The position numbers and the translations under genes were made by a program. Source: Giardia intestinalis (lineage: Eukaryota). Taken from it: a stretch of 64,000 nt of DNA. The DNA is taken from assembly GCA_000002435.2 (NCBI GenBank), contig CM018792.1; one strand, written 5' to 3'. The notes under the pieces are model-generated. The model saw only the letters and a program-made list of their open reading frames with translations, did no database searches and was not told the DNA's origin. Position 1 is the stretch's first letter, and every line of letters starts with the position of its first letter. This document shows positions 1 to 64,000 of the stretch, one piece after another.

Positions 1-1559
1 TAACCCTGCATATGCATCCTGTGAAGTACTGTTATCATGTCATAGAGAAGAGAAAGAATCTTGCTCTCAGGGAGCAAGTTGCAAGGGTGTAGGGGTCCAA
101 CAACTCTGTCCCTTTTTACAGATTTAAATTCCTTCATAAAGCTTCTTAAATCTGTGTCTCCCAGCTCCATTACGATCAGGGCATACCGTCGCAGAAAAGG
201 ATTGTGTTTAGTAACTACTTGACAGTCCACTAAATCTAGACATATTCCCTTTCCTTTCAACCGCTTCATAATCTCTATTTCATCTATCATTGCTTTATAA
301 TTGGTCTTTTCTTCTTTTTCATTATAATTGTTCCCCTTTTGACTCCACAGCAGCTTGATGGCGCAGAGCTTCCCGCTGGGTTGCAATGCCTTATAGACAT
401 GCCCGTACCCGCCAGCACCAATCTGTTCTATTACAAGGTGGACCTTCTTATTTATATAAAGTATTTGGACAGGGATCTTTCTGAATAAAAGGGCTAGTGA
501 GCTCATATACTTTTCAAGAAACTTCAACGCTTTTGTGTAATCAGGGTCGTCGATGTCATGGACGCGCGCGACTGTTCCGTCGGAGTTCTGACGGGTTGAA
601 GGCGCAGTAATGGCCGCTCGAGACTCGCCTGCCATGGTTGGTTGGTTTGAAGTAGTGTATGTTACATTTTGGCTCGTTAGACTGACCATTGGAATACGAT
701 ACTGCTGAGAACCAGTGTTGACGGGCTGCAAGTCTGGTACCTGCGGCGCACAAGGGTAAACCACTTGCTTTGTTGGCAGCTTTTCTAAAACCTGCCCAGT
801 AACGGGGGGAAGAGGGATATTTGTATTGGCGGCGTCGCCAGATTGAAAATCAATTGTAGTGTTGTAGTTTATGTCTGTTTGGCCGAATATTCCCTTGCGA
901 AGAGATTGACTTGGTTTCTTTTGCACTGCAGCTGATTGGGGCGTTGAAGAAGTGGGCACCAGCGGAGTAAGTACTTCAGATGGAGGTGTTGTGGCCACGA
1001 CGACTTTTGTTTCTGACTTTACCTCTGTGGACCCGAGTGTTTTGTTATACTGGAACTCCTTATTATCTAAGATAGTCATCTGCTGTGTAAGCCCTAAAAC
1101 TTTAGTTGCAGCTGTATCGATGGTCTGAGGAGATGCAGACCTTTTGGTTGATTGGTCATTAGACGATCTCTTGCTACTTGTGCTGTAGCTTGCATAGTTG
1201 AGTTTCTTCTGTGGCGGTTCTTCTAGAAAGATTGGACTTTTCTTAATCACAGTATTCTCTGCCTCTTTCTTTAATGGTGCGACCACGTGCTGCACAGAGC
1301 TGTGCTGTCGTTGTAAATGGCTCGGCTTTGGAGGATGAGCAACACCTCTGACTTCATTCTGTCCTACAGGAGTTACACAGGCCTTTGTATCGGCAAGTGA
1401 GCTACTACTCTCCTCTTGGTCGCCCTCTGTAGCATCCGGAGTTGTTGGGACCTCCTTTGCAATATCACGGGTCCAGTTGAAGTAGCCTCTCATTGGCCGA
1501 TACCCCCTGTCTGCTGGCGGATCTCCGTCTTTGGGGACGCTCCCCGGTGCACCAAACAT
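1..1559 (-). CDS. Protein kinase, partial: N-terminus complete at 1559, C-terminus runs off the window edge. Long Ser/Thr/Pro-rich N-terminal region followed by the kinase N-lobe.
   Basis: Manual translation of the minus strand from ATG 1559..1557 (in-frame TGA just upstream at 1583..1581) is open to position 1. It contains the Gly-loop IGAGGYGHVYKA, the VAIK-like CAIKLL and the hinge-like LIVMELGDTDL. It is absent from the ORF track only because no stop lies inside the window. Confidence 0.6.
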   Translation of the reverse strand, partial: MFGAPGSVPKDGDPPADRGYRPMRGYFNWTRDIAKEVPTTPDATEGDQEESSSSLADTKACVTPVGQNEVRGVAHPPKPSHLQRQHSSVQHVVAPLKKEAENTVIKKSPIFLEEPPQKKLNYASYSTSSKRSSNDQSTKRSASPQTIDTAATKVLGLTQQMTILDNKEFQYNKTLGSTEVKSETKVVVATTPPSEVLTPLVPTSSTPQSAAVQKKPSQSLRKGIFGQTDINYNTTIDFQSGDAANTNIPLPPVTGQVLEKLPTKQVVYPCAPQVPDLQPVNTGSQQYRIPMVSLTSQNVTYTTSNQPTMAGESRAAITAPSTRQNSDGTVARVHDIDDPDYTKALKFLEKYMSSLALLFRKIPVQILYINKKVHLVIEQIGAGGYGHVYKALQPSGKLCAIKLLWSQKGNNYNEKEEKTNYKAMIDEIEIMKRLKGKGICLDLVDCQVVTKHNPFLRRYALIVMELGDTDLRSFMKEFKSVKRDRVVGPLHPCNLLPESKILSLLYDMITVLHRMHMQG

Positions 1560-1719
1560 AGATTGGTCAAAAGGAAAGAATCAATGGCAACTTGTAATTA
1601 TTAAAGTAGTTCGGAAGAGTGCTTCATATTCTCTCACGCTAGAGGGAAGCGAGAACATAGTAAGCCAGCTTAATAAGCCCGACTAAACAAACGCGGTCAA
1701 ACAAAAAACAAAAAAAGGC

Positions 1720-4347
1720 ATGCTTATTACGTTGTCGTTCGCGGTGACCTTGCTTGCAGAATGCCGCATGCCTTACGCGCGGGCGACCTACCCCATTTCG
1801 TCTGCAAGAGGATGCATTGAGGCTCCGCTTCTCACAGAGGAGGTCTTTTATCAGACACAGGAGGCTCTTGAAGCCATGCTCCCCATGAACGTCTTCGTTG
1901 ATATTTGTAAGAAGCCACCAGCGCCGTACGAACACCTAGCTACAGACACCGAGGCCAGTCTTTCTCTCATACGCGAGAAATATTCCAAGCTCATCGGAAA
2001 AGCAACTGCCTGGGAATACCACGAGGCATTGGCCAAGACTTTCCGTGACTTAAAGGATGCGCATAGCCTATATGTCAAGCCGTCATTTTTTGGTCATTTC
2101 CGATTGGCCTTTCCTCTGGCTTTCAATGTCAGTAAGACTGGGTCGGTGACGTTCACCGATCTTCCCACATCTGTACGGTATATTTCTGAGTCATACACTC
2201 AGATGTTTTCGGTGAATCTTGCCGATTATATAGGCGCAGAAATACTAACAATAAATAATGAGAAGCCGCTTCTTTACCTGGCCAAGTGGGCTGACAAGTA
2301 TGTTTATTCGACAAAATCGTCCCATGGCCGCCTCAACTCTTTGCTGTCAGGTGATTTTTATGCTAGGTCTCTCAAGGTCTTCGGGCTGCCGGAGCAGGGT
2401 GATGAAAACCTTGTGTTCACTCTTGTTGACGGCAGGAGCGTTATTCTTCGCTTCTCAATCTACTCTGACACCATCTTTAACTCCGAGGATGATGCCGTCC
2501 GGGCGTACATGCGCTGCATCTCGCTTAGCACCCCCTACACTCTTTCAGGAGACAACAATGCTTCTGAGCCTACTGCTTTTGAGAAGTTACAGAGTGAGGA
2601 GACTGCTGGGTACCTGATAGGCGTTCGTGATGCCATACTTCGTGCTACGCGTGGAAGGGGGCTTAGCCACCCCAGCGACTACAAGGCATATGCCCGATTT
2701 ATGGACGAGGAAGTATCCAGGTCAGGCATACAATACTCGAAATACTCTCACACTTCATTGGCGCACTTTAGCTATAACAGTTCGCAGAGATCCGAGTCAG
2801 AGTATGAATATATCAAGGGTGACGATATGTTCTCACTTTACAAGTATACATCAAAGAGCACTATTTCTAACCAGGATAATGTGTACATCCTTGCTGTTTA
2901 CTCCTTCAGTCCGATGGATATGGCAACCACCATTAACAACATCGTCGATGCTCTGGATATTCTCCGCGAACGTCCCATCTCTCAGCTGATGGTCGTTCTG
3001 AATGGGAACGGTGGAGGCATCGTCACCATGGGCCATCTTCTTGGTCGTGCGCTGTTCCCTAGCAACTATCCCATCTACGGAGCATACAATATCAGGGCCA
3101 ACCGGATTATGGACGCACTTGTCAAGGCAAAGTCCTGGTTCACTCTCATGCATCGCACTGACCCGTGGTCTGGGGCTAACATGACCATTGGAGACAGCGC
3201 CACAGATACAACTGACTGGTACTTTAAGAACCAGGAGACGTATCCGGAGATCGATGAGCTCGTTTATAACGGACGCCGCACAGCAAGATTCAGCCAGCGA
3301 TTTGCCTTTGATGACGATCTTGAACCGGATCTTCAGCAGTCATTGCTGCGCTTCTATAAGTTTAGAGGTTTAGACCTATCTCCTGATAGGGTTGCTATAG
3401 TGACAGACGGAACCTGCGGGTCCACGTGTGCGACATTTGCCAAACATCTTCTTGAAGCCAAGAGGTGCCTTGCTATCGGACTTGGTGGGACCACAGGACT
3501 ATCAGAGTACAGTGATGATCCATACGATGTGGCGTCGTTCTCGGGAGGCACAGTTGAGGATTCACAATCTCTGCAGTTCGCAGTTGAGGAACTTATCATG
3601 AATCCTCCAGAGGACGGTCTAGACAACATGGACGTGCTCACAAAGCTCCGCATACCAACGGACGCGTATGCCAGATTTGCGTTCCATCAGCTCTTCAGCT
3701 GGGATATCAAGACGCACGACTGGAAGAGCTATACGCCCCTCGAGTACACACCGGTTCCGGTGCACGCTGTTCTTCCTATCTACCCCACAGTTGAGAACTG
3801 GCAAGGGCTTGAAGGCATCGACACCTTTGCTGAGGATGTGTATGTCCTCATGCGATCAATAGAGGAAGCCAGTCGCACTAGTAACTGCACCAATGTCCCC
3901 ACATCGCTGTACCATTTTTCAGGCAACGAAACAGCGAGCGCTGGTGCTTGCCCATATCTAGATGACTCCACTCGTGGGGCCTTTAACTGTAACAACAGCT
4001 GCGTCTTTTACGACTGCAAGGTGGGCTTTTATCTCGATCCACTTGCGTATGAAAGAACTAAGCTATGGGAGTGCCAGATGCGCACAGACGTCCACGCTTG
4101 GGACTCATACATTCCTCCTCCAGAAGATCATAGCATGCACTTTGCGCACTACTTGCTTCTCCTCATATTTCTTTGCACTATAGCCCTCTTTGTGTTTATT
4201 ATCATTGCCTCAAAGCGCCCTGACCTCATTAAGAAGTGCATCGCCAAGATGACACCAAAGAAGAAAAAGATGGCGGGAAACAACATAGAAACCGAGATAG
4301 GCCTGCTCTCCCATGAGTCCAGTGAAATAAAGAGCGACACAGTCTAA
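1720..4347 (+). CDS. Peptidase S41 (C-terminal processing/tail-specific protease)-like protein with C-terminal transmembrane anchor
   Basis: 875-aa ORF. VVLNGNGGG resembles the S41 'DLRxNxGG' motif. VTDGTCGSTCATFAKHLLEAK resembles the S41 catalytic Ser-Lys segment (GSASASE...). Hydrophobic stretch LLLLIFLCTIALFVFIIIA near the C-terminus. A-rich initiator immediately upstream of the ATG. Confidence 0.5.
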   Translation: MLITLSFAVTLLAECRMPYARATYPISSARGCIEAPLLTEEVFYQTQEALEAMLPMNVFVDICKKPPAPYEHLATDTEASLSLIREKYSKLIGKATAWEYHEALAKTFRDLKDAHSLYVKPSFFGHFRLAFPLAFNVSKTGSVTFTDLPTSVRYISESYTQMFSVNLADYIGAEILTINNEKPLLYLAKWADKYVYSTKSSHGRLNSLLSGDFYARSLKVFGLPEQGDENLVFTLVDGRSVILRFSIYSDTIFNSEDDAVRAYMRCISLSTPYTLSGDNNASEPTAFEKLQSEETAGYLIGVRDAILRATRGRGLSHPSDYKAYARFMDEEVSRSGIQYSKYSHTSLAHFSYNSSQRSESEYEYIKGDDMFSLYKYTSKSTISNQDNVYILAVYSFSPMDMATTINNIVDALDILRERPISQLMVVLNGNGGGIVTMGHLLGRALFPSNYPIYGAYNIRANRIMDALVKAKSWFTLMHRTDPWSGANMTIGDSATDTTDWYFKNQETYPEIDELVYNGRRTARFSQRFAFDDDLEPDLQQSLLRFYKFRGLDLSPDRVAIVTDGTCGSTCATFAKHLLEAKRCLAIGLGGTTGLSEYSDDPYDVASFSGGTVEDSQSLQFAVEELIMNPPEDGLDNMDVLTKLRIPTDAYARFAFHQLFSWDIKTHDWKSYTPLEYTPVPVHAVLPIYPTVENWQGLEGIDTFAEDVYVLMRSIEEASRTSNCTNVPTSLYHFSGNETASAGACPYLDDSTRGAFNCNNSCVFYDCKVGFYLDPLAYERTKLWECQMRTDVHAWDSYIPPPEDHSMHFAHYLLLLIFLCTIALFVFIIIASKRPDLIKKCIAKMTPKKKKMAGNNIETEIGLLSHESSEIKSDTV

Positions 4348-4435
4348 GCTCTATTCTCAGTATCTATGTTGGGAAACAAAAAACAAAGCAAGCCAGTAAA
4401 TTCGTGTTGACTCGTCCTTACTGACAAGGCTGCAC

Positions 4436-7400
4436 ATGCGACTCTGGCTGGCGGACTACCATGTTGTGTCGCTGGTATCACAAACTCCATTTTCTAGCAC
4501 CCATAGGGTTACTTCACGTGACACTAAACAGAATTTCCTTGCGGAGACGATCGACATGCGGAAGTTATCCTCTGATGAGCAGCACCGCTTTCGGGAGTAT
4601 GTCGAACTATATCGGCGCTGCAATTGCAACAACCTTATGCGGATTTACAAGATTGTTGAGAATAAGAACAAGCAGCGAATAACAATCGTAATGGAGCAGT
4701 ATGGAACGGTGACCCTTGCAGACATATATGAGTCTTACAAGAAGGCGGGCCTAGCGGTTCCCGAGCCTGTCCTCTGGAACACTGTAGCCCAAATAACAGT
4801 CGCCCTCAATGCGCTGCTAGAACAGGATAAGTCCTTTCAACATGCAAATATACACCCTTCTAACTGTTTTATTGATCAAAGCACGGGGATCCTACGCTTG
4901 GGGCTCTTCCTACCATTTTTGCTGAAATATGAGAAGGAAGAGCAGAGCACTAGAGAAAGCATTACGGGGTTAATAGAGCGGGTGCAGAAGAAGCTGCATG
5001 GAACTAGTGTAACCCATGCTAGCTGTGTCCAGAACTTTGCAGACTACGGTCAAAGACTGACGCTTGTCTTGCCCCCAGAAGTGTTCCAAGGCCAAGGAAT
5101 ACTTCCTGTCTCTGACATGTGGATGCTTGGGTGCTTGTTATTTGAGGGCTGCAACGGCTCAAATCCGTTTTTGGAAGGGGTCAGCACTATTTCTTCCGTG
5201 ACCAATCCGCCCTATAACAAAAGGTGTGATGAAGCATCAGAATCATTTGCTAAATATAATGGTGCCATAAGTGATCACACACAGTACTTCATCTCAGAAC
5301 GTCCAAGTGCACTGTTAGAGCTTAATTGCAACGCTAAAAGCAAGGGGGTCCATGATGATTGCCCCGATATCACCCTGGTGGATAGTCAGGATACTCCTCG
5401 ATCAATCCCTACTGTTCCCCACACCTCTTTAGCATCTATGGCTATTCTCCCGTCTATCAGCTTTGCCACAGCCTCTATGAACAAGGATACTAGTTTTGAG
5501 AGCATGCTCACTGAGACGTCACATGCTCAATATAACTTTGAGCAGTTTGTTCAACACGTGCTTACTGGAAAGAGAGCCCCAACGAATCCCGCTTACTCTC
5601 GAAATCTCCAGATGATGATAAATCTTTGTCTAAATCAAAATATAAAAACACGCGTGACGTTAGACACACTCTGTCGACATCCACTAATAGTCAAATTTTT
5701 GACGAGCTCTCGAGATGAAATGGTAGCCCGAGGCAAACTGGTTCTGTATACTGTACCTCAAGACCAGCTCCGAACGACAAAACGAATTAGTATCTCAGAC
5801 CTCAAGGAGGAGGCTTCTTCGGAACAATTTCTGGATAACATGAGACAGTCAGAGTCATTGATGCTCTGTCCCATCACAGAACCAGATGCTTCTGATTTTC
5901 CTTCAAGAGAGCTTAAGCACTTGTTTATAGAACGGAATTCAAGGATCAATGGCTGGAATAATGTTGGCCAAAAGGCGTATCTCACCGAACCGGATGATCA
6001 GGAGGAGTCGAGTGATTTATTTCCGGATGAGTTCGAGGCTCTGTGTACCACAAATCTCAGCACAACAAGCGATTCATGCACACAGTCGGAGAGCAGCAAC
6101 GAGAATAATGTTGTTTGTGACTTCGACAACCTTATTAGTGGGAAGAAAGAGGAGGAACCCTTTACAATACTCATGATTGCAGCCCTTAAGAACGACATAG
6201 ACCTTATCAAAGAGAACCGGAAGAGCGACCTTCGTAGGCGGTGCCCATCAGGAAAAACTGCTCTGATGTTTGCTGCGCAACAAGGACACACAGAGGCCGT
6301 TCAGTTGCTCCTCAAGGAAGCTGGGATGAAAAAGCGTAGCGGGAAGACCGCCCTCATGATAGCTGCTGAGCTTGGTCACCACAGTGTCGTCTCTCTGCTG
6401 GTTAAGGTTGAGGGAGGAATCCAGGACAAGGATTTGTGGACAGCCCTCATGAGGGCGGCCTGGTTTGGCCACTCTCTATGCTGCGAATATCTTGTGACTG
6501 AAGAAGGAAGATTTACCCGGAGAAACGGATGGACAGCGCTTATGTGCGCTGCATACCGCGGGCACGCAAACGTATGCAGAGTCTTGGCCCCACGAGAAGC
6601 AGAGATGTATACAGACGCTGGTTACACCGCTCTCATGTACGCTGCTCGCTACGGGCATTACGAGTGCTGTAAGGTGCTTGCTCGCTATGAGACTGGCATG
6701 AAGAATAGGCATAGGCAAACAGCGCTAACAATAGCTGCAGAGCGCATGCACGGAGACATTGCTATGCTCTTGCTAAATGCAGAAACAGAAGCTTGTGAAC
6801 AAAGGGATAGGTCCCTCCGACTTTCACAATCCAAAATGAGTCACTGTACTCCCTGTGGATCTATTCGGAACTCTCCACACGGTGGTTCAGTCGGGCCTAT
6901 GACACCCTATAGACCCTTTGGAACTACATCCAAACAGGGAACAGAACCAAGCAACACATCGATAGAAAGGGACAGACTACACCTTTCAGATCTGTACAAA
7001 AGCGAAACTGCAGTAACTCGTTCGGACACACACCGGAAAAAGGAGACGGGAGATTCAGCATCTTATGTGTCTTCTATGGAAAAGGCGTCATCTCTCTCCC
7101 TCTCTGTAAAGAGCTCCTTTGTTGGCGGATCCTTCTATAAATCTGATAGTGCAGCAAGTAGTAGAGTCGTTAGTAGACCTGAAAGTGCAGACAAGAGACT
7201 TACAAAGTCAGTGTTATCTACACCCACCTTACGGTTGAACTCTCTATTGAGCGGGCATGTAAAGCCCACTCTAAGACAGAGAAGCGATTTCCGGACCAAC
7301 TGTACAATTCTCACAAAGCAGTCAGAAACTTATACAGAAATGATGACAGCTGCTCTGAAAGAGGATTTGCGGGAGATAAATAGACTGATATCGCGACAAG

Positions 7401-7876
7401 CTGCCATTCAAACAGAAAGGGGGAGAACATGTCTCATGCTCTGTGCAGAGAAAGGGCTAGCCCATTCTGTAAGATTGCTAGTCGGACGCGAAGCAGGAAT
7501 GCAAGACAACTCTGGTTGGACAGCGCTCATGAATGCCGCAGTTTCTGGAAAGGAAAACGTGGTCCCCCTTTTGTCAACTTCAGAAGCCAGGATGCAGGAT
7601 CACGTGGGGAATACAGCGATGATGTTTGCCGCTCGCTATGGCCATATTAACATAGTCAAGGCTTTGATGTGCTATGAATTAGGAATAAAAGATAGAAATG
7701 GATGGACAGCTCTGCTGCACGCCGTGGATGCAGATCAGTTGGAGTGTGTGAAGCTACTAGTTGGAGGAGAGTTTAGTATGTGTGATAACTATCAGTCGTT
7801 GGCTATAGATTACTGCAAAGAAGGTCCCGTAAAAGACGTCCTACTGAACCATTACATGTGCAGCCTACAAACGTAG
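4436..7876 (+). CDS. NEK-like pseudokinase with about 10 ankyrin repeats (Giardia-type expanded NEK/ankyrin family)
   Basis: 1146-aa ORF. The N-terminal kinase-like domain has hinge VMEQYG, the degenerate catalytic loop HANIHPSNC (instead of HRDLKPxN), LGL in place of DFG, and the NEK-typical subdomain IX SDMWMLGCLLFE. No Gly-loop or VAIK is present. Repeated ankyrin units follow: GKTALMFAAQQGH, GWTALMCAAYRGH, GYTALMYAARYGH, GNTAMMFAARYGH and others. Confidence 0.7.
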   Translation: MRLWLADYHVVSLVSQTPFSSTHRVTSRDTKQNFLAETIDMRKLSSDEQHRFREYVELYRRCNCNNLMRIYKIVENKNKQRITIVMEQYGTVTLADIYESYKKAGLAVPEPVLWNTVAQITVALNALLEQDKSFQHANIHPSNCFIDQSTGILRLGLFLPFLLKYEKEEQSTRESITGLIERVQKKLHGTSVTHASCVQNFADYGQRLTLVLPPEVFQGQGILPVSDMWMLGCLLFEGCNGSNPFLEGVSTISSVTNPPYNKRCDEASESFAKYNGAISDHTQYFISERPSALLELNCNAKSKGVHDDCPDITLVDSQDTPRSIPTVPHTSLASMAILPSISFATASMNKDTSFESMLTETSHAQYNFEQFVQHVLTGKRAPTNPAYSRNLQMMINLCLNQNIKTRVTLDTLCRHPLIVKFLTSSRDEMVARGKLVLYTVPQDQLRTTKRISISDLKEEASSEQFLDNMRQSESLMLCPITEPDASDFPSRELKHLFIERNSRINGWNNVGQKAYLTEPDDQEESSDLFPDEFEALCTTNLSTTSDSCTQSESSNENNVVCDFDNLISGKKEEEPFTILMIAALKNDIDLIKENRKSDLRRRCPSGKTALMFAAQQGHTEAVQLLLKEAGMKKRSGKTALMIAAELGHHSVVSLLVKVEGGIQDKDLWTALMRAAWFGHSLCCEYLVTEEGRFTRRNGWTALMCAAYRGHANVCRVLAPREAEMYTDAGYTALMYAARYGHYECCKVLARYETGMKNRHRQTALTIAAERMHGDIAMLLLNAETEACEQRDRSLRLSQSKMSHCTPCGSIRNSPHGGSVGPMTPYRPFGTTSKQGTEPSNTSIERDRLHLSDLYKSETAVTRSDTHRKKETGDSASYVSSMEKASSLSLSVKSSFVGGSFYKSDSAASSRVVSRPESADKRLTKSVLSTPTLRLNSLLSGHVKPTLRQRSDFRTNCTILTKQSETYTEMMTAALKEDLREINRLISRQAAIQTERGRTCLMLCAEKGLAHSVRLLVGREAGMQDNSGWTALMNAAVSGKENVVPLLSTSEARMQDHVGNTAMMFAARYGHINIVKALMCYELGIKDRNGWTALLHAVDADQLECVKLLVGGEFSMCDNYQSLAIDYCKEGPVKDVLLNHYMCSLQT

Positions 7877-7890
7877 AGTGGCACCAGCCT

Positions 7891-10800
7891 CTATTTGTCC
7901 AAAGCTGCTGTTACTACTATGGGCACCTCCTCATCTGGCTCCACATTCTCTGTCAAGTTCTGTGGAAGTGACACAAAGTCCTCTCCTTTCACAGAATATG
8001 GCAGGCATACCATTGTTGGTTGCATGCTGACCAGCGGGTAGGCCACACTGGGAAGCTTCCAGGCGTGCATCTCTTCTGGGGCACGAACAAGACAGTCTGA
8101 GATGTATACTGATTTATCTGACTCTAAAGGGGTTGAATCCGCATACGTCTCAATGTTATCTATCGCATATACTAGTTGTAGTATCTTACTATTTGAAGGC
8201 TCTGCTTCTCTAGTACACAAGCTTCGCTGAAAGCTTCCAGGAGATGCGGATAAGCTTGCTGAAAGACTTGGAGATCTTCTGCTAGCCTTCAACTTATATG
8301 CAACCCCAGTAGAGGAGACGCCGATAGAAGCCATAGCTCTACCACCAATACTGGTTTCTCTGCGCAATATAGAAAAGACCCTATAAAGCTCACGCATTAG
8401 AATTAGCACCGCTCCCACCTCTGCCCGTTGGATACTCACAGCAGTTTCCTCGAATGCATCAATAAACGGGATAGGCACAGATCTATACTGATAGCTATCT
8501 CTTGCGAATTTCAACGCACGCTTGATGTTCCCAAGTTGGATGTTCGCCGATTTTGGGCATGGATCAATCGGCGTTAAAGTTAGTTTAAAGATTTCGCTCA
8601 CTATCTTACACAGTCCAACTCCATCCCTAAGAAAGTATGCAATGTCTACTATCTTCATGTATGGCTCGGGTAAACAATCCAGTGAATACAGCCAATTACT
8701 CAAGGCATTTTCTAGCTTCTTGTATTGCTCAGCTTGCTTAGTATAGTCTGTCATATGGGCTGCTTCCAATGCAGAAAAGTACGATATGATTTCCTTTTCG
8801 TCTTCTCCAACATTGGCTAGGTTGGTGCTTTGGGGGGTGTTACTGGTTGTAGCCATGCTCATGCTTTTCTGGAGAGAGCTTATAGAACTGGCTCGCTTAG
8901 AAGGAGCCAGCGCCTGCGGTATTTGAATGGGCTGCACACCAGACAAGCTACTGAACAGCTTTCTGGCTCTGTTGGGACAGAGCAGCACGCTATAGCATAT
9001 TCCATTGATTCGAGAAAGCTCATCCTTTGTTCGTGGGATAGGTTTTGGCCCGCGTTGTGCTTGGAGTAACTGGTCTGTCTTCGGTCCATACAGGTCTACT
9101 ATCTCCGAAAGAAGGGCGCTAAATTCCTGAAGACAAAGATCGTCAATAGATAAACCGTTGGTAGATCTTTTGGCTACCTCTCTCCTTGATTCGAAAATTT
9201 GCCGAAGGGCATCAAATAGGTAGAGCAGGAGGAGAAGGAACTGAAGAGAGCTAAAGTCTCCTTGGACAAGTGCATCTGCTGTTGGAAGCAGACCGGATGG
9301 AACAGACTCAGTAGCAGCTAGCTTTCTCAGAAGAGTATTATTGTTGTGTATACAATCAGAAATATTGATTGGAGCCTGATGTCGCGGAAACAGCAGACCT
9401 TGGTCCTTGGTTTGAGCTAGCTGGAGGCCGTAGTCCCCAGTAGCTATATCCTGGGTTCCAATACCTCTCGCACTTTCTGAAGAAATAGATGCACGCAGAG
9501 AGTTAGAGCGCGGCCTCACAGCGTCACTAGACTTCTCAGTCTGGCGTGTCACTCGGCCAACAGTAGAGTAGCATGCATAGAGATCGTCAGTGAGGCTTAG
9601 TCTCATCCGCATTTCTCGGAAAAAGTCGCTCTTGTGATAAACGAGATTGAAGATTTGTATGACTGCTATTCCATTACGATAAGGATCATAGATTGGCGAC
9701 TCAACAGAGACTTCTGAGGGCGGAATACAACCGCTCCCGCGAAGCCAGTTCTCAATGATAAATGTCGCCTTCAAAAGAAGATTTTGTCGCGTTATGTTGT
9801 ACGTGCTTGCTACACTTGCCGACAACTGAAGAATCGATTGCAGCTGCTTTACCTGCTCATTGAGAAGCCTGCTCTCCTTGTCTTTAGCAGCAGACTCCAA
9901 AAAGGATGCATGTGCTTTCATCTTCGCCTCAATATCCTGAGAAGAAAAACCCAATCCAGAAGAATCGAAAGACAGAACATCAAAAAGTATCTTCCTATAT
10001 TGTTTGCTAAAAAGGACGAGATCTGCTTGCGTGACAACTCCTCTTGATGTAGATACAGATGCAGTTGTTCCAAAGGCTAGGGTTTGGCCAAGGCAGCCCA
10101 CTGTAAAGCTAGTATCGGCGCTACCTATGGAGTCTCGTGCCAGCGAATCTATCGAGAAGCTAGTTGCATCGGTGAATGCAGTGAGAAACGAGTGTAACTG
10201 ATGCTTGTTCGCATTGAATGCTTCGAGCAGATTTTCATATGTTATGACTCCACTGCGTTCAAGACGGCGTAGAGCATCCAATGAGAGCTTGTTGCGGACA
10301 GTTGGTGGAAGGTCGTCGGGTTGGAGCCTTTTGAGGACTGTTCTTATGGCTGTCTCACTTAGAGTTTTGCTCCTGTTGGGAGTTGATGTGGGTCGTTTGG
10401 TACTTGGAGTCCGGGCAGATAGTGAGCGGTCTGACCGTGGTGTTCCAGGAGCCGATAAAATCGAACTGTAGGCTGTGTTGCTTACGCGCCGGAGGAGGGA
10501 CTCGCGGTCCATCTCTTTTTGTTCCCTGTTCCTTTTGGACAAATCGTTAATCAACGCCAAGTTATCTTTGTGGTAATCTTTCTTAGAAGGAGTTGACGGT
10601 GTCAACATGCTTTTCACATCATCCATTGTCACCGAGCCTCTGCAAACAGGGTTGCAAAAAGATTGACTTCGTGTGTTAGGCTGAGATGGAGTGCTCTGGG
10701 CAGTTGGTGTGACATTGCGTGTGGAGACTAGGACTGCTTTTTGAGGAAGATTAGCACACGCCATAGACCGGGAATTTGCATATAAATTATTCAGTTGCTT

Positions 10801-11649
10801 GATGCTGAGTGGTGTTGACATTGAAGCTTTGCAGAGCTCATCCAGTAGAGCAAGTTCTAGGCAGGTGTGAGTGAGGACCAAGCCAGTCCCGGTAGCTGCC
10901 CGATGAAATTCGTGGAGGACATCGAAAAGTAGTTGAACGTCTGAACCACTGGCTAGCTCACGACCTTTGAAAAGTAAATCAATGTTAAAAGTAGGGAGAA
11001 GGCCAAAGACTCTCATACACTTCTCCCAATTAACATATCTTTCTGTGCTATTACGAGGGTTGTGATTAATTACTTCCAAGTACAACTCACTCTTTGTGGT
11101 CGTTATGTGGTCGAAGTGCTTGAGAGCCAGCGCAAAAGGAACTCCGGACGACAATGCAGGGGCAATCTCTTCCTTTGTCACTAGCTCATAAAAGGAGAAG
11201 TGCCCTGTTTGCTTGTTTGCGTCTGACAACACCCCGTTGGTACCTGCACGCAAGTGATGTCGCGCGTCGTCTCCCCCCATGATTTCCAGCCAGATCAGAT
11301 CAATTATCTCAGTGTCTGCAAGAGACCTTGACGGTAACCGAGTGTCTGTTGTATTCTTTATATGCGAGATAGCCTGCTTTGCCTTTGCAAGGGATAGCTG
11401 AATCAGACCCTCTTCCGGGGCACGCCGCTTTGCCGAAGCTCCACGCAAATTGCTGGAAGGATGCACTTTGCTCTCTCCTAGGTCAGCAAGGGTTATAGTA
11501 GACCCAAGCGAAAAAGTAGCCAACTGTTTTGTGTCGCAGATTTGTCGAATAGCTTTCAACGCCTGAGGTTTGAAATCGTCCACGTTTGGAAAGAAAAGTA
11601 GCGGATCATCCTGCCATGGTTCGCGCCGCTCTGAGTAAACCTTACTCAT
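7891..11649 (-). CDS. Large hypothetical protein (1252 aa), no recognisable domain
   Basis: Long uninterrupted ORF. It is convergent with the upstream NEK-like gene (14-bp gap) and divergent from the GTPase gene (72-bp A/T-rich spacer). Confidence 0.65.
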   Translation of the reverse strand: MSKVYSERREPWQDDPLLFFPNVDDFKPQALKAIRQICDTKQLATFSLGSTITLADLGESKVHPSSNLRGASAKRRAPEEGLIQLSLAKAKQAISHIKNTTDTRLPSRSLADTEIIDLIWLEIMGGDDARHHLRAGTNGVLSDANKQTGHFSFYELVTKEEIAPALSSGVPFALALKHFDHITTTKSELYLEVINHNPRNSTERYVNWEKCMRVFGLLPTFNIDLLFKGRELASGSDVQLLFDVLHEFHRAATGTGLVLTHTCLELALLDELCKASMSTPLSIKQLNNLYANSRSMACANLPQKAVLVSTRNVTPTAQSTPSQPNTRSQSFCNPVCRGSVTMDDVKSMLTPSTPSKKDYHKDNLALINDLSKRNREQKEMDRESLLRRVSNTAYSSILSAPGTPRSDRSLSARTPSTKRPTSTPNRSKTLSETAIRTVLKRLQPDDLPPTVRNKLSLDALRRLERSGVITYENLLEAFNANKHQLHSFLTAFTDATSFSIDSLARDSIGSADTSFTVGCLGQTLAFGTTASVSTSRGVVTQADLVLFSKQYRKILFDVLSFDSSGLGFSSQDIEAKMKAHASFLESAAKDKESRLLNEQVKQLQSILQLSASVASTYNITRQNLLLKATFIIENWLRGSGCIPPSEVSVESPIYDPYRNGIAVIQIFNLVYHKSDFFREMRMRLSLTDDLYACYSTVGRVTRQTEKSSDAVRPRSNSLRASISSESARGIGTQDIATGDYGLQLAQTKDQGLLFPRHQAPINISDCIHNNNTLLRKLAATESVPSGLLPTADALVQGDFSSLQFLLLLLYLFDALRQIFESRREVAKRSTNGLSIDDLCLQEFSALLSEIVDLYGPKTDQLLQAQRGPKPIPRTKDELSRINGICYSVLLCPNRARKLFSSLSGVQPIQIPQALAPSKRASSISSLQKSMSMATTSNTPQSTNLANVGEDEKEIISYFSALEAAHMTDYTKQAEQYKKLENALSNWLYSLDCLPEPYMKIVDIAYFLRDGVGLCKIVSEIFKLTLTPIDPCPKSANIQLGNIKRALKFARDSYQYRSVPIPFIDAFEETAVSIQRAEVGAVLILMRELYRVFSILRRETSIGGRAMASIGVSSTGVAYKLKASRRSPSLSASLSASPGSFQRSLCTREAEPSNSKILQLVYAIDNIETYADSTPLESDKSVYISDCLVRAPEEMHAWKLPSVAYPLVSMQPTMVCLPYSVKGEDFVSLPQNLTENVEPDEEVPIVVTAALDK

Positions 11650-11721
11650 TTTCCAGACCTTAAGTCTTAAAGGAAAAATTTTAGGGCAGCAGTTTTTGAA
11701 GGATCAATTAATTATTATATC

Positions 11722-13350
11722 TTGATGCCAAGCAAACGCAAGGAGATGAGCCACAGGCTTACCCTCAGGGAAAAACACCACCGGCTTAAGAAGGCGAAGG
11801 AGAGGGCGGAGCGAGCAAGGAAGAAGGAGCGGGAAATGGCCCGGAGCAACCGAACCAAACGTGATCCCGGAATTCCTAATCTCTATCCATTCAAGAAGCA
11901 GATGCTTGAGGCTATCCTTGGCAGTGACCAACATATACCGACCAAGGAAGAACTGGATGCCCGAATGCGCCAACAGGCCGCTGCCTACGTGTCTGCTCAG
12001 CAACTCCAGCAAGATCTCGCCAGTGCACCGTCTGGGATCTCCAATGCATATGCAAGCCTTTACGATGCAACGCGCGACGCTACTGATCTCAGTGAGAAGT
12101 CTATTCGACGGGGTGCATTTAAGCAAGAACTTCAGCAAGTAATCGAACAAGCAGACGTTATAATGGAGGTCATTGACGCCAGAGACCCCAAAGGCACACG
12201 CTGTCCGGAGATAGAGGACATCTGTGCTGAGAAGCGGAAGCCATTCGTGCTTGTCATGAATAAAGTGGATCTAGTCCCTCAACAAGTGGCTCGTGCGTGG
12301 TTAGCTTACTTTAAAAACCACGCCGTCCCATGCATTGCATTCAAGAGTTCAACACACGTTCATAAAGGTCATGAGGTTAACTTGTCTAAGTTCGTTGATG
12401 GAGAGACAGGCAACAAGCACGCTGAGGATCGTCTTAGCCGAGCGCTCCATGATCCCCGAGCCATCATCGGTGCTAGCGAGCTTAAACACCTACTTCATAA
12501 GATCGATGCCCGGAAGGCGGCTGCTAGCACTCCTGAGGCTAAAGATGCCGCGATGCGAACTAAGATTGTTGCTGCTGTAGTAGGCATTCCAAACGTAGGA
12601 AAGTCGTCTATTATTAACTCCTTGTCATCTCGGAACGCCGTCGGAGTGGCCCCAATTCCTGGATACACAAAGAAGATTTCGGAAATACACATAGACCTAA
12701 GGCTGCGGATTCTCGACTCGCCCGGTGTTGTTCTTAATGAGGGAAGGAGTGTTATTTTACGTGAGGAGAAGCTTGTAGATCCCATAGGAGAGTGCACCAG
12801 GATGCTCAGCATGATGAAGGATTATGCTGCAGTGTTTCGGGCCTTTAATGTGTTTGACGACGTTCTCAAGCGTGCCGAGTCGAGCGCTCCCGTTGCTGAT
12901 TGTCTCAGAAGGGCAGACGAACTTCTCTCACAACCAGTAAGTGATGAGATAGCATTTGGTGACAACCAGGGCCTCTCTGCAAGGGAGCGCCTACTTGCTG
13001 AGCTTACTCGAGAGCTCCTGGTTTGTGTTGCGCGTAAGAAAGGTAAGCTTCTGCCTGGTGGCATCCCTGACTTGGACTGGGCTGCGCGGAATTGTATTCG
13101 TGACTGGAACAGGGGCACAGTTCCATTTTACAAGGCACCGCCCACCCAGGACGAGCTTGCTAAAGAAGAGGCTCTCCGCTCCGAGCGGCAAGCTGGTATC
13201 CAGCGTATGAATGAGCTGGGTGTTGGGGAGGGAAATCGCATCTTGACAGAACTAGCACCTGAGCTCGACATCGACGCCCTTTTTGCGTTGAGCACGGGCA
13301 TTGTTGGGACCGCTGAGGAAGACCTTGGAAACTATGCCGTTTTACGGTAG
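11722..13350 (+). CDS. Nucleolar circularly permuted GTPase of the GNL3/nucleostemin (Nug1/YlqF) family
   Basis: Basic K/R-rich N-terminus. G4 precedes G1: ...DARDPKGTRCPEIED...LVMNKVDLVP, then VVGIPNVGKSSIINSL, then DSPGVV. This is the same order and wording as human GNL3 (DARDPLGCRCPQVEE...LNKSDLVP). Confidence 0.75.
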   Translation: MMPSKRKEMSHRLTLREKHHRLKKAKERAERARKKEREMARSNRTKRDPGIPNLYPFKKQMLEAILGSDQHIPTKEELDARMRQQAAAYVSAQQLQQDLASAPSGISNAYASLYDATRDATDLSEKSIRRGAFKQELQQVIEQADVIMEVIDARDPKGTRCPEIEDICAEKRKPFVLVMNKVDLVPQQVARAWLAYFKNHAVPCIAFKSSTHVHKGHEVNLSKFVDGETGNKHAEDRLSRALHDPRAIIGASELKHLLHKIDARKAAASTPEAKDAAMRTKIVAAVVGIPNVGKSSIINSLSSRNAVGVAPIPGYTKKISEIHIDLRLRILDSPGVVLNEGRSVILREEKLVDPIGECTRMLSMMKDYAAVFRAFNVFDDVLKRAESSAPVADCLRRADELLSQPVSDEIAFGDNQGLSARERLLAELTRELLVCVARKKGKLLPGGIPDLDWAARNCIRDWNRGTVPFYKAPPTQDELAKEEALRSERQAGIQRMNELGVGEGNRILTELAPELDIDALFALSTGIVGTAEEDLGNYAVLR

Positions 13351-13368
13351 TCTATTCACTGAGGTAAA

Positions 13369-14733
13369 TTAGTAGCTCAGAAACTGTGCAAACCAATGGA
13401 TTAGTACGAGACTAGCCGCATCCTTCCCGTTTGCTCCAATGATCCCCAGGTGCTCTCCCTGGCGGTACTGTATCGCGACAATCTGGTTCCTGGCACTGGA
13501 TCGTGTGAATAGGTTTGCTTTCCCTTGATAACTGTCTGTCATGTGTGCAAGGATCGGCAGCAATGGCCCCGTGACTGTGTCATCGTAGGCACCCAAGAAA
13601 AGGATGGGCGTGGTTCGACTTAGAATCGCAACGGCCTCCAAGCAAACAGCAGAAGGGAAGATAAGATCGTAGTAGTCGTCAAGAGACTGGGATGGGACAA
13701 CTAACCGTGCAAATACCTCTCGATCAAAATCCTGCATGGTCCGAAGTGCCTGGTTCTGAAGGATCGAGTCAAAATCTATCTCTCTGCCTGTCCTTTGTGC
13801 ATACACCTCCAGGGCGTCCTTGTTTTTTGCAATATACTCACGCTGGTAGGACCCGATGGAGATATGTGTCTTCAGATTTTTAAGATAAGCCTGCCGTTTA
13901 TCTAGATTTGCAAACAAAATAGCCACGCTCGTTATAGCCTTGTAAATCTTAGTTACTAACTTTTTATCCTTTGAAGCCATCTGGACCAGATTAAGTCTTG
14001 TGAAATACTGTTCGTAGAGAGTAGAGGCATCATGATCCACTCCCTCCTGAGAGCCGCTCACCAGACCTGCTTTAAGAACCAGGTCGCCAATAAAGTGGCA
14101 AATCCTCATGCCCCCCAAGGAAAATCCCACCAGGTGAATTGGTAGATCTGAGTTTTGCGAGAGGTCATAGACCGCCTCGTAAATGTCCTGGATGTTTAGA
14201 TACTCGTCCAGGTACTGTTCCTGTGCGTCGCTGTCCAAAATGGTTCCACCGTATCCTCGAGAAATCAAGACGTAGCAGTTGTGTCCTTCTGCTGTTGCGG
14301 CCGAGACAAGCCTCTTGACACAGGGCGCACGTGCAGACGCAGCCATGGGTGTACATATCAATATATTGGATTGCGCATCAGGTACGAGAACCTGATCCAT
14401 TGAAACGCTTCCCAGACCATCGAAAAGCTGTGGCGGAAGGCTCCGACGCTGATACTTAACGTCAGGAACACCAAGAGTGTAGGATAGAACAGCGTAGTCC
14501 GCTGGGCCTCTGGCCGTTGGCGGAATTGTCAGGCGAATGCGCTGCACAGCCCTCACAAACGGCTGCTGCTTTCTGCTGGACCACTCTATGAATCGGATTG
14601 TATATCTGCGAGTAAAGTGTGTTGTATAGAAATAGAGAGAGCACAGGGCTAGGAACGGGAGAATATATCCAAAGATAACTGCAAACATTCCTTCATTTAA
14701 AGTAAAGAGTAGTTTATTATACTCCCCACACAT
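13369..14733 (-). CDS. Alpha/beta-hydrolase (lipase/esterase-type) membrane protein
   Basis: 454-aa ORF with the nucleophile elbow GFSLGG (GxSxG) and a hydrophobic N-terminal segment. The annotated start overlaps the stop of the upstream WD40 gene by 17 nt. An internal Met 15 codons downstream (MFAVIFGYILPFL) may be the true start. Confidence 0.6.
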   Translation of the reverse strand: MCGEYNKLLFTLNEGMFAVIFGYILPFLALCSLYFYTTHFTRRYTIRFIEWSSRKQQPFVRAVQRIRLTIPPTARGPADYAVLSYTLGVPDVKYQRRSLPPQLFDGLGSVSMDQVLVPDAQSNILICTPMAASARAPCVKRLVSAATAEGHNCYVLISRGYGGTILDSDAQEQYLDEYLNIQDIYEAVYDLSQNSDLPIHLVGFSLGGMRICHFIGDLVLKAGLVSGSQEGVDHDASTLYEQYFTRLNLVQMASKDKKLVTKIYKAITSVAILFANLDKRQAYLKNLKTHISIGSYQREYIAKNKDALEVYAQRTGREIDFDSILQNQALRTMQDFDREVFARLVVPSQSLDDYYDLIFPSAVCLEAVAILSRTTPILFLGAYDDTVTGPLLPILAHMTDSYQGKANLFTRSSARNQIVAIQYRQGEHLGIIGANGKDAASLVLIHWFAQFLSY

Positions 14734-16870
14734 TGACCTCGCCAGAGTCGTTACCTGTTACGCAGACTGCGCTATTGCGGGAGAACTGAATGGACTCTAC
14801 AACTCCATTTGTTTTGACTGTAGTATGCACCTTTCCCTTAGTTACTCCGAGAATTCGTAGGACCGAGTCTGAACACGCGGCGATAACGCCATCGCTGCTC
14901 CTGTCAAAACAAAGAGCAGTTACTCCCGCTTTCTGGCCCAGGTCCAGCTGTACAAGTGGTTGCATCGCACGCATGTCATATACAACTACGTGGCCGTCCA
15001 CGTCTCCCATTGCAATTTTACCAGAGTCCAAAGACCAGCATGATTTGCATGCGTTTGTGATATTGAAGCTATAGCTACGCACACATGTAAGTGTACGCGG
15101 GTCCCACACCTTAATCTTCTTGTCAATAGAACTAGAGAGCACTAAATTGCCAAATGGCTCGTAGCTAACAGATAGCACAGGTCCCATATGTCCACGGAGA
15201 CTTCCAATGCAGTAGCCCAACCCTGGCTTAGTTTTCTTTTGGGGCGCTTGCTGAGCACCACTTATCATACTGAAGCCTCCCGTCATACTTGTCATGTTAC
15301 CGGCTCCTAAGGTATCATCTGTGTCCTCAACGCCCACGTTTAAGATGGAGCCCTTTTCGTCAGCTAACATGCCTAGAGTGGTGGTGATGTCCCAGATCTT
15401 AATAGTGGTATCCTGTGAACACGTAACCACAGAAGTTCCCGTGCAATGCCAGCAACAATCCCATATTATACTAGAGTGTTCTGCTAATTCGAGGACCTGT
15501 TGCTGAGTGGCGATGTTCCAAAGTTTGCAGGTAGTATCCGCTGATGTTGTGGTAAGCAGTGTCTGCCCATTAATTACAGGGCAAAAGCGGGCGGATGTTA
15601 CAAAATCTGTATGGCCAGAACCGCTTAAGATTAGCTGCCCTGGAGCTGTTTGTGCGTCGTGGTTACTGAACACCTTCCAGCTTCCATCGATACTACTAGT
15701 TGCCATGACCTGCCTATTCTGATGAAAGTCCACGGATGAGACAGTGCTTTCGTGAGCGTTGATGGTTAGGATTGTATTTAGAGTTAGTCTAGAGTCAGCA
15801 ACGGTTTCAAAGTCTGATAACTCTAGCTTGTTCTGAATGAGCGGGTTCAATCTAGCTAGCTGAGCGTCACTCGGAAATGCTTTGGACTTGATAGTTTTTA
15901 TCAAACTGGCATCCATCTTAGAACTTGATTGACCAGTCAACTTCGTGAAATGACCTGGATTGCTTAAATCCTGATATGTCCCCTTGGTTTTCGGCACTGG
16001 TTGCGTCTTAATGATGGACTGGACTTCTACCTTTTTGCCGTCTGCTCCAATAATCTTCCCAAATTTCAATCCACTCTGAACCTTTGTGAACACACGAATC
16101 AGTTCGTCCACATCATAGGCGCTATCCCCACGCATAGCATTAATTGTTTCCTCCAGTGCATTGACTCTAGATTCAAGTTTATCGCGTTGAAGAGCAACCA
16201 TCTGCTTTGCCCGATGTATGGAGTCGTGCCTCTCAGTAAGGTCACGGATGAGAGGCTCATAAAGGGCACAATGGTCCCGCAAGCGCCGTAGATCATTGAG
16301 GAGAACCATTTTCTCTTGGTAGGCACGCCTGTGTTTTGATTTGTGGAAATCTCTGTCCTTTCGAAGGAGCTCGTATTGATCCCGCGCCTTCTCGGCGCTG
16401 TTTTTCAAGTGCGCGTTGATTTGTTCTAGATCAGAGATTTTCTTGTGTAAGTTTCTGTTTTCGACAAGAGCGTCTGGAATAGATGCCACAAACTGGGATG
16501 TGGCAGGAAGATTCCCTTGAGCATTAACCTCGAGCCACTCACTCTGAAAGCATTCAAGGGTCTTCACCAGTGAGGCTTGCGCCAAAAAATTACGGACATA
16601 GTCTTCAATGCTGGATGTGTTCAAGTCTGCCTTAGGTAACACAGTATCTACGTGCCCAGGTCTGCTCTTCTCCAGTTCACGGACACGCTTTTTCGTGACT
16701 TCTAAGCTAATGGTGTCAAAGTCCTCGTCGACACCAAAATCCAAAGAGTCTGGTAGAGCCTCCTGGCCCCGCAGCTCTTCTGGCATGGGGATATCATCAG
16801 CATCGTAATTAGTCCCTAGAATCCGCGCTATTTCTGGAGGAAGCTCGTAGCGCTGAGAGACATCCATCAC
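14717..16870 (-). CDS. PF20: PF20/SPAG16 orthologue (flagellar central-pair WD40 protein): N-terminal coiled coil plus C-terminal WD40 repeats
   Basis: 717-aa ORF. TLECFQSEWLEV and KARDQYELLRKDRDFHKSKHRRAYQEKMVLLNDLRRLRDHCALYEPLIRDLTERH closely parallel human SPAG16 (TLDCFQSEWYEL; KAREDLLKIQKERDFHRMHHKRIVQEKNKLINDLKGLKLHYASYEPTIRVLHEKH). WD repeats in the C-terminal half include LWNI, IKIWDI and IKVWDP. Confidence 0.8.
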   Translation of the reverse strand: MMDVSQRYELPPEIARILGTNYDADDIPMPEELRGQEALPDSLDFGVDEDFDTISLEVTKKRVRELEKSRPGHVDTVLPKADLNTSSIEDYVRNFLAQASLVKTLECFQSEWLEVNAQGNLPATSQFVASIPDALVENRNLHKKISDLEQINAHLKNSAEKARDQYELLRKDRDFHKSKHRRAYQEKMVLLNDLRRLRDHCALYEPLIRDLTERHDSIHRAKQMVALQRDKLESRVNALEETINAMRGDSAYDVDELIRVFTKVQSGLKFGKIIGADGKKVEVQSIIKTQPVPKTKGTYQDLSNPGHFTKLTGQSSSKMDASLIKTIKSKAFPSDAQLARLNPLIQNKLELSDFETVADSRLTLNTILTINAHESTVSSVDFHQNRQVMATSSIDGSWKVFSNHDAQTAPGQLILSGSGHTDFVTSARFCPVINGQTLLTTTSADTTCKLWNIATQQQVLELAEHSSIIWDCCWHCTGTSVVTCSQDTTIKIWDITTTLGMLADEKGSILNVGVEDTDDTLGAGNMTSMTGGFSMISGAQQAPQKKTKPGLGYCIGSLRGHMGPVLSVSYEPFGNLVLSSSIDKKIKVWDPRTLTCVRSYSFNITNACKSCWSLDSGKIAMGDVDGHVVVYDMRAMQPLVQLDLGQKAGVTALCFDRSSDGVIAACSDSVLRILGVTKGKVHTTVKTNGVVESIQFSRNSAVCVTGNDSGEVNVWGV

Positions 16871-16998
16871 TTCACAATAATTTTAAGTTTTTCAGCTGTG
16901 AGGGCTACTGAGACGCTATGCGAGTACTCGTGTTGAACAACTGCGTTAATTAGGAATAGTTGTAGGCTACGCACAACGAGATCTGCAGCCATGTATGG

Positions 16999-18138
16999 TT
17001 GACTCGTTACCTATCCCAAGTTTTAAAAACCTTATCCGTGCAATCTTTAGTCTTTGGCCTCAACATGGCTGCCCCAAATGAGATAGATGTACTGAGACGC
17101 GAGGTAGCACGCTTGCTCCACGAGAAAATTAACGCTTACATGGAGCCAGTTCATTTGGACAAGTATACACTGGGGACTGATCTTGCAACCATTGAAGATA
17201 TGTATACGGCAATATCGTGCCTGCGTCGTCATGTACTCGAGGTAGATGCCCGCACCAATGAAAGGATAGAAGAGAATGCACAACAACTAGCTGCAGACTA
17301 TCGGTTATTCAATGAGCTGGCATCTCGGGCCAAGGATACCATTTCTGCCCTTACTGCCCAAAAGGAAGAAGTGGACGCACGCGAGGCTACACTGTGCACA
17401 TTAGAAAGCACTCTCCTGAGCCGGCTTCTATCTACTGAGGCGTACCTGACCGCTAGAGCAAAGGTGGCCGAAGCACTCGAAAGCGCCTATAAAGAGCAAT
17501 TTACCGGAGTAATAGAAATGTATGCAACTCTCTTGGGATCCTTTCGTGCTGCAGAGAAGAAGTTAGAGCGTCTCTCCTATGAAAATGCGCTGCTGCGTTG
17601 CGATAACCGGAATCTTATGAATGAGGTTGCCATGCTACACACGGATCGTGATGCAGCGCAAGAAAAGGCCGCGAACACAATGACTATGTATAGCGAGCTA
17701 GGAGGGCGGCTATCTACGCTGTTAAATCAGTGGTCGAATTATCGCACACAGGATGGCTTTAGTGTTCCAGACACGGCTGCGAAGTTACAAAGCATAAACA
17801 GCAATGTTGAAGAGCTGCGAAGAGAGGTCGCTATTGTAGTGTCAGATATGCAACGCACCATTACAGATCAGGAGGCAATTATTGCCGCTCTGACAAAAGA
17901 GCTGGACGAATTGCAGAACAAAGGGCTGGAAGCGAAGATAGAGACTACTAAGCTAAACTTCTTAGAGACAGAGAACAGCAGACTAATGAAAGAGCTAGCG
18001 TCTGCAAGGTGTTCCTCAATGGACTCTGGATCCTCCCATATGCATTTGAGCGTCGCCAATGCATCAACTCAGACCACAGAGCAATCAAGAGCACAGCACA
18101 CAGATGACAATTGTGGTGCTGTCGATGTTGTCTCATGA
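16999..18138 (+). CDS. Coiled-coil protein (379 aa), function unknown
   Basis: Heptad-rich, charged ORF. It is divergent from PF20 across a 128-bp spacer. Its stop abuts the stop of the convergent gene on the opposite strand (TCATGA). Confidence 0.55.
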   Translation: MTRYLSQVLKTLSVQSLVFGLNMAAPNEIDVLRREVARLLHEKINAYMEPVHLDKYTLGTDLATIEDMYTAISCLRRHVLEVDARTNERIEENAQQLAADYRLFNELASRAKDTISALTAQKEEVDAREATLCTLESTLLSRLLSTEAYLTARAKVAEALESAYKEQFTGVIEMYATLLGSFRAAEKKLERLSYENALLRCDNRNLMNEVAMLHTDRDAAQEKAANTMTMYSELGGRLSTLLNQWSNYRTQDGFSVPDTAAKLQSINSNVEELRREVAIVVSDMQRTITDQEAIIAALTKELDELQNKGLEAKIETTKLNFLETENSRLMKELASARCSSMDSGSSHMHLSVANASTQTTEQSRAQHTDDNCGAVDVVS

Positions 18139-18834
18139 GTATTTGACACCATCATGAATATAGGCAATGTATGGAGCCGGCCACGCTGTCGCGCAAACAA
18201 GACAAGATAAATTATCGTCATGAGAAAGTAGTTGACGCACGCAGTCAAAGTGTGCACACGCTCCGCAAGGGCAGACGACTCCAAAGCCGACGTTGGTATT
18301 ACAATATATGCAATTACACCTTAAGGGTTGTCTGTCCAATATATAGTCTTGCATTTCTAACAAGAATCTAAGAGTAGGAAAACAGTGTGGGTGTCTGAGT
18401 CTATCCAGTATTTCGTGGTTTGGTAACACAATATTATTCTCTCCAGTAAACGACGCATTCAGAAAATGCGATTGCGTCAATTCGAGAACTGCGTTCGTTA
18501 TCTCAGGAGTGATGATAAGCAGGGCGGATGGTAATGAGTCAAGAAGTTTATCGACCAATGCTTTGACATCGGCTTTTATGCACAGCCATGAAAGCTTTCG
18601 AATATCCGAAGACAGTAGTATATTATTGGAGCTACCATCCATATTGATAGGATATTTTCGTTGCTGAATAAGCACAACTAAGCGCTGCTCGGGACCAAGA
18701 TGGCTGGGGGGCTCACTGACCACTTTGGCTACATATCCCATTAATTGAAGTGCCTTATTTGCTTCTTCCACATCACTTTCGGTGTAGTTATCCATGTTAA
18801 GAGAGCCTAGCTCTAAAAGATAACGGGCTAACAT
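18133..18834 (-). CDS. Small Cys-rich (zinc-finger-like) protein, 233 aa
   Basis: C-terminal cluster CNCIYC...CPCGACAHFDC...CLVC (Cys/His ligand pattern). Its ATG is immediately 3' of the TAA of the 1228-aa gene (TAAATG on the minus strand), exactly at the outer palindrome junction. Confidence 0.5.
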   Translation of the reverse strand: MLARYLLELGSLNMDNYTESDVEEANKALQLMGYVAKVVSEPPSHLGPEQRLVVLIQQRKYPINMDGSSNNILLSSDIRKLSWLCIKADVKALVDKLLDSLPSALLIITPEITNAVLELTQSHFLNASFTGENNIVLPNHEILDRLRHPHCFPTLRFLLEMQDYILDRQPLRCNCIYCNTNVGFGVVCPCGACAHFDCVRQLLSHDDNLSCLVCATAWPAPYIAYIHDGVKYS

Positions 18835-21800
18835 TTATTCCCTCTCCATCTCCCCTCCCTCCTGGAGGCCCAGAAGAGCGGCGAGGACGTCGTCGAAGGC
18901 GAGGCGTGTGTGCGTCGGGTCGGGGAGCTGGGAGCGGACCTGCACGGGCCCCTCGGCAAGGCCTGCCTCTCCGCTGCCCAGCCCCGAGACGGTGATCGTG
19001 TGCCCGGCCAGCGCCAGGCCCTCGACGGAGCCCAGCGTACGGTACCGCCGCTCTCCGTGTGCAGGGAGTAGTCGGGCCCGGGACGGAGCCCACAGCCCCC
19101 GCTCTAGCGTCACAGGGGGCACATCAGTGTGATTTCCGTAGTTAATCTGATGGTAGGCCTCCCAGAGCACCTTAGGTCCGTAGAGGTGAGAAGCCCACAT
19201 CATCGGTGTCACCCTAGAAGGCCCGGGGGCTAGGGTGGGCTCTGCTCTGATGGCCTCGAGCGCCTCCGCTGACTGGATGGCCATGGCCCGTAAGGGATCG
19301 TTAGAAAAGCCCTCCAGCGCAAGGACGTCTTCTGCAAGCATTACCCTTCCGGATGCACGCCCTCGCCTCCGCCGCTTCCGTGTTGAAGCATGGGCATTTG
19401 CGACCAACGGCTCGTGCTCCAGTAGTCGGTCACGTAGCCGCTGCAGACCTGCCTGTACCCGTCGGAGGTGACGTGTGTGCTGGTAAGTGTTTTGCTGTGC
19501 AACAAAGTCAAAATCGCGGCTGCTCGTCAAGGATTGTACCCTATGGATGCACGACGGGATGTATTCTATTATCTCGGTTTGTCCTAAGTTAAGCTCATCT
19601 AGGCCGTCCCTTGGATTATTGCCCCGAGTGTGTCTGTGAGGAGCCGCCGTCCAGCCACGCTGAGTCCAGCCTTGCCCGGAATCCATCCCCGATGATGATA
19701 GCGCGCTGCTATGGTTATCTTCTGAATCAGAAGACAGCTCAGCGACAGATAGCTTTGGGTTGCGGCGCACCTGGTGCTTACTAGGGGGTATAGATATCAA
19801 GTCCATGGATTGGCTGAAGATGGTTGCGATCCGTTCCCTCAAGCGCGTTTGTAGAAAGCTACAGACAAAGGCCCGCACGGAGCAGTCTGGAAGAAGTGTG
19901 AGATAAATAAGGAGAGCGTGCTTCATTGAGAGCCTTCGAGGTAGATAGCCGTCCAAGCTTCTAATCTTGCCCTCTACATTACCATCCAGGGAAAGCTTAA
20001 GGAATTGAAGGTTATGTTCTGAATCGTTTTCTTTTGACAAGAGCGCCTCTTCTATGTGATCGGTTGATAGCAATGGTGTTACATTGGATCCCATGCTTTG
20101 TTTGGCCAATCCAATAAGGCGCAAGATAGAAGCTTCAGCTACGAGGTTGTCTCGTCTGTTGGGTGTTTCCTCGCCCAAAAACGATGCACACAAATCTCTA
20201 TAGCTTATAGATAGCGTCGCCCCTGCAGACGCTTGCTTTGTGTCCATCTTGCCAGCTTGCATATCGGTGGTAGATTGCGCTTTAATAGAGCTTCCTCCGG
20301 ACTTGCATAAGCATGCCTTGCATGTTGAATATGCACGGTCTACACAAAGATCTGTTTCATCCATAGCGACCATATTGCAGAAGTAACAAGGACACAGTGG
20401 CCTGATCGTCAACGACACAGTAGAAGGGGTTCCATGTACACAGCCCTCAGGCCAAGTACAGGACGCGACAAACGATACCGATCTCGCCTCCATGCCGTCA
20501 AGAAGGAGTCCGTTATGTTGTGCCTGAGAAGTGCGCAGGAGAATGTTATTGAAGCGCAAAATCATCTGACAAATAGCTTTGTAGTATGCGTGCGCAGATG
20601 GAATATCCAAGCAAACATGATCATGAGTTTGGAGAAGAGTCTCCTGAGTGCATGCTCGCATGTGTTCTAAAAGGGAATCATAAAAAAAGGTAGCTGTAGT
20701 GAAGTGCTGGTAGGTATAGAGTCGATCTAGCACGAGTGGCATAAGATAGCGAAGCTTTTCTTCCATGGAAGTAAGTGTGTAGAATGCATGGCTTCCACCC
20801 TTTAACTCTATAAGAGCCCTTATCGCATGAGGAAAGTTACTTTCGAAGCCAGTAAGTTTCATCCCTGGACCTGTAGTAAGAGGAGGGTGGCAAAACAAAT
20901 CAGAAAATTCGTTCATACACCTCTGGGCAACAGCTTCTAAGATTCTTGGTGTAGTTGGCGCTGAAAATACTTGTTTGTTTGGGATGTCCTTTTCAAGGCC
21001 ACCGACCTGGTCCTGCTCCGGCAACGATTCTAAATCCAAGAAACCAGGTTGAGCGTCTTTTAAATTATAGACTCCTTTTTCAGCGAGCTCATAGACTGAT
21101 GTGGGTTTAGCTGTGTCTACATGGAAAGACTCCACAAAGCTAGATTCTTTTCCTTGAGCATCCTTGGCTGTGAAGACATCCACAGCAGAAAGAATATCAT
21201 GCATGCTCTTTGAAGCACTGATCGCCTCATTGATTTGTCCTAAAAGCTCGTTTGCTGGTAGTTCTGGCAATGCTGTGACATTGCCTCCAAAGCTGTTGAA
21301 GACATCACAGACAATCCCCCTGATCCCGCAAGTTAGTGACTGGGCCAGGTATACGTCTTCTGGTGTAGCAAAGTGCTCCTGGGATAGAGACCCAAATACT
21401 TTGCACTCTATAAATTGTGAACAAAGTCGTAGAAAACTAGCAGACTTGGACCAGGGTCCCATGAAAAGCTTTTCGATAACATCGAGCCAGTGCTCGTATG
21501 CTGAGTGGACGTAAGTAAACATCGTCGAGGTAAGCAGTCGGTGGGAGGCATAGTTTCGAACGGTGTCGCAGGCTTCCATATCCTGAGTGTAATTCCTAGA
21601 CCTCTTAGAGCCGTATTGCTCTGCTCCTTCCTTTGCATGTTCTTCCCGTTGGACCCTTGACAAAGCGCCATACGCCTTGTGCTCAGAGATGTCATCAGCT
21701 ATGACATAAATATCGCTAGCATAACGAGCAAAGTATTCTGGTTCAGGGTAGATTGTGACCATCACTCTGCGAGTGCTAGGATCTGGCAAGACAAAGTCAA

Positions 21801-22521
21801 AATGGCAGAATCGCGTTTCTATTTGAGGACTCAAAAGCCTTACAAACTTTCCAGAGAGAAGAAATGCACTTGCCGATGTACTGTGCTCATAATAGTATGT
21901 CGTTCTATCTTGAGAAAGCTCCTCACTACTTAGAGACAAGGCATCCTCAATTGCGGAAAAAACTGAAGCGTTAAGCCACGTGTCGTCCATATGAGTTGCA
22001 AGACAAGAAACCGGCGCATGCACTCTTGACGATAAGGAGTGTGCAGCACTGTGCTCATGTATCCGCTCGAGCGCTTCCATTATCACATGACGCCGAATGA
22101 ATGCTGCATCGGAAATGTCCTCCTCTGACGATTCCGAGTCCTCATTAGCCGCTTTTTCTTCCAGAAGCTCCAGAAAAAGAGGCGGTGAACATGATAACTC
22201 GGCAGTCAAAAATCCAGAAAGGCAGCGCCTGTAAGCATGGCCGTCTAAGCACGGGTCTGACGAAAAAATATTCACTCCCTTAGGCAAACAACCCCTAGGA
22301 TCGTCAAAATTCAGCCGCACTCGATGACTAGAATCGAAGCCACTGCTGTACATGAACTGCTGTGCGTACTTAAGACCAAATAAAGGAACATAAATCAGAC
22401 TGCTGGGTTCTGTTTCATTGCTTGGTAAAGTAGAGTCACCTAGCGCCATCCCGTGATTTGTAGGGCTATGCATCGGTGCTGCAGGCACTAAGGTATCATG
22501 GAAACCACTTTGTGGGCCCAT
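18835..22521 (-). CDS. Large hypothetical protein, 1228 aa (palindrome copy A). The C-terminus differs from copy B.
   Basis: Long ORF, identical to 46210..49929 except for the last codons (…GEMERE* versus …GEMERCNSSNVVPTICE*). No recognisable domain. Confidence 0.65.
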   Translation of the reverse strand: MGPQSGFHDTLVPAAPMHSPTNHGMALGDSTLPSNETEPSSLIYVPLFGLKYAQQFMYSSGFDSSHRVRLNFDDPRGCLPKGVNIFSSDPCLDGHAYRRCLSGFLTAELSCSPPLFLELLEEKAANEDSESSEEDISDAAFIRRHVIMEALERIHEHSAAHSLSSRVHAPVSCLATHMDDTWLNASVFSAIEDALSLSSEELSQDRTTYYYEHSTSASAFLLSGKFVRLLSPQIETRFCHFDFVLPDPSTRRVMVTIYPEPEYFARYASDIYVIADDISEHKAYGALSRVQREEHAKEGAEQYGSKRSRNYTQDMEACDTVRNYASHRLLTSTMFTYVHSAYEHWLDVIEKLFMGPWSKSASFLRLCSQFIECKVFGSLSQEHFATPEDVYLAQSLTCGIRGIVCDVFNSFGGNVTALPELPANELLGQINEAISASKSMHDILSAVDVFTAKDAQGKESSFVESFHVDTAKPTSVYELAEKGVYNLKDAQPGFLDLESLPEQDQVGGLEKDIPNKQVFSAPTTPRILEAVAQRCMNEFSDLFCHPPLTTGPGMKLTGFESNFPHAIRALIELKGGSHAFYTLTSMEEKLRYLMPLVLDRLYTYQHFTTATFFYDSLLEHMRACTQETLLQTHDHVCLDIPSAHAYYKAICQMILRFNNILLRTSQAQHNGLLLDGMEARSVSFVASCTWPEGCVHGTPSTVSLTIRPLCPCYFCNMVAMDETDLCVDRAYSTCKACLCKSGGSSIKAQSTTDMQAGKMDTKQASAGATLSISYRDLCASFLGEETPNRRDNLVAEASILRLIGLAKQSMGSNVTPLLSTDHIEEALLSKENDSEHNLQFLKLSLDGNVEGKIRSLDGYLPRRLSMKHALLIYLTLLPDCSVRAFVCSFLQTRLRERIATIFSQSMDLISIPPSKHQVRRNPKLSVAELSSDSEDNHSSALSSSGMDSGQGWTQRGWTAAPHRHTRGNNPRDGLDELNLGQTEIIEYIPSCIHRVQSLTSSRDFDFVAQQNTYQHTRHLRRVQAGLQRLRDRLLEHEPLVANAHASTRKRRRRGRASGRVMLAEDVLALEGFSNDPLRAMAIQSAEALEAIRAEPTLAPGPSRVTPMMWASHLYGPKVLWEAYHQINYGNHTDVPPVTLERGLWAPSRARLLPAHGERRYRTLGSVEGLALAGHTITVSGLGSGEAGLAEGPVQVRSQLPDPTHTRLAFDDVLAALLGLQEGGEMERE

Positions 22522-22808
22522 GTGTTTCTTACCTGAGACTCAGCTTTTTGATTCTGCGCTCAGTTGTCTCCTCCCTATTTGAATGGAGCCATGACTCTCT
22601 AGAATACCAAATTAAGAACAGCATTGGCTTTAGCTCTGTCTAGGACTGGTTGAATTCTAACAGTCATGGTCTTTCTAACATTTAGAGCTCTATAGCCTTG
22701 AACAAATTCTCGCATGTCTATACAACGGCCTGAAGATGAAGGACCATATACTATCTTGTTCGAGTTAAGTAATTCCAATCACTAATCCTGATGATCTCTA
22801 TTTGTTAG

Positions 22809-25349
22809 ATGTTGAATATACGTAGGTATCAGCGGCTGTTTACTGTAGAGAACAAAAGCAGATACAAAAAGCTATCGAGCCACATGTTATTGTTGTTGCT
22901 ACTTGTTATATCTATCTTGACAACTTCTGAAAGAGGAGAGCTCTGCCTTTTAGAATTACGGGAGGGGTATCAGTTGGACTCCACGACACTTGATCCAAAT
23001 TTTGTACGAGATCTTGGGGTTTTGGACTTGAAGGTTTTTGATTGTTATCACGAAATAGCTGACGAGCTCCAGGCTCATCCCGAACTTGAAAAGAGTTTAA
23101 AAGAGCAATACTTACAACATCTTCGAAGCCAAGCTGCTGTCAATAAAGTTTATTGTGACGACTTTTTCGATACAACAACTCTCCTTTATCATATTAATGA
23201 CCAAACAGAGGACGCAGAACCACTAGATCATCTTCACCTTATAAACATCTTTCGATCTGATAACCTTACGTTAATTCATCCTGATGTCACCGGCCGACGA
23301 ATTAAGCTTTCGTTTCTGAACTCAGGGATTTCTAGGACATGCACCCAACTAACTCTCAACGAAGAATATTCCATAAACTGTGGCGGCTTTAATGCATCTC
23401 TCTTTACTGAGGATGCACCCGGGACAATTGCGTTAACCCTTGCTGCAGCCCACATGTCTGGAGGCACCAGTGGGGTAGCGAGAAACGCTCAGGTCATTGA
23501 GAGAACGGTGTTCAGACCTAAACTGGTTGATTCGGAGACATCTTCTGGGATGGTTGCTAGCTCAGAGTACGAAGCATCGTTTATTGATGTCTTGGAAGGA
23601 TATAGCATAAAGGGCGCATCATCCCGCTTCATGAACCTATTAGTTTGTATGTATGAGATTCCATTCGCTGCTCATCTAAGGGCTAAGAACTCTCTCTTGG
23701 AGTCTTTGGTTCCTCTTCTCAGAGATGTAATGGCAGCATCAGATGTTAAAGACTCTTGCAACGGCGATTTCATCCCTATTTTTAGTACAGGTGTAGGCGA
23801 AGAAGACGTCAATCTGTTAAATTATTTGCAATCCTCCGTAGCTGTGTATGTACAAAGCGTCATCCAGCAATCTCATGGAGAGGCTAACACAGTACTCACT
23901 GTCACCTATCCTAGCTCCAGAATCGGAGCGAATATCCTATTCAGCACCCCGTCTGGAACAGAAGACGCGCCATTGGTCGCCTTTGGATTTGATGACGTTG
24001 TTGCCCCCGTCGCATATGGGCCTGGGTCCGCCCTATCTATTGGAGCAGCTGCACTTGCACTAGTGGCCGATGCGTTTGCAGCTCTAGGGTATCAGATGAG
24101 CTTTTCTGATTTGCTTAACGTGATCGCCGAGACAGGGAGACACACAGAGCTAGGGCTTAACTCATCATACCTCGGCGACGCAAACGACTGGAAAAGAAAC
24201 GCTGCTGGATACCTCTTCTCGAATACATACGGGTTTGGACTGGTGGATGTGAATGCCTCCCTCTCTTATGTTAAGGCGCTTCGTCACATATATGGTTCAG
24301 AAAAAGACTACATGAGCCGTCAGGCTTGGGAAGAGCGATGTGGTAACTCTTGTAAGAAATTCCTGGGCTGCACAGGGGTGATTATTGATGATGGTGGGGA
24401 GTGTGCGGAAAAGTGTGGAGTCCATCGAATAGCAATCGATCGTTACATCCCTGATCGGATCACCCTCCAGAAGAAGCTATCTGTCGTGCAAAATAAGCGC
24501 ATAGAGAAAATAGGACTCCGAGTTGTTGCTTCAAACGGGTCGAATCTAAAGGAGCTGAGTATACTGGTGCAATCGCCAGAGGGAACCAGAGGCACGATGA
24601 TCCAGCCAGATTCTGTGACGACAGAAGATATTGAGGGTGTGTTTTTCTACTCCTACCTGTTCTACGGAGAGAACTCCGTTGGAGACTGGACTATTAACAT
24701 CCTTGACGTAGGATACCATCAGTCCATCTTCATCGAGTACATTGACATAGTGATCTTTGGGATCGAGTCTCACCTTACTATTGCATGGCCTAGTAGCATT
24801 GCCTTTAGAACGAATCCAGAAGAAAACGCAGAGACCGTTATGGAGAGGATGATGCGTACGCTTGGCTACAAGCGGCGCACAGCTTCTTCTTCAAACACTC
24901 TGTACTACACTTGCACAGTGCATCCTGTCACAAAAAGGTATACCCTGTTTTATCTGAGTGGAACGCAGACTGCTTGGAGAAGCGCACCTCAAACTCCTGT
25001 TACGATTGCCACAGATATACAGTTCAGTTGTACAGGCCCGAAGGTTAACGGAAAAGAGTTTGGTTTGACGCTAACAGGGCTAGTCGAACAGGAAGCATTC
25101 AGCGGCCAAGGGAGGCTTCTCTTTGTCCCGTCTGGGATTACGGAGCTCGACCGTACCACACTTCGCGAAGATGTGTTTGTCTCAAACAGCATCAGGGTCA
25201 CATATTCACCAGAAGAGGACGGGGGTTTGCCTGATGAAGAAGGCGACGTGTCCTCTGAGGCTCGATACAGACCCCGCTTGCTAGCTGCTACTGTGACAGG
25301 CCTATGTGTGCTAGCTGCCGCCTTTCTTGGGGGAGCATTCAAGGAGTAG
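22809..25349 (+). CDS. Kexin/furin-like (subtilase S8B) proprotein-convertase homologue with P-domain. Type I membrane protein. Catalytic triad integrity uncertain.
   Basis: 846 aa. Signal peptide MLLLLLLVISILTTS. C-terminal TM LLAATVTGLCVLAAAFLGG. ...GDANDWKRNAAGYLFSNTYGFGLVDVNASL matches the furin ...NANDWATNGVGRKVSHSYGYGLLDAGAM. The P-domain-like LSILVQSPEGTRGTMIQP...GDWTINILD matches LAIHLVSPMGTRSTLL...GEWVLEI. The canonical D/H/S motifs were not confidently located. Confidence 0.65.
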   Translation: MLNIRRYQRLFTVENKSRYKKLSSHMLLLLLLVISILTTSERGELCLLELREGYQLDSTTLDPNFVRDLGVLDLKVFDCYHEIADELQAHPELEKSLKEQYLQHLRSQAAVNKVYCDDFFDTTTLLYHINDQTEDAEPLDHLHLINIFRSDNLTLIHPDVTGRRIKLSFLNSGISRTCTQLTLNEEYSINCGGFNASLFTEDAPGTIALTLAAAHMSGGTSGVARNAQVIERTVFRPKLVDSETSSGMVASSEYEASFIDVLEGYSIKGASSRFMNLLVCMYEIPFAAHLRAKNSLLESLVPLLRDVMAASDVKDSCNGDFIPIFSTGVGEEDVNLLNYLQSSVAVYVQSVIQQSHGEANTVLTVTYPSSRIGANILFSTPSGTEDAPLVAFGFDDVVAPVAYGPGSALSIGAAALALVADAFAALGYQMSFSDLLNVIAETGRHTELGLNSSYLGDANDWKRNAAGYLFSNTYGFGLVDVNASLSYVKALRHIYGSEKDYMSRQAWEERCGNSCKKFLGCTGVIIDDGGECAEKCGVHRIAIDRYIPDRITLQKKLSVVQNKRIEKIGLRVVASNGSNLKELSILVQSPEGTRGTMIQPDSVTTEDIEGVFFYSYLFYGENSVGDWTINILDVGYHQSIFIEYIDIVIFGIESHLTIAWPSSIAFRTNPEENAETVMERMMRTLGYKRRTASSSNTLYYTCTVHPVTKRYTLFYLSGTQTAWRSAPQTPVTIATDIQFSCTGPKVNGKEFGLTLTGLVEQEAFSGQGRLLFVPSGITELDRTTLREDVFVSNSIRVTYSPEEDGGLPDEEGDVSSEARYRPRLLAATVTGLCVLAAAFLGGAFKE

Positions 25350-28300
25350 AGAAACCCATATCTTATACTGAGAAAGGCCGAAGAGAGGGTCTCAGATGCA
25401 GGTGAAAGGACCCTTCCTTCAAAGATACTCTAGTAACACTGGCGTAGACAGAAGCCAAGAAGGCTGAATCTAATTTGGATAGTTATGTCATTGTAACACC
25501 ACCCAATAGCTTGCTGAGAATTAGGACTTTGCCAGTGGGGTGTGTGGTTGTGCTTGAATTTGAGCCACCCGGAGTTGATGGTTAGACTACAAAGTAGTCG
25601 AGTTGAAGCTGTTACAACTCCAGCGTATGGGAAGAATGCAAGTGGGCGAGTTGATCACTCGTTAGCTGTTCTATCCTTGGCCAAACCACTTGGCCGTTCG
25701 CGTTCATCCTGTATATAAGATAGTGAATGCGTATGTAACCCTCAAGAAATGCTTTATGGGAGAAGCAGTGTAAGCGCATCGAGGAACAGAAGCACGGAGA
25801 CTTCTCTTAGCTACATCAAGCAAATGCTAAAGAGGGCTGCTAGTCGGAGAGTGCTTTTGGATCTGCAGTAGGATGACGAGCAGGCATCTCTCTTGTGGAG
25901 CCGTGTGATGCCCGTTATTTGGCATGCAAAGAAGATACCATCAGGCTTAGCCAGAAACAGCCGAACAGCCTTTCATATGGTCTACCGGAGTCATTCAATA
26001 CACAAAGACGAGGCACTGTCTCATTACCACAGCGGTCTTGACAGACCCAGGCGTGCAAATGCCAACAATGCAAGCGGGACAAGTACCATATCGATAGAGA
26101 CTTGGATCTCAAAAGCAAACAGAGAGCACCGACCGCTACAGCGTGTGCTTATGCTGTCATGTATCTAACACCAGTAAGTATAATTAGTAACAGGTCACTT
26201 GTAGGGAGTCATTGAATGCGGCGTAGCAGTGAGCGAAGGATCTAGCGTCTGCTGCTTGTGATGCTCAAATGGTGTAAGTGGTGTTCCTAGTCAGTAGACC
26301 TCCTCCAGAAATGGCAGATACCGGAGAATGTGTGACTAGTCGTGGAGGCCACGAACCGTGTACAGAGGCATCAAAGTTAGAAGACAGGCGTCTATGAGCG
26401 ACTCTTGTGAGTGTATCAATAAAGGAAAGGGCCAGGACACTGCTGGGTCTACCTGATGCGTCTAAGGCAGGAGAGATGGAAGAGCTGATAAGCACGTGGC
26501 TCACTACAATAAGTACGGCAGACATAGTGCAGTTCAAGAGGATGCAAACTACTGCTGCATATGCTAGGCTGTGGAGTTACGCCTATGAGCACCCTGTGAA
26601 CCGAGAGCTTGCATCTCTTCCTACAGCGTAGCGGGTGGAAGAGGCACGAGCTTGAGCAAGGCCAGAATGCTAGGGCCACAGAACGAGCGGCAGCTGGGAG
26701 AGAAGCTTGTGGAGGGTGATGCATAGCTCTCTGCTAGCTAGGAAGCGGCGTGGCCCACTGACGGGACGACTGGACGTAACCACGTTAAGCTTGATAGGCA
26801 CGTTGAGCGCAGCGTTTTATGGCCTCTGAATACCGCACTGGTGTATGTGCTAGACAAGGTTTACCGGTATACCTTGAAGACAGGACTACTTGGTTGGCTG
26901 AAGCTGGGAAAGCGACCAATCCATTCCCATCAGAGGTGAATGCTTCCCCATGGATACACCTGAGACCGCACCCTCCTGTGGCCGGACAGGAGAGCAGACA
27001 ATCGTGGAAACGTGTGCGAACAACCCATGGGTGCTGTCCAGCCATCTCTCTAGAACACGGTTATTTGCTAGCAGGCGGTACAGCGGGGAAGGAGACCGCC
27101 GTGCGTTGCTCCTGCCCGGCTAGATACGTCCCTTGCTCGCGGCACGGGCCCTGAAGGGGGCGTTGTCATGTGGCCTCTCGCTGAGCTAAAAAACTAGGTA
27201 TGTCTGTGATCGTGGCTATCTCCCCAGAGTAGCACCTCCGTGCACAGGCCCTATTGTGTTCGTCGCTTAGCCCGCTAGACAAGGGGCTCAAAGGCCTTTT
27301 GAAGCGTCTTCTAGCCTCTGACATATCGCAAGTACTATAAGCACGAACAGCACACGGAACGACGGTGGCACACATGGACAGTGTACTATGTGCGTAGAAG
27401 AGAGCAGCCGTCCTCACATGTGCACGATGACACTAGCCAGTACGCCTTAGCTATTTTGCCGGCGACCATTTCCCCTTGTGCTTGCCACGATGGGAGAGCA
27501 AATGCACCTGGCGGGTTGGCAGCTGCTGTGCTGGCCTTCTTGAGCACTAGGCACATCCCTGCATGATGTTCAGTGCGAGCCAAATCCCACGATTGGGACT
27601 ATCGTTATTAGCAAGGCGAGGTAGCTCGTTACAGCGGGCGCGCCTTTGATCACGTCCGCGATCTCTGTGCATACAGATGCTCCCCTACGCCTGCTGGCGA
27701 TAATCGTGCACTCAGACAAGTACCACAAGGCGCTCCACTGTCCTCAAGGGAGACCAACGGCTTATGCATACGGCGCAACGGAGGCCTATGCGGTGAGTGC
27801 TACAGGGCCAGCTACTGACCAGTCTGGATCACAGTCCGCTCCTCAAGTACCCTTATACGTGCTTGCGTGCTCGTTGCCAGTGTTGAGCGAGACTGCAAAG
27901 GGTTTTGCTTCGTTGTGCTTATCTTACAGTGCTCAGTCCTTGGAGTACGCTTCACCGAAGGGGGATGTTAACTAGATGTGCAGAAGGTTGGCCGTGCACA
28001 GAGGTTTCTAGAAAGCCGGTTCACACAGAGGAGGCAGGGGCGATAAGCAGGCCAGCTATGTAAGACTAGCGTTAGAGGGGCTAGCTGCCAACCAAGATTG
28101 TAGCGGGATATCTGTAGTGCCTGATGGCTTCTAAGCATGGCAAAGCCGTGAGGCCTACGGACAAGCTGGAGGCTGCTCTTTGTTTTTATGCATTTGTAGC
28201 AGAACAGGTTCTTGAAAGTCTGCTCATTCCGGAGCTGAAAGAGTCCATCTCCTCTCCCCACATGGCACGGGGCTCCATTGTAGATGTGTACTATACAAAC

Positions 28301-31023
28301 CGATAGCAGCCAGCGTATCTGCTGTCCAAACGAACCTGGCTGCGCCTTCCTGTGGCAGGCGGGCCACTATCGAACCTCTCAATCTGCACGACTGCCCTGT
28401 ATCACCGTGTTGAACAGTCTTTTCATCTTTGGTCAGAGGATTGCTACACGTGTTACAAGCTTGGCTCGTCCATCAACCAGGTGGTGGCTCAGCGCTCGCT
28501 CTTGCTTGTCTCCCAATCCAGACGCCAACGCTTGCCGTTGTACTCAGATCAGTATCACCTATACATCTGCTTCCACCATCCTTCAGAGCACATGCTCTAC
28601 AGCCGAAGGCCGATGCCCCCTATTACGAAGAGGAGTGTCCCCCGACTTACTCCACCTTAAGTAGGCCTACTAGGCACACTCTTGTCTGCTTCCTTACCTT
28701 CCTGCCTGCAGGCCGCCACGTGGTTCTCCTTCGTCGCTCCGCTTCACACATGTGTCGCGTCATCGAGCGTTCGTGACCTCAAGTGACCACCCGGAATCAG
28801 ACCCTTCGCACTATACTACAGGCAGCTCAGCATAGGCATGACCCATAAGCAACGCTGGTCCTCTTGGCGCGCCCACCAGCTGAACGCTGTTACTCTGGCC
28901 CAACCAGCCAGCAAGAGGCCTTAGCTCGTGCTCCAAGCTATCCACGAAGCATGGCTACTCTAGGGGGTTCCCGAGCACAGTCAACAGCCACAACGTATCT
29001 CAATCGGTCACAGGGTAGCCACTTTCATCGGAAATCCATGTGGGGGACACATCTTTGGCAGCAGCTGATCACCTTTATCTTCGAGTCTCTACTAGGCCAT
29101 AGCTAGCACCAACCGGAGTGGCAGGGTCAGCACGGCCTGGCCCAGCAGTGCCATCTGTCCTCACCGGCCCATAGAGTGTGCTCGACTCCACAACCTTATG
29201 ACTAGTTCTATAGCACGCTCTGGGTCCGATCGGTCAGGTGGCAGGACTATCAACTCTCGGGTGGCTGTGCTAAAACCTACTCTGGAGCGAGGCCACTGCA
29301 GCAGGGGCTAGATCCATCACACCAGAAGCGATCACCGGCTTCTCATCTACCGGATGGAAGCTGCAATAATGGCTGGGTAAGGAAACCAGCCTGGCAAGGT
29401 ATGACCGGCGGAGCGGATCCAAGCTCATCAGCAATCTACAATGCACACCACTCAGGCTCTATGGGTAGGCATAGCATTCGCTTGGTTCATGGTGATGGGC
29501 ATCGGTGGGTGTCCTTACGACACAAGGACAGTGACTAATGGACCACAACGGCTGTTCATTCATGTGACCCTCTAGCCACTAACATAGGCAGGCCTTCTAC
29601 AAGGCCCTTGCCTGGATCGTATCCGAGATATGTCCTTGCGGTATCTCTTGCTGTCCAGGTGCGTGTGACTGGACCTTCTACTTTTCACACTGGCTCGTGG
29701 ACGTCGGCGCTTTGGCCTCTGGTGGAGCTATAATAGAGATCTGGCATAGGGTGTGGTGCCGTTAGCTGAGCCTTATCATGCTCCCATGCACGACGGGAGA
29801 GAGCCGGTCCTCCTTGCACTGTGCAGGGAGAGAGGGGCATCGAACTACACTACACTCTATACCGTGTGGCGCGGTTTGCAGTGCAAGGGACAGAATGCCT
29901 GTACTGAGTGCCCATTTGTCCAGGCCAGCTACAGATCGGGCTGGAGGTGACAAGCGAGCGCTGCTCGATTCCTTATTAGCAGGTGGGAGCCTGACCGCCC
30001 TAATACTTGCATGAGGCCAAAGGAGCGCCGGATCATGAGCCTGGCCAACACCTGGCGGACCAGCATAGACACCTCGAGCTCCTATTCCTTCTCATTGACG
30101 ACAGCTTGATACGGAGAGTCTTTGTCGTCCCGCACACACAGATGCTCCCATTAGCGATAGCATCGGGGTGATTTGGGAGTAGTAGTGGAGTTCTCATTCA
30201 GCTGGCCCAGAAGACACACAGTTTGAGCAGCGTTTCCTCCTTGTTCAAGTTGAGAGAACCGACCTACGCCTTCGAACTCCATCTGGTACCTTTCATGCAC
30301 TACGGGATCTTGATAATATTCACTGCAAAGGGTTAGAACTGGAGCCTGTGTGCCCACCAGGTGGAAGCATTATACACGCTAGTCAATACCGATTCGCGCA
30401 TTCACGGACCTTGTGATCTTCCCAGGCCCCGCAAAGATCCACCTACGAGTGTCCTTCACCAGGTAGTCGGGCAACAGGCGTGACCAAGGGATAGGGATGC
30501 TGTATGGGCATCGGTGCATGGGCCAGACCCGCACAGAGAGGGCACAGGGGCTGGCTCTTCAGGGGTGCAGAGGTACTGGGAGAGGAACTAGTGGCAGACC
30601 TGCCACAAGAGGCCGGGTTCCCTCGATTCTGCAGGAGGCAGGTACACAGGGTTGCGTCGCTGTCTGTTTCTGGACTTTTTATCTATGCCTACACAGTGGA
30701 ATGATAAGTTTTTAGTCAAACTACGTTAGAAAGTCCCTATAGGTGTAAGCTATATACGCTACATTAAAGTACACATGATAGATACATTTATTACTTAAAT
30801 GAGTGCATGTGCTTTCCTTTTGCAGACGAATTTCCAGTAATTCTATGACATGTTAACAGAAGAGACAATCATCATTCAATCTAAAGTTAACTTCACATTA
30901 TGTTTCATTCCTCATATATTGCCAATTACATGTGCTGATTTCTATGAGCTGGATGTCTTTTGAAGATATGCAGCACTGACTCACAGCTCTACATAGATCG
31001 TTACTTGGCTACTCTTAGTCTCA
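25350..31023. other. 5.7-kb ORF-poor interval between the kexin-like gene and the VSP (left arm). Mirrored at 37708..43381.
   Basis: The longest ORF in 5.7 kb is 126 aa, whereas elsewhere in the window genes are separated by ≤300 bp. GC is moderately elevated, except for an AT-rich ~300 bp immediately upstream of the VSP ATG. Confidence 0.6.
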
Positions 31024-31028
31024 ATGTT
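31022..31028 (+). promoter_or_regulatory. VSP initiator element PyAATGTT spanning the start codon
   Basis: cAATGtt at the VSP ATG, preceded by ~300 bp of AT-rich sequence. The mirror copy is at 37703..37709 (−). Confidence 0.6.
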
Positions 31029-33102
31029 TGATAAACTCATTTTTGCGAGCTTGGCTTTACAATTAACTTGGGCAACACAAGTAAAGCGGATGGTGAGGTC
31101 TGCCACATGTGATTCAACTACCAGTGGATCAACCAAATGTGCAGCAGAAAAGTGCAATGTATGGATTGGAGGAAAGGATTATTGCTCGCAATGCTCTACT
31201 GATGCTGAGCTTCTTATTGATGGAGGATGTGCCCCAACTACTTCAGACCTAGCCAAAAAGTGTATAAGTGATAACAAAGGTAAATGCAGTTCCTGCGGAG
31301 ATGGCTACTTTCTTCACAAAGGTGGGTGCTACAAATTTGGTACTGCACCAGGAAATGCCGTGTGTACTGAACCATCTGCACCCGGAGATTCTCTTCCCGC
31401 AGGGGTGTGCACAACTTGTGGATCAGGGTACTTTAAGAATCCAGCAGAAAGCGCGGCAAGCACACCGCCATGTATTGCTTGCAATGACACAGCTGGCAAT
31501 AGCGGAAACACTGGACTCGTTGGATGCGGTACTTGTGACCCTCCTGTTTCTGGACAAGCAACATGCACATCATGTCTAGATGGATTTTTTGGAATAGGTG
31601 AGGGCACTGTTACTTGCACTGAATGCACAGGAGAATGCAAAACATGTAAGGGTGGTGCAGACCAATGTACATCTTGTAAAACATCATCAAAATACTTGAA
31701 AATTACAGACTCCGTCGCTGAAACCGGCGAATGTATTGATCAAGGACAATGTACAGAGACTCATTTCGCTATGGTAGATGGTGGTATAAATATGTGCTAT
31801 CTCTGTAATACTACTGATAAAGGTGGGAAAGTTGGATGCAGAACATGCACAAAAAGTGGTACAGTAACATGCAAGACGTGTCTTGATGGATTCTTTGGTA
31901 CTACTGATTGTGTAGCGTGCCATGAAGACTGCTTGACATGCAAAATCGAAGCAGCAAAATGTACTTCTTGTAAGGCAGATACTAAGCCATACTTTAAGGA
32001 AGGAGCTGATAATGATCAAACAGGCACATGTGTTGATGAAGTCGAATGCAAAGGAGATCACTTTTCTACAATTGACACTAGTAACAGTGATAAGAAAATA
32101 TGCGTTCCTTGCAGTAAGACTGACAAGGGTGGTATCACTAATTGTAAGACGTGTGCTTTTAAGGTATCTTCTACTGAAGAAAGACCGGCGATCACCTGCA
32201 CCGAGTGCACCACAAACAACCTGAGCCCCTTGAAGGACGAGTGCATGGCGGCCTGTCCCGCCGGCACATATGCTAATAATAAAGTGTGCGCCTCCTGCCA
32301 CTCGTCGTGCGCCGGTTGCCAGACCGACGACAGGGAGACCTCCTGCACGGCCTGCTATCCCGGATATTCCCTTCTGTATGAGCCCAACGGAGCAACTGGG
32401 AGGTGCGTTAAGGAGTGCACTGGTGCGTTCATTACCAACTGTGCGGACGGGCAGTGCACGGCTGACGTGGGGGGTGCGAAGTACTGTGCCCAGTGCAAGG
32501 ACGGGTACGCCCCGATCGACGGAATTTGTACAACGATGGCAGCTGCCGGAAGAGATGCGAGCGTATGCACGGCGGCAGGCGGGAAGTGTACGGCGTGTAC
32601 AGGAGATTACGCCCTCGTCTCGGGTGGATGCTACGGTATTCAGAAACTTCCTGGGAAGGCTATCTGCATAGCAGCTAACAATGGAGAGTGCACTACTTGC
32701 GCGAACGGACAACAGCCCAGTGGAAAGGTCTGTCCGACATGTCCAGCTGGCTGCTCAAAATGTACAGGAAGTGCTCCTTCACAGCAGTGTTCGGAGTGCT
32801 TCCCAGGATACTACAAGTCCGGGGATAAGTGCGTAAAGTGTGACAAGGATAGTGAAAATATTAAGGGTGTGCCAAACTGTGTGAGCTGCAAGGAGCCAGC
32901 CAATTCTTCCGGGGCTGTTACTTGCTATTTGACACAACAAAAGACTGACGATGGCACCGGCGGAGACACTGGAGGAGACAGTATGAACAAGAGCGGCCTC
33001 AGCACTGGCGCCATCGCGGGGATCTCCGTCGCAGTCATCGTCGTCGTCGGAGGGCTCGTCGGCTTCCTCTGCTGGTGGTTTATCTGCCGTGGAAAGGCGT
33101 AG
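31024..33102 (+). CDS. vsp: Variant-specific surface protein (VSP), Cys-rich, 692 aa
   Basis: Signal peptide MFDKLIFASLALQLTWA. Dozens of CXXC motifs and GGCY motifs. C-terminal TM followed by the invariant Giardia VSP tail CRGKA. PyAATGTT initiator at the ATG. AGTAAAC poly(A) signal 8 nt after the stop. Confidence 0.9.
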   Translation: MFDKLIFASLALQLTWATQVKRMVRSATCDSTTSGSTKCAAEKCNVWIGGKDYCSQCSTDAELLIDGGCAPTTSDLAKKCISDNKGKCSSCGDGYFLHKGGCYKFGTAPGNAVCTEPSAPGDSLPAGVCTTCGSGYFKNPAESAASTPPCIACNDTAGNSGNTGLVGCGTCDPPVSGQATCTSCLDGFFGIGEGTVTCTECTGECKTCKGGADQCTSCKTSSKYLKITDSVAETGECIDQGQCTETHFAMVDGGINMCYLCNTTDKGGKVGCRTCTKSGTVTCKTCLDGFFGTTDCVACHEDCLTCKIEAAKCTSCKADTKPYFKEGADNDQTGTCVDEVECKGDHFSTIDTSNSDKKICVPCSKTDKGGITNCKTCAFKVSSTEERPAITCTECTTNNLSPLKDECMAACPAGTYANNKVCASCHSSCAGCQTDDRETSCTACYPGYSLLYEPNGATGRCVKECTGAFITNCADGQCTADVGGAKYCAQCKDGYAPIDGICTTMAAAGRDASVCTAAGGKCTACTGDYALVSGGCYGIQKLPGKAICIAANNGECTTCANGQQPSGKVCPTCPAGCSKCTGSAPSQQCSECFPGYYKSGDKCVKCDKDSENIKGVPNCVSCKEPANSSGAVTCYLTQQKTDDGTGGDTGGDSMNKSGLSTGAIAGISVAVIVVVGGLVGFLCWWFICRGKA

Positions 33103-33110
33103 ACTTAGGT

Positions 33111-33117
33111 AGTAAAC
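33111..33117 (+). promoter_or_regulatory. Giardia polyadenylation signal AGTRAAY (AGTAAAC) 8 nt after the VSP stop codon
   Basis: tag acttaggt AGTAAAC. The mirror copy is at 35614..35620 (−). Confidence 0.65.
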
Positions 33118-33530
33118 ACGTCACTGTATATGGCTTATTACACTATGCTGCTGGGGCTATCTGAGGATCGCCCAGAGATCGTGTGGGTGGGCTCGCTCCT
33201 TCCTGGCCAGTTCAGAGACGAGGGTTGGCTGTGGATGATATAACGAGAGAGTCCTCTCCAGTGATATATTCAGAGTCTGGGCATTCCTCTACCGCTCTAT
33301 GGGGGTGTGCTCAGTCTGGGTGTGCGCGTCGGTCTGCCTAGGGGTCAACTTATTTGCCCATCTGTGTCGTCCACCAGTGGCGCCTCTCCTTGGTCTTCCT
33401 TCGTGGTGGGTGAAGCTCTGGTCGCTGTATTTTTTAGATGCTCCTGTCTGTCAGGGGCTGCCATCGGGCTCTCCGCTGGCTGGGCCCCGCGGTGTCCGTC
33501 CGGCTGTGTCCCGGACAGTGGTCCTACAGC

Positions 33531-33562
33531 CGCGGTCACGCAGGTCTCAGTGGGTCAGCTGG
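33531..33562. repeat. Inner 32-nt inverted repeat (left copy), separated from the main arm by a 32-nt diverged patch
   Basis: cgcggtcacgcaggtctcagtgggtcagctgg at 33531..33562 recurs reverse-complemented at 35168..35199. The intervening 33499..33530 and 35200..35232 are diverged, sharing only 'gctgtg'. Confidence 0.7.
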
Positions 33563-35167
33563 AGGGGACCGGATGGAGGGTGTTGTATGTGCCCTTGACC
33601 ACTTGGTGAGTGGGGTGATCGCAGCTGTGGTGACTGGGGGCTATCCCTTTGTGACTCACCCCTCTGTGTGCTCGTGGTCTGTGAGTGCCCTCCACCCAGA
33701 CAACACTCAGGAGCCGTGCACACCGGGACAGAGAGGAGACCAAGGGGAGTCAGGCAGCCCTGCCATGAGGGTGCACAGCAACCAGCCTGATCTGCATGGG
33801 CTGCTCGAGCGATGGTAGTGGCAGACGACTCCCTCTGACAGCAGCCCTGGTGACTGGCACTGATCTGCTCTCGAGGCTGAGTGGCAGTGAACACAGATGG
33901 ACCAGAGTGCAGGAGGACCATCCACACACGGACAGACTGTGCCCCCATACGAGAGGCCCAGGCAACTACCCAAGAGGCAGCAACAGACACGGGCACTAGA
34001 GATCCCCAGCCAGACACATTGCTATGCTCATCCACAGGGGCATCAGAGGGCCAGGTGGGGTCACCCTCACAATCAGGGTATGATAGAAACCCCAGAGGAC
34101 TCAAACACTACAGCAGAGCAGACCCAGAGGAGGCACACTCCAGGCAGGTGAGCAGTGGCAGAGCCTTGATAGCTGCCAGCCCCCCATGACACCCAGGCAG
34201 GCACCAGGCTCACCGAAACTCTGCTGGCCTCCACCTATGACCCGAGGGGGCAGCAGCCAGAGGAGTGAGGAGGCCTTCAGACACTCACAAGAGGCCCGGC
34301 TGTCCAGCAGGCGATGCCCGATCAGAGGCGACCACGAGCACCCTCCACTGCACTCTGGGGCTGTCGATCATTCACTGCCTCTCATAGCAGACCTCCTTGA
34401 GGGCAGTGCAGTGGGTCCCAGCTCATGCAGGAAGGTGCACACCTCCCTCGGCATAGGACACCCCGGCTCTCCCCGAGGGGTCATCAGAGCCACGAGGAGG
34501 GGTCAAGGTCCTGATAGACCACATCGGGAACTCCTGAACAGGCACAGCAGGTGAGGTATGGGTGACCCTCGGCGTGTTCCTCTCTGCTGTGAGCATCTTG
34601 AGACCAAGGGGGCTCACCTCTGCCTACGGATGATACACAGCGCTCCACAACGAGAGCCCACCAGGAGCAGCACAGCTGACCATGGGGACAGTGCAGCCAC
34701 CGGTGCCTCACCATGCCAGTCTTCTGGGCCATCACACTAGAGGCCTGAGAGAACCCCATCCCACCCACAGGGCCATCCACACCCCTGCTGGCCGAGGTGA
34801 ACTACCGTCGAGGCACTGGACAGGGCATGCCAGGGGCCCAGCAGACCCGCACAGAGCATCAGCGAGTAGCAGGAGGGGCTGCGATGGCCTGCCTCACCCC
34901 TCACGCACCAGCCAGACAGAGTAGCAGTACTGCCCGAGACATGCAGGGGCCAAGGGAGGCGATCAGTCAGGGGACACGACACGATCGTCGGTGCCTCTGT
35001 CTCGGGAGTGCAACGAAGGCTGAGGATCAGACACAATCACCCTAGCAAACAGAGCGGAGATCACCCACCCCAATGGCCCACCGAGAGGTCAGAGACACAT
35101 ACGAACACCCACCACCTCAGCCCCCACCAGAGCCCTCCAGCCTCACCCATCAACCCCGCCTCACCCA
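33563..35167. other. Unique central spacer of the palindrome, about 1.6 kb. GC-rich, strongly T-depleted on the + strand, CA/CAG/CCA-rich. Apparently non-coding.
   Basis: No mirror partner. Composition skew keeps many short ORFs open in several frames, with none convincing. No tandem telomeric TAGGG. Confidence 0.6.
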
Positions 35168-35199
35168 CCAGCTGACCCACTGAGACCTGCGTGACCGCG
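35168..35199. repeat. Inner 32-nt inverted repeat (right copy)
   Basis: Reverse complement of 33531..33562. Confidence 0.7.
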
Positions 35200-35613
35200 A
35201 CCGTGGGAGCCCTGACTCGAGCCACAGCTGCCCGGACACCGCGGGGCCCAGCCAGCGGAGAGCCCGATGGCAGCCCCTGACAGACAGGAGCATCTAAAAA
35301 ATACAGCGACCAGAGCTTCACCCACCACGAAGGAAGACCAAGGAGAGGCGCCACTGGTGGACGACACAGATGGGCAAATAAGTTGACCCCTAGGCAGACC
35401 GACGCGCACACCCAGACTGAGCACACCCCCATAGAGCGGTAGAGGAATGCCCAGACTCTGAATATATCACTGGAGAGGACTCTCTCGTTATATCATCCAC
35501 AGCCAACCCTCGTCTCTGAACTGGCCAGGAAGGAGCGAGCCCACCCACACGATCTCTGGGCGATCCTCAGATAGCCCCAGCAGCATAGTGTAATAAGCCA
35601 TATACAGTGACGT

Positions 35614-35620
35614 GTTTACT
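35614..35620 (-). promoter_or_regulatory. Poly(A) signal AGTAAAC of the minus-strand VSP copy
   Basis: Mirror of 33111..33117. Confidence 0.65.
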
Positions 35621-35628
35621 ACCTAAGT

Positions 35629-37707
35629 CTACGCCTTTCCACGGCAGATAAACCACCAGCAGAGGAAGCCGACGAGCCCTCCGACGACGACGATGACTGC
35701 GACGGAGATCCCCGCGATGGCGCCAGTGCTGAGGCCGCTCTTGTTCATACTGTCTCCTCCAGTGTCTCCGCCGGTGCCATCGTCAGTCTTTTGTTGTGTC
35801 AAATAGCAAGTAACAGCCCCGGAAGAATTGGCTGGCTCCTTGCAGCTCACACAGTTTGGCACACCCTTAATATTTTCACTATCCTTGTCACACTTTACGC
35901 ACTTATCCCCGGACTTGTAGTATCCTGGGAAGCACTCCGAACACTGCTGTGAAGGAGCACTTCCTGTACATTTTGAGCAGCCAGCTGGACATGTCGGACA
36001 GACCTTTCCACTGGGCTGTTGTCCGTTCGCGCAAGTAGTGCACTCTCCATTGTTAGCTGCTATGCAGATAGCCTTCCCAGGAAGTTTCTGAATACCGTAG
36101 CATCCACCCGAGACGAGGGCGTAATCTCCTGTACACGCCGTACACTTCCCGCCTGCCGCCGTGCATACGCTCGCATCTCTTCCGGCAGCTGCCATCGTTG
36201 TACAAATTCCGTCGATCGGGGCGTACCCGTCCTTGCACTGGGCACAGTACTTCGCACCCCCCACGTCAGCCGTGCACTGCCCGTCCGCACAGTTGGTAAT
36301 GAACGCACCAGTGCACTCCTTAACGCACCTCCCAGTTGCTCCGTTGGGCTCATACAGAAGGGAATATCCGGGATAGCAGGCCGTGCAGGAGGTCTCCCTG
36401 TCGTCGGTCTGGCAACCGGCGCACGACGAGTGGCAGGAGGCGCACACTTTATTATTAGCATATGTGCCGGCGGGACAGGCCGCCATGCACTCGTCCTTCA
36501 AGGGGCTCAGGTTGTTTGTGGTGCACTCGGTGCAGGTGATCGCCGGTCTTTCTTCAGTAGAAGATACCTTAAAAGCACACGTCTTACAATTAGTGATACC
36601 ACCCTTGTCAGTCTTACTGCAAGGAACGCATATTTTCTTATCACTGTTACTAGTGTCAATTGTAGAAAAGTGATCTCCTTTGCATTCGACTTCATCAACA
36701 CATGTGCCTGTTTGATCATTATCAGCTCCTTCCTTAAAGTATGGCTTAGTATCTGCCTTACAAGAAGTACATTTTGCTGCTTCGATTTTGCATGTCAAGC
36801 AGTCTTCATGGCACGCTACACAATCAGTAGTACCAAAGAATCCATCAAGACACGTCTTGCATGTTACTGTACCACTTTTTGTGCATGTTCTGCATCCAAC
36901 TTTCCCACCTTTATCAGTAGTATTACAGAGATAGCACATATTTATACCACCATCTACCATAGCGAAATGAGTCTCTGTACATTGTCCTTGATCAATACAT
37001 TCGCCGGTTTCAGCGACGGAGTCTGTAATTTTCAAGTATTTTGATGATGTTTTACAAGATGTACATTGGTCTGCACCACCCTTACATGTTTTGCATTCTC
37101 CTGTGCATTCAGTGCAAGTAACAGTGCCCTCACCTATTCCAAAAAATCCATCTAGACATGATGTGCATGTTGCTTGTCCAGAAACAGGAGGGTCACAAGT
37201 ACCGCATCCAACGAGTCCAGTGTTTCCGCTATTGCCAGCTGTGTCATTGCAAGCAATACATGGCGGTGTGCTTGCCGCGCTTTCTGCTGGATTCTTAAAG
37301 TACCCTGATCCACAAGTTGTGCACACCCCTGCGGGAAGAGAATCTCCGGGTGCAGATGGTTCAGTACACACGGCATTTCCTGGTGCAGTACCAAATTTGT
37401 AGCACCCACCTTTGTGAAGAAAGTAGCCATCTCCGCAGGAACTGCATTTACCTTTGTTATCACTTATACACTTTTTGGCTAGGTCTGAAGTAGTTGGGGC
37501 ACATCCTCCATCAATAAGAAGCTCAGCATCAGTAGAGCATTGCGAGCAATAATCCTTTCCTCCAATCCATACATTGCACTTTTCTGCTGCACATTTGGTT
37601 GATCCACTGGTAGTTGAATCACATGTGGCAGACCTCACCATCCGCTTTACTTGTGTTGCCCAAGTTAATTGTAAAGCCAAGCTCGCAAAAATGAGTTTAT
37701 CAAACAT
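35629..37707 (-). CDS. vsp: Variant-specific surface protein (VSP), identical inverted copy
   Basis: Protein sequence identical to 31024..33102, at mirror-image coordinates (sum 68731). Convergent with the other copy. Confidence 0.9.
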   Translation of the reverse strand: MFDKLIFASLALQLTWATQVKRMVRSATCDSTTSGSTKCAAEKCNVWIGGKDYCSQCSTDAELLIDGGCAPTTSDLAKKCISDNKGKCSSCGDGYFLHKGGCYKFGTAPGNAVCTEPSAPGDSLPAGVCTTCGSGYFKNPAESAASTPPCIACNDTAGNSGNTGLVGCGTCDPPVSGQATCTSCLDGFFGIGEGTVTCTECTGECKTCKGGADQCTSCKTSSKYLKITDSVAETGECIDQGQCTETHFAMVDGGINMCYLCNTTDKGGKVGCRTCTKSGTVTCKTCLDGFFGTTDCVACHEDCLTCKIEAAKCTSCKADTKPYFKEGADNDQTGTCVDEVECKGDHFSTIDTSNSDKKICVPCSKTDKGGITNCKTCAFKVSSTEERPAITCTECTTNNLSPLKDECMAACPAGTYANNKVCASCHSSCAGCQTDDRETSCTACYPGYSLLYEPNGATGRCVKECTGAFITNCADGQCTADVGGAKYCAQCKDGYAPIDGICTTMAAAGRDASVCTAAGGKCTACTGDYALVSGGCYGIQKLPGKAICIAANNGECTTCANGQQPSGKVCPTCPAGCSKCTGSAPSQQCSECFPGYYKSGDKCVKCDKDSENIKGVPNCVSCKEPANSSGAVTCYLTQQKTDDGTGGDTGGDSMNKSGLSTGAIAGISVAVIVVVGGLVGFLCWWFICRGKA

Positions 37708-40700
37708 TGAGACTAAGAGTAGCCAAGTAACGATCTATGTAGAGCTGTGAGTCAGTGCTGCATATCTTCAAAAGACATCCAGCTCATAGAAATCAGCACA
37801 TGTAATTGGCAATATATGAGGAATGAAACATAATGTGAAGTTAACTTTAGATTGAATGATGATTGTCTCTTCTGTTAACATGTCATAGAATTACTGGAAA
37901 TTCGTCTGCAAAAGGAAAGCACATGCACTCATTTAAGTAATAAATGTATCTATCATGTGTACTTTAATGTAGCGTATATAGCTTACACCTATAGGGACTT
38001 TCTAACGTAGTTTGACTAAAAACTTATCATTCCACTGTGTAGGCATAGATAAAAAGTCCAGAAACAGACAGCGACGCAACCCTGTGTACCTGCCTCCTGC
38101 AGAATCGAGGGAACCCGGCCTCTTGTGGCAGGTCTGCCACTAGTTCCTCTCCCAGTACCTCTGCACCCCTGAAGAGCCAGCCCCTGTGCCCTCTCTGTGC
38201 GGGTCTGGCCCATGCACCGATGCCCATACAGCATCCCTATCCCTTGGTCACGCCTGTTGCCCGACTACCTGGTGAAGGACACTCGTAGGTGGATCTTTGC
38301 GGGGCCTGGGAAGATCACAAGGTCCGTGGATGCGCGAATCGGTATTGACTAGCGTGTATAATGCTTCCACCTGGTGGGCACACAGGCTCCAGTTCTAACC
38401 CTTTGCAGTGAATATTATCAAGATCCCGTAGTGCATGAAAGGTACCAGATGGAGTTCGAAGGCGTAGGTCGGTTCTCTCAACTTGAACAAGGAGGAAACG
38501 CTGCTCAAACTGTGTGTCTTCTGGGCCAGCTGAATGAGAACTCCACTACTACTCCCAAATCACCCCGATGCTATCGCTAATGGGAGCATCTGTGTGTGCG
38601 GGACGACAAAGACTCTCCGTATCAAGCTGTCGTCAATGAGAAGGAATAGGAGCTCGAGGTGTCTATGCTGGTCCGCCAGGTGTTGGCCAGGCTCATGATC
38701 CGGCGCTCCTTTGGCCTCATGCAAGTATTAGGGCGGTCAGGCTCCCACCTGCTAATAAGGAATCGAGCAGCGCTCGCTTGTCACCTCCAGCCCGATCTGT
38801 AGCTGGCCTGGACAAATGGGCACTCAGTACAGGCATTCTGTCCCTTGCACTGCAAACCGCGCCACACGGTATAGAGTGTAGTGTAGTTCGATGCCCCTCT
38901 CTCCCTGCACAGTGCAAGGAGGACCGGCTCTCTCCCGTCGTGCATGGGAGCATGATAAGGCTCAGCTAACGGCACCACACCCTATGCCAGATCTCTATTA
39001 TAGCTCCACCAGAGGCCAAAGCGCCGACGTCCACGAGCCAGTGTGAAAAGTAGAAGGTCCAGTCACACGCACCTGGACAGCAAGAGATACCGCAAGGACA
39101 TATCTCGGATACGATCCAGGCAAGGGCCTTGTAGAAGGCCTGCCTATGTTAGTGGCTAGAGGGTCACATGAATGAACAGCCGTTGTGGTCCATTAGTCAC
39201 TGTCCTTGTGTCGTAAGGACACCCACCGATGCCCATCACCATGAACCAAGCGAATGCTATGCCTACCCATAGAGCCTGAGTGGTGTGCATTGTAGATTGC
39301 TGATGAGCTTGGATCCGCTCCGCCGGTCATACCTTGCCAGGCTGGTTTCCTTACCCAGCCATTATTGCAGCTTCCATCCGGTAGATGAGAAGCCGGTGAT
39401 CGCTTCTGGTGTGATGGATCTAGCCCCTGCTGCAGTGGCCTCGCTCCAGAGTAGGTTTTAGCACAGCCACCCGAGAGTTGATAGTCCTGCCACCTGACCG
39501 ATCGGACCCAGAGCGTGCTATAGAACTAGTCATAAGGTTGTGGAGTCGAGCACACTCTATGGGCCGGTGAGGACAGATGGCACTGCTGGGCCAGGCCGTG
39601 CTGACCCTGCCACTCCGGTTGGTGCTAGCTATGGCCTAGTAGAGACTCGAAGATAAAGGTGATCAGCTGCTGCCAAAGATGTGTCCCCCACATGGATTTC
39701 CGATGAAAGTGGCTACCCTGTGACCGATTGAGATACGTTGTGGCTGTTGACTGTGCTCGGGAACCCCCTAGAGTAGCCATGCTTCGTGGATAGCTTGGAG
39801 CACGAGCTAAGGCCTCTTGCTGGCTGGTTGGGCCAGAGTAACAGCGTTCAGCTGGTGGGCGCGCCAAGAGGACCAGCGTTGCTTATGGGTCATGCCTATG
39901 CTGAGCTGCCTGTAGTATAGTGCGAAGGGTCTGATTCCGGGTGGTCACTTGAGGTCACGAACGCTCGATGACGCGACACATGTGTGAAGCGGAGCGACGA
40001 AGGAGAACCACGTGGCGGCCTGCAGGCAGGAAGGTAAGGAAGCAGACAAGAGTGTGCCTAGTAGGCCTACTTAAGGTGGAGTAAGTCGGGGGACACTCCT
40101 CTTCGTAATAGGGGGCATCGGCCTTCGGCTGTAGAGCATGTGCTCTGAAGGATGGTGGAAGCAGATGTATAGGTGATACTGATCTGAGTACAACGGCAAG
40201 CGTTGGCGTCTGGATTGGGAGACAAGCAAGAGCGAGCGCTGAGCCACCACCTGGTTGATGGACGAGCCAAGCTTGTAACACGTGTAGCAATCCTCTGACC
40301 AAAGATGAAAAGACTGTTCAACACGGTGATACAGGGCAGTCGTGCAGATTGAGAGGTTCGATAGTGGCCCGCCTGCCACAGGAAGGCGCAGCCAGGTTCG
40401 TTTGGACAGCAGATACGCTGGCTGCTATCGGTTTGTATAGTACACATCTACAATGGAGCCCCGTGCCATGTGGGGAGAGGAGATGGACTCTTTCAGCTCC
40501 GGAATGAGCAGACTTTCAAGAACCTGTTCTGCTACAAATGCATAAAAACAAAGAGCAGCCTCCAGCTTGTCCGTAGGCCTCACGGCTTTGCCATGCTTAG
40601 AAGCCATCAGGCACTACAGATATCCCGCTACAATCTTGGTTGGCAGCTAGCCCCTCTAACGCTAGTCTTACATAGCTGGCCTGCTTATCGCCCCTGCCTC

Positions 40701-43381
40701 CTCTGTGTGAACCGGCTTTCTAGAAACCTCTGTGCACGGCCAACCTTCTGCACATCTAGTTAACATCCCCCTTCGGTGAAGCGTACTCCAAGGACTGAGC
40801 ACTGTAAGATAAGCACAACGAAGCAAAACCCTTTGCAGTCTCGCTCAACACTGGCAACGAGCACGCAAGCACGTATAAGGGTACTTGAGGAGCGGACTGT
40901 GATCCAGACTGGTCAGTAGCTGGCCCTGTAGCACTCACCGCATAGGCCTCCGTTGCGCCGTATGCATAAGCCGTTGGTCTCCCTTGAGGACAGTGGAGCG
41001 CCTTGTGGTACTTGTCTGAGTGCACGATTATCGCCAGCAGGCGTAGGGGAGCATCTGTATGCACAGAGATCGCGGACGTGATCAAAGGCGCGCCCGCTGT
41101 AACGAGCTACCTCGCCTTGCTAATAACGATAGTCCCAATCGTGGGATTTGGCTCGCACTGAACATCATGCAGGGATGTGCCTAGTGCTCAAGAAGGCCAG
41201 CACAGCAGCTGCCAACCCGCCAGGTGCATTTGCTCTCCCATCGTGGCAAGCACAAGGGGAAATGGTCGCCGGCAAAATAGCTAAGGCGTACTGGCTAGTG
41301 TCATCGTGCACATGTGAGGACGGCTGCTCTCTTCTACGCACATAGTACACTGTCCATGTGTGCCACCGTCGTTCCGTGTGCTGTTCGTGCTTATAGTACT
41401 TGCGATATGTCAGAGGCTAGAAGACGCTTCAAAAGGCCTTTGAGCCCCTTGTCTAGCGGGCTAAGCGACGAACACAATAGGGCCTGTGCACGGAGGTGCT
41501 ACTCTGGGGAGATAGCCACGATCACAGACATACCTAGTTTTTTAGCTCAGCGAGAGGCCACATGACAACGCCCCCTTCAGGGCCCGTGCCGCGAGCAAGG
41601 GACGTATCTAGCCGGGCAGGAGCAACGCACGGCGGTCTCCTTCCCCGCTGTACCGCCTGCTAGCAAATAACCGTGTTCTAGAGAGATGGCTGGACAGCAC
41701 CCATGGGTTGTTCGCACACGTTTCCACGATTGTCTGCTCTCCTGTCCGGCCACAGGAGGGTGCGGTCTCAGGTGTATCCATGGGGAAGCATTCACCTCTG
41801 ATGGGAATGGATTGGTCGCTTTCCCAGCTTCAGCCAACCAAGTAGTCCTGTCTTCAAGGTATACCGGTAAACCTTGTCTAGCACATACACCAGTGCGGTA
41901 TTCAGAGGCCATAAAACGCTGCGCTCAACGTGCCTATCAAGCTTAACGTGGTTACGTCCAGTCGTCCCGTCAGTGGGCCACGCCGCTTCCTAGCTAGCAG
42001 AGAGCTATGCATCACCCTCCACAAGCTTCTCTCCCAGCTGCCGCTCGTTCTGTGGCCCTAGCATTCTGGCCTTGCTCAAGCTCGTGCCTCTTCCACCCGC
42101 TACGCTGTAGGAAGAGATGCAAGCTCTCGGTTCACAGGGTGCTCATAGGCGTAACTCCACAGCCTAGCATATGCAGCAGTAGTTTGCATCCTCTTGAACT
42201 GCACTATGTCTGCCGTACTTATTGTAGTGAGCCACGTGCTTATCAGCTCTTCCATCTCTCCTGCCTTAGACGCATCAGGTAGACCCAGCAGTGTCCTGGC
42301 CCTTTCCTTTATTGATACACTCACAAGAGTCGCTCATAGACGCCTGTCTTCTAACTTTGATGCCTCTGTACACGGTTCGTGGCCTCCACGACTAGTCACA
42401 CATTCTCCGGTATCTGCCATTTCTGGAGGAGGTCTACTGACTAGGAACACCACTTACACCATTTGAGCATCACAAGCAGCAGACGCTAGATCCTTCGCTC
42501 ACTGCTACGCCGCATTCAATGACTCCCTACAAGTGACCTGTTACTAATTATACTTACTGGTGTTAGATACATGACAGCATAAGCACACGCTGTAGCGGTC
42601 GGTGCTCTCTGTTTGCTTTTGAGATCCAAGTCTCTATCGATATGGTACTTGTCCCGCTTGCATTGTTGGCATTTGCACGCCTGGGTCTGTCAAGACCGCT
42701 GTGGTAATGAGACAGTGCCTCGTCTTTGTGTATTGAATGACTCCGGTAGACCATATGAAAGGCTGTTCGGCTGTTTCTGGCTAAGCCTGATGGTATCTTC
42801 TTTGCATGCCAAATAACGGGCATCACACGGCTCCACAAGAGAGATGCCTGCTCGTCATCCTACTGCAGATCCAAAAGCACTCTCCGACTAGCAGCCCTCT
42901 TTAGCATTTGCTTGATGTAGCTAAGAGAAGTCTCCGTGCTTCTGTTCCTCGATGCGCTTACACTGCTTCTCCCATAAAGCATTTCTTGAGGGTTACATAC
43001 GCATTCACTATCTTATATACAGGATGAACGCGAACGGCCAAGTGGTTTGGCCAAGGATAGAACAGCTAACGAGTGATCAACTCGCCCACTTGCATTCTTC
43101 CCATACGCTGGAGTTGTAACAGCTTCAACTCGACTACTTTGTAGTCTAACCATCAACTCCGGGTGGCTCAAATTCAAGCACAACCACACACCCCACTGGC
43201 AAAGTCCTAATTCTCAGCAAGCTATTGGGTGGTGTTACAATGACATAACTATCCAAATTAGATTCAGCCTTCTTGGCTTCTGTCTACGCCAGTGTTACTA
43301 GAGTATCTTTGAAGGAAGGGTCCTTTCACCTGCATCTGAGACCCTCTCTTCGGCCTTTCTCAGTATAAGATATGGGTTTCT

Positions 43382-45922
43382 CTACTCCTTGAATGCTCCC
43401 CCAAGAAAGGCGGCAGCTAGCACACATAGGCCTGTCACAGTAGCAGCTAGCAAGCGGGGTCTGTATCGAGCCTCAGAGGACACGTCGCCTTCTTCATCAG
43501 GCAAACCCCCGTCCTCTTCTGGTGAATATGTGACCCTGATGCTGTTTGAGACAAACACATCTTCGCGAAGTGTGGTACGGTCGAGCTCCGTAATCCCAGA
43601 CGGGACAAAGAGAAGCCTCCCTTGGCCGCTGAATGCTTCCTGTTCGACTAGCCCTGTTAGCGTCAAACCAAACTCTTTTCCGTTAACCTTCGGGCCTGTA
43701 CAACTGAACTGTATATCTGTGGCAATCGTAACAGGAGTTTGAGGTGCGCTTCTCCAAGCAGTCTGCGTTCCACTCAGATAAAACAGGGTATACCTTTTTG
43801 TGACAGGATGCACTGTGCAAGTGTAGTACAGAGTGTTTGAAGAAGAAGCTGTGCGCCGCTTGTAGCCAAGCGTACGCATCATCCTCTCCATAACGGTCTC
43901 TGCGTTTTCTTCTGGATTCGTTCTAAAGGCAATGCTACTAGGCCATGCAATAGTAAGGTGAGACTCGATCCCAAAGATCACTATGTCAATGTACTCGATG
44001 AAGATGGACTGATGGTATCCTACGTCAAGGATGTTAATAGTCCAGTCTCCAACGGAGTTCTCTCCGTAGAACAGGTAGGAGTAGAAAAACACACCCTCAA
44101 TATCTTCTGTCGTCACAGAATCTGGCTGGATCATCGTGCCTCTGGTTCCCTCTGGCGATTGCACCAGTATACTCAGCTCCTTTAGATTCGACCCGTTTGA
44201 AGCAACAACTCGGAGTCCTATTTTCTCTATGCGCTTATTTTGCACGACAGATAGCTTCTTCTGGAGGGTGATCCGATCAGGGATGTAACGATCGATTGCT
44301 ATTCGATGGACTCCACACTTTTCCGCACACTCCCCACCATCATCAATAATCACCCCTGTGCAGCCCAGGAATTTCTTACAAGAGTTACCACATCGCTCTT
44401 CCCAAGCCTGACGGCTCATGTAGTCTTTTTCTGAACCATATATGTGACGAAGCGCCTTAACATAAGAGAGGGAGGCATTCACATCCACCAGTCCAAACCC
44501 GTATGTATTCGAGAAGAGGTATCCAGCAGCGTTTCTTTTCCAGTCGTTTGCGTCGCCGAGGTATGATGAGTTAAGCCCTAGCTCTGTGTGTCTCCCTGTC
44601 TCGGCGATCACGTTAAGCAAATCAGAAAAGCTCATCTGATACCCTAGAGCTGCAAACGCATCGGCCACTAGTGCAAGTGCAGCTGCTCCAATAGATAGGG
44701 CGGACCCAGGCCCATATGCGACGGGGGCAACAACGTCATCAAATCCAAAGGCGACCAATGGCGCGTCTTCTGTTCCAGACGGGGTGCTGAATAGGATATT
44801 CGCTCCGATTCTGGAGCTAGGATAGGTGACAGTGAGTACTGTGTTAGCCTCTCCATGAGATTGCTGGATGACGCTTTGTACATACACAGCTACGGAGGAT
44901 TGCAAATAATTTAACAGATTGACGTCTTCTTCGCCTACACCTGTACTAAAAATAGGGATGAAATCGCCGTTGCAAGAGTCTTTAACATCTGATGCTGCCA
45001 TTACATCTCTGAGAAGAGGAACCAAAGACTCCAAGAGAGAGTTCTTAGCCCTTAGATGAGCAGCGAATGGAATCTCATACATACAAACTAATAGGTTCAT
45101 GAAGCGGGATGATGCGCCCTTTATGCTATATCCTTCCAAGACATCAATAAACGATGCTTCGTACTCTGAGCTAGCAACCATCCCAGAAGATGTCTCCGAA
45201 TCAACCAGTTTAGGTCTGAACACCGTTCTCTCAATGACCTGAGCGTTTCTCGCTACCCCACTGGTGCCTCCAGACATGTGGGCTGCAGCAAGGGTTAACG
45301 CAATTGTCCCGGGTGCATCCTCAGTAAAGAGAGATGCATTAAAGCCGCCACAGTTTATGGAATATTCTTCGTTGAGAGTTAGTTGGGTGCATGTCCTAGA
45401 AATCCCTGAGTTCAGAAACGAAAGCTTAATTCGTCGGCCGGTGACATCAGGATGAATTAACGTAAGGTTATCAGATCGAAAGATGTTTATAAGGTGAAGA
45501 TGATCTAGTGGTTCTGCGTCCTCTGTTTGGTCATTAATATGATAAAGGAGAGTTGTTGTATCGAAAAAGTCGTCACAATAAACTTTATTGACAGCAGCTT
45601 GGCTTCGAAGATGTTGTAAGTATTGCTCTTTTAAACTCTTTTCAAGTTCGGGATGAGCCTGGAGCTCGTCAGCTATTTCGTGATAACAATCAAAAACCTT
45701 CAAGTCCAAAACCCCAAGATCTCGTACAAAATTTGGATCAAGTGTCGTGGAGTCCAACTGATACCCCTCCCGTAATTCTAAAAGGCAGAGCTCTCCTCTT
45801 TCAGAAGTTGTCAAGATAGATATAACAAGTAGCAACAACAATAACATGTGGCTCGATAGCTTTTTGTATCTGCTTTTGTTCTCTACAGTAAACAGCCGCT
45901 GATACCTACGTATATTCAACAT
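43382..45922 (-). CDS. Kexin/furin-like proprotein-convertase homologue (palindrome copy B)
   Basis: 846-aa translation identical to 22809..25349. Confidence 0.65.
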   Translation of the reverse strand: MLNIRRYQRLFTVENKSRYKKLSSHMLLLLLLVISILTTSERGELCLLELREGYQLDSTTLDPNFVRDLGVLDLKVFDCYHEIADELQAHPELEKSLKEQYLQHLRSQAAVNKVYCDDFFDTTTLLYHINDQTEDAEPLDHLHLINIFRSDNLTLIHPDVTGRRIKLSFLNSGISRTCTQLTLNEEYSINCGGFNASLFTEDAPGTIALTLAAAHMSGGTSGVARNAQVIERTVFRPKLVDSETSSGMVASSEYEASFIDVLEGYSIKGASSRFMNLLVCMYEIPFAAHLRAKNSLLESLVPLLRDVMAASDVKDSCNGDFIPIFSTGVGEEDVNLLNYLQSSVAVYVQSVIQQSHGEANTVLTVTYPSSRIGANILFSTPSGTEDAPLVAFGFDDVVAPVAYGPGSALSIGAAALALVADAFAALGYQMSFSDLLNVIAETGRHTELGLNSSYLGDANDWKRNAAGYLFSNTYGFGLVDVNASLSYVKALRHIYGSEKDYMSRQAWEERCGNSCKKFLGCTGVIIDDGGECAEKCGVHRIAIDRYIPDRITLQKKLSVVQNKRIEKIGLRVVASNGSNLKELSILVQSPEGTRGTMIQPDSVTTEDIEGVFFYSYLFYGENSVGDWTINILDVGYHQSIFIEYIDIVIFGIESHLTIAWPSSIAFRTNPEENAETVMERMMRTLGYKRRTASSSNTLYYTCTVHPVTKRYTLFYLSGTQTAWRSAPQTPVTIATDIQFSCTGPKVNGKEFGLTLTGLVEQEAFSGQGRLLFVPSGITELDRTTLREDVFVSNSIRVTYSPEEDGGLPDEEGDVSSEARYRPRLLAATVTGLCVLAAAFLGGAFKE

Positions 45923-46209
45923 CTAACAAATAGAGATCATCAGGATTAGTGATTGGAATTACTTAACTCGAACAAGATAGTATATGGTCCTTCATCTTCA
46001 GGCCGTTGTATAGACATGCGAGAATTTGTTCAAGGCTATAGAGCTCTAAATGTTAGAAAGACCATGACTGTTAGAATTCAACCAGTCCTAGACAGAGCTA
46101 AAGCCAATGCTGTTCTTAATTTGGTATTCTAGAGAGTCATGGCTCCATTCAAATAGGGAGGAGACAACTGAGCGCAGAATCAAAAAGCTGAGTCTCAGGT
46201 AAGAAACAC

Positions 46210-49200
46210 ATGGGCCCACAAAGTGGTTTCCATGATACCTTAGTGCCTGCAGCACCGATGCATAGCCCTACAAATCACGGGATGGCGCTAGGTGACTCTA
46301 CTTTACCAAGCAATGAAACAGAACCCAGCAGTCTGATTTATGTTCCTTTATTTGGTCTTAAGTACGCACAGCAGTTCATGTACAGCAGTGGCTTCGATTC
46401 TAGTCATCGAGTGCGGCTGAATTTTGACGATCCTAGGGGTTGTTTGCCTAAGGGAGTGAATATTTTTTCGTCAGACCCGTGCTTAGACGGCCATGCTTAC
46501 AGGCGCTGCCTTTCTGGATTTTTGACTGCCGAGTTATCATGTTCACCGCCTCTTTTTCTGGAGCTTCTGGAAGAAAAAGCGGCTAATGAGGACTCGGAAT
46601 CGTCAGAGGAGGACATTTCCGATGCAGCATTCATTCGGCGTCATGTGATAATGGAAGCGCTCGAGCGGATACATGAGCACAGTGCTGCACACTCCTTATC
46701 GTCAAGAGTGCATGCGCCGGTTTCTTGTCTTGCAACTCATATGGACGACACGTGGCTTAACGCTTCAGTTTTTTCCGCAATTGAGGATGCCTTGTCTCTA
46801 AGTAGTGAGGAGCTTTCTCAAGATAGAACGACATACTATTATGAGCACAGTACATCGGCAAGTGCATTTCTTCTCTCTGGAAAGTTTGTAAGGCTTTTGA
46901 GTCCTCAAATAGAAACGCGATTCTGCCATTTTGACTTTGTCTTGCCAGATCCTAGCACTCGCAGAGTGATGGTCACAATCTACCCTGAACCAGAATACTT
47001 TGCTCGTTATGCTAGCGATATTTATGTCATAGCTGATGACATCTCTGAGCACAAGGCGTATGGCGCTTTGTCAAGGGTCCAACGGGAAGAACATGCAAAG
47101 GAAGGAGCAGAGCAATACGGCTCTAAGAGGTCTAGGAATTACACTCAGGATATGGAAGCCTGCGACACCGTTCGAAACTATGCCTCCCACCGACTGCTTA
47201 CCTCGACGATGTTTACTTACGTCCACTCAGCATACGAGCACTGGCTCGATGTTATCGAAAAGCTTTTCATGGGACCCTGGTCCAAGTCTGCTAGTTTTCT
47301 ACGACTTTGTTCACAATTTATAGAGTGCAAAGTATTTGGGTCTCTATCCCAGGAGCACTTTGCTACACCAGAAGACGTATACCTGGCCCAGTCACTAACT
47401 TGCGGGATCAGGGGGATTGTCTGTGATGTCTTCAACAGCTTTGGAGGCAATGTCACAGCATTGCCAGAACTACCAGCAAACGAGCTTTTAGGACAAATCA
47501 ATGAGGCGATCAGTGCTTCAAAGAGCATGCATGATATTCTTTCTGCTGTGGATGTCTTCACAGCCAAGGATGCTCAAGGAAAAGAATCTAGCTTTGTGGA
47601 GTCTTTCCATGTAGACACAGCTAAACCCACATCAGTCTATGAGCTCGCTGAAAAAGGAGTCTATAATTTAAAAGACGCTCAACCTGGTTTCTTGGATTTA
47701 GAATCGTTGCCGGAGCAGGACCAGGTCGGTGGCCTTGAAAAGGACATCCCAAACAAACAAGTATTTTCAGCGCCAACTACACCAAGAATCTTAGAAGCTG
47801 TTGCCCAGAGGTGTATGAACGAATTTTCTGATTTGTTTTGCCACCCTCCTCTTACTACAGGTCCAGGGATGAAACTTACTGGCTTCGAAAGTAACTTTCC
47901 TCATGCGATAAGGGCTCTTATAGAGTTAAAGGGTGGAAGCCATGCATTCTACACACTTACTTCCATGGAAGAAAAGCTTCGCTATCTTATGCCACTCGTG
48001 CTAGATCGACTCTATACCTACCAGCACTTCACTACAGCTACCTTTTTTTATGATTCCCTTTTAGAACACATGCGAGCATGCACTCAGGAGACTCTTCTCC
48101 AAACTCATGATCATGTTTGCTTGGATATTCCATCTGCGCACGCATACTACAAAGCTATTTGTCAGATGATTTTGCGCTTCAATAACATTCTCCTGCGCAC
48201 TTCTCAGGCACAACATAACGGACTCCTTCTTGACGGCATGGAGGCGAGATCGGTATCGTTTGTCGCGTCCTGTACTTGGCCTGAGGGCTGTGTACATGGA
48301 ACCCCTTCTACTGTGTCGTTGACGATCAGGCCACTGTGTCCTTGTTACTTCTGCAATATGGTCGCTATGGATGAAACAGATCTTTGTGTAGACCGTGCAT
48401 ATTCAACATGCAAGGCATGCTTATGCAAGTCCGGAGGAAGCTCTATTAAAGCGCAATCTACCACCGATATGCAAGCTGGCAAGATGGACACAAAGCAAGC
48501 GTCTGCAGGGGCGACGCTATCTATAAGCTATAGAGATTTGTGTGCATCGTTTTTGGGCGAGGAAACACCCAACAGACGAGACAACCTCGTAGCTGAAGCT
48601 TCTATCTTGCGCCTTATTGGATTGGCCAAACAAAGCATGGGATCCAATGTAACACCATTGCTATCAACCGATCACATAGAAGAGGCGCTCTTGTCAAAAG
48701 AAAACGATTCAGAACATAACCTTCAATTCCTTAAGCTTTCCCTGGATGGTAATGTAGAGGGCAAGATTAGAAGCTTGGACGGCTATCTACCTCGAAGGCT
48801 CTCAATGAAGCACGCTCTCCTTATTTATCTCACACTTCTTCCAGACTGCTCCGTGCGGGCCTTTGTCTGTAGCTTTCTACAAACGCGCTTGAGGGAACGG
48901 ATCGCAACCATCTTCAGCCAATCCATGGACTTGATATCTATACCCCCTAGTAAGCACCAGGTGCGCCGCAACCCAAAGCTATCTGTCGCTGAGCTGTCTT
49001 CTGATTCAGAAGATAACCATAGCAGCGCGCTATCATCATCGGGGATGGATTCCGGGCAAGGCTGGACTCAGCGTGGCTGGACGGCGGCTCCTCACAGACA
49101 CACTCGGGGCAATAATCCAAGGGACGGCCTAGATGAGCTTAACTTAGGACAAACCGAGATAATAGAATACATCCCGTCGTGCATCCATAGGGTACAATCC

Positions 49201-49929
49201 TTGACGAGCAGCCGCGATTTTGACTTTGTTGCACAGCAAAACACTTACCAGCACACACGTCACCTCCGACGGGTACAGGCAGGTCTGCAGCGGCTACGTG
49301 ACCGACTACTGGAGCACGAGCCGTTGGTCGCAAATGCCCATGCTTCAACACGGAAGCGGCGGAGGCGAGGGCGTGCATCCGGAAGGGTAATGCTTGCAGA
49401 AGACGTCCTTGCGCTGGAGGGCTTTTCTAACGATCCCTTACGGGCCATGGCCATCCAGTCAGCGGAGGCGCTCGAGGCCATCAGAGCAGAGCCCACCCTA
49501 GCCCCCGGGCCTTCTAGGGTGACACCGATGATGTGGGCTTCTCACCTCTACGGACCCAAGGTGCTCTGGGAGGCCTACCATCAGATTAACTACGGAAATC
49601 ACACTGATGTGCCCCCTGTGACGCTAGAGCGGGGGCTGTGGGCTCCGTCCCGGGCCCGACTACTCCCTGCACACGGAGAGCGGCGGTACCGTACGCTGGG
49701 CTCCGTCGAGGGCCTGGCGCTGGCCGGGCACACGATCACCGTCTCGGGGCTGGGCAGCGGAGAGGCAGGCCTTGCCGAGGGGCCCGTGCAGGTCCGCTCC
49801 CAGCTCCCCGACCCGACGCACACACGCCTCGCCTTCGACGACGTCCTCGCCGCTCTTCTGGGCCTCCAGGAGGGAGGGGAGATGGAGAGATGTAATAGTA
49901 GCAACGTTGTACCAACTATCTGTGAATGA
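46210..49929 (+). CDS. Large hypothetical protein, 1239 aa (palindrome copy B, longer C-terminus)
   Basis: Identical to copy A for 1227 residues. It extends 11 codons past the palindrome boundary at 49889. Confidence 0.65.
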   Translation: MGPQSGFHDTLVPAAPMHSPTNHGMALGDSTLPSNETEPSSLIYVPLFGLKYAQQFMYSSGFDSSHRVRLNFDDPRGCLPKGVNIFSSDPCLDGHAYRRCLSGFLTAELSCSPPLFLELLEEKAANEDSESSEEDISDAAFIRRHVIMEALERIHEHSAAHSLSSRVHAPVSCLATHMDDTWLNASVFSAIEDALSLSSEELSQDRTTYYYEHSTSASAFLLSGKFVRLLSPQIETRFCHFDFVLPDPSTRRVMVTIYPEPEYFARYASDIYVIADDISEHKAYGALSRVQREEHAKEGAEQYGSKRSRNYTQDMEACDTVRNYASHRLLTSTMFTYVHSAYEHWLDVIEKLFMGPWSKSASFLRLCSQFIECKVFGSLSQEHFATPEDVYLAQSLTCGIRGIVCDVFNSFGGNVTALPELPANELLGQINEAISASKSMHDILSAVDVFTAKDAQGKESSFVESFHVDTAKPTSVYELAEKGVYNLKDAQPGFLDLESLPEQDQVGGLEKDIPNKQVFSAPTTPRILEAVAQRCMNEFSDLFCHPPLTTGPGMKLTGFESNFPHAIRALIELKGGSHAFYTLTSMEEKLRYLMPLVLDRLYTYQHFTTATFFYDSLLEHMRACTQETLLQTHDHVCLDIPSAHAYYKAICQMILRFNNILLRTSQAQHNGLLLDGMEARSVSFVASCTWPEGCVHGTPSTVSLTIRPLCPCYFCNMVAMDETDLCVDRAYSTCKACLCKSGGSSIKAQSTTDMQAGKMDTKQASAGATLSISYRDLCASFLGEETPNRRDNLVAEASILRLIGLAKQSMGSNVTPLLSTDHIEEALLSKENDSEHNLQFLKLSLDGNVEGKIRSLDGYLPRRLSMKHALLIYLTLLPDCSVRAFVCSFLQTRLRERIATIFSQSMDLISIPPSKHQVRRNPKLSVAELSSDSEDNHSSALSSSGMDSGQGWTQRGWTAAPHRHTRGNNPRDGLDELNLGQTEIIEYIPSCIHRVQSLTSSRDFDFVAQQNTYQHTRHLRRVQAGLQRLRDRLLEHEPLVANAHASTRKRRRRGRASGRVMLAEDVLALEGFSNDPLRAMAIQSAEALEAIRAEPTLAPGPSRVTPMMWASHLYGPKVLWEAYHQINYGNHTDVPPVTLERGLWAPSRARLLPAHGERRYRTLGSVEGLALAGHTITVSGLGSGEAGLAEGPVQVRSQLPDPTHTRLAFDDVLAALLGLQEGGEMERCNSSNVVPTICE

Positions 49930-50006
49930 TTTCCCGTTGTCAACTAGTGCCTACCGACACCAATAAAATTCTAGGAGTATAGCATCTGATTGTTGATTTA
50001 GTCAGT

Positions 50007-51710
50007 ATGAGCTGTGTCTATAAGCCAACAGTCCTTTCAGGCAGTGTTGTTCACGATGAGCCTGACACAGACTCTGCCAGTTTGTTTGCCCAGGGTTATG
50101 ATAACAGCATTTTATCTTTAGCCAAGAATGCGGATGTTTTATCGGAGGCCTCTAAAGCATTCTGTCCACCGCAAGATTTCAATAAGGTATTGCGGCCTAA
50201 ATCTGTAGGCTTCTGTAGCTGCAGAATTGACCCAGATTTTGAAAACTTCAGAAACACGGTTTTGAGACTTCTTGCTAATGTCCAAGAGGATGTTCAAGGC
50301 TACATCCAGGCAGGAATTTCTCTTCGGAAACAGGAGTATGTTGTTCTAGTTGAGATACGCGACAGAATAGACCGATGTCAGCGTGACATTATGCTTTTTA
50401 TCGACACCTTTTCCGGTGAACATGTACCTCGCTTACGGAGGCAATCGTCATTACTCGAAGCCCGCAATGTAAAGCTTCAGACAAGAGCGAAGAACCTTTT
50501 GGTGAACGAATTAGATGCAGATAAATACTTGAATACAGAGCCAAAGCGAACTAAGGACCTTTTGGAAGCTGAGAATTTGAAATTAAAGAAGGAACTGAAA
50601 GAACTGAAGATGCAGTATGCCTTACAGCTCATACGAGCTCAGGAATTGATCGATAAAATACTTGATACTATCCAAGTGGATAATGTCACGAAAAACCGGC
50701 CTGTGTCATCATGTGCTAGGCCTGGCAGTGCCAGTACAAAGAAAGCTACCAAGGGAGAGCTCCGCACAACTCAACCTAAGTCATCTGCCTCCTCCAGACA
50801 AACTCTTCAGAGCATCAAGAGACAACTCCTCGAGCTGAAAAACGACACGATAGATTTACAGGCATCGGTTCAGAGCGATAAGTGTGGACCTATTTGTCCA
50901 CATGAGCGGGCGCTGAATGATCTACTTAAGGCGATTCGACAAGAGAATGAAGCGCTCCCCTCTTCTAAACCAAATATTGCAGAGCGTGGTGGTAGCGGAG
51001 CAACCTCGGACATCATAGCTATCGTCCATGCAATGAAGAACCTGTTTGAAGCAGCGCCAAATCAGCTGAGTGTCAGTGCTGACAATTCACTACAGACAGA
51101 AAATAACGCGCTTAAGCGAGAACTTGCCAGTCATAAGGACAGAGTTCAGGCACTGGAAGGCGAAAATGCGGCTCTTCTTAAAGAGATATCTAATACAAAG
51201 CAAAGTCTAGATAGGATTCAGAAGAGTACTTCATCTCTTCTTGCCAGTAGTTCAGCAAAACCGCAAGATGTATGCCGGTGTGGTGCATCTATAGCCGCCT
51301 TGGATGTCTCGATGCTATTACAGGAAAAAAGCATCCTGTGTCACAAGCTACAGGAGAAAGATGTGGAGCTTACAAAACTTCAGGCGGAGATTGATGAAGT
51401 CATGCTCGAGCTCATTAACCTCCATGAACGGTATGATGAACTAGAAAAGAACGCAGCATCAGACAAGCCAAAGAAGGACATTGACAGTACACAGTGCCCG
51501 TGGAAACCGCAGGAACAGACAGCTTATAAGGATGTTGTTCCGCATGGTGGTGATAGAGTAACCAGTGAAAGCGTTGTTGATTTCTCAACTCTGTATAGTA
51601 ATCACAAGGCCACCAGTGCCATGATCGCAGACAGTAGCCGCGGTTTGGCAGAAAAGTCTACTAAGGCCAGCAGGCCTAAGAACAAAGGCGTGCGCAAAGA
51701 GCTAACTTAA
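50007..51710 (+). CDS. Coiled-coil protein, 567 aa
   Basis: Long ORF rich in E/K/L/Q heptad segments. A-rich region upstream. Its stop lies 1 nt from the stop of the convergent downstream gene. Confidence 0.6.
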   Translation: MSCVYKPTVLSGSVVHDEPDTDSASLFAQGYDNSILSLAKNADVLSEASKAFCPPQDFNKVLRPKSVGFCSCRIDPDFENFRNTVLRLLANVQEDVQGYIQAGISLRKQEYVVLVEIRDRIDRCQRDIMLFIDTFSGEHVPRLRRQSSLLEARNVKLQTRAKNLLVNELDADKYLNTEPKRTKDLLEAENLKLKKELKELKMQYALQLIRAQELIDKILDTIQVDNVTKNRPVSSCARPGSASTKKATKGELRTTQPKSSASSRQTLQSIKRQLLELKNDTIDLQASVQSDKCGPICPHERALNDLLKAIRQENEALPSSKPNIAERGGSGATSDIIAIVHAMKNLFEAAPNQLSVSADNSLQTENNALKRELASHKDRVQALEGENAALLKEISNTKQSLDRIQKSTSSLLASSSAKPQDVCRCGASIAALDVSMLLQEKSILCHKLQEKDVELTKLQAEIDEVMLELINLHERYDELEKNAASDKPKKDIDSTQCPWKPQEQTAYKDVVPHGGDRVTSESVVDFSTLYSNHKATSAMIADSSRGLAEKSTKASRPKNKGVRKELT

Positions 51711-51711
51711 T

Positions 51712-54700
51712 CTAAAAGGGCCTAGAAGATCTCTCGTCCCGCTTAACTTCAACAAACTTGCAGTGAAGACGAAGTGTTCCGCGACGGACGTCCTTCCATG
51801 CCGGCCAATATAGTCTAAAATTACTACTCATGTTCATCGGCCTTTCCAGATCTGCTGGACTGATATACCGAAACACCCCCTGGAAGGTTTTGTAATTCAT
51901 GAAGTATATATTGAACCGGATTGGAAGGCAATCATTCAATAATAGATAAATAGATAGTAGACAGTAGTAAAAATATAGATTATACGCCACACATTGGGTG
52001 TCTCCTTCATCTGGGGTGAGGGACGGTGAGTGCCTCTTGTATTTATTGAATAGCTCCGCATAATTGTAAAGGTTGTGGCCTGGGAAGAGGGATTTCTTAG
52101 GATTCTCAACAAGGTCTGTCACCTCCTGAAGAATAATACCCTCTGTGGCAGTCATGTCCATGTACTTTTCATGGAAGTAGTATATCAGCTCACGCTCCAG
52201 TTCAGGACCCCACAAGTTCCTTAGGCATCGCTTGAATGCGGTATGGAATTGCTCTGTTGTATATCTTTTTGGTTCCTCAGGTTTCTCTGGGTGCTTTGAG
52301 CGTGGAGACCCCTTCTTACGCTCAATTTCGTACTCACTTATACGTTTTTCATACTCTTCTTTACGACGCTTATTATCAGCGGATATCTCTAGTGAGACCT
52401 CCAAAAGGGTTTTGGGAAAGTGGGTGAAGTGCTCAGCTATAAACGACTGGGTAGTAATGTAGTCAAAGAAGTGCTCGGATGTGAACTGCTCCACCATCCA
52501 CTCTGCCGTTAGAATAAGATGCTTACCCACAGTATCTACTGATACATATTGCATCTTCTCGCATAGCACTGAAGCGTACTTTGTGAGTAAATCATCAGTT
52601 GGTAGAGGTGAAAAGGGATCACAGTTAGAATGATCGAGGAAGAAGTGCATAAACGGAATGACGCTCGTGAAGGCTTTCTTGTATTCAAGTGGGTCCTGGC
52701 TCGGATTGATGCTCTGCTCTTCTGCAGCAGAAGGCACGCCAGAAGCTCCACTGTACTTTTCGAGTATCATATTCAGTTTTGTCCTATCACTTTTCGTCCG
52801 ACTTGCTGTACTATTAAGAGGGAGAGAAGAGGACCGAGAAAAGGGCCGGGTTCCAGGGCGAGTACCAATTGTTGATAGAGACATGGATGCCATAGAACTG
52901 GGCCCTGCACTGCCCAGATGCATATCAGAGCTGACGTTAAAGGTTGACGCCGGTGACATGGTACTGTATCTGGAGTCTGGGTATGCAGAGATAGTAACGG
53001 GTTTCACTTGTGCTTTTACCTGAATTCTAGAAGGAGAGGGTCTAGAGGACCGTGCAGATGGTGATGCTGCAACTACTGAGCTCTGTCTGTTAATGCTATT
53101 TCTTCTAGAACCCGAGCGCGAACTAGGCTGAGACTTTGCCCTAGGCTTAGGCTTAGGTGCCGAGCGCGGTCTAGGTGTATGCCTAGAACCCGTTCCTCTT
53201 CTTGTCGCACTGTGTTTTGTTGTAATCGGTATTCGGTCTGCTTCTTGTGTTTTAGATTTTTCGGTAGAAGTGGATATCGGATTATAATCAGAGTGTAAGA
53301 CTACCGCATGTGGCTCAACCACTGCAACGAGTGTCTGTAGTTCGTCCGAGAAGACGTGGGGTGAGCGTGGTTGTGAAACAGCAGCAGGAGTTTGTGGATT
53401 TAGGTCGAGGTCTGTGCTAGCCGAGTCAGCAGCACGGCTATCTCCTGTCTCGGAACTAGAGTCGCAAGGTTTAGGGTTATCCGCCGTTTCAGAGTCAACT
53501 CTATCATGTTCTGAAGGAAAGTCTGAAGTATAGATGGTAGTAGGAGAAATGCGATTGCGAGCTGTTTGAAAAGTAGTATCTGATCGTGTAGGTATTTTGA
53601 CATACTCTTCCTTTTCATCCAGGCATGCTTTCACTGACCTATCTCTTTGGGGAAAAGTGTCACTACCGCCTTTGAAGACTAAGGTTGCACCGGGGCCGAT
53701 AGGGGACTCTGTCTCAGCTGCTTGCAAGGTCGGAGTCGGTTCTCTTAATATTACTGGGGAAGCACTCGGGTGACTGTACGAATTAATTGGGTACATAGCG
53801 AAGCCCAGATCAGGATTTGATGAGGCTATGTTGCCGTATCCTGTAGCAACCGATGATCTCGGAGACGCGGATAAACTATGTGCTTTTTTAGAGGACTGAC
53901 GAGTACATCTCTCTGTGGTAAGATCAGCTATGCTTGCAGCTTGTCGTGAGACACTCGTAGTCCAGTTGCCTCCGAGAATATTTGGCTGCGGACTCAACAG
54001 CTTTGTGAGCACTTTGTTATAAAATACGGCATCAAAGTCTTCTGAGCCGCGTTGCTCGGCCATCACTTGCGCGGCTGCAGAAGCCGCCAATACAGCAGCC
54101 GTTTCGTTCTGTTCTGGACTTCCTGGTCTCTGATTAGAGAGGGCAGTTGCTAGGGGATGTAGCAAACGTGAAGCGTCTAAAGGAGAGGTGTTTGCCGTAT
54201 GCGGAGCGGTGTCGTTAGATTTGGATGTCATACCTTGTACTGAATCGCCCGCTACAGGATTATATTTGGGCGAGGAAGGGCTCTCAGGCTTGAAGGAGCC
54301 TAGTGTCTTGTATCTAGAACTCACTGGGAGACTAGTAGAGCGGACTATGCTCAATCCATGGGACGTATGCTGGGTTGGGACCAGTTCATAGATAGTAGTG
54401 CAGAGCCGGGAAAGTAATGATTCTGTAGCGCGTATGGAGCTCGATATGGCTTCCAGCTGGAGGTTGTTAGCAGATAGTACCTGAAGGAAGCTCTTGTTCT
54501 GGCCGTAGAGGTCTGAAACCTGAGCAGCTATAGCTGACAAATCATGTGTAGCTTTTGCAAGACTCTCTTTTATGTTATCAACAGAGTTCGATTCCACGTC
54601 GAAGGCATTGCCTTGATGGAGAAACGTGTCGGAAGTAGCTTTTCCGGACCCAGAATAAGTCTTGTAGACATGGTGGCCTGCAGATGGAGGCTCAGCTACT

Positions 54701-54723
54701 GAATGCGAAAGCGCTACACGCAT
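51712..54723 (-). CDS. Hypothetical protein, 1003 aa, with Ser/Pro-rich low-complexity centre. Conserved-looking C-terminal domain of unknown family.
   Basis: Long ORF. A weak resemblance of the C-terminus to PP2A B''-type regulatory subunits was considered but is not convincing. Confidence 0.6.
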   Translation of the reverse strand: MRVALSHSVAEPPSAGHHVYKTYSGSGKATSDTFLHQGNAFDVESNSVDNIKESLAKATHDLSAIAAQVSDLYGQNKSFLQVLSANNLQLEAISSSIRATESLLSRLCTTIYELVPTQHTSHGLSIVRSTSLPVSSRYKTLGSFKPESPSSPKYNPVAGDSVQGMTSKSNDTAPHTANTSPLDASRLLHPLATALSNQRPGSPEQNETAAVLAASAAAQVMAEQRGSEDFDAVFYNKVLTKLLSPQPNILGGNWTTSVSRQAASIADLTTERCTRQSSKKAHSLSASPRSSVATGYGNIASSNPDLGFAMYPINSYSHPSASPVILREPTPTLQAAETESPIGPGATLVFKGGSDTFPQRDRSVKACLDEKEEYVKIPTRSDTTFQTARNRISPTTIYTSDFPSEHDRVDSETADNPKPCDSSSETGDSRAADSASTDLDLNPQTPAAVSQPRSPHVFSDELQTLVAVVEPHAVVLHSDYNPISTSTEKSKTQEADRIPITTKHSATRRGTGSRHTPRPRSAPKPKPRAKSQPSSRSGSRRNSINRQSSVVAASPSARSSRPSPSRIQVKAQVKPVTISAYPDSRYSTMSPASTFNVSSDMHLGSAGPSSMASMSLSTIGTRPGTRPFSRSSSLPLNSTASRTKSDRTKLNMILEKYSGASGVPSAAEEQSINPSQDPLEYKKAFTSVIPFMHFFLDHSNCDPFSPLPTDDLLTKYASVLCEKMQYVSVDTVGKHLILTAEWMVEQFTSEHFFDYITTQSFIAEHFTHFPKTLLEVSLEISADNKRRKEEYEKRISEYEIERKKGSPRSKHPEKPEEPKRYTTEQFHTAFKRCLRNLWGPELERELIYYFHEKYMDMTATEGIILQEVTDLVENPKKSLFPGHNLYNYAELFNKYKRHSPSLTPDEGDTQCVAYNLYFYYCLLSIYLLLNDCLPIRFNIYFMNYKTFQGVFRYISPADLERPMNMSSNFRLYWPAWKDVRRGTLRLHCKFVEVKRDERSSRPF

Positions 54724-54773
54724 GTCTCCAGGCTAGACAGGTGATTTGCAAAAATTGAAGCAAAAGCCAAAAA

Positions 54774-55661
54774 ATGAGTCTAATATTATGTTTGGCGCGC
54801 AAGCAATATCGCGCCACAATTCTAGAGCACAATAAAAGGATTTTTGTGAAACTTGAACGACAGCTAGTCTCCGACTGGCTGCCAATCGGTGAAAAGTACC
54901 TTCCTGGGGTGTGTCGCACAGACGTTTGTATCGCTGCACTAGGAGAGTATGTGCTTATTTACGATGGTAGTAGCGATGTTCTCTTCGTTCTTGATACAAA
55001 GCTCAACTTTATAACTTGTCTCAGGGGAGCCCTGCAGCTTGACTTGACAAAGGCCTCTCCAATCCGTTACAGATCTTTCTTCTTGCTCACTGAAGAAAGC
55101 CGTCTGGTGCTGCTCTATGAAAAGTTCCACAGGAAGCACAATATGACCCATCGCTGTGTTGTCCAAGGTGAGTTTGTCTACATCTCTACTACCACTCCCA
55201 CTATGCTGTTAGAGCCATGCATGACCACTCCATGTCTTACTTTTCAATCATACACTGAAACAGAAATATGCAACTACAGCAAGATAAGGGGGGCAGCCCT
55301 CTGTGATGGTACCATTTATGCCCTCGTCAAAGAGCCCTTAGCGCCAAAGTACTCCGTCGCTGTGTATTCTGCTCTCAAGTCTACTAAGGTCAGTGTGCCT
55401 AGTTGGAACGTGATCCTTCGCAACGTTGGACTTATGCACTTCTTTGTTTATAAGCACCAGCTGTTTGCTTTAGAATTTGACGTCTATAACTCAGTAATTT
55501 ACCACTTCGTTCCAGGAGAACCGTACAGAATCCAGTATGTCTGCACGAAGATACCGCTTCAGACGGAAAAGCGGAAGACTAGCATATATGCCAATAAAGG
55601 CTTCATTTACACTGACTCTGACAAGCTTTTGTTACGGTTAAATAAGTTTATCTTTGTTTAG
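54774..55661 (+). CDS. Hypothetical protein, 295 aa
   Basis: Complete ORF with an A-rich initiator (…caaaagccaaaaaATG). It is divergent from the 1003-aa gene across a 50-bp spacer. Confidence 0.5.
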   Translation: MSLILCLARKQYRATILEHNKRIFVKLERQLVSDWLPIGEKYLPGVCRTDVCIAALGEYVLIYDGSSDVLFVLDTKLNFITCLRGALQLDLTKASPIRYRSFFLLTEESRLVLLYEKFHRKHNMTHRCVVQGEFVYISTTTPTMLLEPCMTTPCLTFQSYTETEICNYSKIRGAALCDGTIYALVKEPLAPKYSVAVYSALKSTKVSVPSWNVILRNVGLMHFFVYKHQLFALEFDVYNSVIYHFVPGEPYRIQYVCTKIPLQTEKRKTSIYANKGFIYTDSDKLLLRLNKFIFV

Positions 55662-55834
55662 CCGTTGGTTTGTCAGTTTGAGTGATCACGCAGGAGGGTG
55701 AAAGACTTCCCTCTATGCTTCGAGATGCTTCTCTTTCGCACCACTGATAGCACAGACAATGTGCTGAGTTAGATCTACCTGGCTGTGAATGCTAGGCAGC
55801 CAGAGCAATCGAAAATAAAAATTCAGATACGGAA

Positions 55835-56035
55835 ATGGAGCAGCCGCCATCTAATCCCTCTTCTGCAGCAGTTCACGACCGGATATCTCTCGAAGCGATG
55901 CCCACGCGGGCGTATTTGGATGAGACGGTCGTCCCTATCGTAATGCAGGGCCTCGCCGCTCTAGTGCAGGAGAGGCCCGAAAATCCTGTCCAATTCCTGG
56001 GAGAGTTTCTTCTCCTGCACAGTCAAAAGAAGTAA
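55835..56035 (+). CDS. Dpy-30-motif protein, 66 aa (dimerisation/docking domain of the type found in flagellar radial-spoke and COMPASS components)
   Basis: [38 protein letters not shown] is a near-canonical Dpy-30 motif (compare [37 protein letters not shown]). A-rich sequence precedes the ATG. Confidence 0.6.
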
Positions 56036-56053
56036 ACGTCTGTTTGCTTTCTA

Positions 56054-58114
56054 GTGGCGTATGTCTACAAGCAAATTTTAATGACGTCTAGTCACGTTAA
56101 TCAAAAAAAGGACGCGGAAATAAAAATGCTCGCTCTTGTCTTTGCCGCCCTGGCTCTGGCGGAGACCATCATTGGGATAGACCTCGGCACGACCTACTCG
56201 TGCGTGGCCGTCTCCCGCGCCGGCCAAGTGGAGATCATCCCCAACGAGCTCGGGGCACGTGTTACGCCCTCCTACGTCGCCTTCACGGCGGACGGGGAGC
56301 GCTTGGTGGGCGATGCAGCAAAGAACTACGCACCAATAAGTCCTGAGAATACGATCTTCGATGTCAAGCGCCTTATCGGGCGCAAGTTTGACGATCCTGA
56401 GGTGCAGAAGGACATGAAACTCCTCCCGTACAAAGTGATCAATAAGGATGGGCGACCCTTCGTTCAGCTTTCGGGGACTAACTTGCCAAAGGAGCTGCAG
56501 AACAAAATCATGTCCCCAGAGGAGATTTCCGCGATGGTTCTCACGAAGATGAAGACCATCGCAGAGGACTACCTTGGCGAGAAGATCACAAAGGCAGTCG
56601 TCACTGTTCCCGCCTACTTCTCCGACTCACAGCGCTCTGCCACCAAGGACGCCGGTCGCATTGCTGGGTTAGACGTTGTCCGCATCATCAATGAGCCCAC
56701 CTCGTCCTCCATTGCCTATGGGCTCGATAAGAAGACACAGGAGACGTCCGGCAAGGCGAAGAATATCCTCGTCTTCGACTGCGGCGGTGGTACGCATGAT
56801 GTGTCCATCCTCTCTGTCGACTCTGGCGTTTTTGAGGTTCTGGCCACCGCCGGAAACACCCATCTTGGTGGTGAGGACTTCGACCGCCGCCTCCTCGATC
56901 ACTTCATTGCAATTTTCAAAAAGAAGAATAACATCGATCTTTCTATCACCAACACAGGAGATAAGGCAAAGGATATGGCCGTGAAGAAGGCCATATCTCG
57001 GCTTCGGCGAGAGATCGAGGCAGGGAAGCGCCAGCTCTCTACTGCCTCATCTGTGCAGATTGTTGTTGACTCCCTCATCGATGGGATCGATTTCTCTGAG
57101 TCGCTGACGCGCGCCAAGTTTGAGGAACTCAATATAGATCTTTTCAAGAAGTCCATTAAGCCTGTGGAGCAGGTCCTCCGGGATGCTAAGCTCAAGACGA
57201 CTGATATTGACGAGGTTGTCCTGGTCGGCGGGTCTACCCGTATACCGAAGATTCGTCAGCTCCTGCAGGACTATTTCAATGGGAAAGCCCTCAACAAGGA
57301 CATCAATGCCGACGAGGCCGTTGCCTGGGGCGCTGCTGTACAGGCCTCCATTCTCAGTGGTGCGAAGGATCACGATGTCCTCCTGATAGACGTCACCCCG
57401 CTCACGCTGGGCATTGAGACCCAGGGAGGCATTATGACGCCGCTTATTGAGCGGAACTCTTACATACCGGTTAAGAAGTCCAAGATCTTCTCGACCGTTC
57501 AGGACCAGCAGACGATGGTCAAGATCCAGGTCTATGAGGGAGAGAGGTCCATGGTCAAGGACAACAACCTTCTGGGAAACTTCGACCTCAATGACATCCC
57601 TCCAGCTCCGCGGGGCACTCCACAGATTGAGGTCACCTTCGAGATAGACTCTAACGGCATCCTCACAGTTTCTGCAGTGGAGAAGTCGTCGGGGAAGGAA
57701 GAGTCCATCACTATCAAGAACGACCGTGGCCGGTTGTCTGAAGACGAGATCAATCGTCTTGTCAAGGAGGCAGAGGAGTTCGCGGAGGAGGATAAGATAA
57801 ACAGAGAGCGTGCTGAGGCTCGGAATGCCTTTGAGATGATCGTGTCGATAACAACGACTCAGACAACCGCGGATAAGGAGGGCAACATCGTTGACAAGAT
57901 CTCCTCAGACGACCTTGAGAAGGTCAAGGAGGCCGTTAAAGAGGCTCAGGACTGGCTCCGTGATAACACTGATGCCAGCAAGGAGGAGATCGAGGAGGAG
58001 AAGAGCAAGTTCGAAAAAGTTGTCCAGCCCATCCTCGGCGAAAACTTCGGCCGATCTGCCAGCGCCGGCAGCAGCGGCCCTGAGTACGACTATGCAGAAA
58101 AAGATGAACTCTAA
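56054..58114 (+). CDS. BiP: ER Hsp70 (BiP/GRP78) with C-terminal KDEL retention signal
   Basis: Hsp70 signatures [20 protein letters not shown]-like region and [11 protein letters not shown]. Ends ...EKDEL*. The true initiator is probably an internal Met: M10 at 56081, or M25 at 56126 ([12 protein letters not shown] signal peptide preceded by an A-rich tract). Confidence 0.85.
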
Positions 58115-58157
58115 ACTCTGGGCTTTGAGAAGTTCAAGAGGTCTTGTAAACTAACCA

Positions 58158-61100
58158 ATGCGCATGGATGACGAGCGGCTCCAGTGGCCCCCGTGCTCTG
58201 TGTTTGACAGGACTGTCTGCGATTGCCTGCATGAGCTGGAGAGCACAGATGTATACCCTTGGCAGGTTGTCTGGTATCTCCTGCAGGTGTTCCTTCCAGA
58301 CACCGCTGCACGGATGAAGCCCTACATGTCTTGCAGCTCCGCCATGATGACTATTCTACAGCACAAAATCGGTAGCGAACCTCTGCAAATAAGCTTTGAA
58401 AGCCTTTCCATTCTTCTCCAATGCCTCTCTGGGCAGGCCTTTTTTCGTGCGCTGGATGTACATGCAAAGGGTTGCTCAGCAGCGTTCAGAGACCTTTTTG
58501 TAGAGGCACGGTTAGGGCTAATCACCCTTTTGTGGGAGCAAGCTGATGATCAAGCCCCTTTCCTGCTCTATGAATTGATGATCCAACTGCTTAGGGCACA
58601 CAGCAGCCTTTCGTTGATTGAAACTTGCACACTGTTGTTTATCCCTAGGGTCTCAGTAGACACAGCGCTTTTTGCACAGTTTCTTGTAGAGATTGGCGAA
58701 CTCCTTTCACCAAACCTATCAGTAATTGACACAAAGGAAAAACTGGTTGAGGTTGCATTGTTACGCTCTGTGTTCTCACTTACGCTATTGCTATATGCTG
58801 CAGCACCACCGACATGTTTGAAAGCGATCATTTACTCTGATCTCTTCTTGGCAACATACCTGCCTTATCAGTTTATTTCACCAATGCACTTCGCCCTGAG
58901 CCTGTGCAATCTTTTATTGGAGCCTACCGCTCTATCTCTTTCCATGCGGACAATGATAAGTGAGCTGATTCTAGAAAGCCTCAATTCTGAGCTTACCTCT
59001 ACCTTGTCACTGATGCCCCTCACCAGTGTCATTGAGGAAGGATCCCGCATCTCTACCACCTGTTGTGGCGAGCTTTTAAGAAGTGCTCTAGCCTTACTTT
59101 GTTCTGAGACATCAAGTCTTGATGAGAGTCACGACCAATCCACGGGCTTACTCGCTGTTTCTGCATTTCCTTGTATGCCAGACTACACTGCTTCCATGAC
59201 TCATCTTTCAGCACCTTTTGTTGAGCTTTCTCTATTGATGAAAGACTTCAACTCTAGACCTCATACATCAAATACAAAGTCTGATGCGCTTTTTGCTGTC
59301 TCAATACCTCCACCACTAATGGGAGACACCACAGAGGTACTTGCCAAGCATTTCTCAGCCTTGGCCTCCCAGAGCATTTGGCATCAGGCAATCCTCTTGG
59401 CAGCATGTTTTCAAATAGTTGCCGGACGGCTACATTTAGAGCCATGCGATGACTCATCTAGCATTAACCTACCTGCTCTAAATATTGAAGTTTTGACTAC
59501 ATTTCTAGGGAGGTTATTTGCAGCTGAATCAGATGCTGTTCCCTCTGCTCTCATCAATCTGAACTCACCTACGTTTCTTAGCAGCTTTCACAGCATACAC
59601 CACCGGCAGCTAATCGGTGATCTATACTATTTACAAATATCTCCACGGCTTGGCAGGATAAATAGTATCAAGCTGTGGAATCTTCTATTATTCAACAACG
59701 CCAATCTGTTCTGTACTAGACCACTAGTAGTGTGTGATAATGATATTTTAATTTCCCGAGGAAAGGCGGCCGCAGATCTATTAGACTTCATGCTTTCTGG
59801 TGACATCACCGGCAGCGAGAAAGAGAAATCTTCACGCTGGTGCTCAAAGTGGATGGACTATCTCTTAGATGTCACTAGTATGACTGTTAGAACGATGTCA
59901 CTAAAATCTTTGTCTTCAGAAATACCCGTATTCCTTATTTTCTCATTTACCCTGTCCTTGCAGTATCTGTCGCACATTTCAACAATCTCAAAGATGCAAT
60001 TAAATAACCATACGTCGGGAGCAACCAATGATGCTATTACATTTGATACGTTTGTGAAATATCTTTCTAGTACATGGACTCTATATGCCAATCCGTCTAT
60101 TTCTGCAATTCTCTTACTTGATACATACTCGTGTGACTTTCATGATGACGGACTTGTTGCTATGAGCACCGTTTCAGTGCTGCAGACTCTTTATCCCGTT
60201 CTACCACGAGCAGATCTGAACTTTTATAACAAGGTTGGAGCATCCTTTTTAGGAACAACCAAATCCGTTATAGAATTTTACAAACGCGGAGTTGCCTCGC
60301 CTCTACACGTGGTTTTTATGCTCCTTTATATTATTGTTCCAGAGGCGTTTCCACCCATCCATATCCTTCTTGGTTATCTTTTGGCATTTTCCCTTTGTCC
60401 CACTTACCAGACTGCTCTTCCACTTATACTTTCAACTGCACCTGGTTGTCTAGGGACGTATCTCATGAATCAGGAGAGCGTACTTCTTAGCATGCTTTAT
60501 GAGTTACAAACACGTGGCCCGTCAGGGAGCCGTTCGACTATCTCCAGCCTCAAGCAGCGCTTATGGCGAGCACTAGACAAGTATGTGGCCTCCATCCACT
60601 GCATGACCCTCTATGTCTCGCTCTTGATTTACGTGTCGACATATGAACTATCTCTTCTCAAAGCAGATCAATCAACTGGTACTATTTCCAATGGCGATTC
60701 CAGTGGCGCAGAGGCACTTGAAAGGAATCTCAAATCTCTTCTTTTGCAACACTTAGTAGGCATCTCCACTATTCAGTTCACATCAGTTATTGCTTCACAG
60801 CGCATCTTATTTACCATGAGGGCGTATGTTATTAGCATGCCTGCACTGTTCCTGGATATCAGCGACTCTTTTCTGGAGAGATTGCACTGCAGCTCTATAA
60901 CAATGACCAATTTAGTACACTGCTTTAGCACTGCTTGGGCTCACTCTCCGTTTATAAAAGCAGTCATAGACCCTTCGTCCTTCTTTGCCTCATTGGTCCG
61001 TTTGGATTTAGAACAATATTGTGAAACTGGGAATAGTGCACAAACTCGCCTTTGGTTGATTAATTTTCCACAGACGTTTATCTCATCAATAGAAGCAGTA

Positions 61101-62351
61101 GTAGCTTCTGGTGCACATCTTTCTAATGATACTGTCTCAGACACCTTCACAGATCTGCTTATCAATGTACTCTTTATGGCCTACAACACTGAGTCCATCT
61201 CTCGCTCACTGACTGGTGCACACACCAATGACTTGGCAGCAATGGATGGTACGGCCAATAGTTGCATTTCAACAAGGTCGTTCTTTGCTCATCTTTATCA
61301 GATACAAATAGGGCAATTTGTGTTGGAATTATTTCTCCAACTGTCCCACATAACTGTCCTTTTACCCACCAAACTTCCCAAACAACCACAGGTTTTGGAA
61401 AACATCAATCTGAAGCTAGAGCCATCCATAAAGAAGCAAGGGTCTTCTACGCAGACATCAAGCACGCCTTACACTGCTAACAGGTATCTTTTGTATCTTC
61501 AACTAGCCGATACAGTTGCTTCACTTTGTGTTAGAGTTGCCAACTTATACAGGTGTAAGAGCGTGTGGCCGAAGGCTAGGATTGTGCGCCAAACTACAAC
61601 AACCGTCATTTCTGGTGTCTCCCAGGTGCTGGCTTCGGTTGACAAAGTAGTTATAGATACATATCTATGCTATGAACAACATGGTCTTCATCCGCAGCTG
61701 CAGGAATTGTTATGCTGCAGTCCATCTTCCCTTTGTGAGTCAGAGAATGCTGTTGCGCGAATGAGGTTGTTTTGCAGTACGGAGGTTAGTGAATCTCTGC
61801 TTGCACTAGGTGCGATTGAAGGAGGGGCTATCAGCTATATGAAAGTGTATTGTGATGCTTGGCGGTTGCTTATATGCGCTGCATGGATTGCATCGTCGGT
61901 TGCTAAAGGAGCAGATTATAACCATATTCCTGCGTCGATAGTCTTGTACCACGGTGGGCTAACTGTATGCACATACTGCCTTCTTCGTGGGCTCTTTCTA
62001 GCAAAAGCAAGGAAGAATAAGTTCACATTGCAGACAGCACTGCGTTCATATTCGCAAAGGTGCACCAGCGCCAAGCATCGTCTCTCGTTATCTCCATTCT
62101 ACATTCCCGGCTGGCAGCCAGCCGCTACCGACGCACTGCCTCTCTTTCTGACTGCATCTTCACCTATGCTCCACTCAAGCCTTGCAACTCTGAGATCAGC
62201 AGATATACCATTTGCACTTGTGCACTTTTCTGGAGCAGTACAGCATCCTGGCTCTGACATCATCGGGGCGCTTACTACTACGCTTTTGGCAGAAGAAGAC
62301 TCTGCTGGGGAGCTCACTGTGCACAAGGTCACAGAGCCAGCGTGTAATTGA
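58158..62351 (+). CDS. Large hypothetical Leu-rich protein, 1397 aa (possibly an alpha-helical repeat protein)
   Basis: Long uninterrupted ORF 43 bp downstream of BiP. No motif recognised. Confidence 0.6.
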   Translation: MRMDDERLQWPPCSVFDRTVCDCLHELESTDVYPWQVVWYLLQVFLPDTAARMKPYMSCSSAMMTILQHKIGSEPLQISFESLSILLQCLSGQAFFRALDVHAKGCSAAFRDLFVEARLGLITLLWEQADDQAPFLLYELMIQLLRAHSSLSLIETCTLLFIPRVSVDTALFAQFLVEIGELLSPNLSVIDTKEKLVEVALLRSVFSLTLLLYAAAPPTCLKAIIYSDLFLATYLPYQFISPMHFALSLCNLLLEPTALSLSMRTMISELILESLNSELTSTLSLMPLTSVIEEGSRISTTCCGELLRSALALLCSETSSLDESHDQSTGLLAVSAFPCMPDYTASMTHLSAPFVELSLLMKDFNSRPHTSNTKSDALFAVSIPPPLMGDTTEVLAKHFSALASQSIWHQAILLAACFQIVAGRLHLEPCDDSSSINLPALNIEVLTTFLGRLFAAESDAVPSALINLNSPTFLSSFHSIHHRQLIGDLYYLQISPRLGRINSIKLWNLLLFNNANLFCTRPLVVCDNDILISRGKAAADLLDFMLSGDITGSEKEKSSRWCSKWMDYLLDVTSMTVRTMSLKSLSSEIPVFLIFSFTLSLQYLSHISTISKMQLNNHTSGATNDAITFDTFVKYLSSTWTLYANPSISAILLLDTYSCDFHDDGLVAMSTVSVLQTLYPVLPRADLNFYNKVGASFLGTTKSVIEFYKRGVASPLHVVFMLLYIIVPEAFPPIHILLGYLLAFSLCPTYQTALPLILSTAPGCLGTYLMNQESVLLSMLYELQTRGPSGSRSTISSLKQRLWRALDKYVASIHCMTLYVSLLIYVSTYELSLLKADQSTGTISNGDSSGAEALERNLKSLLLQHLVGISTIQFTSVIASQRILFTMRAYVISMPALFLDISDSFLERLHCSSITMTNLVHCFSTAWAHSPFIKAVIDPSSFFASLVRLDLEQYCETGNSAQTRLWLINFPQTFISSIEAVVASGAHLSNDTVSDTFTDLLINVLFMAYNTESISRSLTGAHTNDLAAMDGTANSCISTRSFFAHLYQIQIGQFVLELFLQLSHITVLLPTKLPKQPQVLENINLKLEPSIKKQGSSTQTSSTPYTANRYLLYLQLADTVASLCVRVANLYRCKSVWPKARIVRQTTTTVISGVSQVLASVDKVVIDTYLCYEQHGLHPQLQELLCCSPSSLCESENAVARMRLFCSTEVSESLLALGAIEGGAISYMKVYCDAWRLLICAAWIASSVAKGADYNHIPASIVLYHGGLTVCTYCLLRGLFLAKARKNKFTLQTALRSYSQRCTSAKHRLSLSPFYIPGWQPAATDALPLFLTASSPMLHSSLATLRSADIPFALVHFSGAVQHPGSDIIGALTTTLLAEEDSAGELTVHKVTEPACN

Positions 62352-62393
62352 CAACGCACACATTTACTGATTGGTAAGCAATAAAGGTTTCTC

Positions 62394-63617
62394 TCACTTG
62401 GAGGGGCGAATGATCTCGACGTTGATGCGAGAACTCAGCATGTCGAAGACGTCTTCAATACTGTCTGAAATATATGGAGGCATGCTGGCGGCCTCCTCCT
62501 TGCACTGCTTCAGTAGGGCACTTGCTTCATGGATATAGATACTCTTCAAGTCCAGTGCATCAAACAGCTTTTGTATGCTCTCCTTCTCTGACGCTCGCTT
62601 ACCATAGATGGTCAGTATGGTCTGCGGCGAGACACCCTTGCCACGGGCCTCCTCTGACGCTGATAGTTCAAGGGCACGCACGAGTGGCCAAGTGGCCTTG
62701 TTCTCCAGGTAGTCAGATGACTCCTTGTGAAGGATCTCTGGGGCGTAGAAATCCAAGAAGTCATCCTGCATCTGATAGAGCCTTCCCAGGTCCATACTTA
62801 TCTTGTGGATCTGTTGCTCTATGTCTGTATCCAGACGCTGCTGTAAGTTGAGTATGGAGTCGACCTTTTGCATGGTGTATCCCTTTTCAGAAGCTGCAGT
62901 AGTCCCAATGGCCATGTTACCAAAGAGAACGCCAGATCTATATCCCATTATCAGTGGCAAATAGAAGGTATAATAGGCTGTCTTTAAAATGTATGTATCG
63001 TTAAGATGACCCATCGTATGCCTTTGAGAATAGGTCTTGGTGAAGGTGTCTAGGTGCTGTCCAAGGGTCGTGTTTGCCTTTGCTTGGTGGTACACCTCAA
63101 AGATCTTAAGGGTCTTCCCACACTTGTCCTCTAGATAAAGAACTAGAGAGTCTGCTATCTGCCAGAGTATCAGGCCGTCGTTCACAGCCTGCTCATCGCC
63201 AACTACCGCGCGCCACGACGGCTTGCCGCGACGAATTGTGCTGTGGTCGATCACGTCGTCAATCATCAGGAAAGCACCCTGGAGAATTTCTTGAACAAGG
63301 CAGATATCGATTGCCAAGTTGAAAAGCTCCTCCGAAAAGTTTGAGTCTTCTAAGAGGCCTGAAAACAAGAACCGTACAGTCTGAAGGAATATGTCCGCCG
63401 CCAGAGTCCCTCGAGTCATCTTCCCTCCTACAACGTTGTACTTAATTACCTCTACAATGTGGTCACGGAGAAGGCCAGTGGAGAAAAGGTTGGGGAGGTA
63501 AACTGGGATGAACGTCTCTAGAAAGCTGTCCACCTTCTCAGTTGCGAAGTCCTTGATGCACTTCTGGCGCTTGTGTGCGTCGAGCTTGACATAATTCGAG
63601 ACGGTGTACGAGGCCAT
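62394..63617 (-). CDS. Trans-isoprenyl diphosphate synthase (farnesyl/geranylgeranyl diphosphate synthase family)
   Basis: First Asp-rich motif FLMIDDVIDHSTIRRGKP (DDxxD followed by RRG). Second Asp-rich motif MQDDFLDFY. 407 aa. Confidence 0.75.
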   Translation of the reverse strand: MASYTVSNYVKLDAHKRQKCIKDFATEKVDSFLETFIPVYLPNLFSTGLLRDHIVEVIKYNVVGGKMTRGTLAADIFLQTVRFLFSGLLEDSNFSEELFNLAIDICLVQEILQGAFLMIDDVIDHSTIRRGKPSWRAVVGDEQAVNDGLILWQIADSLVLYLEDKCGKTLKIFEVYHQAKANTTLGQHLDTFTKTYSQRHTMGHLNDTYILKTAYYTFYLPLIMGYRSGVLFGNMAIGTTAASEKGYTMQKVDSILNLQQRLDTDIEQQIHKISMDLGRLYQMQDDFLDFYAPEILHKESSDYLENKATWPLVRALELSASEEARGKGVSPQTILTIYGKRASEKESIQKLFDALDLKSIYIHEASALLKQCKEEAASMPPYISDSIEDVFDMLSSRINVEIIRPSK

Positions 63618-63773
63618 TAAATTTAAGCATATCTACACCCAAAAAGTATTAGTGTTCCATTCTTTAACGTGTTTAATGAAGACATATACTTAAATTCACT
63701 AAAATATGGCAATGAGCGCCTTTACATTATGCAAAGTCAGTAAATGAATGGCGCGAGTGTTATGCGCAGGCTC

Positions 63774-64000
63774 ATGGTCGTAGCCTCAGTGCGACACGTC
63801 GGCGAGTCTACGCGAATACCGTTAGCCCAGACGACACTTATCCATGCGATAGTCGTTGGCATGCAAGGAGTCATGATCAAAAGTCTCACGTTCGATTGTA
63901 ACTTCACCAAACGTGCCTTACCCTACTTCTCCGTTCTTCCAGGAGAGTACTTAGTTGATCACGTGATTCCATACAATGAAGTTGTCCCTGGATCTGAGAG
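63774..64000 (+). CDS. Possible start of a further gene, open to the window edge (partial)
   Basis: ATG at 63774 followed by 75 sense codons without a stop to position 64000. No motif. The upstream context is not A-rich, so this is weak. Confidence 0.2.
   Translation, partial: MVVASVRHVGESTRIPLAQTTLIHAIVVGMQGVMIKSLTFDCNFTKRALPYFSVLPGEYLVDHVIPYNEVVPGSE

Follow-up and report, generated by a model that had tools for sequence, protein, structure and literature searches.

Chromosome 4 of Giardia intestinalis WB carries a palindrome whose arms are 14.66 kb long, and at its outer boundary a single gene, present in both arms, ends in two different ways; the locus raises the question of which ending is the original one, and whether the boundary itself is the scar of a duplication, recent or otherwise. 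The initial annotation of the window (the whole 64,000-nt stretch of DNA analysed) held that the duplication breakpoint was pinned here to within 1–2 nt and, implicitly, that the duplication was recent. We consider it likely that the palindrome is ancient, that its arms are kept alike by conversion, that the edge is the limit of that conversion and that the longer, right-hand ending is a by-product. The features referred to below are collected in Table 1.

Table 1. Positions within the window of the palindrome, its genes and its flanking elements
Feature	Position	Strand	Size	Remarks
233-aa gene GL50803_009952	18133–18834	-	233 aa	single copy, outside the palindrome; C-terminal RING-like Cys/His cluster
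GAATAAATG	18832–18840	-		covers the final Glu codon, the TAA stop and the start codon (ATG) of the following gene; AATAAA lies within it
Left copy GL50803_0015084	18835–22521	-	1228 aa	ancestral ending …GEMERE, stop
Palindrome left arm	18842–33498		14,657 nt	mirror-identical to 35233–49889 except at 19174 and 30402
846-aa gene, left copy	22809–25349	+	846 aa	right copy at 43382–45922, minus strand
VSP gene, left member of tail-to-tail pair 16501/d16501	31024–33102	+	692 aa	Pfam VSP, E=1e-85
Decayed inner zone, left arm	33499–33566			partner 35164–35232; in local alignment symmetry persists with mismatches and one indel
Asymmetric spacer	33567–35163			GC about 0.60; A far commoner than T; no long ORF
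Palindrome right arm	35233–49889			mirror partner of 18842–33498
VSP gene, right member of pair 16501/d16501	35629–37707	-		mirror-identical arm
Right copy GL50803_0032097	46210–49929	+	1239 aa	ending …GEMERCNSSNVVPTICE, stop
Junction-derived tail	49890–49929	+		final base of an Arg codon, then 11 new codons and TGA
caATAAAattc motif	49961–49971	+		near-invariant in the right flanks of all lineages
567-aa coiled-coil gene	50007–51710	+	567 aa	right-flank neighbour; syntenic in DH, B, E and the dog-type lineages

Considering first the geometry of the palindrome, a base-by-base mirror comparison (paired arm positions summing to 68731) places the ends of arm identity exactly where they had been put before, at 18842 on the left and 49889 on the right, and finds mismatches at 2 of the 14,657 nt (19174/49557 and 30402/38329; 99.986% identity). 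The arms returned by a repeat search as ‘100%’ identical, 18842–33513 and 35218–49889, are slightly rounded, being perfect only to 33498 and 35233. The outer edge is knife-sharp, without a decayed zone; the inner edge, unlike it, is gradual, since symmetry persists there through mismatches and an indel. Rfam and tandem-repeat searches across the whole window gave no matches.

Exact protein matches identify the two copies of the long gene and the left-hand neighbour as GL50803_0015084, GL50803_0032097 and GL50803_009952. The left and right proteins are identical over residues 1–1227, the only coding mismatch (19174) being synonymous, and the endings read as first described: on the left GEMERE, with the TAA (18835–18837) directly abutting the ATG (18832–18834) of the 233-aa ORF (TAAATG), and on the right a protein of 1239 aa, the tail peptide of which is CNSSNVVPTICE. 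Two C-terminal variants do exist, and the repeat boundary creates one of them. Neither junction reflects sequencing error: the left-type 20-mer is found in four other assemblies (L005, L006, L015, which is DH, and L016) and the right-type 20-mer in two (L002, again DH, and L003). The description of the 233-aa protein as ‘Cys-rich’ applies to its C-terminal ~45 residues, and not to the remainder. Pfam searches with the two proteins gave no significant matches, the best being PEHE for the long protein (E=0.016) and RING-like domains for the 233-aa protein (E=0.25–2.7).

As to which ending is the older, the 9-mer GAATAAATG is unchanged at 6 of 6 left junctions, from A1, A2, B, E and two dog-type lineages (the labels of the latter, for assemblages C/D, following run-accession series only); because of this invariance we take the left ending to be ancestral and the 1239-aa right ending to be the by-product. 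The same invariance overturns the idea that the TAA-ATG abutment was itself made by the duplication. The stop codon is fused to the ATG of the 233-aa gene in B (L001; GS tags 1141/1142), E (P15), DH and the dog-type lineages, and zero-spacing gene junctions are ordinary here, with 4 of 19 junctions having 1 nt or less. In B the 233-aa gene has no second ATG (…SLNIGNY), and therefore the abutting ATG is the start there. Orthologues of the long gene end in EKE and a stop in both P15 (1228 aa) and GS (1227 aa). Comparison with orthologues, proposed at the outset as the arbiter between the two endings, worked in part: the Giardia assemblages give the left ending as ancestral, and the G. muris orthologue GMRT_12945, which ends 3 residues past the last conserved block and so marks the C-terminal tip as variable, fails to separate E-stop from CNSS….

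A conserved GAATAAATG means that, in a compact genome, a single 9-mer closes one gene, supplying its last codon and stop, and opens the next, and it may double as a poly(A) signal of the AAUAAA type. The canonical Giardia signal, AGTRAA, is absent from the ~1 kb downstream of the left stop and the 770 nt downstream of the right stop, leaving as candidates only the AATAAA in this 9-mer, the AATAAA at 49962–49967 and a TGTGAA, occurring once, across the right stop. Supplementary Table 2 of PMC9014877 gives 7+4 polyadenylated ONT reads for GL50803_32097; among the rows listed in Tables S1 and S2 of that paper this gene alone appears, with none for 15084 or 9952.

The right-hand tail is drawn from sequence otherwise upstream of the 567-aa gene, and always ends 31 nt from the caATAAAattc motif. 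The DH orthologue of the right copy, DHA2_154477, is also 1239 aa long, and the tail is orthologous in A2, E and dog-type 1 (A–E p<2e-4; A–dog-type 1 p=2e-4); it is out of frame or stopped after 1–2 codons in the dog-type lineages, and assemblage B is without it, both copies ending in PEKE and a stop. It appears to be a neutral by-product on a non-conserved C-terminal tip. A separate idea, that the A/E tail is the decayed 5′ end of the 233-aa gene (ATGT..TAGC..CGTT..ATCT), found no support against shuffled sequences, either in local alignment (p=0.49–0.97 in five lineages) or in global alignment (p=0.23, 0.08, 0.74 and 0.29); such homology would have implied an original duplication that extended beyond the present edge, as it does in B.

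Both junction types are present in every lineage tested, namely A1, A2, B, E and the two dog-type lineages. DH contigs 10 and 30 are identical at 419 of 420 positions up to the same junction nucleotide as in WB. Logan contigs (k=31) share a starting 30-mer and then branch, as in L009 and L011, which come from one accession; the same pattern recurs in L007/L014 (B) and in L008 against P15 (E). In GS_B one copy, of 1227 aa, lies next to a 563-aa gene and the other, a fragment of 593 aa, next to the 233-aa gene. Both end in PEKE and they are identical at 572 of 579 residues (98.8%); the 7 differences could represent allelic heterozygosity or weaker conversion. The whole palindrome is seen in WB only, in a long-read assembly, and its presence elsewhere is judged from the junctions. 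There the duplication is directly visible over about 1.7 kb in B, over 420 nt in DH and, in E and the dog-type lineages, over 30 nt. The palindrome is probably older than the separation of assemblages A, B and E and the two dog-type lineages from one another; the presence of both junctions in every lineage, with arms that probably evolve in concert, removes the assumption of a recent duplication.

The position of the edge varies. Relative to WB it lies 34 nt further out in B, where the repeat takes in the TAA and 27 nt of the 233-aa gene, 3 nt further in in E, 7 nt further in in dog-type 1 and, relative to the conserved ATG, about 5 nt in in dog-type 2. The claim of a breakpoint fixed to 1–2 nt does not survive this: since the edge moves among lineages, it shows where homogenisation now stops, which need not be where the original break occurred. 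The arms of WB differ from each other by 0.014%, as against 1.43% between the arms of WB and DH (A2; 98.57% identity over 12,042 nt for the right arm of WB), a divergence pattern from which we infer that arm-to-arm gene conversion probably homogenises them. Over the last 30 nt, lineage-specific states are common to both copies within each lineage. Between A and B, the long-gene orthologues share 71% protein identity.

The boundary lies within a conserved hypothetical gene, 7 nt short of where its stop codon ends. In the mechanism that we propose, GL50803_0015084 would have stayed joined to its original neighbour, keeping the ancestral ERE ending with its TAA fused to the ATG of GL50803_009952; GL50803_0032097 would have lost its last codon and stop, reading through 12 codons upstream of the 567-aa gene to a chance TGA. 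The sharp edge would lie where homology stops, and therefore conversion too, and would have moved by between a few and 34 nt among lineages. Gene ends at segmental duplications generally behave in this way, an edge inside an ORF removing the stop so that the copy reads on to a chance one; we see no substantial difference here, the result being an ordinary outcome.

At its centre the palindrome surrounds the published tail-to-tail VSP pair GL50803_16501/d16501, listed by Xu et al. 2020 (Table 2; PMC7000408) on chromosome 4 with 692 aa and members 2526 bp apart; the gap between the VSP ORFs of the window is 2526 nt, equal to that entry, for a class with a published range of 2–4 kb of non-coding sequence. 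In common with other identical inverted VSP pairs of Giardia, there are two inverted identical ORFs with flanks that are identical up to an abrupt point of divergence, and the inner divergence, 396 nt past the stop, falls within the published 318–559 nt. On the 5′ side the published range is not matched: divergence was measured at 139–729 bp for other pairs, with no such point given for tail-to-tail pairs, whereas here identity runs 12.2 kb upstream (12,182 nt), covers two non-VSP genes and ends in the last codons of a third. The outer junction is, moreover, common to several assemblages, in contrast to the view of Adam et al. 2010 (PMC2996952) that identical inverted VSP pairs are probably recent. 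A search of the accessible literature found no paper on the outer junction or on concerted evolution of the 16501/d16501 palindrome.

Two known systems offer parallels. The large palindromes of human and primate sex chromosomes are reportedly maintained by arm-to-arm gene conversion, and resemble the Giardia palindrome in having a unique spacer flanked by arms of over 99.9% identity, in being orthologous in diverged lineages and in showing between-lineage divergence far in excess of that between arms. The Giardia palindrome differs in being about 100-fold smaller, in belonging to a protist that is tetraploid and has sex rarely if at all, in having at its centre an antigen gene that is not the same in WB and DH, and in that conversion is suggested here by divergence only. 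The boundaries of plastid inverted repeats, which are said to expand and contract, likewise shift by a few to tens of nucleotides, make alternative gene ends and hold a truncated fragment of a neighbouring gene at one boundary (in B, the 27 nt of the 233-aa gene); the Giardia locus, however, is nuclear and without an organellar replication and recombination system, and the analogy is one of mechanism only.

Other readings of the locus have to be weighed. That the ancient palindrome is also selectively retained, its arms persisting by conversion in all G. duodenalis assemblages while the central VSP cassette is exchanged and supplying either double-stranded RNA of the RNAi type or a means of repair, we regard as unlikely. 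Were it so, convergent read-through across the arms could give hairpin dsRNA for an RNAi-type control of VSPs or, alternatively, the arms could allow repair by conversion in a genome that is largely asexual; in the shifting boundaries one would then be seeing the trace of conversion that is still going on.

It is improbable that the junction types outside WB are alternative structural alleles, that is, an inversion polymorphism among four genome copies in place of two copies per chromosome. Short-read graphs cannot tell duplication from a heterozygous rearrangement, and assemblages B, C and D are highly heterozygous (PMC6939161); the right junction of B, however, keeps no more than 27 nt from the start of the 233-aa gene, so that an allele of this form would destroy a conserved gene, and this junction recurs in several independent B samples, whilst WB, with its very low heterozygosity, has a true palindrome with an orthologous junction.

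Nor do we find it probable that the 12-residue tail (C-N-x-x-x-V/I-x-P-x-I-C-E/K) represents a new C-terminus favoured by selection, making the copies functionally distinct isoforms. A1, A2 and E share the length of the ORF extension, the position of the stop codon and two conserved cysteines in a C…C spacing, and the polyadenylated reads given for GL50803_32097 in the rows of PMC9014877 noted above are compatible with such a product; but the dog-type lineages stop after 1–2 codons, with a CNN-like string out of frame, B is tail-less, both A1–A2 differences and 7 of the 8 A–E nucleotide differences in the tail codons change the amino acid, and the tip of the protein is not conserved in G. muris.

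Arm identity of 99.986%, an outer edge without decay and the published opinion of Adam 2010 (PMC2996952) would all suit a recent inverted segmental duplication in the WB lineage, with 18842/49889 as its original breakpoint and near-identity as a sign of youth, yet we hold this to be very improbable: DH shares the junction nucleotide though WB and DH arms differ by 1.43%, the right tails of E and dog-type 1 are orthologous, the annotated B genome has both contexts, and the edge varies in position among lineages. Contamination with WB-like DNA is excluded as an escape by the 20–30% divergence of the non-WB junction contigs. A recent fold-back or breakage-fusion-bridge event would be restricted to one lineage, with a junction formed through microhomology; the junction seen here is common to assemblages.

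Perfect palindromes are a known class of long-read artefact. It is nevertheless extremely unlikely that this one arose in assembly, for example as a PacBio missing-adapter chimera: although the palindrome as such is absent from the 2007 assembly, that Sanger assembly already had the right junction, in a contig of 869 bp with GL50803_32097 as a 179-aa fragment, the two kinds of junction are met again in DH, in GS_B and in several short-read assemblies made independently, and the rows listed in PMC9014877 give polyadenylated ONT reads for GL50803_32097.

Returning to our preferred reading, of an ancient palindrome with arms kept alike by conversion, GL50803_0015084 and GL50803_0032097 would be annotated as one and the same gene, carried once in each arm of the palindrome, the 1239-aa form being a by-product of the boundary and not to be taken as a distinct paralogue. 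At least one ‘identical inverted VSP pair’ would then be not recent but older than the assemblage radiation and continuously homogenised. For an organism whose sexuality is debated, the palindrome would provide a concrete locus at which to study the rates of mitotic gene conversion and the limits of its tracts.

Direct reading of 18826–18850 and of its mirror (~49880–49930) bears out the sequence described in the initial annotation, and a base-by-base mirror comparison, in which paired positions sum to 68731, has arm identity beginning exactly at 18842/49889. A repeat search reported one inverted pair, given as ‘100%’; by mirror comparison the arms are perfect only as far as 33498/35233, with two mismatches, one of which (19174) is synonymous in the long gene—the left and right proteins being identical over 1227 residues. 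Exact protein matches assign the window to chromosome 4 of G. intestinalis WB C6 (a 2.76-Mb contig). The 2007 assembly had represented GL50803_32097 by no more than an 869-bp contig encoding a 179-aa fragment. Two 692-aa VSP genes (Pfam VSP, E=1e-85) occupy the palindrome centre, tail to tail and 2526 nt apart. Upstream of the VSP, arm identity continues for 12.2 kb, a span that takes in a 5.7-kb stretch lacking ORFs and an 846-aa gene and stops within the final codons of the 1228-aa gene. The outer edge is knife-sharp, but the inner one fades out gradually through a symmetric zone of mismatches and one 1-nt indel, so the two seem to differ in history or constraint.

Features of the palindrome and its flanks in WB
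Feature	Coordinates	Strand	Remarks
Left copy of long gene	18835–22521	minus	1228 aa, ends GEMERE-stop; GL50803_0015084 (exact protein match)
Right copy of long gene	46210–49929		1239 aa, ends GEMERCNSSNVVPTICE-stop; GL50803_0032097 (exact protein match)
233-aa ORF	18133–18834		ATG directly after left gene's TAA; GL50803_009952 (exact protein match)
Inverted pair, repeat search	18842–33513 / 35218–49889
Arm mismatches	19174; 30402
Inner edge	33499–33566 / 35164–35232		68-nt zone
Spacer	33567–35163		GC ~0.60; strong A over T excess on + strand (AT skew +0.235 for 34001–36000); no long ORF, Rfam match or tandem repeat found
Stretches upstream of each VSP copy	25350–31023; 37708–43381		5,674 nt; GC 54–55%; ~98.6% conserved with DH; no ORF ≥150 aa (from ATG)
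Right-flank AATAAA	49962–49967		within caATAAAattc
Motif (C/T)AATAAAATTC	49961–49971		~40 nt upstream of 567-aa gene's ATG
Same-strand overlap	14717–14733		17 nt
Convergent overlap	18133–18138		6 nt
Convergent gap	51710–51712		1 nt
Cys/His cluster of 233-aa protein	18133–18270		residues ~173–214

The initial annotation held that one of the two C-termini was a product of the duplication breakpoint, and proposed a comparison of orthologues to find the ancestral one. We traced orthologues in several lineages, retrieved their contigs and compared the left junctions: all those examined join the stop directly to the 233-aa gene's ATG, and GAATAAATG is invariant there (6/6 lineages). Assemblage B lacks that gene's second in-frame ATG, which leaves the abutting ATG as the start. 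The right tails, compared in six lineages, show no conservation as protein; the G. muris orthologue (GMRT_12945) has its stop three residues past the last conserved block, so the protein tip is variable anyway. Judged from these sequences, the left ending and the TAA-ATG abutment are ancestral, and the boundary gave rise to the 1239-aa ending; the claim of two C-terminal variants therefore stands, that of the duplication as source of the abutment does not.

Outer junction by lineage (the two dog types, 67–68% identical, are probably assemblages C and D of PMC6939161, a label taken solely from the run-accession series)
Lineage	Left junction	Edge of arm identity	Right-copy ending past junction
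A1		7 nt before stop codon's end	CNSSNVVPTICE-stop
A2	stop-ATG fusion (DH contig AHGT01000010)	as A1	CNSSNIVPIICE-stop
E	1228-aa gene, then ...GAA TAA ATG CTA (P15)	3 nt further in than A, or same position with one near-edge mismatch	CNNLSVIPSICK-stop (E-like)
Dog-type 1	stop-ATG fusion (runs ERR3333378-83)	7 nt further in than A	V-stop
Dog-type 2	stop-ATG fusion (runs ERR3333378-83)	8 nt before end of own TGA stop; ~5 nt further in than A relative to conserved ATG	VQ-stop
B	...GAG AAG GAA TAA ATG TTG GCC... (L001); GS tags GL50581_1141 and 1142 adjacent	34 nt further out: beyond TAA, 27 nt into 233-aa gene	unchanged, same as left copy

Zero spacing is itself not unusual for the Giardia genome: the 19 gene junctions in the window include spacings of −17, −6, 0 and +1 nt, and 9.5% of G. 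muris genes overlap (PMC7641422). The 233-aa protein carries a Cys/His cluster (CNCIYC...CPCGACAHFDC...CLVC) with sub-threshold RING-like Pfam matches (E 0.25–2.7), and is possibly a zinc-finger protein of a divergent RING type. No AGURAA signal (PMC9014877) is found in the ~1 kb that follows the left stop or in the 770 nt that follow the right one. The left junction's GAATAAATG contains AAUAAA, a signal of ~5% of Giardia genes, and overlap of stop and poly(A) signal is documented in diplomonads (PMC9014877); this AAUAAA and the right-flank AATAAA may bear on 3′-end formation, and PMC9014877 lists 7+4 polyadenylated ONT reads for GL50803_32097. In all five lineages exactly 31 nt separate the caATAAAattc motif from the end of the variable tail. 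Among the right flanks of all lineages (orthologous contigs L007, L008, L009, L013) the (C/T)AATAAAATTC motif is nearly invariant and its surroundings diverge; it may act as a promoter/initiator element, as a poly(A) signal or in both roles.

The edge falls at different nucleotides in different lineages, and in B the ~40-nt tail of the others is replaced. Because A+E and C+D form clades (PMC6939161), the tail state is by parsimony ancestral and B a boundary expansion. The edge thus marks the present limit of homogenisation, not necessarily the original breakpoint, which had been taken as pinned to within 1–2 nt. The tail as a decayed continuation of the repeat was statistically unsupported when tested.

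Each lineage tested has both junction types. In DH, contig 10 begins within the arm, 420 nt from its edge, and continues into the 233-aa gene, and contig 30 passes from the arm to the 567-aa gene; they agree at 419/420 positions and part at the nucleotide where the WB copies do. Logan assemblies are k=31 de Bruijn contigs, all 31-mers of one accession being distinct (PMC12424806); contigs with the 233-aa gene and with the 567-aa orthologue share their initial 30-mer and then branch, within the single accession ERR3333383 (L011 and L009) and likewise for L014/L007 (B), P15/L008 (E) and L005/L016 (A). In the annotated GS_B genome, the 1227-aa copy GSB_151365 adjoins the 563-aa gene and a 593-aa contig-end fragment, GSB_152874, the 233-aa gene; both end ...PEKE and are identical at 572/579 residues. 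Since the right tails are orthologous (A–E p<2e-4, A–dog1 p=2e-4, dog1–dog2 p=0.009) and the right flank is syntenic in all lineages, a single origin is the parsimonious reading of a duplication that, on this comparison, is ancient.

The arms remain alike: within WB 2/14,657 nt differ, against 1.43% over 12 kb between WB and DH arms and a protein identity of only 71% between A and B orthologues, and the arm's final 30 nt have lineage-specific states common to both copies in each lineage. From this pattern, the signature of arm-to-arm gene conversion, we infer conversion itself. The GS_B protein copies (P0031 vs P0032) differ at 7/579 residues vs 0/1227 in WB; possible causes are that alleles in assemblage B are highly heterozygous or that conversion there is less efficient.

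Xu et al. 2020 (PMC7000408) list the central VSP pair in their Table 2 as 16501/d16501, and also noted multi-gene duplications up to 20 kb; the 5,674-nt stretches fit a published remark that the neighbourhood of VSPs is poor in genes. The centre is non-orthologous between WB and DH (35000–38061 vs 1–1853 of DH contig L002): homology (98.6%) ends 354 nt before the WB VSP begins, upstream of its start codon, and the VSP in DH is another one, of 417 aa, alignable solely over the conserved VSP 3′ end (78%, 447 nt). This suggests exchange of the VSP cassette within a stable palindrome.

Existing annotation covers the locus, and its VSP core has been published; where a repeat boundary falls inside an ORF, a C-terminal variant is the normal outcome, and the junction itself is unsurprising. 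Our literature search returned no description of an outer junction common to all G. duodenalis assemblages tested, of arms evolving in concert, or of a boundary shift between lineages. The locus is a Giardia inverted VSP pair within a palindrome apparently kept uniform by gene conversion, its edge shifted between lineages like plastid inverted-repeat boundaries. Adam et al. 2010 (PMC2996952) described 14 identical inverted VSP pairs, regarded them as possibly recent and were unable to place 5′ divergence points in the tail-to-tail ones; that a pair supposed ‘recent’ proves ancient is notable to the specialist.
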